A DNA stretch of 64,000 nucleotides from an uncultured Planctomycetota bacterium (lineage in GTDB: Bacteria > Planctomycetota > Planctomycetia > Gemmatales > Gemmataceae). The stretch spans positions 416,001 to 480,000 of the forward strand of contig CAWKHF010000001.1 in the NCBI GenBank assembly GCA_963849325.1, given 5' to 3'. Shown piece after piece: positions 1 to 64,000 of the stretch. The notes beneath the pieces are model-generated. The model worked only from the letters and a program-made list of their open reading frames with translations, did no database searches and was not told where the DNA came from. The first letter of the stretch is position 1. The number at the start of each line of letters is the position of its first letter. Both the position numbers and the translations under genes were made by a program.

Positions 1-1317
1 TCGCGCCGCCGCGTCGCCGTGGCAGGTCTTCGCCGGCGAACACCATCACCACGACAACAACCACAAGCTGAACACGCTGTTCTTGTCACTCTACCCCGTG
101 GGCGTGGGCTGGTGGTGCTACCGTCTGCACTCGTTCGCGGCGGGCCTGGTCGCCGTGGTCCTCGCCATGCGGACGGCGCGGCGGCGCGGCCGCGCCGAGG
201 CCGTGTTCGCCGGCCTGCTCTTCGCCACCAATTACTGGCTGATGCGTCTGTTCCACCGAGGCGCGCGGCTACGCCCTCGCCGTCTGCTTCGCGCTGCTGG
301 CCCTGGATGCGCTGCAAGACTATTTCGCCAGTGGCCGCCGCCGGGCTCCTGCTGTTTTGGGCCAGTGTGATTCTCGGCTTCTCCGCGCACCTGACTTTTC
401 TTCACGCCTACCTGGCGCTGGCCCTGTGGTCGGTGTACCATCTCGCCCGCGGCCGGGCGTCGCCGAGCGACGAGGTCCGGCAGCTGCTGGCCTGCCACGC
501 CGTCCCCGTCCTGTTCTTCGTCGCGCTGTACCTGGTGGACATCCGCCGCATGGACCTGGGCGGGGCGCCGCCCGCGCCGGTATACGTGGTTGTCGGCCGA
601 CTGGTCAGCCTCGGGCTGGGCGGCTCGGACTCGGCGGCGTGGTCCCTTCCGCTGCTCGCGTTCGCCGTCGTCGTCCTCGGTCTCGGCCTGCGTCTGCTGG
701 CGCGCCAGGACCGGCACTCGTGGCTGTTCTTCGCCGTCGCCGTGGTCGGCTCGCCCGCTCTCTTCCTGCTCGGCAAGCCGGTTTATCTCTTCGAGCGCTA
801 TTTCTTGATCTCGTTTGTATTTTTTTTGCTGCTGCTCAGCTACGTCCTCGGCGCGTGGTGGCGACGTTCGCGCGGCGGCGCTTTGCTGGCCGCCCTGGCG
901 GCGCTCGGCATGGTCATCGGAAGCATCGTTCAGGTCGTGGACTTCGAGCGCAGCGGCCGTGGTCACTTTCTCGACGCGCTGGCCTACGTCGAGCGCGAGT
1001 CACCGGCAGGGAAGGTCGATGTGTCGGGCGATTACGACTTCCGCGTCCACAAGTTTTATGATTTCTACGTCCCTTACGTGGACGGCGGCGGCCGGCTCGT
1101 CTACCGCGAACAGAACGCCCTGCCCGCGCACGGGGCGGACTGGCTGCTCGCGCATCGGTTGGACACCCGCCACCCACCGGAGCCGCGCCTGTACGACGCG
1201 GACGGCAACACCTACCAGCGCGTCAAAGACTTCCCGGTCACGGCGTTCGGAGGCTGGAGTTGGTACGTCTATCGGAATGTGCGCATCCGAGCCGCGAGCG
1301 CGACAGCCCCGCGCTGA
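1..1317 (+). CDS. Polytopic membrane protein, GT-C/PMT-like glycosyltransferase (5'-partial, frameshifted)
   Basis: Many hydrophobic helices followed by a soluble C-terminal domain. The N-terminus is split over frames (83..370 and 19..1317). Confidence 0.5.
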   Translation, partial: SRRRVAVAGLRRRTPSPRQQPQAEHAVLVTLPRGRGLVVLPSALVRGGPGRRGPRHADGAAARPRRGRVRRPALRHQLLADASVPPRRAATPSPSASRCWPWMRCKTISPVAAAGLLLFWASVILGFSAHLTFLHAYLALALWSVYHLARGRASPSDEVRQLLACHAVPVLFFVALYLVDIRRMDLGGAPPAPVYVVVGRLVSLGLGGSDSAAWSLPLLAFAVVVLGLGLRLLARQDRHSWLFFAVAVVGSPALFLLGKPVYLFERYFLISFVFFLLLLSYVLGAWWRRSRGGALLAALAALGMVIGSIVQVVDFERSGRGHFLDALAYVERESPAGKVDVSGDYDFRVHKFYDFYVPYVDGGGRLVYREQNALPAHGADWLLAHRLDTRHPPEPRLYDADGNTYQRVKDFPVTAFGGWSWYVYRNVRIRAASATAPR

Positions 1318-1337
1318 CGCTCGCGGCTCGGACGGCC

Positions 1338-2306
1338 CTAACTGACGCTCACCGTCACGCGCCGCACCTGCTTGGCGCAGGCGCCGCGATCGTTCTGACC
1401 GATCACGTATTGCATGCGGTCGCCGACCTTGAGGTCCAGAAAATCGATGCCCACCACGTCCTCGTGGAAGAAGAACATGTTCGGCCCGCCCTGGTCGGGG
1501 ACGATGAAGCCATAACCATTCTTGAGCGCCTGGATCGACCCGGTCAAGTCTCCTCCCTCCCCCCCATTCCCTCGCGGCACGGGAGAGGCGAGGGGCAGGG
1601 GTGAGGGGGACGTCGCCACGGGAGCAGCGGGACGCGCGATGGTCGGACCGAAGGCGAACTCCTTGCGCGGGACAAACAGGCCGTTGACGAGGGGATCCTT
1701 GAACCGCGCTCGGTCCTCGACAATGGGATGCATCATGATGGGATAGGTGACTTCATCGAGCAGCACCTGGGCCGTGCGCGTCTCGCGCTCGATGCCGTTG
1801 TGATCGACGTAGTGAAAGTCCCAGCCGAGGACCATGACGCGCGTGCCGAGCGTGTTCAGCTTGCGGACCAGCGGCAGGAAATCGCCGTCGCAGACGACGA
1901 GGACAACCACGTCGAACCGCTTGTAGATGGCCGTTTCGTAGGCTTCCAGGGCCAGCCAGACATCGATGCCCTTCTCGCCCTCACGTGTCAGGGGCAGGTA
2001 GTGCGTGGTCACGCCCTCGCGGACGAGCACGTCGTCGAAGACGCGCTCCTTGTAGAGCAGATCGCGGTCCTCGGCGTCGGCGGCGCGGAGGCGGCCGCGA
2101 AAGTAGTGGGCGTCCACGATGAGACAGTAGCGCGGGTCCGCCTTTTCGCAATCGGCCACCTGCTGGCGGACGAAGGCGTGCAGTCCGCCGACGCTGACGC
2201 GGGCGCGGCGCTCGTGGTGGTAGTGATAGTAGTTGCTGACGTGAAAAAAGAAATTACCGTCATAAAAGATACCGATACGGGTCAACTTCCCGTCGTTCGC
2301 GGCCAT
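1338..2306 (-). CDS. NYN (LabA/DUF88, PIN-like) domain protein with C-terminal cold-shock domain
   Basis: FYDGNF, EKGIDV and CDGDF NYN motifs; C-terminal GYGFI...FFFH cold-shock RNP motifs. Confidence 0.85.
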   Translation of the reverse strand: MAANDGKLTRIGIFYDGNFFFHVSNYYHYHHERRARVSVGGLHAFVRQQVADCEKADPRYCLIVDAHYFRGRLRAADAEDRDLLYKERVFDDVLVREGVTTHYLPLTREGEKGIDVWLALEAYETAIYKRFDVVVLVVCDGDFLPLVRKLNTLGTRVMVLGWDFHYVDHNGIERETRTAQVLLDEVTYPIMMHPIVEDRARFKDPLVNGLFVPRKEFAFGPTIARPAAPVATSPSPLPLASPVPRGNGGEGGDLTGSIQALKNGYGFIVPDQGGPNMFFFHEDVVGIDFLDLKVGDRMQYVIGQNDRGACAKQVRRVTVSVS

Positions 2307-2399
2307 ACCCACACTCCTGAATGTTTTCGTGGCATTGTCTTCACCGTGTCAGCGGGCGACGGAGCATCCCCGGCAATTTATGGAAGAAAGGGCGTCGCG

Positions 2400-3594
2400 T
2401 CACGGGGAATCGGAACGGATCGAGGCGGCGGCGGATCGGCGGCGCAGAGCGAGATAAGCGAGCAGCAGGGCCGGCGTCATCCAGATAAAGCCGAAGTATT
2501 CGACGCCGCCAGACAGCTGCATCGAGGCCACACCGTTGATCGTCAGGAAAAGGGCAGCGGCGAACCCTTGGACGCCGCGCGCTCCGCGCTGGACCTCGGC
2601 AGCCACCTGCACGAGCGGCACCAGCAGCAAGACGAGATCGAACGGCCAGGCCCCGTAAGCCGCGGTCAGGAGCGACACCAACAGCAGCGGCGGCAGGCGC
2701 TCTTTCCAGTCCCAGGCGGTGCGATGACGCAGCCAGTAGGGTACGAACCACGCCAGACCGGGGAGCATCGCCAGAAATTGCAGGCGAAACCGCTCCTCGC
2801 CCAGCAGCAGGCGCAGCACCGTGCCCAGCGTCGGCGAACGGTACTGTGACGGCGGTTGGCTCGTCCACGTTTGTCCGTATTGGCCCAGCACAGACGGGTT
2901 GAACAGGAAGGCGATACCGAGGGCGCCCACGCCCGCCAGCACCCCTCCGCCGAGCACGGACCAGCGGCGCTCCCGCAGCGCCCAAAGGAGTAAAGCGATC
3001 CAGAAAAGATAAGAAAGGTGGGGTTTGACGGCCAGCAGCACGGTGGCCGCCCCGGCCAGCGCGTCGTGGCCCCGGTCGAGGCAGACGAGGAACAGCACGG
3101 CGCCGAATAGAACCAGCGGCGCGATCTGTCCGGCTGTGAGACTGAACAGCGTCGGCAGGAAAGCGAAGGCGAGCAGCCACGCCAGCCAGCGCCGCGCCGC
3201 GGGACCGCCGTAGAGGCGCCAGAGGGCGTCGGCGCACCAGGCGACGACGGCGAATTGCAGAACCAGCCAGAGTCAGATGCGCCGTGCGGCAGTCGAGCAA
3301 CCCCAGCGGCATGACCAGCGGCAACGTCCACGGCGGGTTCCACATGAGGATGCCTTCGCTGGTGCGGCCGGCCTCGTGTTCCAGCTGCTGGACGCGCTCG
3401 GGATCGTAGGGGTTGTCGCCGTGGACGTTGAGCCGGCCGGCCGCCCAGTATTCGACGAAGTCGTGCAGCGGCAAGGCGGGCCAACCGCGCGCCGGGTCGC
3501 CGAGGGGAACCAGCAAGACAAGGATCGCAATGGTCAGACCGAGAACCAGCAGCCGGAGACGCCGCGCCGGATGCGCCGCGAGGGGTTGGGACAT
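2400..3594 (-). CDS. Glycosyltransferase family 87 (DUF2029)-like membrane protein, frameshifted
   Basis: DFVEYWAAGRL...NPY, WNPPW and KPH motifs across ORFs 2341..3594, 2666..3661 and 2400..3098. Confidence 0.75.
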
Positions 3595-3625
3595 GGGGAG
3601 ATTCTCTTTGCGCGGTTTCCAGACG

Positions 3626-3687
3626 GGCGAGCGGGGGTGTAAGCCCCCTGTTGAGCGCCAACAGGGGGCTTACGCCCCCCGCTCGCC
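3626..3687. repeat. REP-like intergenic palindrome
   Basis: gcgagcgggggtgtaagccccctgttg...caacagggggcttacgccccccgctcgc forms a long inverted repeat. Confidence 0.7.
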
Positions 3688-3758
3688 CGGTTCACGCCAA
3701 GCATAGGTCACGCCTCTCCGTAGGCACAAACTCGCCCCGCATGACCTATCCTTGTGCT

Positions 3759-5241
3759 ATGCGAGCGATTGCGTGCTTCTCCCAGCTGATCCGCGTCCTG
3801 TCGCTGCTGTGCGCCGTCGTCCTGCTCGTGTCGGCGGCGGTGCGCGCGGTCGTCCACCTGCGCGACCTGAGCGGCATCCAGCACATCGCCGGCATCTGGA
3901 TGGCGCTGGCCCAGTACGGCAACGCCGGCGTCCTGTACCCGCCGCTGGAGGCGGACGGCTTCTACGCCGGCACGCGCTACATGCCGCTGTGTTTCGGACT
4001 GATCGCCGGCCTGGTGCGAATCGTCGGCGATTACGTGGTGGCGGCGAAGCTGATGGCCCTGGCGTCGATGGTGCTGCTGCTGGCCGGCGTCTTCGTCGCC
4101 GTGCGACGCCTCACCGGCCGCGCGCTCGACGCCCTCCTCCTGACGGGGTTGGTACTCGCCTCGCCCGAGGCGAGGACGGCGCTGCTGTCGCCGCACGCCG
4201 ACGCCCTGGCCGCGGCCCTCACCTTGGCGGGCTTGTTGCTGATCGATCGTGGCCGGGCCGGCCTGGCGGCGCTGCTTTTCACGGCGGCATTGATGACCAA
4301 GTTCAGCGCCATCGCCGGGCCGGTCGCGGCCGGCGTCTTCCTGCTTCGCCATGACCGCAAGCGTGCCCTGGGACTGCTTCTCTCGTGGTTCGTCCTGACC
4401 GCGAGCGGACTGGTGCTGCTCGAACACTTCAGCGACGGCCGCTTTCTCGATAATTTCCGCAGTCTCGGCTCCGGCGGCATGAGCCTCGACAGCATCCGCA
4501 TCGGACCCGCGCGCGTCGCCTTCGCTCTGGGGCAATCGTTGCCCTTCAGCGCCGTCCTCGCGCTGGCCGTATTCGCGCTGCTCGGCGCGGCCGCGAACAC
4601 AGCTTGGATCTGTGGGACGGATACTTTCTCGCCACGGCCGCGGTCACGCTGGTCATCTTCACTTCGCCCGGCACCGGACTCAACCATCTCCTCGAACTGG
4701 AGGTCGCGGCCGTGCTCGTCGTCGCCCGGCTGTTCGCCCGGCAGTCCGGCAACGCGGCGATCACTCACCCTCTGCTGGAACCAGCGGCCGGACTCGTCGT
4801 TCTCGGCGTGCTCCTGGCAGGGACGTATGAAAACGTGAAAGCGTTCGATTCCTCAGCAGCAGGGCCGGGGATTGCGGGCGGAACCGTGATCGAGGCACTG
4901 CCGCCGGATGGCTCCCTCCTCGCGGAAGACGCCACGGTGCCGGTGCTGCTCGGCCGGCGTCCGGTGGTGATGGACCCGTTCGCCTTCCGCGTCCTGGCCG
5001 AACGCGGACGGGTAGACGACCGCCCGCTGGCCGGACGCATCGCACGCAGAGAGTTCGATGTGCTCGTGTTGATGGGCGCGTGGATCAACCCGGCGAAAGT
5101 CTGTGTCCGCGTTTTCATTTCGGGCCGCGCGTCACGGCGGCCATGCAAGAGGCGTATCGCTTCGACCGTCAGGTGGGGCCGTATTCTCTGTTCGTGCCCG
5201 ATGACCGAGGGCGACTTAGCGCTCGCCGCCCGGAGCGCTAA
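3759..5241 (+). CDS. Integral membrane protein (GT-C-like), frameshifted
   Basis: Hydrophobic ORFs 3651..4838 and 4604..5632 joined by frameshifts; YPP and YMP motifs. Confidence 0.55.
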
Positions 5242-5253
5242 GCCGTCAGCGGC

Positions 5254-6499
5254 TCAGAATTGCAGCTGGAGCCGGCCCAGGCGCTCCACCGTCTCCTCCA
5301 TCAGGGCATCCTCTTCCGCCTCGTTCTTGGCCAGGTACGTCACCGAGAAGCGCAGGTACGGCCCGGCGTCGTCCCACGGCACGCAGCAGACCGACTGCTC
5401 GGTGATGAGGAACTGCGACGCCTCCTCGGCGTTGGCGAACGACCGGCCCGCGCAGCCGCTGCGGCGCACGGACGTAGAGGAAATAGGTGCCCGCTCGGCA
5501 TCTTCGCCTGGAAGCCGACCTGTCGCAGAGCGGCGACCAGCTTGTGCAGACGGCGGCGATACTTCTCGCGGACGCCGTCGGCGATCTCGGGATGCTCCAG
5601 CGCCGCTCGCGCCGCCTGCTGGATGGCCATGAACTGTCCCGAATCGCAGTTGTCCTTCACGTCGGCGAACGCCTGCACGATCTTCGGATGGCCGGCCACG
5701 AACGCCATGCGCCAGCCGATCATGTTGAAGCCCTTCGACATCGAATGGATCTCGACGCCGACCTCCTTCGCCCCCTCCACTTGCAGGAAGCTCAGCGGCG
5801 GGCCGTCGTAGCTGAGCAGGATGTGGGCGGCGTCCTGCACGACGACGATCTGGTTGGTGTGGGCGAAGTCGATGACGCGGCGGTAGAAGTCGCGCGTGGC
5901 CACGGCGCCGGTCGGGCTGTTGGGGTAGTTGAGGACCAGCAGCTTCGCCCGGCGGCGGACGTCGGCGGGGATCGACGCCAGGTCGGGATAGAAGCCGTTC
6001 TCCTCGCGCAGCGGCAGGTTGTAGACCTCGCCGCCGTAGTAGGCCGTGTGCGTGCCGGCGACGGGATAGCCGGGCACGGTCATCAGCGTGACGTCGCCGG
6101 GGTTGATGAAGACGGCCGGCAGCATGGCCAGGGCCGGCTTGGAGCCGATGGCGTGGTTGATCTCCGTGGCCGGGTCGAGCGTGACGCCGAAGACTTTGCT
6201 GCATGAAGCCGGCGGCGGCCTCCTTGAAGGCGGCGATGCCGTTGTCGGCGTAGCCGCGGTTTTCCAGCTTGTCCACCTCGCGCCTTGAGCACGTCGCGCA
6301 CCAGCGGATCGGCCATGTCGTCGTTCTCGCCGATGCCGAAGTCGAGCAGACGGCGCTCGGGATGGGCGGCCAGGGCGGCCCGCTTGGCCCGCTTGATCTT
6401 CTCGAACTTGTAAATCTTGGTGCCCTTGCCGTAGTTGGCGCCGCCGATGCGTTCGGCGAACAGCGACTGGAACCAGGGATCGGCCGGTGCGGTGCTCAT
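5254..6499 (-). CDS. dapL: LL-diaminopimelate aminotransferase (PLP class I), frameshifted
   Basis: YKFEKIKRAK N-terminus, NYPNSPTG, DAAH, SMSKGFNMIGWR (PLP lysine) and DSGQF; three frames needed. Confidence 0.85.
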
Positions 6500-6511
6500 G
6501 GTCGTCCAAGT

Positions 6512-6601
6512 AGGGGTCAGGGGTCAGGGGTCAGAAGTCAGATTAGGAAGCAAAGGATAGATGACCAGTCGCTGACCCCTGACCCCTGACCCCTGACCCC
6601 T
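6512..6601. repeat. Heptamer tandem repeats (AGGGGTC)n / (GACCCCT)n in inverted arrangement
   Basis: Directly visible. Forms a long hairpin in the dapL / sigma-factor intergenic region. Confidence 0.75.
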
Positions 6602-6728
6602 ACTCGATTCGATTTTTTCCGACGAGTGACTACCCCGGCCTTCTCGGCGTGGGTAAAATGGATGATTGAAGGAAATGAGTGAGGATGCCGCCCTGCCCCC
6701 AGGCAACTTCTCCGTAGAGGAGACCCAC

Positions 6729-7357
6729 GTGGCCCTGACCAATCTGGACCGCGATTTGCTGAAGCGATGCCTCGCTCATCAGCCCGGAGCGTGGAACGAT
6801 TTCGTCGATCGCTTCCTCGGCCTGATTTACCACGTCGTCCATCACACCGCCCATCTGCGCAGCGCGCCGCTGCGGCCCGAAGACACCGAAGACCTGGCCG
6901 CCGAGGTGCTGCTGCAAATCGTCGCCCACGATTACGCCGTCCTCCGCCAGTTCCGCGGCAACAGCAGCCTGGCCACTTACCTGACGGTGATCGCCCGCCG
7001 CATCTGCGTCCACGAATTGTCGCGCCGCAGCGCCGGCCGCGAAGTGCAGCCCGGCCCGGCCCATCCGGACCTCAACGAGGTCGAGGCCGACGATCTGCCG
7101 CGCACGCCCGGCCTGGAGAGCCTGGAAGAAGTCGAGAAGCTGCTCAGCAAACTGCCCGGCCGCGAGCGCGAGGTGGTCCGCCTGCACTACATCGAGGGCC
7201 GCTCTTACGAGGAGATCAGCACGGAGCTGAAGTTCCGGTCAACAGCATCGGCCCCATCCTGTCGCGCGCCCGCAAGAAGCTGCGTCAGAATGCAAAGGCC
7301 GCGCCGCCGGCGCAGCGTCCCGTCGAACCGAAGCGCGATACCGAACCACAAGCGTAA
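6729..7357 (+). CDS. ECF RNA polymerase sigma factor (frameshift near 7232)
   Basis: AWNDFV...EDLAAEV region 2, SLATYL, LPGREREVVRLHYIEGRSYEEI region 4. Confidence 0.85.
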
Positions 7358-7365
7358 CCATAACC

Positions 7366-7436
7366 TGAGCGGGCGAGCGTCAGCCCCCTGAGCTTATCGT
7401 CTCGATACACTCAGGCGGCTGACGCCCTCCGCTCAG
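7366..7436. repeat. REP-like palindrome or terminator between convergent genes
   Basis: tgagcgggcgagcgtcagccccctgag...ctcaggcggctgacgccctccgctca. Confidence 0.6.
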
Positions 7437-7447
7437 GCTCATGTAAC

Positions 7448-8369
7448 TCAGCGCTGATACGACGGAGCACTGGCTCCGGCGCGCTGCACTCCGGGACCAT
7501 CGAGCATCCGCGAGGCCAGGTCAAACGTCTGATACGTCAGTCGGTTGCGTGTGAAGACCAACTCGGCCTTCCGCGGGTCCATCTTGACGATCTCGACGCC
7601 GTTGAGTTGCAGCTTCATCTCGATCTTCTGGCCCGGCCAGGTGAAGAGGATCTCTTGCGGCCAGACGGTATTCGTCGTGCGCTCCACTGCACCCGGCGGA
7701 CGTTGGCCTGGCAGATGACCGTGCCCTTGGCGTCGCGGAGGACGTAGGCGATCACCTGCGGCGCCGGCGGCGCGGCTTCCGTGCGGTTGAACACCGTCAC
7801 CTTCTGGATCGGCTGGCCCTGCGGCGAGGTCGCCGACTCGATCAGCTCGATATAATTCTTCTCCGCCTTCAACTCGTACTTCTTGGCCGGATCGTACTCG
7901 GCCAGGCCGAGGGCGGCGACGACCATGTCGGGCTGGAAGGGGAAGGGAATGTTGGCGCCGCGGGCCAGGGCCTCGTAGGAGCAGTGGAACAGGTGCGGGC
8001 GGCTCGTTCTTGCTGATCCAGTACCAGAACTCCTTGTCGTTGGAGCCGATGTCCACGGCGGGCTGGCTGAGTACCTGGGCCGTCAGACGGAAGTTGCGCG
8101 GCTTCTGGCACATCATCCGGCCGCCCAGGCCGACCGACTGGCCGTTGGCCTTGGCGTCGATGGCCAGGTTGTTGCATTGCAGCGCCTCGCCATCGCCCAG
8201 GCGTTTGCGCGCTATCGTTGAGGTACTGCACCAGCTGCGCCGTCGTCGGCAGCTGTTGATCGGTGACGGCAACGCGCGGCGCGCCGTCGCGCCGGTGCGG
8301 CGAGACGACGTTGCAGCCCACGGCCACCAGCAGGACTGCCACGGCGATACCGGCGATGATTGAACGCAT
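7448..8369 (-). CDS. Hypothetical exported lipoprotein (frameshifted)
   Basis: Signal peptide with VAVGC lipobox; KPRNFRL and DIGSNDKEFWYW segments in overlapping frames. Confidence 0.55.
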
Positions 8370-8404
8370 GAACGTCCCCTGATCTCTGCCCGAAGGCGTG
8401 GAGG

Positions 8405-8889
8405 CTACTCCCAACCGAGCGCCTGGAACACGTCGTCCTGAACCGTCGCCAGTTCCTCGTCCGTGAGGCCCGGATTGACCACCGCGTGGCGGGCGCCGCT
8501 CCGGGTGCAGCGCATCGTGAGCACTTCGTCGGGACCGTCCTGCCGGGCCTGCTCGAACTTGAGCCGGCGTCGCCGCATCAAGAGCAGGGCGACGACGTAG
8601 CGGAAGCGGACGCGGCCCGGCTCCAGCTGGCCTTCCAGACGCTGAAAGCACTCCATCAGCATCTCATCGTCGATCGGCTGCCGTCGCTTGCCCTGCGGCG
8701 GCGTGAGCCGGCCCATCCAGAAGCTAAAGGCGCCGTCCGGGCGCCCTGCCAGGCTTCGACACTGTAATCCTTGCGGACGAACTTGCCGTCCTCTTCCATC
8801 AGGACGCTGTAGTAGCGTTCGCCCGGCCGCAGCTCGCGCCCGCTGGCACAGCAGCGGCGGGTGCTGGGCTGGATCTGATAATCGATCAT
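8405..8889 (-). CDS. Conserved hypothetical protein (frameshifted)
   Basis: MIDYQIQPSTRRCC... joined to ...RFRYVVALLLMRRRRLK... across a frameshift near 8750. Confidence 0.55.
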
Positions 8890-9049
8890 GTCCGTGTCCT
8901 CCTGACCGCGGGACCGCAGCAGGAAACCGGCCGCAACCAATCGTATCGGCGCCGGTCAAGTTCCGGCAAGAGACAAGGGGGCCGACCCCTCATTTTACGG
9001 ATGGCGATGGTGCCGGCCCTAGCGTTTGGCACGAATCTACCGCTTGCGC

Positions 9050-10549
9050 TCAGCGCCGTTGTGGCGTCGGCGGCAGGGACACGCCGATCGGCAGCCAGCG
9101 CTTCAGCTCTTGCAACACTTCGCTCGGCGTCTCATGGCCCCAGCCGAGATAGGCGCCGCGGACGATGTTGGAAGCGTCGAGCAGGACCATCTTGGGCGTG
9201 GTCTCGACGCCGAAGCTGCCGCGCAGACCGCCGGCGCTGAGGACGGGGAACGTCAACCCCATGTCGGCGTGCTGCCGACGCACGGAGTCGGCATCCTCCG
9301 AGACGCACATGCCCACCACGTTGATGCGCTGGGCGTAGGTGATGAGCAGCTGCTGGGCGTAGCGGAGCACGACTGGCGTCGTCGCCGAGGCCGGGTGATA
9401 AAAGACAAGCAGGACCGGCTTGCCGGTCCAGCGGCGCAGCTGGGCGGTGCCTCCGGCGGTGAGGTTGCTGGCGATGAAATCGGGGGCCAATTGACCGGGC
9501 GTGGCCACGGCGGGCGTCGTCTTCGCCTCGCGGACCGGCTCGGGCGGCGTCTCGCCACGGCGGGCCGCCTCGGCTCGCCGTTTGATCTGGAGAATGGCCG
9601 GCCGATACGGCGTGTCCGGCTGATTGTCCAGGTGCAAGTCGATCTTCTTGAGCAAGGCGGTCAGGTGCGGACCATAGCGGGCCGGCTGCGTCAGCATCGG
9701 CTCCAGCGTGGCGCGGAAGGCCAGCGCCTGCGCGATCTCGCGCCGCCGCGTCTCGCCGGTCTCTCCCGACAGCTGGAAACTGCTCTCCATCTCCAGGCGC
9801 AGCAGGCTCCGCTGCGTCGGCTCGCGCTGGGCCGGCTCGCGCTGACGGATGTCGCGTTCGACGCGGTAGGCCAGGCCCAGGTGCGGCACCAACCAGACGG
9901 TATCCTGGCGGTGCCAGGCGATGCGATCGGCGCGCGGCCGATCCCAGTCGTCGGACTTTTGCTCGCCGATCAGCTTGAGGCAGTTGTTGCCGCCGACCAT
10001 CTCCATGCCGGCCGCTCGCCACAACAACGGCGGCCGATCACCCTCGGCGGCCGGCCATTCCTGACCGACGCAGACGCGCCCGCCCGGCAGGGCGACGAAG
10101 GCGCCGCCTTCGAGCGTCGGCGCTCCGTCCAGCGGCACGAGGACATCGACGCCCCGCTCGGCCGTGAGCTGGCCCTGCAAATCGACGCGGGCGCGTTCGA
10201 GCCGGACGGAGGCGGCCGGCATGTCGCCGCTCAGCGGCGGCTCGCCGGAGCCGGGCCGATGCTTGAGGATGGTGAGCAGGGCCACCTCGGCGCCGCCCGG
10301 CGGCGTGTCCAGCACGAAGACGCGCGTCTCGATGCGGTAGGAGCGACTGAACTGCACACGGCCGCCTCGGGCCTCCTCGCTGAAGGTGCCGCGATAGACC
10401 AACTCCTGCGACCGGCTCAGACGTGGCACGAGCAACCAGTCGCCGCCGACCGCCGGCCGGGCCGCCGACAGGCCCGGCGGCGACTGCGGCCGGGTCATCG
10501 TCTGTCCCGGTAGCAGGACGCAGCCGAGCAGGTACAGGGTCGCTACCAT
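9050..10549 (-). CDS. Exported protein with C-terminal redoxin (TlpA/AhpC-like) domain lacking CxxC
   Basis: APDF...GKPVLLVFY...FGVETTPKMVLLD thioredoxin-fold pattern; short signal peptide. Confidence 0.65.
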   Translation of the reverse strand: MVATLYLLGCVLLPGQTMTRPQSPPGLSAARPAVGGDWLLVPRLSRSQELVYRGTFSEEARGGRVQFSRSYRIETRVFVLDTPPGGAEVALLTILKHRPGSGEPPLSGDMPAASVRLERARVDLQGQLTAERGVDVLVPLDGAPTLEGGAFVALPGGRVCVGQEWPAAEGDRPPLLWRAAGMEMVGGNNCLKLIGEQKSDDWDRPRADRIAWHRQDTVWLVPHLGLAYRVERDIRQREPAQREPTQRSLLRLEMESSFQLSGETGETRRREIAQALAFRATLEPMLTQPARYGPHLTALLKKIDLHLDNQPDTPYRPAILQIKRRAEAARRGETPPEPVREAKTTPAVATPGQLAPDFIASNLTAGGTAQLRRWTGKPVLLVFYHPASATTPVVLRYAQQLLITYAQRINVVGMCVSEDADSVRRQHADMGLTFPVLSAGGLRGSFGVETTPKMVLLDASNIVRGAYLGWGHETPSEVLQELKRWLPIGVSLPPTPQRR

Positions 10550-10680
10550 CGAGTCCCCGACGGGTAAAAGATAGAGGATGCGCCAACCACGCCGCGAGGC
10601 AACGTCCCCGATGCGGAGGCGGATTATAACAAGGGGCCTTTCTCCCACAAGCGAGGTTTTGCCGAGCCGCGGATGTCTTT

Positions 10681-10780
10681 CTCCCCTCTCCCCCGCTTCG
10701 GGGGAGAGGGGTAGGGGGTGAGGGGGAGACGCTGCCCCCTCACCCCCTACCCCTCTCCCCCGAAGCGGGGGAGAGGGGAG
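10681..10780. repeat. Composite REP-like palindrome (CCCCTCTCCCCC...GGGGAGAGGGG family)
   Basis: Two nested inverted copies; related sequences at 1551-1610 and 48700-48733. Confidence 0.75.
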
Positions 10781-10897
10781 TAAACCGCGCAAACGCCGGC
10801 AAAGCATTGACGCGGGCAGACGGGGCAGGCAGGATAAGAGCGACCCGACCCACCCAGGCAGCGGCGGGTCTCGACCTTCATCCTTGCGGAGTGGCGC

Positions 10898-11686
10898 GTG
10901 CTCAATCTTATCCTGATCGTGCTGGTAGTGTGGGTCGTGCTGATGGTGCTGCTGGCGGCGTGGACGTTGTTCTTCCAGGGCTACATTTACAGCGAGCCGG
11001 CCAGTGCCCTTCACTGGCGCGCCCCCGCCGCCGGCACGGCCCTGATCGTCTTCGTGCTGATCTGGCTCGTGTTCGATTACCGTAGCATCGTCGACCGCGG
11101 CGACGAGGGTCGCTATCAGCCGCTGCACAACTTCAGCACCTCCGAGACGGTGACGTATCAACACCTGTGGATCATCAATCGCGACGGCAAGGAGGAGCAC
11201 TACGAGCGTCGTGGCAACCAGTATGTGCGCAAGGACGGGCGAACGCTGCCGACACGGCCGAGCAAGATCGTGGCCGCCCAGCAGGTCAACGGCGACAAGC
11301 ACGTCTTCGAGCCGGAGCGCGACGCCAAGGGCAATTTCAAGGTCGAGAAGGAGCAGCCGCTGCGCTACTACGATCAAAGCAACAAGTCGCGCTACATGGA
11401 CGAATCGTCTCTCGGCCAGGTCAGCATCTTTCACTTTGGCTGGCTGCTGCTGAACCTGGTCCTGAACTTCGGCCTTCTGGTCGTGTGGTTCGTGGTGCTG
11501 TGGTTGTTGCTGCGCTTCCAGTGGCCGCACGCGCTGGGATTGGCGGTCGTGTTCTGGTTGGTCATGCTGCTGTTCGTGATGCCGCCGGTACTCAAGCAGG
11601 CCGAGAATGTGCGCAAGGAGCGCCTGCCGGCGAAGACGACGGCGACGGCGCAAGCCGCTTGCAGCTTAGCGTTCGGAGACACCTAG
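10898..11686 (+). CDS. Hypothetical membrane protein
   Basis: 262-aa ORF with about four TM helices and host-like codon use. Confidence 0.7.
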   Translation: MLNLILIVLVVWVVLMVLLAAWTLFFQGYIYSEPASALHWRAPAAGTALIVFVLIWLVFDYRSIVDRGDEGRYQPLHNFSTSETVTYQHLWIINRDGKEEHYERRGNQYVRKDGRTLPTRPSKIVAAQQVNGDKHVFEPERDAKGNFKVEKEQPLRYYDQSNKSRYMDESSLGQVSIFHFGWLLLNLVLNFGLLVVWFVVLWLLLRFQWPHALGLAVVFWLVMLLFVMPPVLKQAENVRKERLPAKTTATAQAACSLAFGDT

Positions 11687-13991
11687 TCGCCCGCGGCGAA
11701 CAACTCGCACAGCGCCTCCAAGGTCGAGCGCGAGACGTGCATATCGTATCGGATGTTACCCTGACCGTGGACGCTCCAGCGCATGCTCTGGAGAGCTTGC
11801 CGGACCTGCGCCAGCGCGTCCGACTTCTTTCGTAACCTGGGATATTTTCTCTCCAGGGAGTCGATTCCTTGCCGCCGCCACTTTTCGAGATCCTGCAAGA
11901 GGAGGTTCACATTCGCCCCATCCACGTGCGGGTTCAGCGACAGGAGGAAGCCATCGCCTTCCTTCTGGATGTGGAGAACGAAGGTGCGCGGACACACCCG
12001 AAGCTGGAGAGTCTCGATCAGCATCTTACGCCATTCGGTGGGGATTTCGCCGAGGAAAAAACCATAGGCATCCAAGGGGATACTGCTCAGGGCGCTCTTG
12101 ATCCAGGGAGGATTGTAGCCGGCCGGAAGGGGTGTTGCCGACGAGACCTGCTCGAGTATCTTCCGATGCTGAGACGTTCTGGCGTCCCGAGCCAGAGAGG
12201 CGGCCAGGTACGCCCGCTGGTCATCGAGGATCTTCACAGCGAAAGACAGTTCGGGACCGCTGACGCGAACCGGCCCGTTGGCCGCCAACCGCGCATCCAG
12301 TTCCTCGACCCGCACGCTTTCTCCGGCATTACGGCGGATAAAGTCGATGATCCGCTTGTGGCCGTCCAGCGCCGTCCCGGAGACGTGGACGATCACACGG
12401 CGATCCTCAGAATTCGTCCCCTCGTAGTAGCCCAGGACGATACCGCGGAAATCGAGGCGTCCCAGGTTCTCCGACGTCAGCGGCTCGACCGTTCGGCCCC
12501 TCATGAACAAGCGGAGCAAGGCTTGCGTGCGAGCGTCGCCGAGAGTAAGGGCTTCCTGATCCGGGAGCTGGATGGCGCCGAAAAGAGTCGCCCCGGAGGG
12601 GAGCCAATTCAGCTCGTCCTTCGCCATCGCCCTTATGCCCCCAGGCACACGCGCTTCCGACGTTGACTGGACAGGCGGGGCGATATACCGGCTTTCGCGA
12701 ATCGCAAAAAAAGACACGAAAAGAGCAAAAAGGAACAGCAGCATCAAGGCCGCACCTCCGCAGGTAATCCGCACCCCGCGCCGAAGCTTCCCACCAGCGC
12801 GGGGCGCGGCCCGAACGGCGGCGGCACCGCGCGCCACCTGGATCACCGCCGAGCCTTCCTCGACGTGAAACGGCTTGCCGCACTCCTCGCAATGGACGAT
12901 GGTCCCCACCATTGCCTCGGGGACGTGCAAGCTGGCGCCGCAGGTCGGACAGAGGGTCACACTCGTCGGCAGTCCGGCCTCGGCGACCGGCGGCGGCACG
13001 AAGGCCGCACCCTGGAGCGCGGCGAGATGTCGGCTGAGCACGTCCACCACCTCGGCGGCCGACGAAAAGCGCTCGGCCGGCTCCTTGGCCATCAGCTTGT
13101 TCACGACGGCGGCCAGCCAATCGGGCACCTCGGGATTGGTCTCGCGGATGGGCGCGGCGCGTCCTCGGAGACGCGGCGGAGCACGGCCAAGGTGTTGACG
13201 GCCCGAAACGGCGGTCGGCCGGTACACATCGTATACAGGACGCTACCGAGGCTGAACAAATCGGCGCGATGGTCCATCGCTTCGCCGTGCGCCTGCTCCG
13301 GGGCCATGTACAAGGGCGAGCCGGCGACGAAGCCGCTCTGCGTCAGGCTGGCGTCGTCCATCGCTCGCGCCAGGCCGAAGTCGGTGATCTTGACGCGCTG
13401 CACACCCTCTTCGAGCAGAATGTTGGCCGGCTTGATGTCGCGGTGAACGATGCCGTGGCCGTGCGCCGCCGCCAGGCCGGAGGCCGTCTGCATGCCGATG
13501 CGGAGGATGTCCGCCAGTTCGAGCGGCCCGTCCTTGTCGATGCGCTGTTGCAGCGACAGGCCGGCGACGTATTGCATGACCAGGTAGGGCAAGCCGTTGG
13601 CCTCGTCCACGGCATGGATGGTGACGATGTGGTCGTGCGTCACGGCGGCGGCGGCCTTGGCCTCGCGCAGGAAGCGTTTGCGGGCGACGCCGCTGGTCGC
13701 CAACTGCGGCGCCAGCACCTTGATGGCCACGACGCGATGCAGCGTCGGATCGAACGCTTTCAGCACCACGCCCATGCCGCCGCGGCCGATCTCCTCCAGC
13801 ACTTCATAGCGTTCCAGTCGGCCGAGCTGTCCCGGCTTGTCGGACGGACTGAGGAAACCGAGAGGCAGGTCGGCGGCAGAACGACGGCTCATCGCGCGTT
13901 GCCTCGTTCCGTTTTCCTCTTTCAGTCTCTCCATGAGTTTTTGCAAGGCCGGCTCAGGGGAGGGCGGCCGTTCGCTCAGCTTGCTGGCCAT
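11683..13991 (-). CDS. Hanks-type Ser/Thr protein kinase with Zn-ribbon, TM helix and C-terminal domain (frameshift near 13160)
   Basis: GRGGMGVV, VAIK, HRDIKPAN, DFG, YMAPE and DLFSLG motifs; CPTC/CEEC. Confidence 0.9.
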
Positions 13992-14784
13992 CCCCGGCCA
14001 GGAATGATCGTCCCGCCGTCAGTCCTTCCACGCGATGCTGGCAGGCCGTGCAGAGTTCCAGATGGGCGGTCAGCCGTGTCTGCTCTCCGAGAAGGCAGAC
14101 GCTCGGCCAGCAGATCTTTCAGACGGCCGACAGAGGGACAGGCGGACGGGCCGTTTGCCCGGATGATGCCGAGCCGGATCGAGCCAGAACGCCCCCCAGA
14201 CGAACAGAACGAAGTGTCCAGAACTGAGGAGAAAATAAAATCGCGAGGAGTTCCGAAGCGAGTGTCCTGGGGCGTGCCTTCAAGGCCGCCAGTACCATGA
14301 ACGGATCAGCAGAACCGCCGGCAGAGGGAGACCAGGAGCAAGTACAGAGCCGGAAGTACGGCGAGGCGAAGGGGAGTCCACCAGCAAGTCTTTTACGCGG
14401 CCAGACGGGCGAGGACGGGCACCGCGCGCTACGGCCGCGAGGCGGGCCGGAGCAACCGCGTTATCCCCCAGACGAAGAGTAAGCTAATGCCGGCGAGAAG
14501 GAAAAAAATCCAGAACATCCACCTCAGGGCACGGATAACTCACGATCCCGTAGGGCAGTAACGCCCGAACAGAGCACGAGCAGGGGCCAACAGCAAGACA
14601 GGCACCGATTGCAGGACCTTGCGCGAGAGGCGGCGGGTGCGGACAGACAGAAGTTACCGCCCCGACGAGTCCCAGCAGCAACAGCAGTCAAAGAGACCCT
14701 AAACTGACAGCCATGACTCCCCTCCCTATCTTCATTTCCGGACTTCCGCAGCGCGATGTTCCTGCGCTCGCTAGAGCTCCGCTG

Positions 14785-15387
14785 CTAAACTGATTCGTCG
14801 AGCGTTTCGCGGATGAGTTCCTTCAAGCGGGCCATCACCCGCCCCTTGGCGAGATAGACGGCGGCCACGCTCATGCCCAGGGATTTTCGCAACCGCCGGG
14901 CCGGTCTTGCCCTCGACGGCGGTTTGCCAGAATGCCTGCCAGGTCGATTCCGAGAAGTGGCCGCGCACCTGCTCGGCGGCCCAGGCGAAGACCCGCTGCT
15001 CATACTCCTGGTCCCACCATGCCGGTTGATCTTCCTCCGGGCGGGCAATTCCTGGAGCCGGTGCTGGGCGTCGCTGTCGCCGCTGCCGCGTCCGGGGCGT
15101 TTCTGGGCGGCGAAGAAGTTGCGCAGCTTGTTCCGCACCACGGTGAACAGCCAACCGCGGAAGGAGCCGCGCCGCGGGTCGTAGTCGAGCCGGCGAATGC
15201 CGCCCGAAACAGCTTGCAGAACGTCCTGCGTCAGGTCGGCCGCATCGGCGTCCTGCAGTCCATGCTTCCGCGCAAAGCCGTAGACCAGCGGGGCATACAG
15301 CTCCACGAACTGCGACCACGCACCGTCATCGCGGGCGTCGCACAGACGGACCAGCAGGCTGAGCCGGGTGGCTGGCGCGTCGCTCAT
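14785..15387 (-). CDS. ECF sigma factor (kinase-associated type), frameshifted
   Basis: TRLSLL...AWSQFVELY...DAADLTQDV...GSFRGWL...LGMSVAAVYLAKGRV. Confidence 0.9.
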   Translation of the reverse strand: MSDAPATRLSLLVRLCDARDDGAWSQFVELYAPLVYGFARKHGLQDADAADLTQDVLQAVSGGIRRLDYDPRRGSFRGWLFTVVRNKLRNFFAAQKRPGRGSGDSDAQHRLQELPARRKINRHGGTRSMSSGSSPGPPSRCAATSRNRPGRHSGKPPSRARPARRLRKSLGMSVAAVYLAKGRVMARLKELIRETLDESV

Positions 15388-15545
15388 GCGGCAAATCCCT
15401 CCCTCTACAAGTACCGGCGATCGGCGATACCTTATCGCGCTGCGCGCGAATTTTTTTCGATTGTCGGTTCATCGGAGGGCGGTCGAGAGGATCACAAACC
15501 GCAAGGAGGCAGTGGAGAAAAAGGATTCGCCAGGGCAAAAGTTCG

Positions 15546-15854
15546 TCATGCGTCGGATTTGGGCAAGAGTATGGGAAGTGCTCCTACGATCACCAGCCGT
15601 CTTTCCTGGTAAAGGCCGTAACGCATGGTCAAGGGGCGGACAAACCCGATGCGAACTTGACCCTCCTCGCCTTCCAGATCGTACAAGGCTTCCCCAAACT
15701 GAGGGTAGATGCGTAGGCGGCGGTCGAATTCTTTGACGGCGGCGAGAAATGCTTCGCCATCGCCGCGAGTTGTTGCTCGGTCACCCAACACCCGAAGTTC
15801 TTGCAGAACTTGAGCGGAATACACTACGCCGTAAGGAGTCGCGGCATCACTCAC
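15546..15854 (-). CDS. Putative RelE/ParE-like toxin
   Basis: About 100 aa, Y-x-V-x-YS start and P-x-FGE motif; overlaps the upstream small gene. Confidence 0.5.
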   Translation of the reverse strand: MSDAATPYGVVYSAQVLQELRVLGDRATTRGDGEAFLAAVKEFDRRLRIYPQFGEALYDLEGEEGQVRIGFVRPLTMRYGLYQERRLVIVGALPILLPKSDA

Positions 15855-16281
15855 GTCCCCTTACCCTCTGCTCCAGCTCATCGATAAAGTCTTCCAGCCG
15901 CAAGCCGCCCGTTTGCTCAATTTCCCGCACACCGGCGAGAAATTCTTCCTTGTTAAAAGTCCGGCGCGCCCACTCCATTATCTCCGGTGGAACCGGCTCG
16001 GACTCCGGAGCGTAGTGGCGGTGCGCCCATTCCCGCAACTCCACCACCTCCGGCGAATAAAGCTGCGGGTGGGATGCTCGCTGCGCCTCGACCTCGGACT
16101 CGCGCGTGCGAGCCACGACGTAGGTGAAGATGGCCCGCTGCTCCGGCGATTCGCCCTGGCCATTGAGCGTAGCCGTCAGTCGAAGCACCTGCGCGTCCAG
16201 ATCGCGGGCAGATAGGTTCAGCTGCTTGCGTGCCTCGGCCGGCGTCAAACGCATCAACACGTCGAGAAACTCGGCGTTCAT
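15847..16281 (-). CDS. Putative antitoxin partner
   Basis: Acidic C-terminus (TGGLRLEDFIDELE), translationally coupled to the toxin-like gene. Confidence 0.45.
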   Translation of the reverse strand: MNAEFLDVLMRLTPAEARKQLNLSARDLDAQVLRLTATLNGQGESPEQRAIFTYVVARTRESEVEAQRASHPQLYSPEVVELREWAHRHYAPESEPVPPEIMEWARRTFNKEEFLAGVREIEQTGGLRLEDFIDELEQRVRGRE

Positions 16282-16395
16282 GATGGAATACCCTCCTTCT
16301 CGCGGCGAAGAGGACTTGCCCTGGCAAGCAACTATTATAACCCCCCGACGGGGCCGATGCGAAGCGGAAGGCGAGAATTGAACGATCACGTACTC

Positions 16396-16417
16396 GCCAG
16401 AATGTGCATAATGTCGC
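16396..16417. repeat. att core copy 1 (displaced original 3' end of the ychF-family gene)
   Basis: GCCAGAATGTGCATAATGTCGC is identical to 56428-56449; the minus strand at 16416..16386 reads DIMHILAST-stop. Confidence 0.9.
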
Positions 16418-16529
16418 GCTAGATTTTTCATATCGCTTCTGTTGTCTTGTACTTACGTCATGCGAAGAATGGTAATGGACACGGAATTCTCCACGGAATG
16501 GTCTTTTACCTCTGTACGGGAGAACACGC

Positions 16530-16968
16530 ATGGCCAGACGCGCAAACGTGCGATATTGGGAGAGCCGAAAGGCATACTGCTGCTGCTTCCGGGGCAAGCA
16601 GCATACCCTCGCCGAGGGACCGGACGATTTCCCCAATGGCCCGACCTACCAAGCGGCCCTTCGCAAGTTCTCGGAGATCACCGCCCTCGCCGACGCCGAC
16701 GTCGCCAAAGATCAGAAACTCTTGTCGCGTCGTTTGCGAGATGTATCCGCGTTGGATTTCTAGCCGCCGTCATCAACTCCCCGTCAAAATCCGCCAGAAA
16801 ATCTATGTCGCCTTCACCGACGCCCTCGGCGAGGTGATGGTGAAAGATTTGACGCAGCACATGGTCTATGGATGGTTCGACCAGATGCGCCAATGGCGTA
16901 GGCATCCAGGCACCGGCCATCAAACCCGGTGGACGGATGGCAGCGTGCGTAATGCCTGCACCAGCTGA
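16530..16968 (+). pseudogene. N-terminal remnant of a tyrosine integrase
   Basis: MARRANVRYWESRKAYCC arm-binding-like N-terminus and core-binding-like helices; frameshifted, ends before any catalytic domain. Confidence 0.6.
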
Positions 16969-16974
16969 GAGGCA

Positions 16975-17450
16975 CGAACCGAATGTGGCGGCACGTTTGT
17001 AACGTGCCGTACAATCCAACACGTTGAAAACGTGTTGCCACATTTTGGTAGGGCCTGTTGGCAAGCCGAAGTGCTTCGGTGAAGTAACGGTTGAAGTCAC
17101 GTTCTAGACGCTTCAGGTAGCCGGTAATCGTCGGTTGGCTCCTTTTCATCCTCAAGGCAATGGTCTTTTGCCGAAATTCAACGGAGTTTTCTTGCTCGCA
17201 GAGATCGCCGATGAGGGCGAGAGCGATCAGGGCGTCGTGAAGTTGGGGAGAGATTTTCCGGATAATTCGGACGAAGCCGGGCGTTTGTTCTACTACCAGG
17301 GGCTTGTCGGCCACAGTCTCCGATGGCGGTTGCGACTCAGTCGGAGCAATTTCCCCGAGGGTCCAGGCGGCATCGCGGCGGACAGATTCGGCGTGGTCGG
17401 CCAAAGCAACGGTGAGCGCCGGCAAGGCCTCGCGGGCGGCCGGCCCGATC
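16975..17450 (-). pseudogene. Mosaic of gene fragments (HEAT-repeat piece plus HTH piece)
   Basis: LADHAESVRRDAAWTLGEI (HEAT-like) followed by QKTIALRMKRSQPTITGYLKRL (HTH-like). Confidence 0.4.
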
Positions 17451-17688
17451 CTGCGTTGACCCAGCGCATCGCTTCCGCAGTGGTCAGGAAGTCCCCGCGC
17501 GCCACCGCCGCCTCGCCGAGGGCGCCCCAGTAGGCGTCCTCGATCGCCTGCAAATGCTCGTACTCGTCGCGGGAGAGGAACACCCCCACGGGCTTGCTGC
17601 CGCCCAGCACCTCGATGGGCTCGTCGCGCACCCGATCGACGAACTCGCCGAAGTGAGTCTTGAAATCCGTTGAGTTGACTTGACGCAT
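17450..17688 (-). pseudogene. Phd/YefM antitoxin, 3' end lost or fused
   Basis: MRQVNSTDFKTHFGEFVDRVRDEPIEV...KPVGVFLS..EYE pattern. Confidence 0.7.
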
Positions 17689-17781
17689 AAATACCTGTGA
17701 GACGGTTGATTGATGTGATTGACGTGAGAAGCGTACATCAAGCGAGCCGTCGTCTCCCGCCACAATGTATCCCGCTCCTGG

Positions 17782-18027
17782 GTGGAGGAACGCATCTTGC
17801 GGGTGTTCTCCGAGCTTGTGCCGTTCGACCGCGAGCAGGCTTATCTCTGCGGTGCCCTGGAAACGGTCACACGCCCCAAGGGTCTGTCGCTGGGCGACCG
17901 TGCCTGCCTCGCCGCCGGCATCTTGCACGGCTGGCCCGTCCTCACCTGCGAATCCAGATGGAAGGAGATCGATTGGAAAGCCCACGGCTACAACCTGAAG
18001 ATTCACCTGATCCGGGAGAAGAAATCG
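17782..18027 (+). pseudogene. VapC/PIN toxin C-terminal fragment
   Basis: GLSLGDRACLA...PVLT motif; N-terminal DAS motif absent. Confidence 0.7.
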
Positions 18028-18520
18028 TGCGCGTCCCTTCCCTCATTCCGCAACCCAAGGCCGGAGCCTTGCCCGCCCTCATTGCGTCAGCCGGACCCGC
18101 CGCCGGCTTCGCCTGGGGCGAGTTCTTCGGCGCCAGCCTCCGCAACCGCCACACCCGCGCCGCTACCTCCACGCCGTGCGGCAATTCCTGCACTGGTTCG
18201 CGCCGCAGGGCGTCGCCCTGCACGACATCACCCCGGCCCTCGTTGGCGCCTATTTCGACAAGCACACCGGCAGCCCCCCGACCCGCAAGCTGCGCCTGGC
18301 GGCGCTGCGCCGCCTGTTCGACCTCTTCGTCACCCGTCACCTGATGGTGCTCAACCCGGCCGCGTCAGTTCGCGGCGAGCGCTACCAGGTCATCGAGGGC
18401 AAGACCCCGGAAATCACTCTCGACCAGGCGCGCACCCTGCTCCTTTCCATCAATAAGCTGACGACGGTTGGCCTGCGCGACCGGGCAATCGTGGCCGTAT
18501 TGCTGTTCACGGCGGCTCGG
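18028..18520 (+). pseudogene. Tyrosine recombinase, truncated at the first catalytic Arg
   Basis: EFFGASLRNRHTR...LNPAASVRG...EGKTPEI...GLRDRAIVAVLLFTAAR, then abuts IS630 sequence. Confidence 0.8.
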
Positions 18521-19181
18521 GGTGAGCCGCGAGCGGCCGCGTGTACAGATCACAGACCTCTTGGACCTGGGCGGCGAAAGCCGCATCGCGGGGCACCTTG
18601 GGGGACAGCCACAAGTGGTGGCGCCACGGCTGGAGCCGGTGGTTGTTCAAGATCCGGCCGACGGTGTCGGCCGAGATGCTCTCGACCAAACCGTCGTTGA
18701 CCAGTTGGCGGGCCAGTTCCTGGCAATCCCACTGGGCCAGCGAGCGGCCGTAGCGATCGGGCCGTTCGCAGGCGACCTTAACCAGATGCAGCGCGACCTC
18801 GGGGGGAAAAGACCGGCCGGCGTCCGCGCCCCGGTTGGTCGTCTCAGCCCCGCGGTCCCCTGTCCGAGGAAGCGGCGCACCCACTTGCGGGCGTTGTTGG
18901 GCGCCAGGCCGGCGATCTGGGCGGCCTCCGTCACGGAGCGGCCCTCGCTCAAGGGCAGGATCAGTCGCCCCCGGCGAACGAGACCTGCGGGGAGGGTGGT
19001 GGAGCGCTGCCAGCGCAGCCGTTCCGCTCGTTGGGGATCGGTTAATTCTACGGAGAACATTTTCTTGCGGCCGCGCATGGGAACACCGGGGAAAGAAAGC
19101 CTGGAATGCTCGTAACCCCGATTGTCCTTCTTGCCCAGCTGATGTCAATTAGCGCTGCTTTCAATGCCTAGCTGTACTTAG
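18520..19181 (-). mobile_element. Truncated IS630-family element
   Basis: HTH ORF (18647..19078) shifting at TTTTCCCCCC into ...ISADTVGRIL...PWRHHLWL; DDE domain deleted; end motif CTGTACTTAG at 19172-19181. Confidence 0.8.
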
Positions 19182-22100
19182 GAGTTTGCGTGCTTCAATG
19201 CGGCCACGGCCCGAAGACCGTGGAGAACTTCCACCCTGGGGAGAAATGAGAGGGGCAGTCCGAGCTTCAATGCGGCCACGGCCCGAAGACCGTGGAGAAC
19301 GAGCACTGGTTCCATCCGTCCTTGGGGAGGTCTAGCGCTTCAATGCGGCCACGGCCCGAAGACCGTGGAGAACCAAGGGCCTAGCCTTCCACGATCCGCA
19401 AGAGGTCTGGCTTCAATGCGGCCACGGCCCGAAGACCGTGGAGAACGATTATGGCTGCGGACGGGAGAGGCGTCGGCCCGTTAAGCTTCAATGCGGCCAC
19501 GGCCCGAAGACCGTGGAGAACATGTGGCAGAGCGGCTTGGTCTCGCACTCCATAAGTGGCTTCAATGCGGCCACGGCCCGAAGACCGTGGAGAACGCTGA
19601 GCGTCCATCACGATTGTCGGCGCTGTACACCGGTGGCTTCAATGCGGCCACGGCCCGAAGACCGTGGAGAACAGCGGAGTGAGAGCGGCTGCCATCGTGG
19701 CCGGCGATCGCTTCAATGCGGCCACGGCCCGAAGACCGTGGAGAACCGTCTTTGAGCTGCTCTCCTCGCGGACATGACGTGCTTCAATGCGGCCACGGCC
19801 CGAAGACCGTGGAGAACGCCACATGACGACTTTTTGCTGCGTAGTCTTCAGTGCTTCAATGCGGCCACGGCCCGAAGACCGTGGAGAACGACCTACAACG
19901 CGACGACGATGGAATTCGGTCAGTGCAGCTTCAATGCGGCCACGGCCCGAAGACCGTGGAGAACAAGACCGCCGAGGACGGACTCGGCTGGAGCAAGAGG
20001 GCTTCAATGCGGCCACGGCCCGAAGACCGTGGAGAACGAAAGGAAGTCCCACGGCGCATGACGCAACCCACGAAGCTTCAATGCGGCCACGGCCCGAAGA
20101 CCGTGGAGAACCGGCTATCCGAGGAGGACCTACCTCTGGAGCCGATGGCTTCAATGCGGCCACGGCCCGAAGACCGTGGAGAACCTCACGACGAGAGAGG
20201 AGCTTGCCCCAGGACATCGCCATGCTTCAATGCGGCCACGGCCCGAAGACCGTGGAGAACTTGATAGCTGGCACCCCATGCGTTCTTTCACGAGACTGGT
20301 GCTTCAATGCGGCCACGGCCCGAAGACCGTGGAGAACAACTCGCACACCTAGAATGATTCAGCCGAGGACGTGTGCTTCAATGCGGCCACGGCCCGAAGA
20401 CCGTGGAGAACCGGACCGAGTGACGGCACTCCTGATAACCTCGTCGGCGAGCTTCAATGCGGCCACGGCCCGAAGACCGTGGAGAACGGGGCTCACAAGC
20501 CACAAATCAGGCAGGCCATGTCCGCTTCAATGCGGCCACGGCCCGAAGACCGTGGAGAACCAACTGACTGGGCGTCGGGCGACTTCAAGACGCTGAGGGT
20601 GCTTCAATGCGGCCACGGCCCGAAGACCGTGGAGAACCCTAGCACTCGTCGCATCCACCTGGCACTGAGCTTCAATGCGGCCACGGCCCGAAGACCGTGG
20701 AGAACTATCTCGGCCGGCGTCGGCATTTCGCGACTGCCATGCTTCAATGCGGCCACGGCCCGAAGACCGTGGAGAACAAATCCTCGGAGGCAACATATAC
20801 ACTCGAACTGGATAGCTTCAATGCGGCCACGGCCCGAAGACCGTGGAGAACCCGGCCGTGGCGGCTAACCGTCGTCCGGCCAAGCTTCAATGCGGCCACG
20901 GCCCGAAGACCGTGGAGAACGGGAAGTGCGCCGAGTGAGGTTGTGCCCTCGACAAGGCTTCAATGCGGCCACGGCCCGAAGACCGTGGAGAACAGGCCAT
21001 CCTACGCTTCTTCCACCTTGGCCAAGGCAGCTTCAATGCGGCCACGGCCCGAAGACCGTGGAGAACCACGCTGACCGGCCTGTTCCGGCGGCGGGGATGA
21101 CAGCTTCGATGCGGCCACGGCCCGAAGACCGTGGAGAACGGCAAGAACTGTGATCCTCAAATAGCTTTGGCAAGAGCTTCAATGCGGCCACGGCCCGAAG
21201 ACCGTGGAGAACCCAGTATTGGATAACCTGAAGAGAGTTTGATTTCCCGCTTCAATGCGGCCACGGCCCGAAGACCGTGGAGAACCTTTAGCTGGCGGAG
21301 ACTCACTGTCCTGCCTCCGAAGCTTCAATGCGGCCACGGCCCGAAGACCGTGGAGAACGAGATTTCAGCTATCTCTTTTGCGTGCGCAGCTCCTGGCTTC
21401 AATGCGGCCACGGCCCGAAGACCGTGGAGAACTCTCCTCGGGCTGGAGCAGCCCTTGCCCACGCAGGCGCTTCAATGCGGCCACGGCCCGAAGACCGTGG
21501 AGAACCTATCACAAGGAAGCCGTCGTCACGCTCGGCAAGGAGCTTCAATGCGGCCACGGCCCGAAGACCGTGGAGAACTCCTCGCTCGCCGCCGTCGGCA
21601 ACACGGCCGACACGCTTCAATGCGGCCACGGCCCGAAGACCGTGGAGAACAGGTCAGTCGGAGAACCGCAAACGGCGCAGGGAACTTGGCTTCAATGCGG
21701 CCACGGCCCGAAGACCGTGGAGAACGCCGTCTCGGGCAGCGGATTTCCGCGAGAGCGTGGTGCTTCAATGCGGCCACGGCCCGAAGACCGTGGAGAACCT
21801 TCGCCGAAAAGGGCACAACCGCCTGGGCCGATTGGGCTTCAATGCGGCCACGGCCCGAAGACCGTGGAGAACGCCTGTGCTGAGGCCAGGCTGGAGAAAC
21901 CAATGAGAGCTTCAATGCGGCCACGGCCCGAAGACCGTGGAGAACGAGAAATGCGCCGAGTGCGGTTGTCCCCTCGACAAGGCTTCAATGCGGCCACGGC
22001 CCGAAGACCGTGGAGAACTGAAGATGGGCGTGGTCCTAAGTCGGCAAGGAAACATTGCTTCAATGCGGCCACGGCCCGAAGACCGTGGAGAACTCGTAGG

Positions 22101-25100
22101 TCATCGCTCCGTGAGGTCGAAAGACAGGGCGCTTCAATGCGGCCACGGCCCGAAGACCGTGGAGAACCTCAAAGATGTCGTCCGGTTTCGTTATAAGCGA
22201 TCGGAAGCTTCAATGCGGCCACGGCCCGAAGACCGTGGAGAACCTCGGTATCCCCATCCGGCGACATGCCGAAATAACGACGCTTCAATGCGGCCACGGC
22301 CCGAAGACCGTGGAGAACCACGCCGGACTGTGGCGGCATGGATGCCGCCACAAAAGCTTCAATGCGGCCACGGCCCGAAGACCGTGGAGAACAGTCTGCG
22401 GGAGACGCCCATCGCTCAGAAGCAAGCGGCTTCAATGCGGCCACGGCCCGAAGACCGTGGAGAACGACCGTGCGCATCGCCGATTGGGCCTACAAGGCGG
22501 GGAAGCTTCAATGCGGCCACGGCCCGAAGACCGTGGAGAACGGGTTGCCCTTTTCGTCAACGTACTCCAGCTTGCGACTCCCGCTTCAATGCGGCCACGG
22601 CCCGAAGACCGTGGAGAACACCTTGGCCTCGGCCTTAACCGCTTCGTCGCGCGCCCGAGCTTCAATGCGGCCACGGCCCGAAGACCGTGGAGAACTGACT
22701 CCGCTATTTTGACATCCTCCGCAGCGATTTCGCTTCAATGCGGCCACGGCCCGAAGACCGTGGAGAACCTTCGCCTCGAAGGTGCTCAACGACCTTCACC
22801 TGTTGCTTCAATGCGGCCACGGCCCGAAGACCGTGGAGAACGTGACGTGGACTGCGGGACCGATGGGCTGGGCATTGCTTCAATGCGGCCACGGCCCGAA
22901 GACCGTGGAGAACACGCTCGGCGTCCTACCTGGACGACGACGCCTGGCTTCAATGCGGCCACGGCCCGAAGACCGTGGAGAACATCGACCAAGACGCTTG
23001 GTACGACTGGGACGAGCTGCTTCAATGCGGCCACGGCCCGAAGACCGTGGAGAACACAGCCGCAGGCGCCGGCGCCGACGCCACCGGAGCTTCAATGCGG
23101 CCACGGCCCGAAGACCGTGGAGAACGGTCGGTGTCGCCGGCCGCATGGCGGGCCTTCATTGCGCTTCAATGCGGCCACGGCCCGAAGACCGTGGAGAACC
23201 CGGAAATCCTCGTCGCCACGGAAACGGCGATGGCTTCAATGCGGCCACGGCCCGAAGACCGTGGAGAACCATATCTAAGAATCGTAACCGCACGGGCGGA
23301 GCCGGCGGCTTCAATGCGGCCACGGCCCGAAGACCGTGGAGAACCCGCCTACGTCGTCCTGCATCCGCCGGCTCGAGACGGTGCTTCAATGCGGCCACGG
23401 CCCGAAGACCGTGGAGAACCGCCGGGCCGAAGTCGCTCCGTCTGGAGAGGATCGCTTCAATGCGGCCACGGCCCGAAGACCGTGGAGAACAATCGTTGTA
23501 CGCTCCGCCATGATTATCCGAGCAAGCGCTTCAATGCGGCCACGGCCCGAAGACCGTGGAGAACCGAGTATCGGTTGTTGGAAAGACAGTCAGGCAACAA
23601 GCTTCAATGCGGCCACGGCCCGAAGACCGTGGAGAACGATGCCGAGGCTGACGAACTAGCGACCTACATAATGCTTCAATGCGGCCACGGCCCGAAGACC
23701 GTGGAGAACGCCGCGCGGCTGCAGGGGGGCGAAGAAAAAGGAGCTTCAATGCGGCCACGGCCCGAAGACCGTGGAGAACGCGCTCGGGCAGGGTTCCACA
23801 GCCGCCGTGTCGATGCGCTTCAATGCGGCCACGGCCCGAAGACCGTGGAGAACCGGATGGAGACGTGATTGACTATGCCTTCATCCGTGGCTTCAATGCG
23901 GCCACGGCCCGAAGACCGTGGAGAACCCCTCCTCCGTCCCCAGAGGTCGCTTTTGTCGAGGCACGTCGGGCTTCAATGCGGCCACGGCCCGAAGACCGTG
24001 GAGAACGTCGAGTACCACCGATCCTACCGGGTCGGCGGCGAGCTGGGCTTCAATGCGGCCACGGCCGAAGACCGTGGAGAACCCGTGCACGGCGCTGGTG
24101 GATGCTCGATACCGTGCTGCTTCAATGCGGCCACGGCCCGAAGACCGTGGAGAACGATGACCAGCGGGCCATCGTCCGCATGGCCCTCGACGCCGCTTCA
24201 ATGCGGCCACGGCCCGAAGACCGTGGAGAACCCGTCTTGCATTCGAGAATCCGCTCCTCGCCGTGCTTCAATGCGGCCACGGCCCGAAGACCGTGGAGAA
24301 CGCAACCCGGAAATAATCCTACTCAGCCATCTCCGAAGCTTCAATGCGGCCACGGCCCGAAGACCGTGGAGAACTCTACTGTGGGGCGGATGGTGGTGGC
24401 ATACGCACAGTGGCTTCAATGCGGCCACGGCCCGAAGACCGTGGAGAACCCTACGCCCGCACAACCCCAAAGGAAGAGACAGGACATGCTTCAATGCGGC
24501 CACGGCCCGAAGACCGTGGAGAACATGGCGGCGGTCGGAGGGAATGGCGGCGGCCCTCGGCTTCAATGCGGCCACGGCCCGAAGACCGTGGAGAACCACC
24601 CTCTCTTCGTCCGCACCTCCGATCAAAGAAAATGCTTCAATGCGGCCACGGCCCGAAGACCGTGGAGAACTGCTCACCACCGGGGCCACGTTGACGCCCG
24701 CGACGTGCTTCAATGCGGCCACGGCCCGAAGACCGTGGAGAACCCGAGCATGTAAAAAGAGCGGGGTAACGCATGGACTCGATGCTTCAATGCGGCCACG
24801 GCCCGAAGACCGTGGAGAACCGCCGACGGCGAGTTGCCCGAGCCGAAGGACGACACGCTTCAATGCGGCCACGGCCCGAAGACCGTGGAGAACCTGAGCC
24901 GCACGCATCGGCAACCGCTTTTCGGCATGCTTCAATGCGGCCACGGCCCGAAGACCGTGGAGAACCACATCTTCGCATCCGCCCGCGCACTCCGCGCGAG
25001 CTTCAATGCGGCCACGGCCCGAAGACCGTGGAGAACCAGCCGAACCGCGCAGACTCGATCTCAGGCTCTCCGCTTCAATGCGGCCACGGCCCGAAGACCG

Positions 25101-28100
25101 TGGAGAACCATCATCCAGGCCGGCAGGCCGCGCAGGTAATGCGGCTTCAATGCGGCCACGGCCCGAAGACCGTGGAGAACGCATCCGTGGCAATGCGAAC
25201 ATGCCGAGGTCCACTCGCTTCAATGCGGCCACGGCCCGAAGACCGTGGAGAACCAGGACTTGACGCGCCGATTTCGTGCTGACGCCGCTTCAATGCGGCC
25301 ACGGCCCGAAGCCGTGGAGAACGACCTCGCCTTCATGTCTCTGAGCGTCGGCGAGAGAGGCTTCAATGCGGCCACGGCCCGAAGACCGTGGAGAACGCCT
25401 GCCGGTGGTGCCGTTTGCGGAGCCGCGAAAAGCTTCAATGCGGCCACGGCCCGAAGACCGTGGAGAACTACGAAATCATCACGGGCCGCGACGTGGAGAA
25501 CAAGGCTTCAATGCGGCCACGGCCCGAAGACCGTGGAGAACTCATCGCGGCGGGCGAGTTCGCCGCTACGCCGCGCTTCAATGCGGCCACGGCCCGAAGA
25601 CCGTGGAGAACCGGAATCGGCCGACGTGCTCGCGTGTGCGCCTCGAGCTTCAATGCGGCCACGGCCCGAAGACCGTGGAGAACTGGGCCACGAACCCGGA
25701 CTCTTGACGCCGCAGGAAGGCTTCAATGCGGCCACGGCCCGAAGACCGTGGAGAACGCGACTGGCGGCGACAGGTGAGACGACGGAGATGAGGAGCTTCA
25801 ATGCGGCCACGGCCCGAAGACCGTGGAGAACCCGGCGTCGCCGTCACCACGCGTACGCCGCAAAGAGCTTCAATGCGGCCACGGCCCGAAGACCGTGGAG
25901 AACCTCCGGCTCCGGCTCCGGGGCCGTCGCCGACTGGAGCTTCAATGCGGCCACGGCCCGAAGACCGTGGAGAACTCTACGTCGGATTTGCAGTCAAGGA
26001 CGAAGCCAGGGCTTCGATGCGGCCACGGCCCGAAGACCGTGGAGAACGAAAACGCCACGCTGCTCTTTGGCACGGCCTTGAGCTTCAATGCGGCCACGGC
26101 GAAGCCGTGGAGAACTTCTAGGAATCGGCCTGAAGCCGTGCAGCGATCGGGCTTCAATGCGGCCACGGCCGAAGACGCCGTGGAGAACGTGCCATCACGG
26201 CCTTGTTGCGCGAGGCCGTGGCTTCAATGCGGCCACGGCCGAAGCCGTGGAGAACCCGCCGTGCCGAGGAGCTGGCCCAGCTGGACGCCACGCTTCAATG
26301 CGGCCACGGCCCGAAGACCGTGGAGAACCGCCACCCCGCCGGGCGGAGGCCGTATCCGACGAAGCTTCAATGCGGCCACGGCCCGAAGACCGTGGAGAAC
26401 CCGAGGACTCGGCCCCCTGACGGTCCCCGCCGACGTGGCTTCAATGCGGCCACGGCCGAAGACCGTGGAGAACATGATCCTCCGATTCGCGGATACCCCG
26501 TACGGTAGAGCTTCAATGCGGCCACGGCCCGAAGACCGTGGAGAACCTCTTCCTTTGTGCCGGTGTCCGCTCTGCCGAAGTGAGCTTCAATGCGGCCACG
26601 GCCCGAAGACCGTGGAGAACATTACGTCCGCCAGGCCATGCGGCAGGTCTGGGTGTCTTGGATCCGGCCACGGCCCGAAGACCGTGGAGAACTGCAGGTG
26701 ATGCTCTGGGGTTGCTGCGCCGGGACAAGCACTTCAATGCGGCCACGGCCCGAAGACCGTCGAGAACATCGGATGAGACTCCATGTCACTAGCCCGCGAT
26801 GTGCTTCAATGCGGCCACGGCCCAAAGACCGTGGAGAACAGCGGCCAGGCTATGGGAGCAGATGACGCGAGAACGAGCTGGATGCGGCCACGGCCCGAAG
26901 ACCGTGGAGAACAGCACGACTTCAACGATCAAGTGTTAGCGGGGTTGTGGCTTCAATGCGGCCACGGCCCGAAGACCGTGGAGAACTATGTTCGATGGCT
27001 TTCACGACCGTATGGACTGGCTCGGCTTCAATCCGGCCACGGCCCGAAGACCGTGGAGAACTCGTCCGGTTCCTGCCTTCAGTGGCCTTGCTCCGCTTGG
27101 CTTCAATGCGGCCACGGCCCGAAGACCGTGGAGAACGGTGAAGCCGACGACTGGCCCAGCCACTTGATGACGCTTCAATGCGGCCACGGCCCGAAGACCG
27201 TGGAGAACGAGGCCGTACAAATCCGTTTGGGGCGGCGGTGTCAGGCTTCAATGCGGCCACGGCCCGAAACCGTGGAGAACTCGCCTTCGAGCAAGTAGAG
27301 GAGCACATGTCACAGCTTCAATGCGGCCACGGCCCGAAGACCGTGGAGAACGCAGTATATCGGATTTTTTCTGTGACAGACTATTAACGCTTCAATGCGG
27401 CCACGGCCCGAAGACCGTGGAGAACCCATCCATGCCGACCGGGAATAGCCGACTGGTGCTGAAGCTTCAATGCGGCCACGGCCCGAAGACCGTGGAGAAC
27501 ACCAGCCTCACCATCAAGCTGTGCGACAACAAGAAACCGCTTCAATGCGGCCACGGCCCGAAGACCGTGGAGAACCAACCAGCAAGCCGCCGAGCAAGCC
27601 AACCCCTATGCATTCAATGCGGCCACGGCCCGAAGACCGTGGAGAACATTATGAGGAGCGTGCCACCACTTTCCCCCAGCACGCTTCAATGCGGCCACGG
27701 CCCGAAGACCGTGGAGAACCCTCAGTCATTTTCTCTATCCTCTCGACTATGGTTGGCTTCAATGCGGCCACGGCCCGAAGACCGTGGAGAACGCGGCATG
27801 GCGGCGAAGAAGCAAGCAGCGCAGCGCGGAGCTTCAATGCGGCCACGGCCCGAAGACCGTGGAGAACCTCGACGACCTTGCCGGCGAGGGCCACACCTGG
27901 GTGCTTCAATGCGGCCACGGCCCGAAGACCGTGGAGAACATGCCATGAGGGACGAATCCATCTGGGAACACCTGCTGCTTCAATGCGGCCACGGCCCGAA
28001 GACCGTGGAGAACTTACGAGTGGATCATCTCCAAGCCCGAAACGGTGATGCTTCGATGCGGCCACGGCCCGAAGACCGTGGAGAACCCTCAGCACCAGAC

Positions 28101-28189
28101 GCCGAGAGCTTCCGCGTGCTCTCGGGCTTCAATGCGGCCACGGCCCGAAGACCGTGGAGAACACGGCTCGACGAGTTCGGCCGGATGCA

Positions 28190-30148
28190 AGCCCCAGGAA
28201 CTTCCTCGGAAGGTGACGCGACGGTGACGTAGCTCCCTGCTGCGATGGGCCTCCGCCGCGCGCACCGTCTCCGCTCCCTTCCGCCCTTCGCCCTTGTCCT
28301 CTCCGCTGTTTCCGTCTCACCTCACTGTCAATGACTGCCAACGCCAACGCGAATCTAGGTCACCGCCGGCATCGGCGGCGCCTCCACCTTCCGCAGCTCG
28401 AAGCCCAGCTCCATCGCACGACGACGCAACTGCTTCTCCAGACGCGCCCGCACCTGCTCGGCGTAGACCGCCTCCGTTTGCTTGACGTAGGCCATGCCGT
28501 AACGCACCAAGTGGTACACGATCCGCGCCAGCTTGTGCGCCGTCGCCGTGATCGCCTTGGGCGCACCCAGACGCGAACGCTGACGACGCAGATAGGCTCC
28601 CAAATAGCTCTTGCTCCGCATCAGACTCCAGGCCGCCAAACACAACGTCCGCGCCGCACGCCCCTTGCCCTTACGCGTCGCGCTGGACTTGACCTTACCC
28701 CCGGTCTTGTGCCAGTTGGGGCACAGCCCCAGCCAGCAGGTGAACTGCTTGACCGTCGGCCATTTCGTGAAGTCCCAACCCAGCTCACTGACCAACGTCA
28801 ACGCATGCACCTCGTCAATGCCTTCGATCGCCGTCAGGTCTACGCCCGTGGCCAAGTACAACGCCTGGCGCACGTCAAAGCGTGGGTCGTGCGGCTTGCG
28901 GCCACGCATGCGGGGCTTGGGCGGCAGTGGGGGCAACGCGGTCTGCCGACGCATGCTCCGCAGGTGGGCGTCGATGGCTTCGTCCAGCTCACCGATCACC
29001 TCCTGATACTTCTCCCACAAGGTCAGGCAACAGCGCAGCTCGGTTATATGCTCGGGGCGATAGCGGCCATCCAACGCCTGGGCGATGTCCGCAACGCTGT
29101 GCCGGCAGCGGCGGTCGCGCAGCCTGGCCAGTTGCTGCGGGTCGCGTTGGCCGGCGAGGATGGCCCGGATGATCTTTAGCCCCGTTACGCCGGTGACGTC
29201 GCCCAGCACGCCGGTCAGCTTGAGGTTCATCAGTTGCAGCGCCTTCTGCATCCTCTGGATGTGCTGGCCGGACAGGCGGACCAGGTTCGTGCGTTGGCGG
29301 ACGTAGTCACGCAGGGTCTGGGTGGCCTCGTCGGGCTGGAAGATGGCCGGCAACAGGCCGTGCTTGTGCAGGCGTTGAATCCACTGGCAGTCACGCTTGT
29401 CGGTCTTGGGCCGGCCCTTGATCTGGCGGGCAAACTGCGGTGCGGTCATCACCACCACGAAGCCGGCTTCCAGCAGAGTCAAAAACAGGACGTGGGCGTA
29501 GACGCCGGTGGCCTCCACGGCCACGGTGGTGACGCCGCATTGGCGTAGCCAGGCGACCAATTGCCGCAGCCCGGCGGTATGAGCGGGAACGCGCGGACGG
29601 CGTTGCTGTCGTCGGGGGTGGATTCGACGCAGGCCCAGTGGCTGACGTCGCCAGCGTCGATGCCGGCGGCGTGAGCATGCTGCACCGGCATCGAGACCAG
29701 CTTGGCGCACTCCTGGGCGTCACGTCGGGTCTTTTCAGCGTGGCGGGCGGCGCGGCGTAGTTCGTTGGCGGTCGCGGCCACCGATGGCGTTTGCGGTTTA
29801 CGGGCGTCGCGTGGTGGGGTCTTGCAGTCGGACACGGGAGCCTCCACAATAGGGGGATTGGGGAACCAGGGTGTCCGGTGGGGGAGTCGGCACGGGCACC
29901 AGCCGTCCCAACGGGATCGACCGCGACGGCGTTGAAGGCCGTAGGCGGTCGTCACCAAACGAGTGGGCCGAAAATCGCTCCCCGGTCCAGTCGAACCAGC
30001 GGGCGGAGCGCAAAGCCTCTCAGCACCAGAAGCATGTCGGACATCGACACCGGACACCGGAGGTAGGATAAGCGAGTCTCGCCCCAAGTTCCTGGCATTG
30101 TGGTGCAGGGGAACCCTGCGAGGATGCGAACCAGGCGCAGGGCAGGCC
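28190..30148 (-). mobile_element. IS110-family insertion sequence inserted inside a CRISPR spacer
   Basis: Removing ~28190-30144 rejoins a 41-bp spacer. About 300 bp of non-coding sequence lies upstream of the transposase. Confidence 0.85.
28355..29835 (-). CDS. IS110 transposase (DEDD recombinase), frameshift near 29585
   Basis: AAGIDAG, VEATGVY, KTDKRDCQW, WLGLCP...TGGK and AITATAHKLAR motifs; GGAGG RBS before GTG at 29835. Confidence 0.9.
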
Positions 30149-33100
30149 GAGCTGCAAGGCTTCAATGCGGCCACGGCCCGAAGACCGTGGAGAACGCAGG
30201 CCAAGTCTGGCGTCGGACTGGCCCTGCCGAATAGCTGGCTTCAATGCGGCCACGGCCCGAAGACCGTGGAGAACTATTGGCGCGTTGTGTATCCCGAGGC
30301 GTCAATGTGAGCTTCAATGCGGCCACGGCCCGAAGACCGTGGAGAACTTCACCCTGGCATTCAGCAGTGCCGTAGGGATGGAAGCTTCAATGCGGCCACG
30401 GCCCGAAGACCGTGGAGAACCGTGGGTGCCGGTCTACACGAGCTTCTTCCAGGACCAGCTTCAATGCGGCCACGGCCCGAAGACCGTGGAGAACGGGGAA
30501 CTTCAACATCAACCCCGCCGGGGGAGCAGGGGCTTCAATGCGGCCACGGCCCGAAGACCGTGGAGAACCCTCCCGGTAGATCGCATCCAAAACGCCCACG
30601 ACAAAGCTTCAATGCGGCCACGGCCCGAAGACCGTGGAGAACGTGGTGCCGTCCTTCTTGGACAACTTGGTAACGGTAGCTTCAATGCGGCCACGGCCCG
30701 AAGACCGTGGAGAACCGGGGCCATGAACAATGAAATTCAAGCCTTCATGCAGCTTCAATGCGGCCACGGCCCGAAGACCGTGGAGAACACGATTGCAGTT
30801 AATTTGGACATCCATTGGCAAAACCGCTTCAATGCGGCCACGGCCCGAAGACCGTGGAGAACTAGGCCGTGAAGCGAGCCGGCCAGTATTCCACGAAGCC
30901 GCTTCAATGCGGCCACGGCCCGAAGACCGTGGAGAACCATCGTTGGCGGCTCCAAGAGGTGGCGTGAAGCGCTGCTTCAATGCGGCCACGGCCCGAAGAC
31001 CGTGGAGAACAACGACCTTCTCCGCCTTCGTGCAGCGCAGGCCGTCTGCTTCAATGCGGCCACGGCCCGAAGACCGTGGAGAACCCCACGCCTCCTCGGT
31101 GTCCTCCTCGCCGAGCAGGTGGCTTCAATGCGGCCACGGCCCGAAGACCGTGGAGAACACCCCACATCGAGGTTAACTGCCTTCCCGTTGTGGGCTTCAA
31201 TGCGGCCACGGCCCGAAGACCGTGGAGAACACGAGCCGGACCAAGGTGATCCCCGGTCTGGACCAGGTGCTTCAATGCGGCCACGGCCCGAAGACCGTGG
31301 AGAACGTACAATCGCCCAGGCGCGACTTCGTTCCGGATCGCAGCTTCAATGCGGCCACGGCCCGAAGACCGTGGAGAACTCCACAGGCGGCCCGTCCTCC
31401 GGCTGTCCGATCCAGGCGCTTCAATGCGGCCACGGCCCGAAGACCGTGGAGAACCGCTGCCCCGTCATCGTGACGTAGCGCTTGTCGTCGTGCTTCAATG
31501 CGGCCACGGCCCGAAGACCGTGGAGAACCGCCGGGTCCGGGGTTGGCGCAGGCGGCGAGGAACCGGGGGCTTCAATGCGGCCACGGCCCGAAGACCGTGG
31601 AGAACTCCTTGTGGACACCAATTGCAGAGAGCCGCCGCGCAGCGCGCTTCAATGCGGCCACGGCCCGAAGACCGTGGAGAACACGGACCTGAAGCAATTC
31701 GTGGAGGTCTGGCAAACGGGCTTCAATGCGGCCACGGCCCGAAGACCGTGGAGAACCACGCAATGCCAAGGGCAAGATCGATCCCGTGCCTATGCTTCAA
31801 TGCGGCCACGGCCCGAAGACCGTGGAGAACCCCGGAAAAATGGCGTGCGGCTCTCCGGGAGTAATGCTTCAATGCGGCCACGGCCCGAAGACCGTGGAGA
31901 ACCGTGGAAACGTGGCCGTACTGCGAACGGCTCCGGCCGCTTCAATGCGGCCACGGCCCGAAGACCGTGGAGAACGATAGAGGGCGTGCTCGCCACACTG
32001 GCGAGTCAGGTGGGCTTCAATGCGGCCACGGCCCGAAGACCGTGGAGAACAGGGAGTCACCAGTGTTTGATCGCAACTGTCCGATGCTTCAATGCGGCCA
32101 CGGCCCGAAGACCGTGGAGAACCTGCGATACCGCAACTCTTTATTGTCCACGAAATGCTTCAATGCGGCCACGGCCCGAAGACCGTGGAGAACCGGGCGG
32201 CCCGGACAGGATCGATGCCGACGCGGAGGAGCTTCAATGCGGCCACGGCCCGAAGACCGTGGAGAACGAGAAGCGGGCGAGGCGGGTGCGAGCCTGGAGG
32301 GCGTGCTTCAATGCGGCCACGGCCCGAAGACCGTGGAGAACGCCCGCGTCTGGATACGAACGCGAGACCGCAGCTATCGCTTCAATGCGGCCACGGCCCG
32401 AAGACCGTGGAGAACGCGTACGGAACCGCCGTGATGGCGGCCGTGAACCGGCTTCAATGCGGCCACGGCCCGAAGACCGTGGAGAACTCGGGACTTTGAC
32501 ACGACCCATATCGGGGATCGGTCTGCTTCAATGCGGCCACGGCCCGAAGACCGTGGAGAACCGTCTGGTCGTCGTGATGACCGGGACCGGAGCGATTGGG
32601 CTTCAATGCGGCCACGGCCCGAAGACCGTGGAGAACCGGCGTGATAACCGTTGAACAGCTCGACTTGCTCGCGCTTCAATGCGGCCACGGCCCGAAGACC
32701 GTGGAGAACGAGGTCTTAATCAAAGTCCTTGCCGATAGAATCAGCTTCAATGCGGCCACGGCCCGAAGACCGTGGAGAACTTCTTTTCTTGTTTGACGCC
32801 AGAGGACATATACCAGCTTCAATGCGGCCACGGCCCGAAGACCGTGGAGAACGCGGTTGCTTTTGAGGGCCAATTGAGCTTGGCGGTGCTTCAATGCGGC
32901 CACGGCCCGAAGACCGTGGAGAACCAACCCGCCGATTGACCCCGATACTGTTTTGACAGGGCTTCAATGCGGCCACGGCCCGAAGACCGTGGAGAACCTG
33001 GCAGCTTGCGACCCGCTGAAGGCCGCGAGGTGGCTTCAATGCGGCCACGGCCCGAAGACCGTGGAGAACTCGTTTGAAGGAGTAATCAATGCCAGGTGTC

Positions 33101-36100
33101 AAGCAGAGCTTCAATGCGGCCACGGCCCGAAGACCGTGGAGAACTTGCCCTCAGAGGACGCCGTTCCGGACAGTGATGAGGAGCTTCAATGCGGCCACGG
33201 CCCGAAGACCGTGGAGAACCAAATCACGTTCGGCCGGAGCCGTTCAGTGAACGGCGCTTCAATGCGGCCACGGCCCGAAGACCGTGGAGAACCCGAAGAA
33301 ATCCGGCAACGATGCCGCTGGCGTGACGCTGCTTCAATGCGGCCACGGCCCGAAGACCGTGGAGAACCCTGCGCGACTCATGGCGAGGGCCGCACTCTCC
33401 CCATAGGCGCTTCAATGCGGCCACGGCCCGAAGACCGTGGAGAACCGCATCTCGGCCCCCTCGCGTGAGCTGCGTCACCGACTTTGCTTCAATGCGGCCA
33501 CGGCCCGAAGACCGTGGAGAACCGGGCAATCCTGCTGTGATGAACGACGGCAGAGACGCTTCAATGCGGCCACGGCCCGAAGACCGTGGAGAACTTCGAG
33601 CGGCGCCGATGTTGGCGAGGTCGTTGTTCTGGCTTCAATGCGGCCACGGCCCGAAGACCGTGGAGAACCCCCGCATCGGGCCTTGCTGTGGCCCGTATGG
33701 CAGGGAGCTTCAATGCGGCCACGGCCCGAAGACCGTGGAGAACTCGCCCACCGGCAGGTAGCCCAGAGGCGGTAGGTGAGGCTTCAATGCGGCCACGGCC
33801 CGAAGACCGTGGAGAACATCGAAGCTATGAATGATTCATTGAAAGATGCTCTGCTTCAATGCGGCCACGGCCCGAAGACCGTGGAGAACGACTGGTACTA
33901 TCAGGACACAGACAGCCTGATAGTGAGTGCTTCAATGCGGCCACGGCCCGAAGACCGTGGAGAACCCGCGACCTATGGCAAAGTGGAACTGGAAGATCTG
34001 TGCTTCAATGCGGCCACGGCCCGAAGACCGTGGAGAACACAGGATGCCTTCCTCCGATGTCATCGCCGGCCCTCCCCGCTTCAATGCGGCCACGGCCCGA
34101 AGACCGTGGAGAACCTGTCGATACTCCCAGCATTTCGATCATACCGCGACGGCGCTTCAATGCGGCCACGGCCCGAAGACCGTGGAGAACAACCCGTTCA
34201 TTCGCCGGACTGTGGACAACGAGAACGGCTTCAATGCGGCCACGGCCCGAAGACCGTGGAGAACTCGCGTTGTCCTGGGCGTCACCCTGACACCGGATCA
34301 AGCTTCAATGCGGCCACGGCCCGAAGACCGTGGAGAACCGCTTCCGCAATCTGTATTGGCGTCGTCCCAAGACTAGCTTCAATGCGGCCACGGCCCGAAG
34401 ACCGTGGAGAACCCGGCCCGCCGTGCGCGGCACGCTCTGGACGGCCTAGCTTCAATGCGGCCACGGCCCGAAGACCGTGGAGAACAAGAAGTTCTCGGAC
34501 GAGATGATTGAGGAGCTGAAGGCTTCAATGCGGCCACGGCCCGAAGACCGTGGAGAACCGAGAATCCAAGCGAGATCAGGGTCGTGGCCATCGGGCTTCA
34601 ATGCGGCCACGGCCCGAAGACCGTGGAGAACTTGGAAACTCCCAATTCGTGTTGTCGCTGCTGTCGAGCTTCAATGCGGCCACGGCCCGAAGACCGTGGA
34701 GAACTTGAAGACAGCCACGACGTATGGGAAATGCTTGGCGAGCTTCAATGCGGCCACGGCCCGAAGACCGTGGAGAACAGTTCCTTGACGCACGCGCACG
34801 TCCACGTCCCGCCGGCGCTTCAATGCGGCCACGGCCCGAAGACCGTGGAGAACGCGAAAGTATCTGCGGCAGTGCTTTCGGCTGGGAATGCTTCAATGCG
34901 GCCACGGCCCGAAGACCGTGGAGAACTGCTTACGTCGCGTTGAGTTAAGTTTCCCTTTTTTCGGCTTCAATGCGGCCACGGCCCGAAGACCGTGGAGAAC
35001 ATCGTGACGTAGAGAGGTAATCGAGCCGGATACAGGCTTCAATGCGGCCACGGCCCGAAGACCGTGGAGAACTCGGCATCGGTGCCGACGCCAAGACCGA
35101 CCTCGAAGCTTCAATGCGGCCACGGCCCGAAGACCGTGGAGAACCATCTATCACATGGCCGTTCATAACCCGGCCACAGAGGCTTCAATGCGGCCACGGC
35201 CCGAAGACCGTGGAGAACTGATGAAACCAGTATGGAGTAGGGACTGGCGAGACCATGCTTCAATGCGGCCACGGCCCGAAGACCGTGGAGAACCAGTCCT
35301 TATGTCGCCCTATCAGCCAACACATAATTTGCTTCAATGCGGCCACGGCCCGAAGACCGTGGAGAACCTCCAATGCAGTGTTGTTTGAGAAAAGAGGCCG
35401 ACAAAGCTTCAATGCGGCCACGGCCCGAAGACCGTGGAGAACGAGAACCTCTGGTGTGGCAGGTATTTTCGATGTTATCGCTTCAATGCGGCCACGGCCC
35501 GAAGACCGTGGAGAACTGGAGATATATGCCGGAGGGGAGCTACCGTCCAAGCTTCAATGCGGCCACGGCCCGAAGCCGTGGAGAACTCAGTGCCAATCTC
35601 GCGGCACTGCCGGCAGTCCCGGAGGCTTCAATGCGGCCACGGCCCGAAGACCGTGGAGAACCAGAGCTAGTACATTCTATTTGCTTAGGAATTACAGCGG
35701 CTTCAATGCGGCCACGGCCCGAAGCCGTGGAGAACGTTCGCTCGGCTTTTCATCTTGCGGAGCAGGAGCGAGCTTCAATGCGGCCACGGCCCGAAGCCGT
35801 GGAGAACCTGGTGGCGGTTGCCGCGGAGGAGGTGTGGTGGCGGCTTCAATGCGGCCACGGCCCGAAGCCGTGGAGAACGTCCGGTAAATCAACATGGGTG
35901 AAGAATTGGCAAGACGCTTCAATGCGGCCACGGCCCGAAGCCGTGGAGAACCTCGGCGTGCCCGACTGTTGTTGCGCGGAAAGGGGGCTTCAATGCGGCC
36001 ACGGCCCGAAGACCGTGGAGAACTTCAAGGTGAAGTTCGATGTTGGGGATTCATTGTAGCTTCAATGCGGCCACGGCCCGAAGCCGTGGAGAACTCCAGA

Positions 36101-39100
36101 CCAGTTATCTTGGACGGTGAAGTGGGTAAGCTTCAATGCGGCCACGGCCCGAAGCCGTGGAGAACGTGGAATTGATACCCACCACCGGAGCTTGCACGAC
36201 AGCTTCAATGCGGCCACGGCCCGAAGCCGTGGAGAACTCGCCGCGTTGTGCGGCTGAACGCACCGGAGCAATCTGGGCTTCAATGCGGCCACGGCCTGAA
36301 GCCGTGGAGAACCAACGGTCCGGTGATTGGCAAGGTTTCGATACGAGAGCTTCAATGCGGCCACGGCCCGAAGAGCCGTGGAGAACCCACCGTTATTGCC
36401 GTGGTTCTCCTCGCACCTACATTAGCTTCAATGCGGCCACGGCCTGAAGCCGTGGAGAACAACCTCGCAACGCCTGCGATGACGGGACGAAATTCTGGCT
36501 TCAATGCGGCCACGGCCCGAAGCCGTGGAGAACTCGCGTTGCATCGGTGCAGGTGTCTGCTGCCACTTGGCGCTTCAATGCGGCCACGGCGAAGCCGTGG
36601 AGAACGCCAGGGAGGCCGGCCGCACGTCGGAATCGATCATGCTTCAATGCGGCCACGGCCTGAAGCCGTGGAGAACCCTGGCGCAAACGGCGACGGGCCT
36701 GCCGGGGCAGATGCTTCAATGCGGCCACGGCCCGAAGCCGTGGAGAACCTTATCAGACTGCAGAGCTTTCACCATTATGTTGTCCAAGCTTCAATGCGGC
36801 CACGGCCTGAAGCCGTGGAGAACCTGGCGGCGGCATGGAACACCGAGTCGGTATTCCAACGCTTCAATGCGGCCACGGCCTGAAGCCGTGGAGAACGTCG
36901 CCGTCGATGAGAAGGCGCTGGCCGCCGACTGGCAGCTTCAATGCGGCCACGGCCTGAAGCCGTGGAGAACGCGCGTGCGAACCCCCTGCCGCCGGCCCCC
37001 GGATGGCTTCAATGCGGCCACGGCCTGAAGCCGTGGAGAACTCGCGGCTCAGGATTTCGACGCGCCGGCACCCCGCTGCTTCAATGCGGCCACGGCCTGA
37101 AGCCGTGGAGAACCTTGGCGCGGATGGAACACCGAGTGCGTAGTCCAACGCTTCAATGCGGCCACGGCCCGAAGCCGTGGAGAACAAAAGCTTCGGACGA
37201 ACATCGTCAAGACGGACGCAGGCTTCAATGCGGCCACGGCCCGAAGCCGTGGAGAACCGACGCATCGCTACCACCACTGCTACCGACTAACGCCAGCTTC
37301 AATGCGGCCACGGCCTGAAGCCGTGGAGAACTGGGACAAGGCCGTCGATTTCTGGATCAGCACTGAATGGCTTCAATGCGGCCACGGCCCGAAGCCGTGG
37401 AGAACTGCCACGGCGTCCACCCCGATGATACGCATATTCGCATGCTTCAATGCGGCCACGGCCTGAAGGCCGTGGAGAACATATCCACGTCCACGCTGTG
37501 CCTGGCGATCATCATCGCGGCTTCAATGCGGCCACGGCGTGAAGCCGTGGAGAACGACGATGGTCGCGGGTCGACTGGGGCGAAAGGATGCGAGCTTCAA
37601 TGCGGCCACGGCCTGAAGCCGTGGAGAACCACTGCGGACATGGTAGTGTCGCCAGGTGATGTACGCTTCAATGCGGCCACGGCGATAGCCGTGGAGAACC
37701 TGCGGGATCTGCGTCGTGGCAGCTCCGAGCAACAGGGCTTCAATGCGGCCACGGCCCGAAGCCGTGGAGAACTTGAGTCTGACTGCACGATCACGACACG
37801 CCGCACGAGGCTTCAATGCGGCCACGGCCCGAAGCCGTGGAGAACAGCGATCTGCGGCCTGCATGCGTACAACCCTTGCTCGCGCTTCAATGCGGCCACG
37901 GCCTGAAGCCGTGGAGAACTTCACCCGCTGAACAGGGGCGGTTTCGACACCAGAAGCTTCAATGCGGCCACGGCCTGAAGCCGTGGAGAACGCGATAACG
38001 ACCGATTCACGTGGACGTGACGTTGTCTCGCTTCAATGCGGCCACGGCCTGAAGCCGTGGAGAACTCCGTCAGAAACAGCCGACAGGTCGTCAGACGACG
38101 CCAGCTTCAATGCGGCCACGGCCTGAAGCCGTGGAGAACGACACCAACACCACCACCACCAACTCCACCAACACGCTTCAATGCGGCCACGGCCTGAAGC
38201 CGTGGAGAACTCGAATCTGGTCAGAGAGCCGGATTGACCCCGATAGCTTCAATGCGGCCACGGCCTGAAGCCGTGGAGAACCTGATAGCTTGCGACCCGC
38301 TAAAGGCCGCCACGTGGCTTCAATGCGGCCACGGCCCGAAGCCGTGGAGAACAACGCAATGCTGGCGGCGTGGGCCAACGATGCGACGTGCTTCAATGCG
38401 GCCACGGCCCGAAGCCGTGGAGAACCCAGACTTTCAGGATTGCCGAGTACGCATCTAATAGCTTCAATGCGGCCACGGCCCGAAGCCGTGGAGAACGCGA
38501 CCGAGCAACTGCAACTCGCCTCCATGAAGCCTGCTTCAATGCGGCCACGGCCCGAAGCCGTGGAGAACGTACCATCGACCGCCGCCCCGCAAATCGCCGA
38601 ATAGCTTCAATGCGGCCACGGCCCGAAGACCGTGGAGAACTAGGCTCGATGCTGGGGCTGTGGCCGCATCGGTCGGAGCTTCAATGCGGCCACGGCCCGA
38701 AGCCGTGGAGAACTCGCGACCGACGCCGGCCGTACCGATCGAGGAGTGCTTCAATGCGGCCACGGCCCGAAGACCGTGGAGAACCCAACCTTGGGCGATA
38801 CTGTTGCATCCTCTGGCCTGCTTCAATGCGGCCACGGCCCGAAGCCGTGGAGAACGCACCAGTTGCCGAACGCCACCATTGCCCCTCGGTACCGCTTCAA
38901 TGCGGCCACGGCCCGAAGACCGTGGAGAACCCACGTCCCCAAAGGCACGCCGGGCCAAGGAAGGTCAGCTTCAATGCGGCCACGGCCCGAAGACCGTGGA
39001 GAACGCCCTGGGTCACGCATTTGCTCGCCGAATTTGCTCCAGCTTCAATGCGGCCACGGCCCGAAGACCGTGGAGAACCAGCGTGGGGTGTTGGTCGAGC

Positions 39101-40175
39101 AAAAGTGGGCTGACAGCTTCAATGCGGCCACGGCCCGAAGACCGTGGAGAACTTGAATACTCGCAATATACACGTCCCGAGTTGACGCTTCAATGCGGCC
39201 ACGGCCCGAAGACCGTGGAGAACGGCAAGTCGCTCTGGCAAACGGCCCCCGTTCTGCCCGTGCTTCAATGCGGCCACGGCCCGAAGACCGTGGAGAACTC
39301 CGATTGAAGCTCTTGGTGAAGCCGCAAAGCTGAGTGCTTCAATGCGGCCACGGCCCGAAGACCGTGGAGAACCCGCCGGGCATTGGAGCGCATCGGCCTC
39401 CGATTGCAGGCTTCAATGCGGCCACGGCCCGAAGACCGTGGAGAACAATGACGCTGTGCTCCGCCTTGCTCTGGCCGATTTGGCTTCAATGCGGCCACGG
39501 CCCGAAGACCGTGGAGAACGCAGCTCGTCTGCAACCGGCTTGCCCATCACCACGAGCTTCAATGCGGCCACGGCCCGAAGACCGTGGAGAACTCGGCCGG
39601 CGAGAGAAGCAATTCCTCGATTTGGCGCGTGCTTCAATGCGGCCACGGCCCGAAGACCGTGGAGAACGAACTCCCATTCGAGATTGTGAGCTTTTCCGGC
39701 GAGCTTCAATGCGGCCACGGCCCAAGACCGTGGAGAACCCTTGATGACAAGGCGGAACCCCATAAACATCGTCCCAGCTTCAATGCGGCCACGGCCCGAA
39801 GACCGTGGAGAACATCGCAACCGAGGGTCACACCGAGTCCAACACGTTTCGGCTTCAATGCGGCCACGGCCCGAAGACCGTGGAGAACGGAACCATCCCT
39901 ATGCACGCCTGGGGGGGATCAAGGCTTCAATGCGGCCACGGCCCGAAGACCGTGGAGAACGTCTGAGGTCGAATCGCCGGCGTCAGGCGAAGGCTGCTTC
40001 AATGCGGCCACGGCCCGAAGACCGTGGAGAACGCAGCCGCTCGTGCCTTGCCTCGACGTGCCGACAGCATGCTTCAATGCGGCCACGGCCCGAAGACCGT
40101 GGAGAACGCTGCCGCATGGGTGCGCGTGGCGACGAGTCGCTTCAATGCGGCCACGGCCCGAAGACCGTGGAGAAC

Positions 40176-40450
40176 CGCTCGCGTTGCAAGCGGTGTATTT
40201 CACGCTCGTTAGAGCGTGCTCTGCGAGCAGGCTGAGGAATTGGAGGAACAGAGGAAGCAGAGGAAACAGTTCCTCATTCGTCAACTCCTGCCGGCGACAG
40301 ATGTTCGGCGACGCGAGCGGCTCGCGGGCCAAGCAAACAACGCATCTCCTCAATTGTCAAAGACCAGCGCCACGGAGACCGGGCGAACACGATTGCAGCA
40401 CCTTGGCGTTCGCGGCATCGATGCGAGAAGAACGGCGTGACCGACAGCGA
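40176..40450 (-). promoter_or_regulatory. CRISPR leader
   Basis: Non-coding stretch between csb2 and the first repeat; TTGACA-containing motif at 40350-40376 (minus strand) and GCGAGC direct repeats. Confidence 0.7.
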
Positions 40451-41263
40451 TCATTCGGTTGGGAGGAACAGGCCCAGACCGAAATGAGAGGCGTGGCCCA
40501 GACAAAGCGGCCCCGCCAACTCGCGGTCGAACTCCAGGCGGAACGCCGCCGTCGCTCGATTGGCCCCGTCGTCGCCCGGTTTGCGGCGGCCGCGACGGAA
40601 CTGAAGCGGCCGGAACGAACAGGTGCGGCCTACGTGATCCAAGACAGTATAGGCGGCCGATGCACCGGCCGCCAGGGTGGGTTGACGGCGGAGCCAGCGT
40701 TGGCTTTCTTCGGCAAGGACGCGGGCCGCGAAGTGCGGCCGGCCCGTGAGACCGTGACAGTCGGGCGGGTCTTTCTGACGGCCGCGTTTCTTGGGGCAGC
40801 GCGTGACGACAAACGGCGTGGCCGACTCCCAGACGCGGGCGGGACCAAACAGGCGACAGCGGAAATCCTCCGGCCGGCCCAGCCCCACCAGCAGCACCTG
40901 CAACGGGTCGCCCTCCCCCCAGGGCAGCCGCCGCACGGCTTGGAGGGCCGCCAGCTCGTCGGGGCCGAATCCCTCCGCGGCGTAGACGGTTACGTGATCG
41001 AGGCGGCTGGCGTCGTTCTCGGCCGTGGGCAGATAGTAGGCGTGGTCGTGGGAGTTCAGCGGCCGACCCGTTTCATCCTTTCCGGAAAACACCCGCGAGT
41101 AGAACTGCTGCGGATATCGCTTGGCGGCGTTTCCGTATCTGCGACGGTGCAGAAAGCGCTGAAAGCGATGCATGAGCACATGCCGAAACGCCTCGGCCAC
41201 TGGGAGGGTTTCGGTCACAAGTGGTAGCACCGGGCCGTCGAGCAGGAAGCGGGCGATCGTCAT
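40451..41263 (-). CDS. csb2: Csb2 (type I-G Cas5/Cas6 fusion), C-terminal Cas6-like portion only
   Basis: SGKD...HDHAYYLP, VWESATPF and GPLCLGHASHFGLGLF Gly-rich loop. About 270 aa from ATG 41263 (frame open to 41455); no N-terminal Cas5-like half seen. Confidence 0.85.
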   Translation of the reverse strand: MTIARFLLDGPVLPLVTETLPVAEAFRHVLMHRFQRFLHRRRYGNAAKRYPQQFYSRVFSGKDETGRPLNSHDHAYYLPTAENDASRLDHVTVYAAEGFGPDELAALQAVRRLPWGEGDPLQVLLVGLGRPEDFRCRLFGPARVWESATPFVVTRCPKKRGRQKDPPDCHGLTGRPHFAARVLAEESQRWLRRQPTLAAGASAAYTVLDHVGRTCSFRPLQFRRGRRKPGDDGANRATAAFRLEFDRELAGPLCLGHASHFGLGLFLPTE

Positions 41264-41433
41264 TAAGGCAGTGCCAGGTTTCTCGGTAACCACGACACGA
41301 AATGGGCGGTCATAGGGAACCGCTTCAAGTGTCGCGGAATCCAACGTCGGAACCACAATCGGTGTGATCCGATTGTCCGAGGCCTCTGTGTCAGGCCGCC
41401 GGCGACGCGAACCCCTTCTTGGCCTGCCCATGC

Positions 41434-43766
41434 CTAGCTCCTTGTTCGTTTCCACCCTGTGCTGACATCATAAAGTTGAACGGCGAGGCTCATTGGGACA
41501 TGAACGATCTGTGATTCTTGCGACGCCTGGTCAATAGAGTAACCATATCGCTTGGGAACCTCAACGATCCGTTGCCCTAATTCAGGCTGCAGTTTCCGAA
41601 GCCGTCCCCGGCGCTGTCCAGGATCGGATAGCGCGTTCGCTTCCCGGAACTGCCGCCAAACGTCGGCGTCGGCAATGTCAACTTCGACGAAGTGCGCAAC
41701 CGCATCCTGACGTTCGTCGATGAGTCGAACCGCTTTGTCTTGGTCCTTTGCATCGATTCCTTCCCCACGGAGAGAGGCAAACTCCCACTGCTGAACCGCC
41801 TCCATGACCTTGTGAAAGGTGTCCGACCCGGTTCGGCTGGCGACGAGCCTGAAATATTCACCCACGCTCTCTTGGAGTCTTGGCTCGGGTACGGGCGTCC
41901 CTTGACCGGCAGCTCTTTCCAGAACCTCTCGCGGCACCCATCTCCTTGTTGCCATAGATCAGGTTGCCGGTATCTCCTTCCACTCTGACCAGGAAAACCT
42001 GGCCGCGGCGTCCCGTGCCGTGCCGGTTACACCGTCCGGCGGCCTGAACCACGGCGTCTAGGGGGGCCAGCGCTCGGAAAACCACGTCGAAGGACAGATC
42101 GACACCTGCCTCCACCACCTGAGTGGCGATGAGAAGATGCGGCCTACCGTGGCACTTTACGATCTGTTGTAAGATCTTCTTCCGGTCCAGCGGTCGCAAG
42201 TTTGTGGAAAGGTGAAAGACTGGATTATCGGAAACGCCGGGCAGCACCTTACCAAGGCGCATAGGTCGAGGGCTTCCTGGATGGTGTTCACGATGACAAG
42301 GCAAGACGGCTGCTTCGGGTCCGTTACCACATTGCGAATCCGATCAGCCAAGGCGACGAGGCTCACTGGCTGCCCCGTCTGCACATGGAGGTCGTAACGG
42401 TCGAATGCAACCGCCAGCGTTTCAGCCAAGGTCGGGCGCAGCTCGCTCACATCGGTTGCCTCGAAGATGGCCGGTTGGGTAGCCGTTACCAGCAGTACAT
42501 CGGTTCCCCATTGATCGCTCAGTGCTCGCAGCGCGGTGTTGATAAGCCGCCAGAACTTGGCGGGGATGGCTTGCACCTCGTCAAGGATTAAGATGGAACC
42601 AGCCAGGCGGGCAAATCGCCTCGTGTCGGCGACAGTTCCGTGGAACAGGGCGTTTACGACCTGGACGAACGTAGTGCAGATGATGTCGGCTCGCCATCCT
42701 TCGACCCAACTCCGAGCAAGCGACTGCTCGCCGCTCCGCGCCAGCTCGCCCGGCTCCGCGACGTGGTGGTGAACTGCCAGAGTGCTTTCGTCTGGCTCGT
42801 CATCTCCCCATATGCGGCGCAGCACAGACGCGTTCTGGTCGATGATGCTTGTAAACGGCAGCGCGTAGACGATCGGGCACGGGGGAAGGCCAGCGCCAAT
42901 GCGCGCCTCGCGACGCCGGAGCGCCCACCCCAGGGCCGCGAGGGTCTTCCCCGCCCCAGTGGGAACCGTCAAGCTCCATAGGTGGCCCGAGTCGAGCTGG
43001 TCGGAGGTTTGCCCGATCCACGGCGGCCTGATACACGTGTTCTCGTGCCTGAACGACACGCGGGTCGGCCGCTGGACCGAAGTTGGCGGCGGTTCGGAAC
43101 CGCTCCAAGTGGGCAATCGTGAATCGAAGGGGTGCTTTGAAGAGATCAGGTGCGAACCCTGTCGCGGAATCTCGATCTGCCTCAATCAACAGGCCGAACC
43201 AACGCAGCGCGTCCTGGAACCTCTTCATGGCGGCCAACCCGGATGGCCCTTGCCGAAAAGCGGTAGACGAGCTGCACCCGCAGCTTGGCCCATCGCAAGT
43301 CGAGGTCCGGCTTCTGGACCGGCTCGCCAAGACTTGCGGCAAGCCAGGTCGCCGCGCCTTCAAGATCCAGGGCTTGAAGTTGCTTCGCCCACAGGCCACG
43401 CGCCACATCGTCGGATGGGGGCAGTGATTCCAGCGCGTTCTTCAACCCCGTGTGGTGGTGCGCCACCATCAGATACGCCAAGACCGTTTGGTCTATGGTC
43501 AGGCCATGAGCGGCGACCTTGGGTAACAGGTGGTTAAGCAGCCAGACGGCCCCAAGGTGGGCGTGCTGCTTCAACCGGAGATCGCTGACAGGTTGACCCT
43601 TCAGGTAGTGCTGGAAGTGTTCTGTCCCTTTTGCCACGTCATGGAACAGGCCGGCGATCCGACCCAACCAGCCACAGGCGGTTAGCCGATTCGCCACGTC
43701 TTGAAGGTGGCCGGTCAGGGGCTTGCCTGGGTGCGATTCACAGAGCCGAAAAGCAGGTGCCATCAT
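41434..43766 (-). CDS. cas3: Cas3 HD nuclease-helicase (several frameshifts)
   Basis: SHP..HL, FHDVAK and HH in the HD domain; PTGAGKT, DEVQ, TAT, ATQVVEAGVD and QAAGRCNRHG. Confidence 0.92.
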
Positions 43767-44475
43767 CGCACCTCCAATACGTGCGCATGGTAGCCGTGAT
43801 CGAGCCGCCGGTCGTTTCAAGTAGGTACTCTTCGTACCGCTCCACCTGCCGCGTCGGCAGCATTTCGGCCGGCATGCGAATCCGCTGGTAGACGGCTTCC
43901 TCGTCCCAACGAATGTCCTGTAGATCCGCGGTGCGGATGGGCGATACAAAACGCTGATGCCCGGCCCCGTCGCGGACCTCCTCCGCCTGAACAGTTCGGA
44001 CCACATCCCCGAACCATGCGATCATCCATGCCAGACCGAGGCAAGGGGTGTAATTCGTCATGCCCCGGCGCAGGGTCGTCGCCAACCGCGAACCGAGTTC
44101 GGGATGGCTGAACCAAACCCGATACCGTGGCTCGCGGATGATCTCATACCGCATGATCGTATGCGGGTTCACCGACTTGGGCCGGAAGGTCTGGATGCCA
44201 AGCACGGTCGGCGTTCCCTTGGTGTCGAGAAGGTTGAGCGAAACGTGCCCGGTGCGCAGCGGCGCGAGCATCTGGAGGGCGAATATCGCCTGGGAATCCC
44301 GAAACTGCTCCAGGGAATCATTCTTCGGCAGCCCCAGCACCGCCCCGACGAGACCACAAAGCGCCGTTCGCGGCGGCGCCGGGAAGCTCAGCGCCGTCGT
44401 GATGGCGTACGGCCGCCGGAAGTGGGCCATGTCCGACAGCACATCGAAGACAATGAACTCGCGCGGCATGGTCAT
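43738..44475 (-). CDS. cas5: Cas5 (I-B Cas5h-like)
   Basis: AHFRRPY..TALSFPAPPRTALCGLVGAVLG and YTPCLG. Confidence 0.92.
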   Translation of the reverse strand: MTMPREFIVFDVLSDMAHFRRPYAITTALSFPAPPRTALCGLVGAVLGLPKNDSLEQFRDSQAIFALQMLAPLRTGHVSLNLLDTKGTPTVLGIQTFRPKSVNPHTIMRYEIIREPRYRVWFSHPELGSRLATTLRRGMTNYTPCLGLAWMIAWFGDVVRTVQAEEVRDGAGHQRFVSPIRTADLQDIRWDEEAVYQRIRMPAEMLPTRQVERYEEYLLETTGGSITATMRTYWRCDDGTCFSAL

Positions 44476-45473
44476 TCCAGGTTTAGTGCTTCGGCCGGCA
44501 GGCCCAGGAAGATCCTGTCCGTCGGCTCCGAGGAAAAAGGCAAACGTTTGTCCCAGGCGTAGCGGACTCGTTCGATCCGCTCCTTCTTCCTGTCCAGGGC
44601 CGCCGCGAGTTCACCGAGTTGAAGCGCCACCTCGCGCACTTCGCGGATCTGCTCATCGCGGAGCGTCTGCCTACCTTCCTTCGCCGTTGCCGTGATGGTC
44701 AAGAACCGATCCAGCCGGCCGATGTACGCATTCGGTTCCTTGTATTCGATGACCAGCAGCAACAACGGACGCTGACCGATCTTGGATCGGCTGATGAGGT
44801 TTTTCGTCCCGTACCATATGCCTTTGTACAGTTCCTCGACATCCGCGTCCGTCAGTTTGGTCGTTGTCGCCGCTTGCTGGTTCACGATGCCGTAGAAGGC
44901 GATGAGGGCGTAGGGGAGGATGTACTCCTCGCGGAATGTCCTCTGCTGAGCGCCTTGACCTGACGCGAACGCACCGGTCCCCTTGATGAACCGTGGTTCG
45001 ACGCGGTGCAGGCTGGTACCCATTGCGAACTGAACCGGTCCTGTCAGCGTGACGCTGGAGTCTTTTTCATTTTTTTGGATTTTGGAAACCGGAATCGTGG
45101 CGCCGAAGAGCCGCACGTCGATGCACTCCTTGATGACGCCGGCCTGAATCAGGTCGCGCTTCTGTAAGACATTCGTGGCCTTTTCCCTGGCTTCCTTGGC
45201 GACCTTCTGGAAAAAGTCTTCCGCCCGGTCCTTCCCCTCTTGGATGGTGCCGTCCGGCTTCTCGATCTCCCGACAGAAGATCTCCTGCTTGCCGTAGTCA
45301 TGCAAGTAGTCGCGGATCGTGCGCTTCAGACGCACGTCGGACACTTTGGCCCGGCCGGTTTCCAGGTCCATGCGCGGCCGATTCTCGTCGTTGGGGTCGC
45401 CGTTGGGGTTGGCGTCCGTGATGTCGTAGACGAACAGAATCTCGCTGCGCCGGCTGACCGTCTCAGTCTTCAT
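44472..45473 (-). CDS. cas7: Cas7 (Csh2 family, type I-B)
   Basis: NPNGDP..ENRPR, SDVRLKRTIRDY, DVRLFGAT, TGPVQF and SRSK. Confidence 0.95.
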   Translation of the reverse strand: MKTETVSRRSEILFVYDITDANPNGDPNDENRPRMDLETGRAKVSDVRLKRTIRDYLHDYGKQEIFCREIEKPDGTIQEGKDRAEDFFQKVAKEAREKATNVLQKRDLIQAGVIKECIDVRLFGATIPVSKIQKNEKDSSVTLTGPVQFAMGTSLHRVEPRFIKGTGAFASGQGAQQRTFREEYILPYALIAFYGIVNQQAATTTKLTDADVEELYKGIWYGTKNLISRSKIGQRPLLLLVIEYKEPNAYIGRLDRFLTITATAKEGRQTLRDEQIREVREVALQLGELAAALDRKKERIERVRYAWDKRLPFSSEPTDRIFLGLPAEALNLE

Positions 45474-47383
45474 GGATTCGTTTCCTCACTGGTTGCGGGT
45501 AAGGTTCCTTCGTCTTCCTGTTCCTTGGCGAGCCTAGATCGCAGGGCGTGCCCCAGGGCGAAGTAATAGGAGATGTCGTCCGGGCCCAATGTCCAGCGTT
45601 CCGCCGTCGCGGCCAAAGCGGAGGCAGCGCAGCTCAGCAATCCGCTGACGATGCGCTCCTTGTCGGGGCCATATGCCTTGGCTTTGTCCTTGGCGGCGAT
45701 GAACAATCGCTGAACGTCTGGTTGGTTCAAGCGGAAGCCCTTATACTTCCCCTCGAAGGGCGTCGATCCGCGCACCAGGCTCTGGATCGTCTCGATTCGT
45801 CCGCAGCACGCCCCGACCAGGAAGGCTGCCTGGGCAGCGGGGTCGGTACGAAGCCGGCTGGTTTCCGGCGCTTGCTGGAAGAAGTGGCGGACACGATCCG
45901 CCTGCTCGTTACCTCCGTAGTCCACTATCATAGTCGGCTGGCTCCTTTCGTTGTCTCCTCTTGTAAGTTCCTCAAAAAACAGAAGCGACCGGAAGAGATC
46001 GGCGAGCCTGAACGGCCAAGCCTTGCCCTCCAAGTAGTCTTCTTGAACCCAACGCATCCCGATCTCGACCATGCGGTCGGCGCGATGTGGTCGGATCTCC
46101 AAGGCTGGCGAGTGGCTGAAAGAAAGTCATCGTCGAAGGTGCTACCGCCGCGTGCCGCAGGATAGATGTTTCTGAAGCAGCCGAAGGTAAACCTCCCTTC
46201 GGTGAAGGTCTTTGGGCTCGGCGGTTGAAGCCAGGGATGACGATCAACCCGATCCTGCGCACGGAAGAGTTCCCGGAATCGGGACGGTAGTAAGCCGAAC
46301 ACGGTAGAGCGCTGGCCGGAACGACTGCGGGTCGGGTTGGTAAAAGAGCAGGTCGAGTTGTAGCCGGTTGTTCTCCTCCGCAATGATCTCGAACAGGTCG
46401 TCCTCCGCATCCGTGAGCCGTTTCGATGCCTTGCGATCCACACGAGCGCTGGCTAATCGGTTCAGGGATTGGTAGGTGTCGGTCGCTGCCAGCCGCACCG
46501 AGGCCGGCAACATCAGATACTTGAAGCCGTAGTAGTTGAAAGAGAGATCCCTTTTGATTCGTTCACCGGAGAAATCAACCTTGTCACAGCACTCGCGACA
46601 GGCGGGAAAGTTCCGCCAGGCGTCCAGCGCATCGAAACCTCCTGACACAGAGCCGGGTTTGTCCAGCGTGTAAACCTTGAACTGCTGGATTTGGAGCAGG
46701 CCAGATACCTCGGCATCCCGTCTGCCGCAGATACAGCACTGACCCACGCCCTTGACATCACCCCCTATGCCCTTCTTCTTTGATGCAGCTTCCGTCCCTT
46801 TGCGGACTAGCGCCTGCTGGAAGGCTTTGAAGTCACCAACCCATCGGGCCTCGCCTTCCGAAGGCCGCCAGGCCACCGAGAGGATCGCTGGTTTCGTCAG
46901 ATCGGGGTGGGCTTCCCGCAAGCGGATGAAGATGGCCGATCGAGGATCGCTGCCCGCTGACCCCTGTTTGTCCTTGGGAGACTGCAAACGGTCGCGCATG
47001 ACGGCAAGCGCCTCGCACTCGCATGTCGGTAGGTCTTCGCACTGCTCCAACGCTTCATTGATGCTGCGAGCAAGCCGGCTGAGTTTCTTGCCGATTTCCC
47101 CATCGGCCGTGTTCTCCTTGCCCTTCTTGACAGTCGCCATTCCGGTCGTCGGCGTCGCGTCCCACCCGTTCGGCGGTCCTGGTCGGTAGAGGCAGCGCAA
47201 ACGGCGACCCTCGTCGTATTCGTCCACCTGCACCCCCTCAAAGCCGTCGGATGAGAATACGAGCAGCAGGATTTCCTTGGTGCGAAATTTGGCCGACGGG
47301 TCGGCCGCATATTGGATCAGCTGGTCCTTGACCCCTTCTCGTTCGAGGTAGAACTGGCCGAGTTCGGCGAATTGATGTATCAC
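45470..47383 (-). CDS. cas8b: Cas8b large subunit (Csh1/TM1802-like), frameshifted
   Basis: CCICG...YTLDKPG...NFPACREC Zn motif; C-terminal AFLVG...Q...YYFALG Cas11-like region; first gene of the cas7/cas5/cas3 operon. Confidence 0.85.
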
Positions 47384-47544
47384 CGGGTAGACCCTCTTGA
47401 TAGCCCGCGATTGTCGAGTCAGCCGCCACCCGCTTTACGGTCACCACGTCCTTGGCACTCACCTCCGTCGGTTGGCTGAGTTCTCACTTGGTCCATGCGC
47501 TTCGCGCACGAACGAACGATCTACAGCCGATCCTCGGTGAGGTG

Positions 47545-47550
47545 TATAAT
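47545..47550 (+). promoter_or_regulatory. Candidate -10 box for mini-array 1 / TA operon
   Basis: Perfect TATAAT in GC-rich DNA, flanked by CTACAGCCG direct repeats at 47521 and 47554. Confidence 0.5.
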
Positions 47551-47598
47551 GTCCTACAGCCGGGCCCGCGAGCATACAAGGGCGGTAGCAGAAATCGC

Positions 47599-47710
47599 CT
47601 TCTCCACGGTCTTCGGGCCGTGGCCGCTTTGAAGCAGGCGTCTGCCAGTGGGACAGTTGACCGACCATAGTGAGTTCTCCACGGCCTTCGGGCCGTGGCC
47701 GCATTGACAG
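47599..47710 (+). CRISPR. Mini-array 1: two degenerate repeats and one 38-bp spacer, opposite orientation to the main array
   Basis: Repeats at 47599-47635 and 47674-47710; spacer at 47636-47673. Confidence 0.9.
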
Positions 47711-47779
47711 GTGCTGCCGACCATCGCCCCTTTCTCTCCCGTACCGTCCGCCCGGTCAGGAGATTGCCGGAGACTGTCC

Positions 47780-48007
47780 ATGACCACCGTTTCCCTTTCG
47801 GAAGCTCAAGCCCATCTGCCGGAACTGTTGGAAAAAGTCGCGGCCGGTCAGGAGGTCGTCATCACGCGCGATGATACGCCGCTCGCCTTGATAACGCCCA
47901 TTTGCACGGCCAATCCGCAACCGCGGTTCGGCAGCTGCAAAGGAATGCTCTCCATCGTGAGTGATGATGAGGAACACCTGGAGCACTTCAAGGAGTACAT
48001 GCCTTGA
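47780..48007 (+). CDS. Phd/YefM-family antitoxin
   Basis: MTTVSLSEAQAHLPELLEKVAAGQEVVITR. Confidence 0.9.
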   Translation: MTTVSLSEAQAHLPELLEKVAAGQEVVITRDDTPLALITPICTANPQPRFGSCKGMLSIVSDDEEHLEHFKEYMP

Positions 48008-48390
48008 GGCTCCTGCTCGATACGCACACGTTCCTCTGGTTTACGCTCGGCGACACCCAGTTGAGCCCCACAGCGCTGGCCCTCATCAATGATCCGGGGA
48101 ATGACAAGCTTATCAGCCCAGCCAGCTACTGGGAGATAGCCATCAAGGTCAGCATCAGGAAACTGGCCCTGAACCAGCCCTTCGAGGACTTCCTCGATCG
48201 CGGAATCCGGCAGAACGGCTTCAAAATTTTGCACATCGACCTGCGACACACGGCACGCGTGGTCACGTTGCCGTTCCACCACAAGGATCCGTTCGACCGT
48301 CTGCTCATCGCCCAAGCGTTGACCGAGGGCATCGCCATCGTGGGGGCTGACACGCTCTTCGATCAGTACGGCGCGACGCGGTTGTGGTAG
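48004..48390 (+). CDS. vapC: VapC-family PIN toxin
   Basis: LLLDTHTFLW, S.WEIAIK and HKDPFDRLLIAQA; 4-bp overlap with the antitoxin. Confidence 0.93.
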   Translation: MRLLLDTHTFLWFTLGDTQLSPTALALINDPGNDKLISPASYWEIAIKVSIRKLALNQPFEDFLDRGIRQNGFKILHIDLRHTARVVTLPFHHKDPFDRLLIAQALTEGIAIVGADTLFDQYGATRLW

Positions 48391-48408
48391 GGCAGATGTC
48401 GGGCCGTC

Positions 48409-48693
48409 TTACACCACCACAACCACATCCTTCGCATCGGCCGCCTCCGTCGGCCGGCCGAGCGCCTCGATCGCGTTCACGCACTTCGCGCACAGCGGGA
48501 TGAACAGCACCTGATCCTGCTCCAAGTTGATGAGATCATACAGCCGCGACCGCAAACGTACAAAGTCGGTAGCGGACAAGCGACACAAAAACACCGAATA
48601 TTGCTTGCGGTAGCCGAAGTCCTCGCACACCGTCGCCACCTTGCGCAGACGTTTCGGATCGCTGATGTCGTAGGCGACGAGGTAGCTATCCAA
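48409..48693 (-). CDS. cas2: Cas2
   Basis: [16 protein letters not shown]...QYSVF. Confidence 0.95.
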
Positions 48694-48742
48694 GGATTAC
48701 CCCTCACCCTACCCTCTCCCCAAGGGGCGAGGGACGATCGGC

Positions 48743-50462
48743 TCACCGCACCGTGAAGCCCGTGTACGCCGGCACCGAGCCGCGCACGTACGCGGCCAGC
48801 ATCCGCGCCTGCACCTCCAGCATCCGCGAATAGCTCATCTTGTAGCCGTACACCGGGTGCGTCACCACCGTCGCCTTCCGCTGCTCGTAGGCCTGGAAGA
48901 ACTTCCGCCGGCCCGAGTCCGTCAGCTGACACGCCTCGCGCCACACCAGGAAATCGTCCGGCGTCAGCATCTCGTTGTTGATCAGCGTCAGCACCACCGA
49001 GTCGGCGATCACCGGGCGGAACTCCTCCATCAGGTCCAGCGCCAGCGACGGCTTGCCGTGGCGGTTGGAGTGGAAGAAGCCCTTGTACGGGTCGAATCCC
49101 ACCGTGCAGACCGCCGCGAAGCAGTCCTTCGTCAGCATCGCGTAGGCGAACGACAAGCAGCGCGTTCACCGGGTCGCGCGGCGGGCGGCGGTTGCGCGTC
49201 GTGAACTCGAAGCCGCGGCCCGGCGGCTGCACCTGCAGGAAGCGGCCGAACTCGCCGAAGTACAGCGCCGCTCCCTGCCCCTCCAGCCCCAACACCGTCT
49301 CCAGCGGACGCGGCACTGTCCAACCGCCGGATCAGGTCCGCCAGACCCCGCGCGGCCGGCTCGTCGCTGCCGCGGTCGCCGTCGCCGCGCAGGCTGCGCA
49401 TCAGCAGCGCCCGCTGGTTGGTGAGCTTGGCCCGCACCACCGCCTTCGACAGCGTCAGGCACTCCGCGGCGTCGGCGAAGCGGCGGAACTGCGCCTCGCG
49501 CAGCCCGACGTTCTTGCGCTCGGCCGGCGCGAACGTGCCGATGAACCGGCCGTAGCCCGTCAGGTAGGCCACCGGGATCTCGTTCGTCACCAGCGTCTCC
49601 AGCGCCTGCGTCGAAACCTGCACGTTGCCGAAGACCACCACCTGCCGGATCGCGTGCATCGGCACCCGCGTCACCTCCTGGCCGTCCTTGCGGACGACCA
49701 GATGCTCGCTGCGCTTGCCGACGTGGCTGCCCGGCTCCTGCACGTACAGCACCGCGCCGTCGTCGGACTGCGGGATCACCCGCGTCAGGCCGGGCGGCGG
49801 CGAGGCCGTTTCCTCGGCGGCCGGCGGCAGGCCGATCTGGTAGAGCGTCTCCTCCGGCAGACAGACCGGGGCCAGCGAGCAGCCGAAACAGCGGTGCCGC
49901 AGCTCCGCCGGCAGCGGGTCCGGCGGGGCGTCCAGGGCAGACAGCCGCCGGCATTCGTCGATGGCCGTGCGCGTCTTCGCCCGCAGCTCGTCGCGTGAAG
50001 CGGACCTCGACGCGCTCGCGCGTGCCGGCGTAGAACTGGAAGCCGCGCTGCACCGGCGCGCCGAACGCTTCTTCCATCAGCAGCGCCTGGCCGCACAGCT
50101 GCACGGCGTCGTTGTCCCAGGTCGTCGGCCGGCCGTCGTCGTCGCGCGGGGCGGAGCCGTGCTTGGTCTCCACCGGGTAGGACACGCCGTCCTTCTCCTC
50201 GATCACGTCGAGGACGCCGCTGATGCCGAGCGTCTCCGACGACAGGTGGACGCCGCGACTGCGGTTTGCATCGCCTTCCTTGCGCGTCTTGTTGGCCAGT
50301 TCCGGCTCATCGACGCGGCGGTGATCGAACAGGCCGGCCTCGACGTGTTCGTTGGTGCGGCATCACGGCATCGACGTACTGGAGGTAGTAGAGGCGCGGG
50401 CAGTAGGTGACCTGGTTCAGTGCGCGCAGGGGGATCATCTGGGCGTCGGTCGTTGCGGTCAT
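48743..50462 (-). CDS. cas1: Cas4-Cas1 fusion (several frameshifts)
   Basis: N-terminal YCPRL, PVETK, QLCGQ and C..CSL..VC (Cas4); C-terminal [18 protein letters not shown] and [12 protein letters not shown] (Cas1). Confidence 0.93.
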
Positions 50463-50490
50463 GATTCACCTCAGAGAGTCCGAGTAAGGG

Positions 50491-52407
50491 TTAATCCACC
50501 ATCCGCAGCTTGCAAGGCGCCGGATCCATAGCCACCAGGAGCGGCCGAGAAAGGTGCGTGAAACTGACCACCGCCTGACCCGGCGCCAGTCCCGGGATGC
50601 GGCTCCACAGCGACTCGTCGATGCCGCTGATGGTATGTCGCAGGTTCATTAACACCTGCGGGTCGGTCAGCTTGTGCAGCACAAAGTTGTTGCACAGCGA
50701 CAAAACCTGACGGGGCAAGTGCGCGGGTAACTGTGTCACGAACACCAGCCCGAGCCAGCGCTTCCGGCCGCGCTTGGCGATGCGGGCCACTTGCTGGAAC
50801 AGCGTGTCCATCCGCTCGATGCGATCCGCACTGAGGAACTCGTGCGCTTCCTCAATGATGAGCAGGACGCGAGGAACCGGCGGGTCCTGCCCCGCGGCCT
50901 TCGCCTTCTCGTAGCGGCGGTAGGCATTTTCTTGGGCTTTCTGAACGCCGCGCATCAGATCGGCGATCGCAAAATTCGCCAGTTCCGTCATGCCGGTGTC
51001 CGAAAGGTCCACCACGGAAACCTGACCCGGTGCGATGAGCTGGTCGTAGTTCAGCGGCGGAGCGCCGCGTTTTTGCAAATGGCGATCAAACACTTTCAAG
51101 CGATTCAGCCGCCAGAGCAGGCTCTTGACCTTGCCCCACGAGGACGCACTGCTCAGTTCCTTTGCCTTGATGTGTTTCTCCAACGCCGCGCGGCCGGCGT
51201 CGGTACGGAGCACGGCGTTGTATGGCTCGAAGCTCGTTTTGCTCACCGTCGCCAGACACTTGCCGACCACGTCGAGCAGCAGCGACAGCGTCAGGCGGGG
51301 CCAGCCGCGCTCGAACTCGTCGATGCGGAGCAGCAGCTGTTCCTGCTTGTCCACTTCTTCCTTCGGCTTGTCCCGTTGTGGGAAAATGCCGAGGTCGCGC
51401 ATTATCGCCTTGGTGATTTCGTAGGCCGGAAGAAACCGCTCAGATTGAGCATCGTTCATCCCCAGCATTTCGATAACCGCGTGCGGAGAAAGCGCGGCAA
51501 ACTGGAGCGAGAACTCGCTGCGGTTTGGATGGCGCGGGTTCGTGGACTCACGACCGACAAGGTGGTACAGCCGCATGGAGTCCGCGGGGATGCCGGCTGG
51601 CGACAGGCCACGCTCCTGCAAGGCGTCCAGCATCGTGCGGTGATCGGCCGGTTCGTGCAAGTGCGTGTATTCGCCCTCGACATCCAGCAGAATGACGGTC
51701 ATCCCCACGGCCTGAGCTTGCTGGATCAAGCCCGCCACCGTCGTCGATTTGCCGCCGCCCGTTGTACCGAGGACCGCGACGTGGCGCGGCAGCACGGCCT
51801 TCTTGTCGGACGGTACGTTGACGATCACCTCGCTCGCCCCAACCACGGAACCCAGCCGGATGTCGCCATCGGTGTGCAGGACTGCGGCTACCTCCGATTG
51901 CGTCAGGGCAACGACGGGGCTATTGGGCAGCGGTCGCAGGCGCGGCGGAACCAGCGAGCCGTTCTTGAGTTCCTCGCCCAGAATCGAGACCGTCGCGCGG
52001 CCGTGGTAGGGCGGCAGATAGACGCCGCCGCGCGCCGTCACGGTGACGAGCAAATGCGAGTCGGCCCGTAGCGTGTCCGGTTCAGCAAAGGGACCGGCGG
52101 TCACGATGCCCAGGTACTTGCGCCCGTCGCAGCTCTTGATGCGCACCAGGGATTGCGACGGCGCCTGTTGGGCGTGATCGCGCGGCAGCAGGACCGTCAC
52201 GCTGCCGTCTTCGCTGCCGGGCAGGTCGAACATGGTCGCGCCGATGGCGCCTTCCCGATCCGGGTCGGGAGCCAACTCGCCGCCGGCACGGGTTACGTCG
52301 GCTTGGACCTGCTGGAGCAGATCCTCCGGCGGACGGGCGATGCCCAGGTCTTCCTGGCCGTTGTCGTGTGCCGTCCTAGGCGTTGGTCGCGTTGTGGGTG
52401 CAGGCAT
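50491..52407 (-). CDS. HerA-like FtsK/HerA-superfamily ATPase
   Basis: N-terminal HAS-barrel-like region, GTTGGGKS, DVEGEY, IIEEAHEF and RIAKRGRK..LVFVTQ. Confidence 0.88.
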   Translation of the reverse strand: MPAPTTRPTPRTAHDNGQEDLGIARPPEDLLQQVQADVTRAGGELAPDPDREGAIGATMFDLPGSEDGSVTVLLPRDHAQQAPSQSLVRIKSCDGRKYLGIVTAGPFAEPDTLRADSHLLVTVTARGGVYLPPYHGRATVSILGEELKNGSLVPPRLRPLPNSPVVALTQSEVAAVLHTDGDIRLGSVVGASEVIVNVPSDKKAVLPRHVAVLGTTGGGKSTTVAGLIQQAQAVGMTVILLDVEGEYTHLHEPADHRTMLDALQERGLSPAGIPADSMRLYHLVGRESTNPRHPNRSEFSLQFAALSPHAVIEMLGMNDAQSERFLPAYEITKAIMRDLGIFPQRDKPKEEVDKQEQLLLRIDEFERGWPRLTLSLLLDVVGKCLATVSKTSFEPYNAVLRTDAGRAALEKHIKAKELSSASSWGKVKSLLWRLNRLKVFDRHLQKRGAPPLNYDQLIAPGQVSVVDLSDTGMTELANFAIADLMRGVQKAQENAYRRYEKAKAAGQDPPVPRVLLIIEEAHEFLSADRIERMDTLFQQVARIAKRGRKRWLGLVFVTQLPAHLPRQVLSLCNNFVLHKLTDPQVLMNLRHTISGIDESLWSRIPGLAPGQAVVSFTHLSRPLLVAMDPAPCKLRMVD

Positions 52408-52423
52408 AGCTGTTCTCCTCTCC

Positions 52424-53698
52424 TCAATCGTGACGAGTCGTGCGTTCGCTGAAGTAGCGCCAGGGCGCACCGGCCGCAGCGTAGGCCGTTTCGGTCAGGT
52501 GGTGCAGACTGCCGCCGAACACCGAATCGCAAACGTGATGGGCCAAGTCGATCAGCAGCGGGAAGCCGCGCTCTTCTTGGAACATGCTGTCGGCCAGCAC
52601 GATATGGGCGGCGAAGTGAGCGTGGTCCACATGGGCGTAGAAGAGCTGCGCTGGAGCCAGGATCGAGGCGCGGTACAGGCCAACCACCACTTGCGACGCG
52701 ACACGCTCGATGAAGCGTGGTATCCATTCCGGCGGGGACAGCCGCTCGCCGTCCCAGAATAAGTCCCCGGAGGATTCCATCGTGAATCGGCGTTGTTGGA
52801 ACCAGCCTTCCAGACGCGGAGCCAAGTTGCCGAGGATGGCGTAATGCAGCGGAGGCAGCGCCTGGCCAATGGTCAGCGCCAGCAGTTCACGGGGCTCACT
52901 GGCCACGAAGACGAATTTGCCGTAACCCTCGATCAGTTCGCGCATCATCCCGGTCGCGGCGACCATCAATTCCAGGATGTCGGCGCCAGTCAGCAATTCG
53001 TAAGTGATCGGATTGCCGTGGCCCATCCGCCAAACCGCCCTCGATTGGCGGAGGAGAATGGCCCGTTCGGCGTAATCCATGACAGCCTTCCTCGCCAATT
53101 CGCCGAGTTGGTCGCTCGGCGTTCCGTGGTTGAGGGCGGCTCGTTGGTCGCGGCGTCGGAGCAGCTCTAATACCTCATTAAGGTCCGCGGGGCCGCGTTG
53201 CCGCAGGTCGCGGCGGAAGAGTCGCTGCTGCCATGTGCCTTGATCGCCAGCGTAGGATACCAGCGAAACGCCGACCTGGTAGATCGTCAGAGGCAGCGTA
53301 GCATGTACCTGAACCGTCCCGTCACACGCTTCCACACCGCCGTTAAATAACAGGCCGCGATGAATGAGGGCGAGAATGTCCATGTTCGCGGTGAAGACGC
53401 CGCAGCCCGGTGCCGAAGCTGGGTCGATAAGCTTTGGGAAAACTTCGCTGCGAATGCACCGTTGGTACTCGTCCTCCTGGGCGATGGCCTCACGCACTTC
53501 GCGCTCGATACGCGGATACTCCTGCGCCAGGTCTCCTCCCAGCCGCCATGTGTTCACATCGAGAACCCGTTGCAACTCCTCACCGAAGCTCGCTCGAAAC
53601 TCGGCGGCGGTTGCCGGTTCCGAAGGCAGGCGCGTCGGCGACCGTGCCGCGGCCGACACGGGGGATGCTGCATCGTCTCGGGATGTGGTGGTTGCCAT
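52424..53698 (-). CDS. NurA-like nuclease
   Basis: ACDGT, ER, HGN (in place of the usual second DG) and GFPLLIDLAH (NurA-like GYP..L..AH); immediately upstream of herA. Confidence 0.65.
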   Translation of the reverse strand: MATTTSRDDAASPVSAAARSPTRLPSEPATAAEFRASFGEELQRVLDVNTWRLGGDLAQEYPRIEREVREAIAQEDEYQRCIRSEVFPKLIDPASAPGCGVFTANMDILALIHRGLLFNGGVEACDGTVQVHATLPLTIYQVGVSLVSYAGDQGTWQQRLFRRDLRQRGPADLNEVLELLRRRDQRAALNHGTPSDQLGELARKAVMDYAERAILLRQSRAVWRMGHGNPITYELLTGADILELMVAATGMMRELIEGYGKFVFVASEPRELLALTIGQALPPLHYAILGNLAPRLEGWFQQRRFTMESSGDLFWDGERLSPPEWIPRFIERVASQVVVGLYRASILAPAQLFYAHVDHAHFAAHIVLADSMFQEERGFPLLIDLAHHVCDSVFGGSLHHLTETAYAAAGAPWRYFSERTTRHD

Positions 53699-53834
53699 CG
53701 TTCGTTCTCCCACGCGCTTTGCCGGCACCCTCGCGCCTGACTATACTCTCCTGGATTAAAGTGGTCGCGCCCGTCCCTTGTCCGTGGCCCAGTTCTTTGA
53801 CAATTGAACCGCATCGCCTTGCCACCTCGACGAG

Positions 53835-53946
53835 GTTCTCCACGTTCTTATGAACGTGGCCGCATTGAAGATCCCTCACTACTTCCCGACATGCGCGACA
53901 AAGTTCGACATTCTCCACGGTCTCATGGCTGTGGCCGCATTGAAGT
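53835..53946 (+). CRISPR. Mini-array 2: two diverged repeats and one 38-bp spacer
   Basis: Repeats at 53835-53871 and 53910-53946 keep TTCTCCACG...GTGGCCGCATTGAAG; spacer at 53872-53909. Confidence 0.85.
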
Positions 53947-53984
53947 GTAAGCAATCCCGCAAGCTCGCCGTGGCAAGCCAACGC

Positions 53985-54719
53985 TCAGGAGCGCAGTCGC
54001 TGGAGCAACGGATCTTCCCGGACGGGCGGTAAGAGGAGACGGCTATAGTCCTTAGCCTGCTCCTGCGGCAGACCGAAATCGGCTTGCAACACTTCCGCAA
54101 GTCGGATTCTTCCTTCCACACCCGAAATCGACCCGGCTCGCGCCCATACGTCGGCGGCAGGCGCCAGCAGTTCGTAGGCGACCTGATCGGCTTCCTCTTC
54201 GGCCAGCGTGATGGTCGCGTGAAGCACTTCCCGGCGCGGGCCACGCCGCATCAAATGCAGATGAAAACCGAGGGAAATGCTTTTCAAGAGCGCATGAAGA
54301 CACTCCTCTGGCGTCGGCGGGCGCTCCCCGTCCAGGACTTCCACGATTCGTTTCCCCAAGTAGCGGCACGCCCGCCGCCGAGGATGCCAGTAATGTCGCA
54401 GAAAATGAGCCAACTCGTGTGCCAGTGAGAAACGCTGGTCGTCATCGCTGTCGGTTCCGTCGAGAAAGATCAGTCCATGACCGAAATGGGCCGCCAGGCA
54501 AGCCCGCAACGGACGATCCGCTTCGTCGCAACGACAGGCGATCCCGTTCCGGCACAACCAGTCACGGACACTATCAAGCCGTAAATGCGGCAGCAAGACG
54601 ATGGATACCGGCAGCGCCCGGACTATGGGCCGGCGTAATTCACGAGGGAAGGATTCGTCCAAGCCCGCAGCCGCCCAGAACTCACGGATCAATTCCGCGA
54701 TCCACAGCGGCACTCTCAT
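53985..54719 (-). CDS. ImmA/IrrE-family Zn metallopeptidase
   Basis: QRFSLAHELAH (HExxH) and EEEADQVAYELLAP. Confidence 0.88.
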   Translation of the reverse strand: MRVPLWIAELIREFWAAAGLDESFPRELRRPIVRALPVSIVLLPHLRLDSVRDWLCRNGIACRCDEADRPLRACLAAHFGHGLIFLDGTDSDDDQRFSLAHELAHFLRHYWHPRRRACRYLGKRIVEVLDGERPPTPEECLHALLKSISLGFHLHLMRRGPRREVLHATITLAEEEADQVAYELLAPAADVWARAGSISGVEGRIRLAEVLQADFGLPQEQAKDYSRLLLPPVREDPLLQRLRS

Positions 54720-55099
54720 GACTTCGCTCCTTGCGGCGGAGTGTCTTCCGTCGTATTGTCTCGCGCCGCTAACAGGAATCCTTTCTCGCTGTTTTGGCCG
54801 CCGGCGCCAATCCGAAGCCGCAACAGGCTGTGACCCCGCCTGGCAACCTCGGCCAAGACCTCAGCATCGAGCGAGAAGCGCTGCGCGATCTTTTCGACAT
54901 CTTGCCAGAACAGAGGGGCCTGCGCTCGGGGCATCCGGCACAGGCGCAGATGGGTGAGGATTCCCTCGGAACAACCGAGCCGGATGGCCAATCCGGCATC
55001 CTCAAGCTGTTCGCTTCGGGCATACTCCGCCAGCGCGCTGGCGAAAAAATCGGGAGCATCGGCGACACGCAGGGCCAGGTGTTCCAGGTACGGATTCAT
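54716..55099 (-). CDS. Small hypothetical protein, possible HTH repressor or anti-sigma
   Basis: LAIRLGCSEGILTHLRLC HTH-like segment and C-terminal LLAARD; 4-bp overlaps with both neighbours. Confidence 0.55.
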   Translation of the reverse strand: MNPYLEHLALRVADAPDFFASALAEYARSEQLEDAGLAIRLGCSEGILTHLRLCRMPRAQAPLFWQDVEKIAQRFSLDAEVLAEVARRGHSLLRLRIGAGGQNSEKGFLLAARDNTTEDTPPQGAKS

Positions 55100-55731
55100 G
55101 CTTTTCTCCCGGCTCGCTCCAGCATCTTCTTTAACCGATCCTTGTTTCGCTTCACCTGCCGGAATTGCTCTTTCGCAGGCAGGTGCAACAAACCGTAGAG
55201 TTCGGCGAAGATTTTGGTCCGGCGTTCCTTCCGCAAAATCAAATCCAGCGCGCGGGAGTCGGTTTCGGACAAACCTTGGCAGACGGAATTTGAGATGGAG
55301 TTCATCGCGCTCTCGTCTTCCTCAGCCACTCGCATCGGGAGTGACGGATCGTCATGGCGTCCCAGATACTTCCCGGCCTCCTGCGAAAGTTCGACACTTT
55401 TCCACGAAACCCGGCCTTTGTTGTGTCTCCGTTCTTTATCGAGAAGGTTGCGCAAGTCTCCGCGGGCTGACATGCGCAGGTACACTTCCAGGGTCTGCCG
55501 TTCCGGAGAGTACGACCGCGGATTACGAATCAAAGCCAGCAGGGCATCCTCCGCAGCCTCGATGCGGACATCCGGAGGCACGCTCGCGTCGGTTTTGGCC
55601 AACCAGGCGACGAGCGGTTCCAGGTAGGCGTCAGCCAGATCATTCGGGGCAGTTGGATCATCAGCCAGGAGGCGCTGATGAATTTCAAGCGCGTTCGGTT
55701 GCCTGGGTGTTAAGGCGGTAGGACGGGCCAT
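55096..55731 (-). CDS. Sigma-70/ECF-like factor
   Basis: AAEDALL...Y..ER.TLEVYL...DLRN region 2-like; LSETDSRALDL...VKRNKDRLKK region 4-like. Confidence 0.65.
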   Translation of the reverse strand: MARPTALTPRQPNALEIHQRLLADDPTAPNDLADAYLEPLVAWLAKTDASVPPDVRIEAAEDALLALIRNPRSYSPERQTLEVYLRMSARGDLRNLLDKERRHNKGRVSWKSVELSQEAGKYLGRHDDPSLPMRVAEEDESAMNSISNSVCQGLSETDSRALDLILRKERRTKIFAELYGLLHLPAKEQFRQVKRNKDRLKKMLERAGRKA

Positions 55732-55939
55732 GTTCTACAGTCCTGCGGATCGGTGTCGGGGCAGTGCTCAAGCAGCTTGGTCACCTGCCGGAACTTGGGC
55801 AGTATAAATCAAGTCACAGCTTAACGCGCAGGACCGGCGTATCAAGCACAAGTGGCTGAATTATCCCTACGTTGGCGCGACCTTATCGACCGAGCAAACC
55901 TATCACCAATCGCTGGACAATCGGCATCCGTGACCGCAC

Positions 55940-56168
55940 CTTGGGCTCCAGGCCGGAAAGGCGGGGCGATGGAGCGGGGCTTCTCCGGGATGGTGAGCGA
56001 CACCAGGTCCAGTTGGCCCAGCCGGTCCAACTTGAGGAAGGAGCGAATCAACGGAAGCTTCAAATCATCCAGCTCGGCGTGATGGTTGATCCGGTCGTCG
56101 AACGGCACCGTGGCGGTCAGGGCCATCAGCTCGCGCGGCTCGCCGTTCCGCGCGTCGAGACTGTCCAC
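55940..56168 (-). pseudogene. Collapsed fragments of an ATP-binding/transcriptional regulator (AlbA/RecG-C-like) gene
   Basis: VPFDDRINHHAELDDL..LIRSFL fused to LTIPEKPRS. Confidence 0.45.
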
Positions 56169-56417
56169 ATCAACCCTGGCCTGACAGTGACGAAGGCCGT
56201 ACTGGAAGCCCTCGGCATTGTGGCTCCGCCGGAGAAAACCGCCCCGGCGGCGATCCGCCTTTCTCGCCGCGCTTGTCCATCACAACGCATAAACAACCGC
56301 TTATCACGGAATCCGCACGGAATGGGTGGAAACCACGGTATTTCATGGAATTCCGGCTTTTCTACCAACATTATCCGTAACTTTAACTCGATATACAGTA
56401 ACAACTTAAATCAATCA

Positions 56418-57455
56418 TTATGTTGAAGCCAGAATGTGCATAATGTCGCCGTCCTGGACAACGTAGGTCTTGCCCTCCAGCCGATAGACGCCGTGCGTCT
56501 TGGCCTCCTTCATCGAGCCGACGCGCTGAAAATCGTCGTAGCCGACGACCTCGGCGCGAACGAAGCCGCGAGCCAGGTCGGTGTGGATCTGTCCCGCGCC
56601 GACGACGGCGTCGGCCCCCTTGGGCATGGCCCAGGCCCGGCACTCGTCCTCGCCGACGGTGAAAAAGACGATCTGCCCCATCGCGGCGAAGATGGCCCGC
56701 AGCACCTCGTCGCGCACGAAACCCTTCAGTCCCAGGTCGTTCATGAACATCTGCCGATCTTCTTCCGGCAACTCGTGCAGCTCCAGCTCCAGCTTGGCCG
56801 GCGCTTGCAGGGCGCCGGGGGCCAACGCCAGCAGGTCGGCCGGCAGCGGCTGGTTGAGCCGGTCGTCGCCGAGGTTGACGAGTACCTGTTCCGGCTTGAG
56901 GGTGAGCAGCTGAAAACTGCGGATGGCCTTCTCTTCGTCGTCCTTGAGTCCCAGCGTGGCCGGCGACTGGTTGTGCTCGAAGGCGGCGGCGATGCGTTGC
57001 AGCAGGGCGATCTCCTGTTGATCGGCCTCTTTTTGCTTGGCCGGACGCGGTTTGCGCAGTTGGTCTTCCAGCCGGCTGACGCGGTTGCTGACAATCTCCA
57101 GGTCGGCGAACATCAACTCCTCGCGGAAGCGGCGCAGCTGGCCGGCGAGGTCCGGCTCGTTGAAGCCGTTGAGCACGACGAGCAGGCCGCCCGACTCGCG
57201 CAGGATGCCGAGACGGCGCGGGTTGTCGCGTCGCTCGGTGGCCAGCAGGCCCGGCGTGTCGAGGAACTCGATCGTCGCCGGCGTCGTCTTACGCGGCTGA
57301 AACTTCGCCGACAGCCAATCGAGGCGCGGATCGGGAATTTTGGCGATGCCGGTCTGTCCCGTCTGGCCCTTGGACGGGTCCGGCTTGACGCCGCTGAGCC
57401 ACTGGAACACGCTGCTCTTGCCCGAACCGGCGAAACCGACGATGCCGACTTTCAT
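56418..57455 (-). CDS. ychF: YchF/Obg-like ATPase with DUF933 C-terminus; island insertion target
   Basis: GFAGSGKS, DTPG, FFTVGEDE, IHTDLARGFVRAEV and YVVQDGDI; shorter, divergent paralog type. Confidence 0.88.
   Translation of the reverse strand: MKVGIVGFAGSGKSSVFQWLSGVKPDPSKGQTGQTGIAKIPDPRLDWLSAKFQPRKTTPATIEFLDTPGLLATERRDNPRRLGILRESGGLLVVLNGFNEPDLAGQLRRFREELMFADLEIVSNRVSRLEDQLRKPRPAKQKEADQQEIALLQRIAAAFEHNQSPATLGLKDDEEKAIRSFQLLTLKPEQVLVNLGDDRLNQPLPADLLALAPGALQAPAKLELELHELPEEDRQMFMNDLGLKGFVRDEVLRAIFAAMGQIVFFTVGEDECRAWAMPKGADAVVGAGQIHTDLARGFVRAEVVGYDDFQRVGSMKEAKTHGVYRLEGKTYVVQDGDIMHILAST
56428..56449. repeat. att core copy 2
   Basis: Identical to 16396-16417. Confidence 0.9.
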
Positions 57456-57592
57456 GTCCGTTCGTCCGCAGTTGGTAGACAGGGATAAGGTTATCGAGGA
57501 TCATCAACGTAAGTCGCCCTTGGCCACTGTACTACCCGTCCGCGGATCTGGCTACGCTGCCGGCCGCGGCCGGGGAATGGCGGACGAACGAA

Positions 57593-58332
57593 ATGTGTGA
57601 CGAATGGATGCCGCGTCTGGAGCTGCCCATCTCGTTCGAGCAGTTCCATCGGCTGCCGCGCAACGCGGCCTACAAGTACGAATATTTCGAGGACCGGGCC
57701 TGGCTGAACCCTCGACCGCGCTACTATCACGCGCTGCTCGAACTGGAAGCGCTGGCCGGTCGGCCGCCGGAGGGCGTTCGACCGACGACGGCGCTGCGCT
57801 CCGTTCGGCCGGCGGACTGGGAGGAGCTGGCGCCGCTGTTCGCCGCGGCGTTCGAGCGGCAGCAACCGTTTGGCGGCCTGGAGGACGAGCAGCGCGTCGA
57901 GGCGGCGCAAGAGCCTGGAGCACACGCGCCTCGGGCGGTGATGGTCCGTGGATTGAGCCGGCCAGCTTCGTCGCCACGGAGGGAGACGCCGGACACGAGG
58001 TCGGCGCCATCCTGGTGACGCTGTTGCCAGACGTGGAGCCGTCCGGCTGGGACAGCTATCACTGGCCGGAGCCGCCGCCGCCAGACGCACTGGTTCGCCG
58101 CCTCGGTCGGCCGCATTTGACGTGGATCTTCGTCAGTCCGTTCTTCGCCGGCCAGGGCGTCGGTACGCTCCTGCTGTCGGCCACGGTGCGCGAGCTGCTC
58201 GCGCTGGGTTACAAGCAGCTGGCCAGCACGTTCCTGATTGGCAATGATTCGAGTATGCTGTGGCACTGGCGCAATGGGTTTGCTCTATTGCCCTATCCAG
58301 GCTCACTAAGATCAATGAAAACAAGGACTTAG
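57593..58332 (+). CDS. GNAT-family acetyltransferase (frameshift near 57915)
   Basis: IFVSPFFAGQGVGTLLL acetyl-CoA motif and N..S..WHWRNGF. Confidence 0.8.
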
Positions 58333-58728
58333 GAGGGCAACAATTTGGCAACAATTTGGCTCCAATCGAGGCAACAAAAGAGGATGGTTTACTTCAACTA
58401 TCATCTTGGTAATCAATCGTGTCCTGGTAATGATCCGGCGCGAACATCCCCGACCTTCCCATCCCTTTTTTCCCCTGTTGCCAAAGCCGTCGATTCACCG
58501 CAACCCAACCAGACTTGCAATACTTCCCATGCTCACAGAACCACGCCTTTACCGCAGACCTCTCATTTTCACCGTCTCGTCCATGCCCTCCACCAACGGC
58601 TAACGGCGCGGAGGGCATGGACGAAGAACAAGAGCGTGGACATACCGAATTGCCCTAAACACTCCCTTTATTGTAGTAATTAGATTGGAACGCTTTGAGC
58701 CGGGCAAGTCTTGCCACGCTCCGGGGCG

Positions 58729-58965
58729 CTACGCCTTTCTACGATTCCTCTTCTTGCCCCTGTCCGGCGCTGGCTTGTCCTCACTTCCCTCGAAGACTTC
58801 GGGGAATCGGTTCCCGACAGCATCCTCGGCCAACCCGCGCACGAAGACCGACATAGCAACGCCGGCCTCAGCAGCGAGTATGCGCAGCTTGGCGTGAACT
58901 CTCTCCGCAAGATCGACGCGCACGGACTTTGTGCCTGGCGGCCGGCTTGTCCATTCTCTCGGCAT
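58729..58965 (-). CDS. Ribbon-helix-helix regulator
   Basis: KSVRVDL.ERVHAKLRILAAEAGVAMSVFVRGL. Confidence 0.7.
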   Translation of the reverse strand: MPREWTSRPPGTKSVRVDLAERVHAKLRILAAEAGVAMSVFVRGLAEDAVGNRFPEVFEGSEDKPAPDRGKKRNRRKA

Positions 58966-59076
58966 GGCCCCTCCCTCGCGTGTTGTCCACAGCGCCAACG
59001 CTGACGGCGCGTAGGTAGTATACGCTCGCCGCCCAGAGCAAGCAATTCCCATCTTTGAGAAACCGAGAAAAAGGGG

Positions 59077-59120
59077 TTGACGTTGTGGACAACGAACCCT
59101 AAAATTATGTTGTCAACAAC
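59077..59120 (+). promoter_or_regulatory. Sigma-70 promoter overlapped by palindromic operators
   Basis: TTGACG (59077) - 17 bp - TAAAAT (59100); GTTGTnnACAAC at 59082 and 59109, variant at 58982. Confidence 0.75.
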
Positions 59121-59148
59121 GATGACAACAGAAAATGGAGGAATGAAC

Positions 59149-59610
59149 ATGACCACAGCGACGCGAACCCGGAAAACGACGAAGCCCGTCCGCACGGCCA
59201 CGCTCGGCACGCTCAGCGACGGCAAGCTCCTCCTGTGTCTGACGCAAGATGGCGTGCTGCGGGCCTACCTGCTGACCTCGCTCGCCAGTGACTTCGGCAC
59301 GGCCTTCCATCTGCACAAGGCCGACGCCGGCGACGGCCACGCCGAAGAGTACGACGTGCTCCTGCACGGCCGCGAATCGAGCTGCACCTGCCCCGGACAC
59401 GAGTATCGGCATCACTGCAAACACGTGGAAGCGATCGAGGCGTTGATCCGCTCGGGCAAGCTGGCCGTCGCGGCGAAGCCCGCCCCGGCGCAGCCGCAAC
59501 CCGAGCAACCGGCGCCAGTCGCTCCGTCTGCTCCCGAGACGGCCAAGTGCTGCTTTGAGTGCGGCCGCCCGTCTGAGGGCTTCTACTGCGAACGCTGCGG
59601 ATACCTGTGA
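59149..59610 (+). CDS. SWIM zinc-finger protein
   Basis: CTCPG...HCKH plus C-terminal CFEC...CERC. Confidence 0.75.
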   Translation: MTTATRTRKTTKPVRTATLGTLSDGKLLLCLTQDGVLRAYLLTSLASDFGTAFHLHKADAGDGHAEEYDVLLHGRESSCTCPGHEYRHHCKHVEAIEALIRSGKLAVAAKPAPAQPQPEQPAPVAPSAPETAKCCFECGRPSEGFYCERCGYL

Positions 59611-59667
59611 CCCGATCACCACGGCGAGCGGAACGCCCTCCGCTCGCCTCATCCTGGAGAACGACCC

Positions 59668-60138
59668 ATGAACGCCGACGCCAAGCAGCTGTCACTCGCC
59701 TTGACCGCCCCATTCCCCGCCGAGGCGGTCCACTTCAAACCGCTATCGGTCAAGGGCAACCGCGCCCTCGCCGCCGCCTACCTCGACGCTCGCGCCGTGA
59801 TGCAGCGCCTCGATAACGTTTTCGGCGTGGGCGGCTGGAAAGACTCGTACCAGCTGGTCAACGGCGGGTCCGTGGTCTGCACGCTCTCGGTCAAGGTCGA
59901 TGGCGAGTGGATCGACAAGACGGATGTAGGCTCCCCCAGCGAGCAACCCGATGAAGGCGACCAATTGAAAGCCGCTTTCAGCGATTCGTTGAAGCGGGCC
60001 GCGATCAAGCTGGGGATCGGCCGCTATCTGTACCGTTTGCCGCGTCAGTGGGTGGACTACGATCCGCAGACGCGACAGTTCATCAAGCCGCCGCAGCTGC
60101 CCGCGTGGGCGCTGCCCTCGGCGAAGCAATCAGCCTGA
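59668..60138 (+). CDS. Rad52/Rad22-family ssDNA annealing protein
   Basis: AYLDARAVMQRLDNVFG..GW, K.DVG and KAAFSDSLKRAA..LGIGRYLY. Confidence 0.88.
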   Translation: MNADAKQLSLALTAPFPAEAVHFKPLSVKGNRALAAAYLDARAVMQRLDNVFGVGGWKDSYQLVNGGSVVCTLSVKVDGEWIDKTDVGSPSEQPDEGDQLKAAFSDSLKRAAIKLGIGRYLYRLPRQWVDYDPQTRQFIKPPQLPAWALPSAKQSA

Positions 60139-60145
60139 GATGGCG

Positions 60146-60235
60146 GGGGCGGTAGCTCAGTGGCGGAGCATCGGGGCATGACGCCAGCATGGAGGCGCTT
60201 ACCGATGGTCGCGGGTTCGATTCCCGCCCGCCCCG
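60146..60235 (+). tRNA. tRNA-like RNA with abnormal, enlarged anticodon arm (identity undetermined)
   Basis: Acceptor GGGGCGG/CCGCCCC, D-arm GCTC/GAGC, T-arm GCGGG-TTCGATT-CCCGC; about 27 nt between TCGG and CCGA. Confidence 0.7.
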
Positions 60236-60271
60236 ATTCACTTGAACCCTTTTCCCTTCGGAGTAACGACC

Positions 60272-60643
60272 ATGACGAAGATGTTCCTCGACCCGCTGCC
60301 TCCGGCCGTCGTTGATTTTGAATGGCTCCGCCGGCCGTTCGGCCCGACCCTCGACCCGCAACGCGATCTCCCCGGCGTGCTGCGCATCGGCCGGCGCCTG
60401 TACTCCGTCTGGGGCATCGGATGGAACGAGCCGGGCGGACCCCGCGCGGTCGGGTTCGAGCTGTTGGATCAGCAGACAAACCGGACCTACAACATCTTTC
60501 TTGAGTGGTGGGGACCGGAATGCGATTGCGGGGAGGGCCGCTTTCACTTTCGAGCCGGCGGTTGCCGTCACATTGTCAACGTCCGGGCCGCGTTCGACGC
60601 CCTAGGATGGAAGGTCGTCCTCCCCCGGAGACCGGCAGCATAA
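60272..60643 (+). CDS. Second SWIM-like zinc-finger protein
   Basis: Y.I...ECDC...GCRH. Confidence 0.6.
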   Translation: MTKMFLDPLPPAVVDFEWLRRPFGPTLDPQRDLPGVLRIGRRLYSVWGIGWNEPGGPRAVGFELLDQQTNRTYNIFLEWWGPECDCGEGRFHFRAGGCRHIVNVRAAFDALGWKVVLPRRPAA

Positions 60644-60671
60644 ACGACACAAACGATAAGGAGAGCGGGAA

Positions 60672-61703
60672 ATGTCCGACGTACCGACGACGACGAACGC
60701 CTTGACATTGACAACGTTGTCACCCTCGAACACGGCGCCGCCGGCCGGATCGGCAGGCGGCGCCGAAGCCCTCGACGTGGCCGGCTTCCTCGGCCATCTC
60801 CAACACGAACGGCGATTGTCGGGTAACACCCTCGCCGCCTACGGTCTCGCCCTTCGCCAGTTCGCCGAGTGGGCGCAGTCCGGCGGCCTGGCTTGCCCCC
60901 TCCGGCCCGAATCCCGCGAGCTGGGCGGATTCCTCGAACACCTCCGCGATCAAGGACTATCCGCATCCAGTATCAGGCAAAAGCTCGCCGCCGTGAGGAC
61001 GTGCTATCGCTACCTGCATGTCCAGGGCCGCATATCGACGAAGACGCTGGGAGTTGTGCTCGGCACCGAGGGTCCGGCCGCGTGGCAGCGTCTACCGGCG
61101 GTCCTCGGCGCGGAGCAAGCGGCCCGATTGGTGCAAGCTCCGCTGCCCTCGGATCGCTACCACTTGCGCGACCGCGGAATTTTGGAGTTCCTGTACGCCT
61201 CCGGCTGTCGCGTGAGCGAGTTGTGCGATCTGACTTTGACGGACCTGCGCTTGTCGGATCGCTATGCCGAAGTGCTCGGCAAGGGCAACAAGCCTCGCCT
61301 CGTCCTGCTGGGCCGGCCGGCCGTGGCGGCCCTCGACGCCTACCTCGGCGAGTTGCGGCCTCGGATGGTGCGGTTGGCGCCGGAATCGCCCTGGCTATTC
61401 GTGAGTCGCGCCGGGCGGAGGTTGACGTGCGAAATGGTATGGACGCTCGTGAAGCGCTACGCCCGGCGGATGGGCCTGGAAGGCGTCAGCCCGCACGTCT
61501 TTCGGCACAGCTGCGCAACGGCGTTGATGAATGGTGGTGCAGGTCTGCAAACTGTCAGCAACTTGCTCGGGCACGCCAGCATCAACGCGACGCAGCGATA
61601 CCTTCACGTCGATGAGGAACGGAAGCGGGAGCTGCACCGCCTCTATCATCCCCTCGGCACGACGCCCTCCGAAACGGCAACGGTCCTTCCCGACGCCGCT
61701 TGA
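60672..61703 (+). CDS. XerD-like tyrosine recombinase
   Basis: NTLAAY, SGCRVSE, GKGNKPR, HVFRH and LGHASINATQRY. Confidence 0.9.
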   Translation: MSDVPTTTNALTLTTLSPSNTAPPAGSAGGAEALDVAGFLGHLQHERRLSGNTLAAYGLALRQFAEWAQSGGLACPLRPESRELGGFLEHLRDQGLSASSIRQKLAAVRTCYRYLHVQGRISTKTLGVVLGTEGPAAWQRLPAVLGAEQAARLVQAPLPSDRYHLRDRGILEFLYASGCRVSELCDLTLTDLRLSDRYAEVLGKGNKPRLVLLGRPAVAALDAYLGELRPRMVRLAPESPWLFVSRAGRRLTCEMVWTLVKRYARRMGLEGVSPHVFRHSCATALMNGGAGLQTVSNLLGHASINATQRYLHVDEERKRELHRLYHPLGTTPSETATVLPDAA

Positions 61704-61731
61704 CTGCGGCCCGTTATCAAGGAAAATCCCC

Positions 61732-62621
61732 ATGCAGCAAGCCCTCGACGGGTTCATTCGCCACATGGAAACGGAGAAACAGGCTTCGGACTGCACGGTT
61801 CGAGCGTATCGCGCAGACCTGCGCAAGCCGTAAACTTCTTCCGCTCCCAGCTGGGGACGCCTACGCCACGTCCCGAAGATCTGACGGCCGGCCTCCTGAG
61901 CGATTACGTCGCTTGGCTTGGCCGGCAAGGCTACGCCGCGAGCACAATACGGCGGCGCATGGCGGCCGTGCGATCATGGATTCGCTTCCTGGTTCAGCGA
62001 GGCTTGCGGTCAGACGATCCGTCCGCAAGCGTGTGCGGCCCGCGTCCGAATCGACGGCTCCCGCATTTCCTGACTGTCGCCGAGGTGGTGCGTCTGCTCG
62101 ACGCGCCGCCGGCCGACGCTCTTATCGGCGTGCGTGATCGCGCCGTACTGGCCGTGTTGTATTCCACCGGCGTCCGAGGCGGCGAGTTGACGGGCTTGAA
62201 CGTCGAGGACGTAAACGTAGACGCCGGCACGGCCAAGATACGGGGCAAGGGTCGGATTGAACGTCTGGGCATCCTGGGGCCGCCGGCCGTGGCCGCACTG
62301 TCGCGTTGGCTGAGCCGGCGCGACGAGTTGGCAGGTTCGTCGGAACCAGCCCTCTTTGTAGCCTGTACGGGTTCGCGCCTGGACTGTCGCTCAGTGAACC
62401 GACTGATCAAAAAACACGCGACCTGTATCGGTGTCGATAAACGCACTTCGCCGATCTCGTTTCGGCACAGCTTCGCCACGCACCTACTTAACGGCGGGTG
62501 TGATTTGCGTGGAATCCAAGCCATGCTTGGGCACTCTTGCCTTTCAACGACCCAGCGATACGCGCACGTTTCGACGCGGCGGCTTCGGAACGCCTACGAT
62601 CAATCGCACCCTCGCGCCTGA
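61732..62621 (+). CDS. XerC-like tyrosine recombinase (frameshift near 61830)
   Basis: TVRAYRADL, TGVRGGE, GKGRIER, ISFRHSFATH, LGHSCLSTTQRY and AYDQSHPRA. Confidence 0.85.
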
Positions 62622-62716
62622 CAGGGTTGAGGAATATCTCCTTGCATCGCCCTGGATCGCCTGGGCCGCGTCCAGTTCAATCGGGACGGCTCATCGGTCT
62701 CTCGGCGCCCGCAACT

Positions 62717-63040
62717 TCAACTCGGCGGCGTCCAGCATGGCCGAGGCACTGTCTTCATGCTGGCGCAGGTGGTGAGCGACGGGCTGCGCCTGATCGCGGA
62801 GGGTGCGGAACGAAGAAGAGAGTATCGGCGCTGTAGGCCCAGGTGGAACGCTGCACACTTCGGGCAGAGCCAGTAATCGGCGTAGACGCACACAATGTCC
62901 TCCGTCAGTTCCTCGCACCTTTCGCAGAAGGAACCCGCCAGGGGCGGCGGTTCCGGTCTGTCTTGCTGCAAATCCCGGTGACAGTGCGTTGCCTGCCTGT
63001 CGCGCTGTCGCCACCGGGCTTTCATCGTCTCCACGTCCAT
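62717..63040 (-). CDS. Small Cys-rich hypothetical protein
   Basis: CERC...CPKC; AAGAGA RBS-like sequence upstream. Confidence 0.35.
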   Translation of the reverse strand: MDVETMKARWRQRDRQATHCHRDLQQDRPEPPPLAGSFCERCEELTEDIVCVYADYWLCPKCAAFHLGLQRRYSLLRSAPSAIRRSPSLTTCASMKTVPRPCWTPPS

Positions 63041-63727
63041 CGTTGTTTCTCTTCACCCTTCCCGGTAATGGTGAGGTCGGTGCGCAATGCCCCGACCGCT
63101 CTTTCGAGCAATCGGGACATTGCATAAGGCTTTCCCGTATAAAGGAGCCGGCCGTATGCTTTCATGCGCGTCGCGTTATTGATCCGCAGTCCGACGCGAG
63201 CCGTCACCGGCTCCCCTGCGCTGCGCTGGTCTCTACACGGCACCTGCCATCCGCACCGTTGAACGACCAGAAGCCGAGCGTCACTTCGCCCAGCTCGTGT
63301 CCAGCCCACGGCGTACTTGCATCCGCCGCCGGCCATCGTGAAGAGCACCCACGGTCGGCGGCCCTGTAAGCCCCGTCTGCCGTGGGTCTGGCGACGGACT
63401 CCAAGCCGCCGTCGCTATCAGCTTCTTCGTTTGGGCAATCACTCGGCATCGCCTCTCCGCACGAAGACACGCGGGTTGCTCGCGTCGCCGGCCGGAGCCA
63501 GGGGAGCCGTTGTCGTGGACGATGCGTTTACGCTGCCGGACTGGCCGCCACTGCTGGTTCCGGCATGATTAAGCCGAAACAAAACCAACTCCGGCAGCCG
63601 TGCCGCCGACAGTCTTCCAGGTGGGCGAACAAGGGGTTGTCGCCCGTCCAGGACACTATCGCCGCCGTCTCCTGGCCTCGGTCCCAGCCGGGACGCGAAG
63701 GCTGATCCGTCAGAGCGAATTCAAACA

Positions 63728-63970
63728 TCAAGCCGCCTCCGTTTCAGGTGTGTAAGTCGCCGTCTGTCGCAGCTTCTCCGGCAATCGATCCCATGTCACC
63801 TTCGGTATCCAGCCCAGACCTTTGCAGGTCTGGCACCCTGGAGCGACGGTCTCTCGGCAGCATGGGCAAGCCGTGTGCGGCTGCCAGTGGGCCAGCTCGC
63901 GGCGGATATTGGTCAAGTCCGCGGAGTGATACCGTTCGACGGACTCGCCGTCTCTGGTTTCCCTGGTCAT
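63728..63970 (-). CDS. Hypothetical phage-type protein C-terminus with Zn ribbon
   Basis: CPCC...CQTCKGLGW; probably extends beyond the window. Confidence 0.45.
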   Translation of the reverse strand: MTRETRDGESVERYHSADLTNIRRELAHWQPHTACPCCRETVAPGCQTCKGLGWIPKVTWDRLPEKLRQTATYTPETEAA

Positions 63971-64000
63971 TTTCAGGTGATTGGCCCGAAGTAGTTCGGC

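Follow-up and report, generated by a model that had tools for sequence, protein, structure and literature searches.

What are two solitary repeat-spacer-repeat units doing at the heads of two cas operons, and do the RNAs that they may encode control those operons today? The window (the whole stretch of 64,000 nucleotides analysed here) carries one such mini-array next to its interference genes and another next to its adaptation genes, and an earlier note had proposed that the two are of the CreA/CreR kind and exert paired RNA-guided control. Regulatory mini-arrays as such are known; in those parts of the literature on them that we draw on (Shmakov 2023, Liu 2023), their origin is undocumented and examples at adaptation modules are not described.

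A hybrid CRISPR-Cas locus and its two mini-arrays

The main CRISPR array of the locus (19192-40175, minus strand) comprises 260 repeats and is split by a 1996-bp IS110-type insert at 28163-30158. Adjoining it is the gene for a stand-alone Cas6-like protein (40451-41455, minus strand) that corresponds to the C-terminal half of the type I-G protein Cas5-6/Csb2 (NCBIfam TIGR02165, 3.6e-19; PADLOC Cas56g, 1.1e-55). The effector genes are of type I-B, with NCBIfam models for Csh2 (9.5e-86), Cas5b (5.7e-28), Cas8b/Csh1 plus TM1802, and Cas3'' plus Cas3', and with PADLOC support for the Cas3b C-terminus. Their operon starts (45470-47383, minus strand) with cas8b (46244-47383) and a C-terminal/small-subunit-like ORF (45470-46102), a split of cas8b that is common to all six relatives (6/6). 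A further operon (48409-53698, minus strand) encodes a NurA-like protein (52424-53698; the label is a protein-atlas lead at 0.97), HerA (50491-52470), a Cas4/Cas1 fusion (about 48690-50206) and Cas2 (48409-48693). Cas6 and Cas4/1 belong to type I-G, in contrast to the I-B effector, a composition that the earlier note had missed, as it had the gene trio upstream of mini-array 2 (IrrE/CapP-like, unknown and sigma-like). The cas3' gene is split over three frames, as is the Cas4/Cas1 fusion; these breaks may reflect either a decaying system or assembly indel errors.

Direct reading confirms the layout that the earlier note had described, namely two single-spacer units on the plus strand, opposite to the main array (minus strand), each with a 38-nt spacer. 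Mini-array 1 (47599-47710) consists of repeat R1a (47599-47635), spacer 1 (47636-47673) and repeat R1b (47674-47710), mini-array 2 (53835-53946) of repeat R2a (53835-53871), spacer 2 (53872-53909) and repeat R2b (53910-53946), and all four repeats stand in crRNA orientation (GTTCTCC...ATTGAAGC) on the plus strand. R1a lies 216 bp from the cas8b start (47383) and R2a 137 bp from the nurA-like ATG (53698), in good agreement with the distances of about 215 and 135 bp claimed before. These extra repeat copies are not a product of chance: when the main-array repeat is searched by BLAST against the whole 8.16-Mb genome, matches longer than 21 nt outside the main array occur only at the two mini-arrays.

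Counted against the 37-nt repeat consensus, R1a has 2 mismatches (positions 1 and 30), R1b has 4 (three clustered at its 3' end), R2a has 6, among them the compensatory stem changes G11T with C20A plus G19A, and R2b has 6, of which three fall in the loop, one gives a G-U pair in the stem and two affect the end positions. All eight stem pairs are nonetheless retained in each of the four repeats, which fold into one common hairpin (-14.5, -17.2, -12.9 and -12.1 kcal/mol for R1a, R1b, R2a and R2b, respectively). Positions 26-34 are intact in three of the four, the exception being R1a, the source of the 5' handle TTTGAAGC, whose first handle base carries the change A30T. For stem and cleavage region to be preserved in all four repeats, the joint probability under random substitution is 4.8e-4. 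Note, though, that R2b has only 3 mismatches to the repeat variant of another array (L134) compared with 6 to its own consensus, so that some of the compensatory stem changes may have arisen elsewhere and the argument from hairpin preservation is weakened.

With regard to transcription, a TATAAT -10-like hexamer was spotted by eye on the plus strand 49 nt upstream of mini-array 1 (47545-47550), where a two-hexamer scan found no full promoter; upstream of mini-array 2 there is a promoter-like TTGCCG-17-TATACT (53719-53747, plus strand; 1 found, 0.0 expected in shuffles). A comparison of the sequences that precede mini-array 1, mini-array 2, the main array and the mini-array of the relative G138 showed no leader homology, and neither mini-array spacer duplicates any main-array spacer. 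Rfam returned no relevant match over 47300-54300 at E up to 1. Contigs from two soil DNA runs contain related cas1/cas2 pieces and arrays and offer nothing decisive on mini-arrays.

The slot of mini-array 1 and the source of spacer 2

Mini-array 1 occupies a slot between cas2 and the effector operon, on the opposite strand, that can be followed through related loci. The slot is filled in G138/L136 and G083/L222 and empty in L019; in G229 it holds, judged by eye, only a decayed repeat-like remnant, along with AF2212-like and PIN genes, and in L076 an exact-pattern search of the slot gave nothing. In G138/L136, a syntenic type I-G relative, the mini-array has the same orientation as mini-array 1, and its target, flanked by TTC, sits in the cas3g promoter region (seed 10/10, 26/36). 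Spacer 1 resembles the spacer of this regulator, with a score of 29 against 16.7+-3.5 in shuffles (P=0.004). As far as these comparisons go, mini-array 1 is the positional counterpart of the regulator in G138. In the window the slot also contains a toxin-antitoxin pair that the earlier note had overlooked (47780-48390, plus strand), phd (47780-48007; Pfam PhdYeFM, 1.2e-8) and vapC/PIN (48004-48390; PIN, 1.3e-13), which follows mini-array 1 directly and in the same orientation after a gap of 69 nt. A homologous module, mini-array-DUF433-phd-vapC, is found in G053, its VapC being 77% identical to that of the window.

What does a target look like in this repeat family? Four loci with the same repeat family provide examples: L136/L255 (TTC, seed 10/10, 26/36, offset -123), L087 (TTC, 15 of the first 17, offset -146), L221 (TTC, 17 of the first 18, offset -146) and L222 (TTA, seed 10/10, offset -147). 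The targets lie on the opposite strand, about 120-150 nt upstream, and positions 6 and 12 are mismatched; reversed-spacer controls yielded 8 sites, none of them with TTC. TTC as the putative PAM is based on few cases, namely one main-array self-target, three regulator targets and two sites upstream of nurA (see below); L222 has TTA, and seven protospacers on the phage-like contig L114 have flanks that disagree with TTC (listed further down).

Against this background, neither mini-array of the window has a target at the conserved offset of about -146. Spacer 1 has no target with PAM and seed near the locus or genome-wide (best TTC-flanked site 11/12, on C5, the number being at chance level), and the 215-bp region upstream of cas8b contains no TTC-flanked site for it, the best site there reaching 9/12 with CGG as its flank. 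Spacer 2 likewise has no target with PAM and intact seed near the locus or genome-wide (best TTC-flanked site 10/12, again at a chance-level number), and no spacer seed match was found between R1b and phd (47700-47800) or upstream of mini-array 1. That no convincing PAM-flanked target could be found by eye, as the earlier note remarked, thus also holds for a PAM-plus-seed scan of the locus and the whole genome. A 12/13 match of spacer 1 inside the sigma-like gene (55626-55638, flank GGT) was dropped as not significant alone. Looking further afield, none of the type I-B relatives retrieved by Cas7 (L017-L022) has the window's repeat, L019 and L021 are free of degenerate versions of their respective repeats over some 10 kb, and a metagenome search with Cas8b produced no relatives.

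Mini-array 2 is absent from all three syntenic relatives (G138, G229 and G104/L019), and its conservation in related loci is accordingly not supported. The relatives do, however, point to where spacer 2 came from. The order sig-unk-irrE-nurA-herA-cas4/1-cas2 is identical in G138 and G229, and directly upstream of nurA both carry an element similar to spacer 2, consisting of TTC followed by 37 nt in G138 (30 gapped identities) and of TTC followed by 38 nt in G229 (27/38 ungapped). Both boundaries of spacer 2 coincide with those of the TTC-flanked elements, and the two genomes that bear the element are without mini-array 2. Judging from these alignments, spacer 2 is not foreign and to all appearances duplicates the conserved nurA-upstream element.

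The window has its own ortholog of this element (53708-53745, plus strand), preceded by TTC at 53705-53707, and the site as a whole (53705-53745) is a candidate, if poorly matched, target of spacer 2: it has diverged to 17/38 ungapped and 21 gapped identities and is mismatched at seed positions 5 and 7. It overlaps the complement of the nurA Shine-Dalgarno sequence, the plus-strand promoter-like element and a minus-strand TATAGT, and carries sigma-70-like -10 boxes. A paralogous copy (55360-55395, plus strand; 30 gapped identities) is located inside the sigma-like ORF (55096-55731, minus strand) and is flanked by GCG, not TTC; spacer 2 thus also resembles a site in sigma-like genes, and such genes are widespread in the family (77/252 genomes). 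The sigma-like protein has no homology to the sigma factors beside the mini-arrays of L222 and L114. A third genomic copy (C1:106524) was rejected as a coding coincidence in a gene that, by eye, is putatively SecA-like.

Orphaned regulators as the probable reading, and competing explanations

We favour, with moderate confidence, the reading that both units are genuine CRISPR-derived mini-arrays of crRNA-like regulators (CreR/CreA-type), autoregulators by descent that are now orphaned or much weakened. Each would be transcribed from its own plus-strand promoter, its transcript cut at the preserved hairpins by the Cas6-like protein, and the product loaded into I-B Cascade as a one-guide RNA. Mini-array 1 would descend as the counterpart of the I-G relative's regulator, which targets the effector-operon promoter region, and would here also head the phd-vapC cargo. 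Mini-array 2 would have arisen in the window's own lineage, its spacer copied from the TTC-flanked promoter/5'-UTR element of the adjoining operon, most likely through capture by the adaptation machinery itself; an in-place model, where repeats were inserted around the native element, ranks lower because it requires two precise insertions. The effector module beside mini-array 1 would have been exchanged from I-G to I-B, and the nurA-upstream target would have diverged, gaining its sigma-70-like -10 boxes. With seed complementarity to local targets lost in both cases, orphaned or much weakened regulators would be the most likely state today, and their RNAs are most likely still made and processed.

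Present-day regulation by either mini-array must, as far as sequence can speak to it, be regarded as unproven, because there is no intact target with PAM and seed, the effector has been swapped from I-G to I-B and the site upstream of nurA has diverged (17/38). The assignment of the earlier note to the CreA/CreR kind, with CRISPR-derived units heading the interference and the adaptation operon, is supported by descent, that is, by the slot shared with G138 and by the source of spacer 2. Its claim of paired control is not supported as a present-day function, since neither spacer has a target with PAM and intact seed at the locus or genome-wide. Should the RNAs prove inactive, the two units would be unremarkable, decaying representatives of a class already known. 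For spacer 2 the source can be pinpointed: it is the upstream element of the neighbouring operon, with PAM and both boundaries present in relatives without the mini-array, so that self-capture as the origin of such regulators can be put to a direct test. What module shuffling does to a regulator is likewise visible at this locus, the same slot being target-matched in the I-G relative and unmatched beside the swapped-in I-B effector.

A more far-reaching version of events can be put forward only tentatively. The adaptation machinery might have taken the TTC-flanked promoter/5'-UTR element at the head of its operon and placed a copy in an adjacent solitary repeat, bringing the acquisition of spacers and the processing of DNA ends under RNA-guided feedback, after which the native promoter would have been rewired under self-targeting pressure. 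Together with mini-array 1, this would amount to a circuit of two guides, with separate control of interference and of adaptation, in a hybrid I-B/I-G system.

Imagine instead that paired autorepression were active today, so that the RNAs guide I-B Cascade to the promoter regions of cas8b and nurA, by virtue of a higher mismatch tolerance than in known type I systems or through sites that we failed to recognise. Both mini-arrays do head their operons divergently and have promoter-like elements, their hairpins and handles are intact, TTC has been kept at 53705-53707 along with the residual identity of 17/38, and the geometry of that site, over promoter elements, fits the description of CreR targets as adjoining promoters in the part of Liu 2023 that we draw on. 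However, the seed is 10/10 in all four matched examples from the same repeat family, whereas spacer 2 is mismatched at seed positions 5 and 7 of its TTC-flanked site and spacer 1 lacks a TTC-flanked site in the 215 bp upstream of cas8b altogether. We therefore consider this scenario rather unlikely.

Two further scenarios strike us as improbable. One is an addiction system akin to CreTA, where Cascade and the RNA of mini-array 1 control phd-vapC or a neighbouring gene and loss of Cascade releases the toxin. The position of mini-array 1, which precedes phd by 69 nt in the same orientation, would suit this model, and toxin-antitoxin genes recur beside mini-arrays, in G053 (DUF433-phd-vapC) and in the same slot of G229 (AF2212-like plus PIN); a small ORF follows the mini-array in G083 and L087, and toxin-antitoxin genes are enriched between mini-arrays and cas genes in the cases covered by the relevant part of Shmakov 2023 (PMC10120712). 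Yet neither the stretch from R1b to phd nor the region upstream of mini-array 1 contains a seed-matched site, the Phd and VapC proteins already form a complete pair that includes an antitoxin, and the matched target in G053 lies beside a divergent 70-aa gene rather than at the toxin. The other scenario, to which we assign a similarly low probability, is that the units are plain leftovers of array rearrangement (inversion, repeat recombination) that were never regulatory and are now decaying. It would account for the missing targets and for the lack of conservation of mini-array 2, and fits both with cas genes in broken frames and with a locus that is a rearrangement hotspot (effector swap, toxin-antitoxin insertions, IS110 in the array). 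Mere leftovers, however, would hardly be expected to have spacers not copied from the main array, one of which reproduces the upstream element of the neighbouring operon with TTC and exact boundaries, nor do the stem-preserving substitutions and a slot and orientation shared with the target-matched regulator of G138 sit well with that idea.

Least probable is that the units are hard-wired single-spacer guides aimed at one specific phage or competing mobile element, as in the competition guides that the earlier note had entertained: a phage-like contig from another metagenome (L114) does carry two perfect repeats of the family and one spacer and is matched by 7 spacers of arrays in that metagenome (protospacer flanks AGA, ATC, TTT, AGA, ATC, CTA and CCG), and spacer 2 does resemble a site in the sigma-like genes that are widespread in the family, but the window's mini-arrays sit in a chromosomal cas locus and not on a mobile element, the best matches of self-derived spacer 2 are chromosomal and at the homologous position in syntenic relatives, and the viral collection contains no exact match to any of four 20-mers, one from each half of the two spacers, a search that mismatched protospacers would escape.

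Comparison with known systems

CreTA, from the type I-B system of Haloarcula, combines the antitoxin RNA CreA with the toxin RNA CreT and is thought to make cells dependent on Cascade. The window resembles it in associating a (predicted) crRNA-like RNA from an I-B locus with a toxin, but what adjoins mini-array 1 is a type II pair of proteins, Phd-VapC, instead of a small RNA toxin, and no target was found in the window's phd-vapC promoter.

For the remaining systems we rely on portions of the sources named. Viral mini-arrays, solitary repeat units and RNA anti-CRISPRs (Camara-Wilpert 2023, PMC10651486), and crRNA-like RNAs of phages (preprint 10.1101/2024.10.29.618823), have in common with the present case that one or two copies of the host repeat form a unit away from any array, L114 being such an example; they differ in that the window's units are chromosomal, lie inside the cas locus and, for spacer 2, are self-derived.

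Closer are the class 1 regulatory mini-arrays of Shmakov et al. 2023 (PMC10120712), in the relevant part of which type I-G is named once. Canonical-PAM targets are reported there for all manually examined cases, whereas in our set such targets are found in relatives (L136/L255, L087, L221) and not in the window. Shared features are two-repeat units in intergenic positions of cas loci with an end-degraded downstream repeat (R1b in the window), toxin-antitoxin genes alongside, and a slot that acts as a gene-shuffling hotspot, some loci having the mini-array without cargo and some neither.

CreR (Cas-regulating RNA) mini-CRISPRs are described for types I-B, I-E and V-A, with targets that adjoin promoters, in the part of Liu et al. 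2023 (10.1101/2023.03.10.532045) on which we draw. Unlike these, the window's system is a hybrid, an I-B effector with I-G-type Cas6 and Cas4/1; its genome has no remaining seed-matched target; and mini-array 2 heads an adaptation plus NurA-HerA operon rather than an effector operon, with its diverged candidate site 164 nt upstream on the same instead of the opposite strand. Like CreR, on the other hand, the window's mini-arrays are repeat-spacer-repeat units at the head of cas operons with a (putative) promoter of their own and a crRNA-like product with preserved handle, and in relatives of the same repeat family the spacers partly match PAM-flanked sites beside promoters.

Mini-arrays in a mosaic I-B/I-G locus

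Reading the minus strand from high to low coordinates, we find a sigma-like gene (55731-55096; Sigma70_r2 alone, E 0.004), an unknown gene of 127 aa, an IrrE/CapP-like peptidase (54719-53985), a NurA-like gene (ATG at 53698; the NurA label comes from the protein atlas and is a lead only), HerA, a Cas4/Cas1 fusion of the type I-G kind, Cas2 and then the effector genes. Mini-array 2 lies on the opposite strand between the peptidase and the NurA-like gene, and vapC, phd and mini-array 1, in this order and likewise on the plus strand, separate Cas2 from cas8b. Beyond mini-array 1 the minus strand continues with cas8b, a small-subunit-like ORF, cas7b, cas5b, cas3'' and cas3', and with a stand-alone Cas6-like protein, between cas3' and the main array, that matches the C-terminal half of a type I-G Cas5-6 protein. 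The region 40451-50206 is a mosaic of modules: a I-B effector stands beside Cas6 (that Cas5-6g half), Cas4/Cas1 and a repeat, all three of the I-G kind. Relatives with Cas2 84-91% identical (L076, L136, L255) carry full I-G effectors.

Both cas3' (41434-43185) and cas4/1 (48477-50206) are spread over three reading frames. Related contigs have one base fewer near 49155 and near 49994 in the cas4/1 region, and the three cas3' pieces occupy a single frame in the relative L019, so that the breaks are due either to genuine decay or to indels introduced by long-read assembly. The split in cas8b is common to 6/6 relatives and is therefore not a break.

Read from the sequence, mini-array 1 consists of R1a (47599-47635), the 38-nt spacer 1 (47636-47673) and R1b (47674-47710), and mini-array 2 of R2a (53835-53871), the 38-nt spacer 2 (53872-53909) and R2b (53910-53946). 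Both are in crRNA orientation on the plus strand (GTTCTCC...ATTGAAGC), at the same positions where the earlier note had placed two single-spacer, plus-strand mini-arrays with 38-bp spacers, opposite to the main array. The window covers C1:416001-480000 of a genome of 8.16 Mb, 14 contigs and 65% G+C. In a BLAST search of this whole genome, repeat matches longer than 21 nt occurred in the main array and at the two mini-array sites only; the observation is confirmed as real, beyond chance. A promoter-like TTGCCG-17-TATACT (53719-53747, plus strand; scan tool) precedes mini-array 2. By eye, TATAAT (47545-47550) precedes mini-array 1; the scan tool gave no promoter around it.

The main array (19192-40175, minus strand) holds 260 repeats, 201 of them exact consensus, with spacers of 31-43 nt, and is divided by a 1996-bp insert (28163-30158) with an IS110-family transposase (DEDD_Tnp_IS110, 1.6e-18). 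A block at 35551-38900 contains 36-nt repeat variants with one loop base fewer (22 + 16 copies), which suggests two segments of differing history. One main-array spacer (33523-33557) self-matches C6:235120-235154 on another contig at 34/35 positions with a TTC flank; other main-array spacers have weaker matches within the same stretch (200-236 kb), possibly a prophage.

Target-matched regulators in the repeat family

A repeat-pattern search of metagenome contigs returned at least 123 stretches, and the 80 loci examined comprise 32 arrays and 48 loci with 1-3 repeat copies. Type I-G loci are the native setting of this repeat family (L136 and L076, with Cas3g, Cas8g2, Csb1 and Csb2), which occurs in 15/252 genomes of the window's taxonomic family. 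It includes target-matched regulators: four mini-arrays have clear regulator-type targets, upstream on the opposite strand. The L136 mini-array, identical in genome G138, faces cas3g and has a TTC-flanked target at offset -123 (seed 10/10, 26/36 overall). Those of L087 and L221 (genome G053) face a gene for a 70-aa unknown protein, with TTC-flanked targets at -146 that match at 15/17 (mismatches at 6 and 12) and 17/18 (mismatch at 12) first positions, respectively. The fourth, L222 (genome G083), faces an ECF-type sigma factor (Sigma70_r2 + r4) and has a TTA-flanked target at -147 (seed 10/10). A reversed-spacer control gave 8 seed sites, 0/8 with TTC.

Note that TTC as PAM rests on few cases and is contradicted by one set, the protospacers of the phage-like contig L114, whose flanks are AGA, ATC, TTT, AGA, ATC, CTA and CCG (n=7). 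This contig is matched by 7 spacers from arrays in its own metagenome; it carries two perfect repeats and one spacer itself (L114:10001-10103, minus strand), along with genes for thyX, dCTP deaminase, a DNA methylase, an excisionase-like protein and a sigma factor.

The family also takes other forms. In the L222 mini-array, about 4.5 tandem 14-nt units stand where the first repeat should have its 5' half (L222:5090-5160, minus strand). Solitary repeats on soil contigs (L093:3144-3174, L089:2099-2129, L139:10001-10030 on the minus strand, and L195, G107:C8:6780-6809), one of them from the window's own genus, directly precede purine-rich ribosome-binding sites and the starts of clpB, clpX and citrate synthase, and look like 5' UTR hairpins. 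At L088, L127, L102 and L104 the 'spacer' is ~80-90% identical to what comes after the next repeat, ribosome-binding site and start codon included, and looks like a tandem duplication of repeat and gene start.

Descent of the two mini-arrays

We consider it somewhat probable that the mini-arrays descend from regulators and have since been orphaned or weakened. Both retain their processing signals. Out of 37 positions, R1a is mismatched at 1 and 30, R1b at 12, 35, 36 and 37, R2a at 11, 16, 17, 19, 20 and 37, and R2b at 1, 15, 16, 17, 21 and 37, yet 8/8 stem pairs are kept in each, in R2a with compensation (C20A pairs with G11T, and G19A turns a wobble into a Watson-Crick pair). Such retention in 4/4 repeats occurred in 4.8e-4 of 200,000 random trials with equal substitution numbers, and each repeat folded singly gives an identical hairpin. 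A repeat variant in the L134 array differs from R2b at 3 positions, fewer than the main-array consensus does, so some of this pattern may stem from inheritance and not from selection at the site. The mini-array RNAs would be produced, processed by the Cas6-like protein and taken up by the I-B Cascade.

Would they still find a target? TTC-flanked seed matches are absent from the intergenic regions of 40000-56000; across the genome, the best TTC-flanked seed sites match spacer 1 at 11/12 and spacer 2 at 10/12 positions, in unrelated places and not convincingly; neither spacer matches the window at the relatives' target offset; and exact 20-mers from the two spacers are absent from the viral collection. 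The earlier note had likewise seen no convincing PAM-flanked target by eye. With seed pairing lost, the two circuits would now be weak or broken. Active paired autorepression, with the hairpins in its favour and these searches against it, seems improbable.

Keeping in mind that the syntenic comparison rests on few relatives, themselves related, the order from the sigma-like gene to cas2 recurs in G138:C973 and G229:C5 (nurA 85% and 76% identical, cas2 84-85%), with type I-G-like effector genes coming next. In G138 the target-matched mini-array sits between cas2 and the effector operon, on the other strand from the cas genes, which is also the slot and orientation of mini-array 1. Spacer 1 and the G138 spacer align with a score of 29 (2000 shuffles, 16.7+-3.5; P=0.004), modest evidence for a common descent. 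Mini-array 1 adjoins a I-B effector module in place of I-G, so that the cas3g promoter region, its ancestral target, is missing here.

In G229 the same slot has an AF2212-like antitoxin, a PIN toxin and, by eye, one decayed repeat-like sequence only. In G053 (L221), DUF433, phd and vapC follow a mini-array in one common orientation, and phd and vapC share 56% and 77% identity, respectively, with those of the window. The slot is therefore a hotspot of shuffling in which mini-arrays and toxin-antitoxin cargo are gained and lost, as Shmakov 2023 (PMC10120712) also describes. That mini-array 1 guards such cargo fits its vapC-phd neighbourhood; we regard it as quite unlikely. Plain relics, to which the intact stems are opposed, are equally unlikely. 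As to conservation in related loci, to which the earlier note tied its proposal, mini-array 1 has a counterpart in G138 in the same orientation, by eye only a decayed repeat-like sequence in G229 and an empty slot in L019; mini-array 2 is absent from the irrE-nurA junction in 3/3 relatives (G138, gap ~49 bp; G229, ~89 bp; L019).

Spacer 2 is a copy of the neighbouring operon's TTC-flanked upstream element, self rather than foreign. Upstream of nurA, after the flank ...gcacgTTC, G138 has a 37-nt site with 30 gapped identities to it and G229 a 38-nt site with 27/38 ungapped; the homology begins directly after TTC and stops at the spacer's last base. This ~36-nt element (TCCC..TACTTCCCGG..AAAGTTCGAC) has two copies per locus, directly upstream of nurA and in the sigma-like ORF (L255:13469-13505 and ~14901-14937; L256:16752-16789 and ~18208-18244, the G138 and G229 loci). 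The ORF copy occurs in all three genomes, in the window at 55360-55395 (GCG flank, 30 gapped identities), where its score was matched by 2/16,344 non-self chunks genome-wide. The element is also found near sigma-like homologs in several other genera. It may serve this module as a promoter or operator. The window's nurA-upstream ortholog keeps TTC (53705-53707) and its first bases, TCCCACG, which are complementary to the nurA Shine-Dalgarno, and has diverged beyond (17/38 ungapped, seed mismatches at 5 and 7), whereas the nurA-proximal flank is 35/46 identical to G138. The diverged site overlaps the plus-strand promoter-like element and a minus-strand TATAGT.

Spacer 2 was presumably captured by the adaptation machinery; insertion of repeats around a native element in place ranks lower, because it requires two precise insertions. 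Immune or competition guides are very unlikely given the self origin of spacer 2.

Relation to known regulatory mini-arrays

By architecture and descent, both units belong to a known class, CRISPR-derived regulatory mini-arrays. In Shmakov 2023 and Liu 2023 (preprint, 10.1101/2023.03.10.532045) that class is marked functionally by a PAM-flanked, seed-matched target; none was found in this genome, so the assignment does not rest on shown function. Neither text, as considered here, describes a mini-array that specifically serves an adaptation operon, a statement about these two sources rather than the wider literature; the wording of Shmakov 2023 includes 'I-G' once and 'two mini-arrays' never. 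Against this background three features are unusual: a second mini-array heading the adaptation and NurA-HerA operon, a mini-array spacer (spacer 2) with a nameable source, and the hybrid I-B/I-G setting.

Follow-up and report, generated by a model that had tools for sequence, protein, structure and literature searches.

RecBCD and AddAB, helicase-nucleases that degrade DNA from its ends, act upstream of Cas1-Cas2 as suppliers of spacer substrates. Several described systems resemble parts of the locus reported here. A CRISPR-associated nurA-csm6-herA cluster is described from Thermoproteales, and a repair role has been proposed for it (Bernick 2012, PMC3396285). HerA and NurA were called "type III coevolved" (Shah 2019, PMC6546367) and were listed as "putative CRISPR auxiliary genes" (Altae-Tran 2023, PMC10910872, Fig. 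6 legend and supplementary file 2). For regulation, the available text of one preprint reports that, upon DNA damage, capH and capP jointly govern an immune operon, and that 24 CBASS systems with capH and capP also have a sigma-70-family factor (Lau 2022). The corresponding text of a 2026 preprint reports that ssDNA activates CapP, and IrrE/PprI is described as governing the Deinococcus damage response, with DdrO, and as sensing ssDNA.

The window analyzed here is the whole stretch of 64,000 nt. The initial annotation had described nurA-like, herA, cas4/1, and cas2 genes as a co-oriented unit with gaps of 16, 28, and 49 bp, and the coordinates and strands confirmed this arrangement. All four genes lie on the minus strand: a nurA-like gene for a NurA-fold nuclease of 424 aa (52424..53698, with the ATG at 53698 and the end of the stop codon at 52424); herA for a HerA-type hexameric ATPase/translocase of 638 aa (50491..52407, ATG at 52407); a cas4/cas1 fusion gene (48743..50462, ATG at 50462), which is split by four 1-bp insertions; and cas2 (48409–48693; CRISPR_Cas2, E 6.8e-23, Pfam). 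The gaps are 16 nt between nurA-like and herA, 28 nt between herA and cas4/1, and 49 nt between cas4/1 and cas2. The extent of the unit had been drawn too short, because three more minus-strand genes upstream were overlooked. These are sigL, cassette gene 1, for a sigma-70/ECF-like protein of 211 aa (55096..55731; a weak assignment); a gene for a small HTH-like protein of 127 aa, a candidate CapH-like repressor (54716..55099); and a gene for a CapP/IrrE-like M78 zinc peptidase of 244 aa (53985..54719). The nurA-herA pair makes up the downstream part of a cassette of five genes, which encode a sigma-like factor, an HTH-like protein, a CapP/IrrE-like peptidase, a NurA-fold nuclease, and a HerA ATPase.

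As the initial annotation had stated, a toxin–antitoxin pair parts cas2 from the effector operon: a Phd/YefM antitoxin and a PIN (VapC) toxin are encoded on the plus strand between cas2 and cas8b (47711..48390; PhdYeFM E 1.2e-8, PIN E 1.3e-13, Pfam). The Phd/VapC pair of locus L046 occupies the identical place. The effector genes, on the minus strand (40451..47383), are cas8b in two pieces, cas7, cas5, cas3 in pieces, and a Csb2-C-terminal-like (cas6-like) gene (Pfam, NCBIfam, PADLOC). The CRISPR array (19192..40177, plus strand) has a 37-nt repeat and a single gap at 28163–30158; it contains 210 repeat copies at ≤3 mismatches, plus a separate block of 36-nt variants. Scans of positions 47300–56500, uninformative for this phylum, gave 2 sigma-70 promoter-like sites, compared to 1.6 expected, and 4 terminator-like sites, compared to 7.6 expected; neither kind of site was found by these scans in the herA-cas4/1 and cas4/1-cas2 gaps. 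A plus-strand ORF at 54954–55721 (255 aa, no family) was rejected as a shadow of sigL and the HTH-like gene, because its GC pattern was 0.60/0.67/0.47, compared to about 0.65–0.70/0.43–0.48/0.66–0.69 for the two minus-strand genes, which show a coding GC pattern.

The nuclease had been named NurA-like in the initial annotation. Structure comparison showed the NurA-type RNase H-like fold and supported this name, though the Pfam model of the NurA family (PF09376) was unmatched. The protein matched no Pfam, NCBIfam, or PADLOC family at E 0.01 or better, and a profile of 47 homologues recovered no NurA from the PDB. As far as these models reach, the nuclease family is invisible to Pfam and escapes current annotation. 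The HGN motif noted earlier, at a putative second DG motif, is present as GHGN at residues 226–229, and H227, in the GHG turn, is retained in 34 of the 47 aligned homologues. In the alignment D126, E211, D370, and D384 are conserved, and these acidic residues are candidates for metal binding at the RNase H-like center. The start at 53698 agrees with the homologue lengths of 411–431 aa.

The HerA protein contains a central DUF87/HerA domain (E 2.6e-18) and a HerA_C domain (E 3.8e-11) in Pfam; it belongs to PF01935 (DUF87), with 67.4 bits at a cut-off of 23.2, and matches PADLOC HerA models at E values down to 9.5e-30. Its scores against the NCBIfam HerA equivalogs, archaeal repair and anti-phage, were 100, 91, 85, and 74 bits, far below the cut-offs of 800–970. 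Among 45 sequences, no variation was seen at Walker A residues G214–G217, G219, and K220, and almost none at S221 or at E519/E520 of a Walker B-like motif. In 50 of 56 loci, herA is the next gene after nurA-like (tblastn). We infer that the two proteins form a complex; a complex prediction for HerA (45–638) with NurA-like (29–424), made with alignments for both, scored 0.01 relative to a mark of 0.32, a result that speaks neither for nor against binding.

Of the three upstream genes, the peptidase is the best characterized: it matches PF06114, contains HExxH and a downstream Glu, and has the CapP/IrrE fold, with CapP its closest relative in fold. The other two genes are only weakly assigned, as sigma and HTH. 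For sigL, which is present in 45 of the 56 loci, Sigma70_r2 matched the window protein at E 0.0038 and 16 of 41 homologues, the best at 9.6e-7, all below or near the cut-off; the family had no sigma region 4 match, and its profile found the ECF sigma factor 9isn_F in the PDB weakly, at E 0.0073. The HTH-like gene overlaps each neighbor by 4 bp and is present in 48 of the 56 loci. Two homologues of its product had weak HTH_31 matches (E 0.0028 and 0.042), and an atlas lead pointed to an XRE cluster at 0.84; a profile search found no PDB relative.

The initial annotation had treated cas4-1 as a single open frame. Instead, the gene lies in five frame pieces, 82–91% identical to the intact 585-aa ORF of locus L045, which has Cas4 at 14–201 (E 1e-15) and Cas1 at 238–540 (E 5e-96). 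Through this intact ORF, the gene can be assigned to the Cas4/Cas1 fusions followed by cas2, an adaptation module in type I-G style. The three Cas1 pieces detected by Pfam are the only cas1 found in the genome containing the window. The breaks come from 1-bp insertions near 50357, 49994, 49307, and 49157, all private to this genome relative to three relatives; cas8b and cas3 are likewise in pieces. The genome, at 84.7% completeness, contains many indels: rpoB and rpoC are also split over frames, and at least seven private 1–2-bp indels relative to three relatives, alike in kind and density to the four insertions of cas4/1, fall within the initial 2.3 kb of the rpoB region. Because breaks of a similar kind occur in rpoB, the insertions in cas4/1 are most likely assembly errors, and with rpoB and rpoC so affected, cas4/1, cas8b, and cas3 were not classed as pseudogenes. 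The errors are patchy, with 0 in the 5 kb that the cassette itself spans, and therefore the cas genes may really have decayed in this genome.

The initial annotation had tied the pair to cas1, and its proposal depended on that linkage in homologues. A neighborhood survey of 56 loci (24 tandem, 10 divergent, 13 informative but without cas, and 9 truncated) found cas4/1 within about 7 kb of the pair in 34 of the family's 47 informative loci, comprising the 24 tandem and 10 divergent ones. The refuting case named in the initial annotation, homologues unlinked to cas1, was thus not borne out. In the tandem loci the herA-cas4/1 gap was ≤200 bp in 16 of 24 and ≤50 bp in 10 of 24, and linkage persisted at 30% NurA identity (L091–L093). 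By hand count, Cas1 was present in 54 of the 62 genomes with NurA-like, compared to 59 of the 139 without it. The tree fits one ancient juxtaposition, and the 34 linked loci therefore do not represent 34 separate events. The tandem arrangement across the whole NurA tree could likewise stem from a single event, as would be expected if the neighborhood were functionally meaningless, a chance ancestral juxtaposition inherited vertically. We consider that explanation very improbable: gene order has been rearranged (the divergent clade and L079) and cas modules have been exchanged, yet a cis-element, described below, stays before cas4/1, and in our sample it stands there only in cassette-bearing genomes.

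Other results speak against a strict dependence of the cassette on cas4/1. The cassette was found in 62 of 201 genomes (31%) and in 3 of 8 in the genus, and 8 of the 62 show no Cas1. The majority of cas4/1 loci do without the cassette; by hand count, a NurA-like match is near about 31 of the 83 best Cas1 rows. The NurA tree requires at least 7–8 changes to "no cas nearby", two with cas4/1 remnants, and the cassette outlasted at least seven separate losses of neighboring cas4/1; it persists without cas1 and so can function, or at a minimum be maintained, on its own. For NurA-like and Cas4/1, pairwise distances correlated weakly (Spearman 0.23), compared to 0.72 for NurA-HerA and 0.53 for Cas4/1-Cas2. 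By this measure the nurA-herA and cas4/1 modules have been re-assorted, with no sign of tight co-adaptation. The cassette might thus be a self-standing, damage-inducible NurA-HerA defense against linear DNA, of the TdpAB/HerA-effector kind, that has its regulator and island in common with CRISPR-Cas but passes nothing to Cas4/1-Cas2, with co-regulation serving only to turn on two immune layers together. Its patchy distribution, its persistence without cas genes, the weak correlation, its own regulators and clear boundaries, and the CapH/CapP modules known, in the sources available, from effector-type immune operons all agree with such a role. However, 30-bp same-strand junctions are kept down to 41% identity, which is unusual for neighbors in a defense island; HerA is the only PADLOC model that matches the cassette; and the cis-element is placed in front of cas4/1 or DUF2130-cas4/1 in particular rather than in front of effector genes, even at 43–50 kb (G183 and G130). 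We regard self-standing defense as quite possible, though probably not the right explanation.

The cis-element has the general form GTCGAACTTT-N10/11-CGGGAA. In the window, GTCGAACTTT-N11-CGGGAAGTA is present on the minus strand at 53880..53909, 211 nt upstream of the nurA-like ATG, and a copy with the form GTCGAACTTT-N10-CGGGAAGTA lies within the sigL reading frame, also on the minus strand (55367..55395). The exact element occurs only twice in the 8.16-Mb genome, both times in this cassette. A search for the element gave 52 matches, compared to 0 for the reversed pattern and 0–3 for each of 20 shuffled 10-mers, and 50 of the 52 were at four defined places in sense orientation. It was found upstream of nurA-like in 24 loci and within sigL in 13–14; inspection by eye revealed no motif shared by all regions upstream of sigL.

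The element also precedes cas4/1, or the DUF2130 gene ahead of it, in most loci where herA and cas4/1 are not closely packed. All 10 divergent loci carry it before DUF2130 or cas4/1, and three tandem loci with gaps of 134–1026 bp have a second copy before cas4/1; with the criteria used, no copy was found there in tandem loci L062, L075, L076, L091, and L093 (gaps >200 bp), or in L107. Of 20 cas4/1 loci that have no cassette beside them, only three (G183, G130, and G083) had the element before cas4/1, and all three genomes contain the cassette elsewhere. In G183 and G130 the distance to the cassette is 43–50 kb, yet the element is there. In genomes without NurA-like, it preceded cas4/1 in 0 of 15 loci. 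Co-regulation of nurA-herA and cas4/1 through a common cis-element is, as a prediction from these positions, well supported; the element is a putative promoter that the sigma-like protein would read.

These positions bear also on a purely DNA-repair function, in which an IrrE-like switch and NurA-HerA resection would heal breaks, including those from spacer integration or self-targeting. NurA-HerA performs end resection for recombination in archaea and Deinococcus (Bernick 2012, in the part available; PDB structures), and IrrE/PprI, as noted above, controls the Deinococcus damage response. RecC, alpha-type AddB, and Pfam NurA were not found elsewhere in the genome with the queries used, which for RecC and AddB is weak evidence because the assembly is incomplete and indel-rich. 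However, a repair module should be present in the majority of the family's genomes rather than in 31%, and the nurA-like profile matched 0 of 400 genomes from other families of the phylum (4 candidates scored per genome); in the phylum surveyed, the cassette appears so far only in the Gemmataceae-like family. Repair alone also leaves the element before cas4/1 unexplained, and we consider it improbable.

In the window the element upstream of nurA-like is bracketed by two degenerate CRISPR repeats, psiR1 (53946–53910) and psiR2 (53871–53835), which form a mini-array on the minus strand (53835..53946). Each is identical to the array repeat in 31 of the 37 positions, and compensatory changes leave psiR2 with a perfect 8-bp stem (−12.7 compared to −12.0 kcal/mol). 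The stretch between the repeats begins with 10 nt identical to those of the site in sigL. The mini-array is private to this genome; L045, L046, and L047 lack it, and their M78-nurA spacers are shorter by about 190 bp.

We propose that the cassette and cas4/1-cas2 are co-expressed and that NurA-HerA feeds adaptation in a role like that of RecBCD/AddAB; our confidence in this proposal stops just short of even. The first three genes would form a CapH/CapP(+sigma)-type switch, of a kind that, where studied, activates immune operons on ssDNA, and the peptidase would cleave the HTH-like protein. The switch would drive nurA-herA through the private promoter-like element. The last two genes would provide a HerA-NurA-type motor-nuclease that degrades DNA from free ends. 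Expression of cas4/1-cas2 alongside would rely on read-through across short herA-cas4/1 gaps, such as the 28 bp in the window, and on a copy of the element belonging to cas4/1-cas2 in most loci where these genes lie further off. In the most likely use, linear foreign or broken DNA would be degraded and the fragments left for Cas4/1-Cas2 to trim and integrate, so that NurA-HerA products might serve as the prespacer supply. The NurA fold, the linkage to cas4/1-cas2, and the shared element support in part the earlier reading of a dedicated prespacer-generating module; persistence without cas1 agrees with the alternative offered there, a stand-alone nuclease-HerA defense system. The suggestion that such a module would fit the very large array was not supported. 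Arrays of large size are seen both with the cassette (206 repeats in G000, 89 in G072, 86 in G153, and 82 in G104) and without it (143 in G172, 76 in G034, and 58 in G048), by counts that used one repeat-family pattern per genome, miss other families, and are affected by short-read assemblies that break arrays; this is lack of support for a link rather than refutation.

A fuller and more speculative version, which we hold only tentatively and think unlikely as a whole, is an "adaptation regulon". A sigma-like factor, checked by a CapH/CapP-type ssDNA-sensing protease switch, would activate NurA-HerA, the DUF2130 PD-(D/E)XK nuclease where present, and Cas4/1-Cas2 via one promoter element. Acquisition would be induced just when free ends and ssDNA appear and would be fed by end-processing machinery of its own, ssDNA from resection could feed back on the switch, and in this genome the mini-array would add a Cascade-dependent brake.

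The cassette makes three ideas testable: a source of spacer substrates in bacteria without RecBCD or AddAB; a role in adaptation for CRISPR-linked NurA-HerA, proposed in 2012, now in a bacterium; and induction of adaptation genes by infection or DNA damage. The system is compact, combining a Pfam-invisible nuclease family, a CapP-like switch, and a 30-nt cis-element that tracks the cassette before cas4/1 across genomes. If the coupling is true, this would be the first resection motor and damage-sensing switch built into the adaptation stage of CRISPR, and a new family for defense-finder and cas-accessory catalogs.

Among the systems closest to this one are the HerA-NurA end-resection complexes of archaea and Deinococcus (PDB 2ygk, 3tal/3taz, 9x1l-n, and 7f6d). 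The NurA family described here has no detectable sequence similarity to theirs, and His replaces Asp at the end of the GHG strand. It lies without mre11/rad50 context, with a regulator trio and cas4/1-cas2, and its complex with HerA, known in those organisms, is putative here. The CRISPR-linked archaeal systems likewise have a dedicated NurA-HerA paralogue adjoining CRISPR loci, and an adaptation role was proposed for them earlier. In the material available, the archaeal or thermophile systems mostly belong to type III; csm6 separates the two genes, and Pfam recognizes the nucleases as NurA. The present system, in contrast, is bacterial, is joined to cas4/1-cas2 of type I-G/I-B-like systems, and has its own regulators, a shared cis-element, and a nuclease family unseen by Pfam. 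TdpAB (PDB 8wfd), Sir2-HerA, and DUF4297-HerA, as far as their sources were available, differ in that the present locus lacks phosphorothioate genes, Sir2, and DUF4297, and the two anti-phage HerA equivalogs of NCBIfam scored 91 and 74 bits, compared to cut-offs of 800 and 850.

The CapH-CapP(+sigma) trio resembles the present one in that an M78 peptidase gene lies beside small HTH-like and sigma-like genes, with the HTH and sigma assignments weak here. Our trio is co-oriented with the genes it would regulate and is predicted to be co-transcribed with them in tandem loci. Its putative targets are NurA-HerA and CRISPR adaptation genes, of which the available part of Lau 2022 makes no mention. 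Regulatory mini-arrays and cr-like RNAs (Shmakov 2023 preprint, 10.1101/2023.03.03.530964; CreTA) also consist of two degenerate repeats around a spacer-like stretch within a cas locus. Here the partial match, of 10 nt, is to a second site in the locus, in sigL; the enclosed stretch is a conserved promoter-like element in its native place; and the repeats are private to one genome and known from sequence. For RecBCD and AddAB, the likeness that we propose is a functional analogy between unrelated proteins, and the motor-nuclease of this cassette shares its locus with the adaptation genes and seems to be inducible.

The initial annotation proposed that a NurA–HerA pair is cotranscribed with cas4, cas1, and cas2 as a dedicated module for generating prespacers. 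In the window (G000:C1:416001–480000), part of an 8.16-Mb source genome in 14 contigs with a completeness of 84.7%, the genes concerned lie on the minus strand in the order nurA-like (52424–53698), herA (50491–52407), cas4/1 (a cas4/cas1 fusion gene, 48743–50462), and cas2 (48409–48693), and the gaps between them are 16, 28, and 49 nt, as reported there. This co-oriented four-gene unit is real; however, it is larger than had been claimed, because three further minus-strand genes lie upstream, with 4-bp overlaps and the GC pattern of coding sequence. They encode an M78 peptidase, a 127-aa HTH-like protein (54716–55099) with weak HTH signals, and a 211-aa sigma-like protein (55096–55731), for which 16 of 41 homologues gave weak sigma-70 region 2 signals and the PDB yielded a match to an ECF sigma factor (E 0.007). 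According to Lau et al. (2022), capH (HTH) and capP (M78) together form a switch through which DNA damage controls immune operons, and in 24 systems a sigma-70-family factor accompanies them; a 2026 preprint reports that ssDNA activates CapP. The three upstream genes match this description and would form a CapH/CapP-like trio, the HTH and sigma assignments being weak here. Below, these three genes together with nurA-like and herA are called the cassette, and cas4/1–cas2 the adaptation module.

Between cas2 and the effector genes (40451–47383, minus strand) a Phd/VapC pair is inserted on the plus strand (47711–48390); it is kept at the equivalent place in a same-genus genome (L046:4674–5284). 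The effector genes are of mixed type. Cas8b (TM1802, gene in two pieces), Cas7, Cas5, and Cas3 (gene in pieces) are I-B-like, and they adjoin a cas6-like gene whose match to Csb2, a type I-G protein, is confined to the C-terminal half. Cas4/1 is I-G-style beside these I-B-like effectors; most relatives have Cas3g instead. The CRISPR array runs from 19192 to about 40177 and contains 210 copies of a 37-nt repeat at three or fewer mismatches plus a block of 36-nt variants. It is broken by a gap of about 2 kb (28163–30158) containing a 451-aa open reading frame (28355–29710, minus strand), and a solitary repeat-like sequence is also present on another contig of the source genome (G000:C12:38206, minus strand). 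On the right flank, beyond ychF (56418–57455), a Rad52/22-family gene and two tyrosine integrase genes (59611–62621, plus strand) are probably part of an integrated element.

The cas4/1 gene of the window is spread over five frame pieces and has four single-base insertions absent from the three relatives compared. We did not take these breaks as decay, because rpoB (four frame pieces) and rpoC (at least three) are likewise broken, a protein kinase gene and two ECF sigma genes elsewhere in the window also appear cut, and the genome is just 84.7% complete for its 14 contigs. In the rpoB region, at least seven private 1–2-bp indels relative to three relatives fell within the initial 2.3 kb, and the density of such indels was about 3 per kb in rpoB (G000:C1:334967–338611) and 2.3 per kb in cas4/1. 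Assembly error is thus the simpler reading. Genuine decay of cas4/1, cas8b, and cas3 is less simple and keeps some plausibility because the indels are patchy: no private frameshift was found across the 5-kb cassette, herA through the sigma-like gene. Another few-contig relative, G153, has the same indel problem.

HerA matched the DUF87/HerA family above the Pfam cut-off (E 2.6e-18) and several PADLOC HerA models (best 9.5e-30), and reached none of the NCBIfam HerA equivalog cut-offs. Among 45 sequences the Walker A residues were invariant and a Walker B-like EE nearly so. The NurA-like protein had no family match in Pfam, NCBIfam, or PADLOC, and a profile built from 47 NurA-like sequences had no match in the PDB. 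Structure prediction, which the initial annotation had suggested for this gene product, gave a confident AlphaFold model (pLDDT 87.3, pTM 0.85). Residues D126, E211, H227, D370, and D384 are conserved and are candidates for the active site, H227 being that of the previously remarked HGN. By its predicted fold and its context the protein would work like NurA, and by sequence it is outside the Pfam NurA family.

The nuclease family comprised 486 representative clusters (E 0.001 or better). A NurA-like gene was present in 62 of 201 sampled Gemmataceae genomes (41 of the 116 of high quality, 3 of 8 in the genus) and in none of 400 genomes from the phylum's other families, with four candidates scored per genome. 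We surveyed flanking sequence of up to 20 kb for 55 matches, plus the window, 56 loci in all, mapping genes by tblastn. Of the other cassette genes, herA was present at 50 of the 56 loci, the M78 peptidase (at least 45 bits) at 49, the HTH-like gene at 48, and the sigma-like gene at 45. At 24 loci cas4/1 was in tandem, on the same strand downstream of herA, with gaps of 50 bp or less in 10 and 200 bp or less in 16; at one of the 24 it was a mere remnant, and at one cas3g intervened. Ten loci had a divergent cas4/1 facing the sigma-like gene (in one, only a remnant), 13 had an informative context with no cas gene in range, and nine contigs were too short to judge. Five of the 13 were outliers at 28–31% identity, most of them also lacking an adjacent herA. 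The suspected linkage thus held at 34 of 47 informative loci; these 34 cases are not independent events because the loci are kin. By hand count, Cas1 was found in 54 of the 62 genomes with a NurA-like gene versus 59 of the 139 without.

The effector beside the cassette is mostly type I-G, with a Cas3g that has its helicase N-terminal and its HD domain C-terminal; it is I-B-like in the window and in locus L061. Remnants of the herA C-terminus occur upstream of cas4/1 in genome G183 (L121:2528–2614) and at a contig start in G180 (L107:1–219), and cas4/1 fragments lie beside intact cassettes at L056 and L077 (genomes G143 and G199). Such remnants record rearrangement and loss, on the cassette side as well as on the cas side.

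In the nuclease tree, loci with the tandem order were scattered throughout, those with the divergent order formed one clade, and absence of nearby cas genes required at least seven to eight changes. Pairwise distances were strongly correlated within the cassette (NurA–HerA 0.72, NurA–M78 0.70) and within the adaptation module (Cas4/1–Cas2 0.53), and weakly between the two (NurA–Cas4/1 0.23, HerA–Cas4/1 0.24). These comparisons portray two modules whose histories are separate and which have long been kept together, the cassette often outlasting its neighbouring cas genes. Retention of the cassette without cas genes and the weak NurA–Cas4/1 correlation are accounted for equally well if the cassette is an independent, inducible nuclease for defence whose only tie to adaptation is shared regulation. 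This is the main rival to a role in supplying spacers, and we regard it as quite possible, if on balance doubtful.

The strongest evidence for a functional tie between cassette and cas4/1, at the level of regulation, is a promoter-like bipartite element that they share. It was noticed in the unusually long M78–nurA spacer of the window and reads GTCGAACTTT-N10/11-CGGGAA(GTA). A search of the 56 loci, allowing one mismatch in the 10-mer plus the second box, gave 52 matches, versus none for the reversed pattern and 0–3 for each of 20 shuffled 10-mers. Fifty of the 52 fell at four places, in sense orientation throughout: upstream of nurA-like (24), within the sigma-like reading frame (13–14), upstream of a DUF2130 gene preceding cas4/1 (8), and immediately before cas4/1 (4). 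In the source genome, exact matches to the element number just two, both within the window's cassette.

All 10 divergent loci had the element before DUF2130 or cas4/1. Tight tandem junctions had none before cas4/1, save L099, with its own copy in a 134-bp gap; among wider-gap tandem loci, L074 and L077 had a second copy there, and several others had none under the criteria used. At 20 cas4/1 loci without an adjacent cassette, the element preceded cas4/1 in three (genomes G183, G130, and G083), each of which has a cassette elsewhere; in G183 and G130 cassette and cas4/1 share a chromosome, 43–50 kb apart. At the 15 loci whose genomes lack the nuclease, the element never preceded cas4/1; at four of these loci cas4/1 belongs to the same lineage (61–72% identity). 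A separate cas1 promoter had been named as evidence against a common unit; where cas4/1 has an upstream signal of its own, that signal is the cassette's. A defence nuclease explains less well why the element stands before adaptation genes and not before effector genes.

The copy inside the sigma-like frame (55367–55395, minus strand, with an equivalent site in 13–14 loci) translates as V-E-L-S...G-K-Y-L and lies about 295 nt ahead of the HTH-like gene; it could act as an internal promoter or an operator, or be a coding coincidence. The DUF2130 gene (PF09903, E 5e-59) lies directly upstream of cas4/1, for example at L060:12552–13823 (plus strand), at loci L054, L056, L057, L059–L061, L063, L066, L069, L072, L091, and L124; in the divergent clade the shared element precedes it. 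A paper on the PD-(D/E)XK superfamily mentions this family, and DUF2130 may provide the adaptation module with an additional nuclease.

In the window, the M78–nurA element lies between two degenerate CRISPR repeats, each matching the array repeat at 31 of 37 positions, on the operon strand (53835–53946, minus strand). The pair is private to the source genome, and one repeat retains a perfect 8-bp stem through compensatory changes. The first 10 nt of the stretch between them are those of the element copy inside the sigma-like gene. The arrangement is similar to the regulatory mini-arrays described by Shmakov et al. (2023; 10.1101/2023.03.03.530964), and the pair may be such a mini-array.

If the element is a promoter, transcription would start about 5–10 nt after CGGGAAGTA, and nurA-like–herA and cas4/1–cas2 would be induced jointly. 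An ssDNA-sensing CapP-like switch with its sigma-like factor would then turn on a HerA–NurA-type end-processing machine and, simultaneously, Cas4/1–Cas2. RecBCD and AddAB act on free DNA ends, and their degradation products serve as substrates for spacer acquisition; the most economical purpose of the NurA-like–HerA pair would be a similar role, with fragments presumably handed over to Cas4/1–Cas2. RecC, alpha-type AddB, and Pfam NurA were not found in the source genome with the queries used, which is weak evidence because of the quality of this 84.7% complete assembly. Switch-driven end processing, co-induced with Cas4/1–Cas2 and feeding acquisition, is the best-supported reading, held tentatively at just under even confidence.

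Parts of this arrangement have precedents. Bernick (2012; PMC3396285) found NurA–HerA paralogues beside CRISPR loci in Thermoproteales and proposed a role in adaptation, Shah (2019; PMC6546367) designated HerA/NurA "type III coevolved", and a figure legend and supplementary file 2 of Altae-Tran (2023; PMC10910872) place NurA and HerA among "putative CRISPR auxiliary genes". Full-text searches yielded no account of a bacterial NurA–HerA/cas4/1–cas2 arrangement; preprint supplements may hold more. New relative to these systems are a nuclease family unrecognised by sequence models, the junction of NurA-like/HerA with cas4/1–cas2 of type I systems, the CapH/CapP-like trio alongside NurA-like/HerA, and the element common to cassette and cas4/1.

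Follow-up and report, generated by a model that had tools for sequence, protein, structure and literature searches.

A lineage-specific CRISPR mini-array with an apparently self-derived, promoter-like spacer in the control region of a NurA-like/HerA operon of a soil planctomycete

A genuine two-repeat CRISPR unit, here termed mini-array 2, lies within the 64,000-nt stretch of planctomycete DNA analysed in this study (the window), where it occupies the control region of a minus-strand operon encoding a NurA-like protein and a HerA-type ATPase. The unit is specific to its lineage, and its spacer is a copy of the operon's own conserved promoter-like element rather than foreign DNA. The reading preferred here, at a probability of roughly one half, is that of a lineage-specific, self-derived mini-array which represents either a scar or a nascent form of the regulatory units known as CreR or crlRNAs, and whose spacer now constitutes the only intact promoter of the operon.

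The source is a soil planctomycete genome of 8.16 Mb with 65% G+C, assembled into 14 contigs and 84.7% complete. The features of the CRISPR locus and of mini-array 2 are collected in Table 1. The main array is split by an insertion (~28163-30159) which carries an IS110-family transposase gene (28355-29710, minus strand). Its 36-nt consensus repeat starts, in the RNA sense, with GTTCTCCACGG at the 5' end and terminates in CCGCATTGAAG at the 3' end; between 35552 and 38856, a 35-nt repeat variant with one T fewer in the 5' stem arm is mixed with 36-nt repeats. The locus between 40451 and 50465 is composite and combines type I-B effector genes and an ORF corresponding to the C-terminal half of Csb2 with a type I-G-like cas4/cas1 fusion 8 kb away. 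A few kb past the locus (59668-62621), a Rad52-family gene and two tyrosine-recombinase genes hint at the border of a mobile element. Mini-array 1 is preceded by an extended -10 element, TGTATAAT (~47543-47550), about 50 nt upstream. Both ends of its spacer are similar to the sequence which immediately follows the second repeat, as if duplicated with an internal deletion, and this second repeat ends in TTGACA, not TTGAAG. In two small arrays of other genomes (L079 in G241 and L087 in G094:C132), the terminal repeat is followed by a sequence almost identical to the terminal spacer.

Table 1. Features of the CRISPR locus, of mini-array 2 and of the adjoining operon, by position in the window
Feature	Position	Strand	Remarks
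Main CRISPR array	19193-40175	-	~260 repeats; spacers of 34-44 nt
Main-array leader	40176-40376	-	includes the motif at 40350-40376
ORF matching only the Csb2 C-terminal half	40451-41455	-	profile positions 219-448 of 449; adjoins the leader
Type I-B genes cas3 (4 ORFs), cas5, cas7, cas8b (2 ORFs)	right of the Csb2 ORF	-
Mini-array 1	47599-47709	+	near-consensus repeats, 39-nt spacer; between cas8b and vapBC
vapBC	right of mini-array 1	+
cas4/cas1 fusion gene	48746-50465	-	split into 5 pieces over 3 frames; orthologue in G009 intact
HerA-type ATPase gene	50491-52470	-	Pfam DUF87/HerA_C; PADLOC HerA
NurA-like gene	52424-53698	-	424 aa; ATG at 53698
Remnant of the original promoter-proximal sequence (ribosome site and mutated second box)	53699-53729	-	directly upstream of the NurA-like ATG
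Inserted segment	53730-53756		no other genomic copy; -10-like hexamers TATACT on the plus and TATAGT on the minus strand
Truncated leader-like stretch around the core	53757-53834	+	aligned leader piece 53757-53812, then ~22 nt to R1
Core leader motif	53781-53807	+	matches the main leader at 24/27; ends 27 nt before R1
Repeat R1	53835-53870	+	5/36 off consensus; 8-bp stem, all Watson-Crick
Spacer	53871-53909	+	39 nt; promoter-like element when read on the minus strand
Repeat R2	53910-53945	+	5/36 off consensus; stem kept with two G.U pairs
Native intergenic sequence, R2 to M78 stop codon	53946-53984		matches L023 (score 20, 0/300 shuffles)
M78 (IrrE/CapP-like) peptidase gene	53985-54719	-	upstream gene of the NurA-like/HerA operon
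127-aa ORF	between the M78 gene and the sigma-like ORF	-
Weakly sigma-like ORF	55096-55731	-

Mini-array 2 shows the arrangement of a repeat-spacer-repeat unit. Both repeats agree with the consensus at 31 of 36 positions, share the same orientation and are separated by 39 nt, a spacer length which is common in the main array (46 of 258 spacers). R1, with the hairpin CCACGTTC-TTAT-GAACGTGG, departs from the consensus at positions 11, 16, 17, 19, and 20, and R2 at positions 1, 15, 16, 17, and 21, while ATTGAAG and the entire 3' 15 nt are identical to the consensus in both. In the R1 stem, the pair G11-C20 has been replaced by U-A through changes on both sides and the U12.G19 wobble has become U-A; in R2, G10-C21 has become a G.U pair. 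All eight stem pairs are thereby retained in each repeat. One common hairpin is predicted, with folding energies of -14.5 kcal/mol for the consensus, -12.9 kcal/mol for R1, and -12.1 kcal/mol for R2. The antisense sequence of R1 also holds its hairpin (-12.7 kcal/mol), whereas that of R2 fails to do so (-6.8 kcal/mol). Since the R2 stem folds in the plus sense only, the plus strand is argued to be the meaningful one. The initial annotation of this region had described a fully paired R1 hairpin with ATTGAAG retained, and sequence and folding agree on this point.

Hairpin retention alone is moderately unlikely by chance, but not rare. All pairs would survive five random substitutions with P = 0.11 per repeat, or 0.26 per repeat if three changes in each followed a shared ancestor; the corresponding chance is 0.02 if the three changes all strike the stem. 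A shared ancestor is conceivable because the derived loop letters A16 and T17 are common to R1 and R2, as would result if one variant repeat had given rise to both and each had then acquired three changes of its own. All 10 changes are confined to position 1 or positions 11-21 (0.002 per repeat, for a region chosen post hoc). Folding and covariation had been suggested as a check on the hairpin, and both favor it: in addition to the fold predicted for the two repeats, the family-wide stem covaries above shuffled sets. In a set of 19 variants of the family's repeat, which come from 13 genomes and include mini-arrays as well as arrays, 94.7% of the stem cells are paired (0/500 shuffles as high), three pairs show change on both sides (27/500 shuffles), and the covariation score amounts to 0.257 (1/500 shuffles).

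The columns that vary in R1 and R2 are the columns that vary among the working arrays of the repeat family. The TCAT-type loop of R2 is the norm in arrays of other Gemmataceae genera, and part of the apparent change in R1 and R2 may therefore reflect ancestry rather than compensation in place. Template switching in imperfect palindromes can also yield paired changes without selection. R2 matches a repeat of genome G104 at 33 of 36 positions (counted by eye); for R1, no variant within three mismatches was found in 251 other Gemmataceae genomes. BLAST of the source genome revealed no second array. The R1 variant is accordingly not the consensus of another array, an origin which had been named as a refutation of the proposal.

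Upstream of R1, the 27-nt leader motif differs at three positions from its counterpart in the main leader on the opposite strand, a match for which 100 shuffles give a chance expectation of 0.00. Both copies are oriented alike relative to their own repeats, with TTGACA on the array-sense strand. The motif in mini-array 2 contains the leader core of the Gemmataceae repeat family, CCGTGGC..TCTTTGACAATTGA in array sense. A degenerate pattern of this core, searched in 121 family genomes, adjoins arrays of the same family in G009, G137, and G065, either exactly or with two mismatches, and the reversed pattern used as a control produced no matches. Three-mismatch matches in G124, G098, and G058, without an array nearby, were taken as chance. 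In the main array and in G009, G137, and G065, the core precedes the first repeat by 171-174 nt, and the leaders of ~230 nt align throughout. The gap measures 27 nt in mini-array 2 (53808-53834), as opposed to 174 nt in the main leader (40176-40349). About 55 columns align around the core and ~150 nt are absent, with ambiguous similarity close to the junction; a full leader of ~230 nt including the conserved repeat-proximal block is not present. The earlier account of this region thus proved accurate with regard to the 24/27 match on the array-sense strand, the spacing of ~30 versus ~175 bp and the loss of most of the leader, and the core is additionally conserved beside three other arrays.

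The leader piece matches each of the four leaders at 34-36 of 55 positions, as compared to 39-50 of 55 for the leaders among themselves. Equidistant from all four, it is no recent copy of the main leader of the source genome. A scan for sigma-70 promoters (-35 and -10 boxes at 16-18 nt) detected no acceptable -10 box after TTGACA in either copy, and the designation of the leader motif as a promoter is therefore tentative. Another sigma-70 candidate on the plus strand, TTGCCG-17-TATACT, is located at 53719-53747. The 26 nt directly before R1 could correspond to the repeat-proximal leader block or to a third decayed promoter copy; the alignments for the two are equally weak.

Read on the minus strand, the spacer comprises the boxes TGTCGAAC and GGGAAGTA, separated by 15 nt, a usual box spacing, and followed by a ribosome-site region. 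We infer a promoter role for this two-box element from its conservation and position. GTCGAAC occurs within 70 nt upstream of the approximate NurA-like start in 18 of 29 related loci, where it is followed by 14-16 nt, a GGGAA-type box, a ribosome site, and the ATG (spacing judged by eye). In G003, a genome of the same genus, the 48 nt between the M78 stop codon and the ATG of the 424-aa gene are collinear with the spacer and contain no repeat, and the spacer-homologous stretch is likewise present without repeats in L009-L011. Local alignments of the spacer to the native elements of L021 and L023 score 22.5 and 19, respectively (0/300 shuffles).

A closer counterpart was recovered in two of the four public soil DNA runs examined (X3 and X4, from two studies), whose contigs join position 53713 to position 53947 with 39 nt of plain promoter where the source genome has 233 nt. 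The flanks of these contigs mismatch the source genome at 1/49 and 5/63 positions in X3 and at 1/37 and 7/183 positions in X4. The spacer agrees with the native sequence of this close relative at 28 of 31 aligned positions; the three differences all fall between the boxes, both boxes are identical, and a 1-nt indel lies nearer the ribosome site. More distant relatives are ~80% identical to the spacer. Within the source genome, a second copy (53690-53726) consists of the native start, the ribosome site and the second box only (score 21.5, 0/300 shuffles). The promoter-proximal part is consequently doubled, with a degraded copy beside the gene and an intact copy inside mini-array 2.

Mini-array 2 itself is absent from every related locus examined and is known from a single genome. 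A repeat at the NurA-like promoter was found in 0 of 29 related loci; an 11-mer within one mismatch of the handle is found in five of them, with no repeat sequence before any (inspected by eye). Repeats are also absent from all nine metagenome pattern matches, three of which are true homologues, and a single pattern match in a viral collection was dismissed as chance. The initial annotation had regarded the unit as selected for expression and processing. This part of the claim is not supported, as a unit absent from all related loci examined offers no conservation to show selection.

The 424-aa product of the first gene downstream is probably NurA-like. It has no Pfam match, its Atlas neighbors are clusters in which 21-64% of the members carry PF09376 (score 0.95-0.97), and its best fold match is NurA (2ygk_A, E 5e-4), at a low TM of 0.30/0.38 and for a model of mediocre pLDDT (62.9). 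Among 252 family genomes, 86 encode the protein, mostly in one copy. The gene order of G009 is that of the window, namely sigma-like, M78, NurA-like, HerA, and cas4/cas1, and in G003 (C71) vapBC and the NurA-like gene are ~4 kb apart on one contig, again in the order of the window. These gene orders suggest that the adaptation side of these CRISPR loci includes the NurA-like/HerA pair.

No PAM-flanked seed target of the spacer was found above chance in the window or the genome. The seed scan of the window gave two matches at 10 of 12 seed positions, none of them near, where a rough estimate predicts ~5, and the genome scan with a TT flank gave 2 and 10 matches as opposed to averages of 12.0 and 8.75 for shuffled spacers. 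The best other BLAST match of the spacer in its own genome is 14 nt exact. The proximal remnant agrees with 13 of the first 22 spacer positions, 1 and 8 being among those that differ (by eye), and the spacer's own DNA is flanked by a repeat end, not TT. Neither seed pairing to a PAM-flanked promoter site nor positional recurrence, both of them marks of a regulatory crRNA-like unit, was thus observed. In the main array, only one of 258 spacers (33523-33558) matches its own genome nearly in full: it corresponds to C6:235119-235154 at 35 of 36 positions with a CTT 5' flank and represents a self-target.

Other units of the repeat family were also noted. A mini-array upstream of a vapBC homologue in another genus (G078:C233, L062, reverse strand 577-685) has strongly changed, fully paired stems, and 17 of the first 19 nt of its spacer match a GTT-flanked site ~75 nt away, before a divergent gene. 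On the basis of these features, it is a good candidate for a CreR-type unit. The cas locus of G009 (C327, L093) harbors two solitary repeat-like units (652-686, minus strand; 7463-7500, plus strand) in which the handle is kept and the stems are different but paired. The native promoter site appears, like the G078 target, to be preceded by GTT, although this flank depends on the protospacer register and hence on the 1-nt indel. With so few informative sites, the PAM is a guess from three flanks (CTT, GTT, and GTT).

The type I-B/I-G gene set of the source genome is incomplete. Cas7b and Cas5b are whole, Cas8b is divided into two ORFs, Cas3b into four, and Cas4/Cas1 into five pieces. The intact 572-aa Cas4/Cas1 of G009 aligns to these five pieces in three frames at 88-94% identity, which implies at least four frame changes, while the HerA, NurA-like, and M78 proteins of G009 each align in one frame. 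As the breaks are concentrated in the cas genes and the neighbors are intact, the cas frameshifts are probably real; they could partly be assembly errors, given the completeness and contig number of the assembly. With hairpins, handle, and leader core preserved, a crRNA-like RNA may still be produced from the unit by transcription and cleavage. The absence of a PAM-flanked target and the several broken cas genes argue that it is at present an orphan guide rather than a working one. Of the fixed guide that had been proposed, what remains is a real, expressible-looking unit with its handle, stem, and leader core; the proposal is supported in part only, in view of the missing target, the self-derived spacer, and the broken cas genes.

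According to the preferred reading, a leader-repeat unit would have landed just outside the operon promoter, and a promoter copy would then have been captured between two repeats. The capture may have occurred by ordinary Cas1-Cas2 acquisition from adjacent self DNA, for which the apparent GTT would have served as flank, or else a spacer-repeat unit may have been duplicated. Decay of the gene-proximal promoter copy would have followed, as expected of a former self-target undergoing escape, so that the spacer copy would now supply the operon's only intact promoter. The observed order of elements is the layout expected from a leader-repeat landing outside the promoter followed by a promoter copy between repeats. 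The parts of mini-array 2 are 11-15% diverged from their presumed sources, compared to ~2-8% for the flanks of the close relative. Together with the equidistance of the leader piece, this divergence indicates that the unit was not copied recently from the main array as it now stands and may come from an unsampled lineage. The non-random, pair-preserving repeat changes hint at a constraint beyond that expected of a mere scar.

In off-site ("neo-CRISPR") Cas1-Cas2 integration, a foreign spacer comes to lie between two copies of a native pseudo-repeat. This origin was rejected as the sole event since mini-array 2, with true repeats around native sequence, presents the opposite arrangement. A single crossover of an array spacer with the promoter was likewise rejected, as it would leave one repeat per junction.

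Several other explanations of the locus have to be weighed. Viral mini-arrays that target close relatives are known, and mini-array 2 might analogously encode a crRNA directed at related strains, or at incoming related DNA, through the operon's native promoter, a site which in relatives is homologous over its full length and apparently GTT-flanked. This is nevertheless improbable: the indel shifts the seed end relative to the closest relative, which differs at three of 31 further positions, distant relatives diverge by about a fifth, cas3 is fragmented, and the operon, found in about a third of the family genomes, is a widespread and mostly single-copy chromosomal set rather than a mobile element. 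Less improbable, but still doubtful, is the import of the 233-nt segment by homologous recombination from an unsampled Gemmataceae lineage in which it is perhaps conserved and functional. Such an origin would account for the divergence of the repeats and leader core, which exceeds that of the flanks from their counterparts in the array-less close relative, for the equal distance of the leader piece to four leaders, and for the A16/T17 loop, which is unlike the main array and common in arrays of other genera. It is countered by the failure to find a donor, as the R1 variant is missing from all 251 family genomes and repeats from all nine metagenome matches, and by the spacer itself, which is nearest to the native sequence of the source genome's own near relative. 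An assembly artefact or chimera is highly implausible. The unit is known from a single assembly with frameshifts nearby, and its mini-array form was seen in none of the four soil runs, yet an assembler would not create diverged repeats, a leader core, and a promoter copy, and the flanks are collinear with relatives.

A working crRNA-like regulator of the CreR/crlRNA ("CRISPR-supervised") kind is unlikely, if less so than the explanations above. After transcription from the leader core and cleavage by the C-terminal Csb2 protein, its RNA would guide Cascade to the NurA-like/HerA control region and maintain repression until Cascade is lost or inhibited. The unit does occupy, within a cas locus, the promoter region of a nuclease/ATPase operon that includes HerA, its handle and hairpin are kept, its guide derives from the operon promoter, and crRNA-like units exist elsewhere in the repeat family, such as the G078 mini-array and the solitary G009 units with paired stems. 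It also resembles the SRU which type I-C loci carry beside the genes of Sir2-HerA (Nezha) (Shu et al., 2024, 10.1101/2024.12.27.630466). These points are outweighed by the lack of a seed-type target, given the 13/22 pairing of the proximal remnant, by the repeat end in place of a TT flank, by the conservation of the unit in none of the 29 related loci, and by the fragmented cas8b and cas3. By published criteria, a unit with neither target nor positional conservation is probably non-functional (Shmakov et al., 2023, 10.1101/2023.03.03.530964).

The comparison with known systems follows the same lines. CreR-type mini-arrays are described as units whose seed-containing spacer part pairs with an adjacent PAM-flanked site and which recur in related loci (Shmakov et al., 2023, 10.1101/2023.03.03.530964; Liu et al., 2023, 10.1101/2023.03.10.532045). 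Measured against that description, mini-array 2 likewise consists of two repeat-like sequences and one spacer outside the main array and inside the CRISPR-cas locus, with diverged repeats that retain handle and hairpin and a spacer related to a nearby promoter. In contrast to these units, its spacer is a full-length paralogue of the promoter, located where the promoter used to be; it has no PAM-flanked target and is found in one genome only, and it keeps a leader piece, which such units are reported usually to lack (10.1101/2023.03.03.530964). For the crlRNA system, repression was measured, and the 16-bp match next to the -35 box has a TTC PAM (Shu et al., 2024, bioRxiv 10.1101/2024.12.27.630466). 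Both cases involve a repeat-derived unit which adjoins the promoter of a HerA-containing operon among cas genes, but mini-array 2 has no PAM-flanked target, and the HerA partner is NurA-like instead of Sir2.

With the ordinary arrays of the source genome (G000), G009, G137, and G065, mini-array 2 shares the repeat family and the orientation of the 27-nt leader core. It deviates from them in the position of the core (27 nt from the first repeat versus 171-174 nt), the ~150 nt of missing leader, and the possession of a single spacer. Similar to self-targeting spacers, its chromosomal spacer apparently stems from DNA beside the CRISPR machinery and the original site is damaged. A literature search found no description of a mini-array whose spacer is the promoter it replaced; the search was not exhaustive, and preprint supplements may list similar cases. 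The origin of regulatory mini-arrays is itself conjectural, and one survey suggests duplication of a terminal array unit followed by exaptation (Shmakov et al., 2023, 10.1101/2023.03.03.530964).

In a bolder version of the preferred reading, which we consider speculative, the captured promoter now works from inside the mini-array and the locus offers a snapshot of the birth of a CRISPR-derived regulator, with transcription of the guide on the plus strand and of the operon on the minus strand converging. If true, leader activity would be coupled to NurA-like/HerA expression without any Cascade target. Regulatory mini-arrays, among them CreR, CreA, and crlRNAs, tune cas genes and even other defense systems. 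A spacer which is demonstrably the promoter of the neighboring operon, an array-less native form in a close relative, and a damaged original site together provide concrete material on how such regulators may originate, and they also serve as a caution that a well-kept mini-array need not be a working guide. Furthermore, the conserved string of sigma-like, M78, NurA-like, HerA, and cas4-cas1 genes in Gemmataceae may link end-resection enzymes to spacer uptake.
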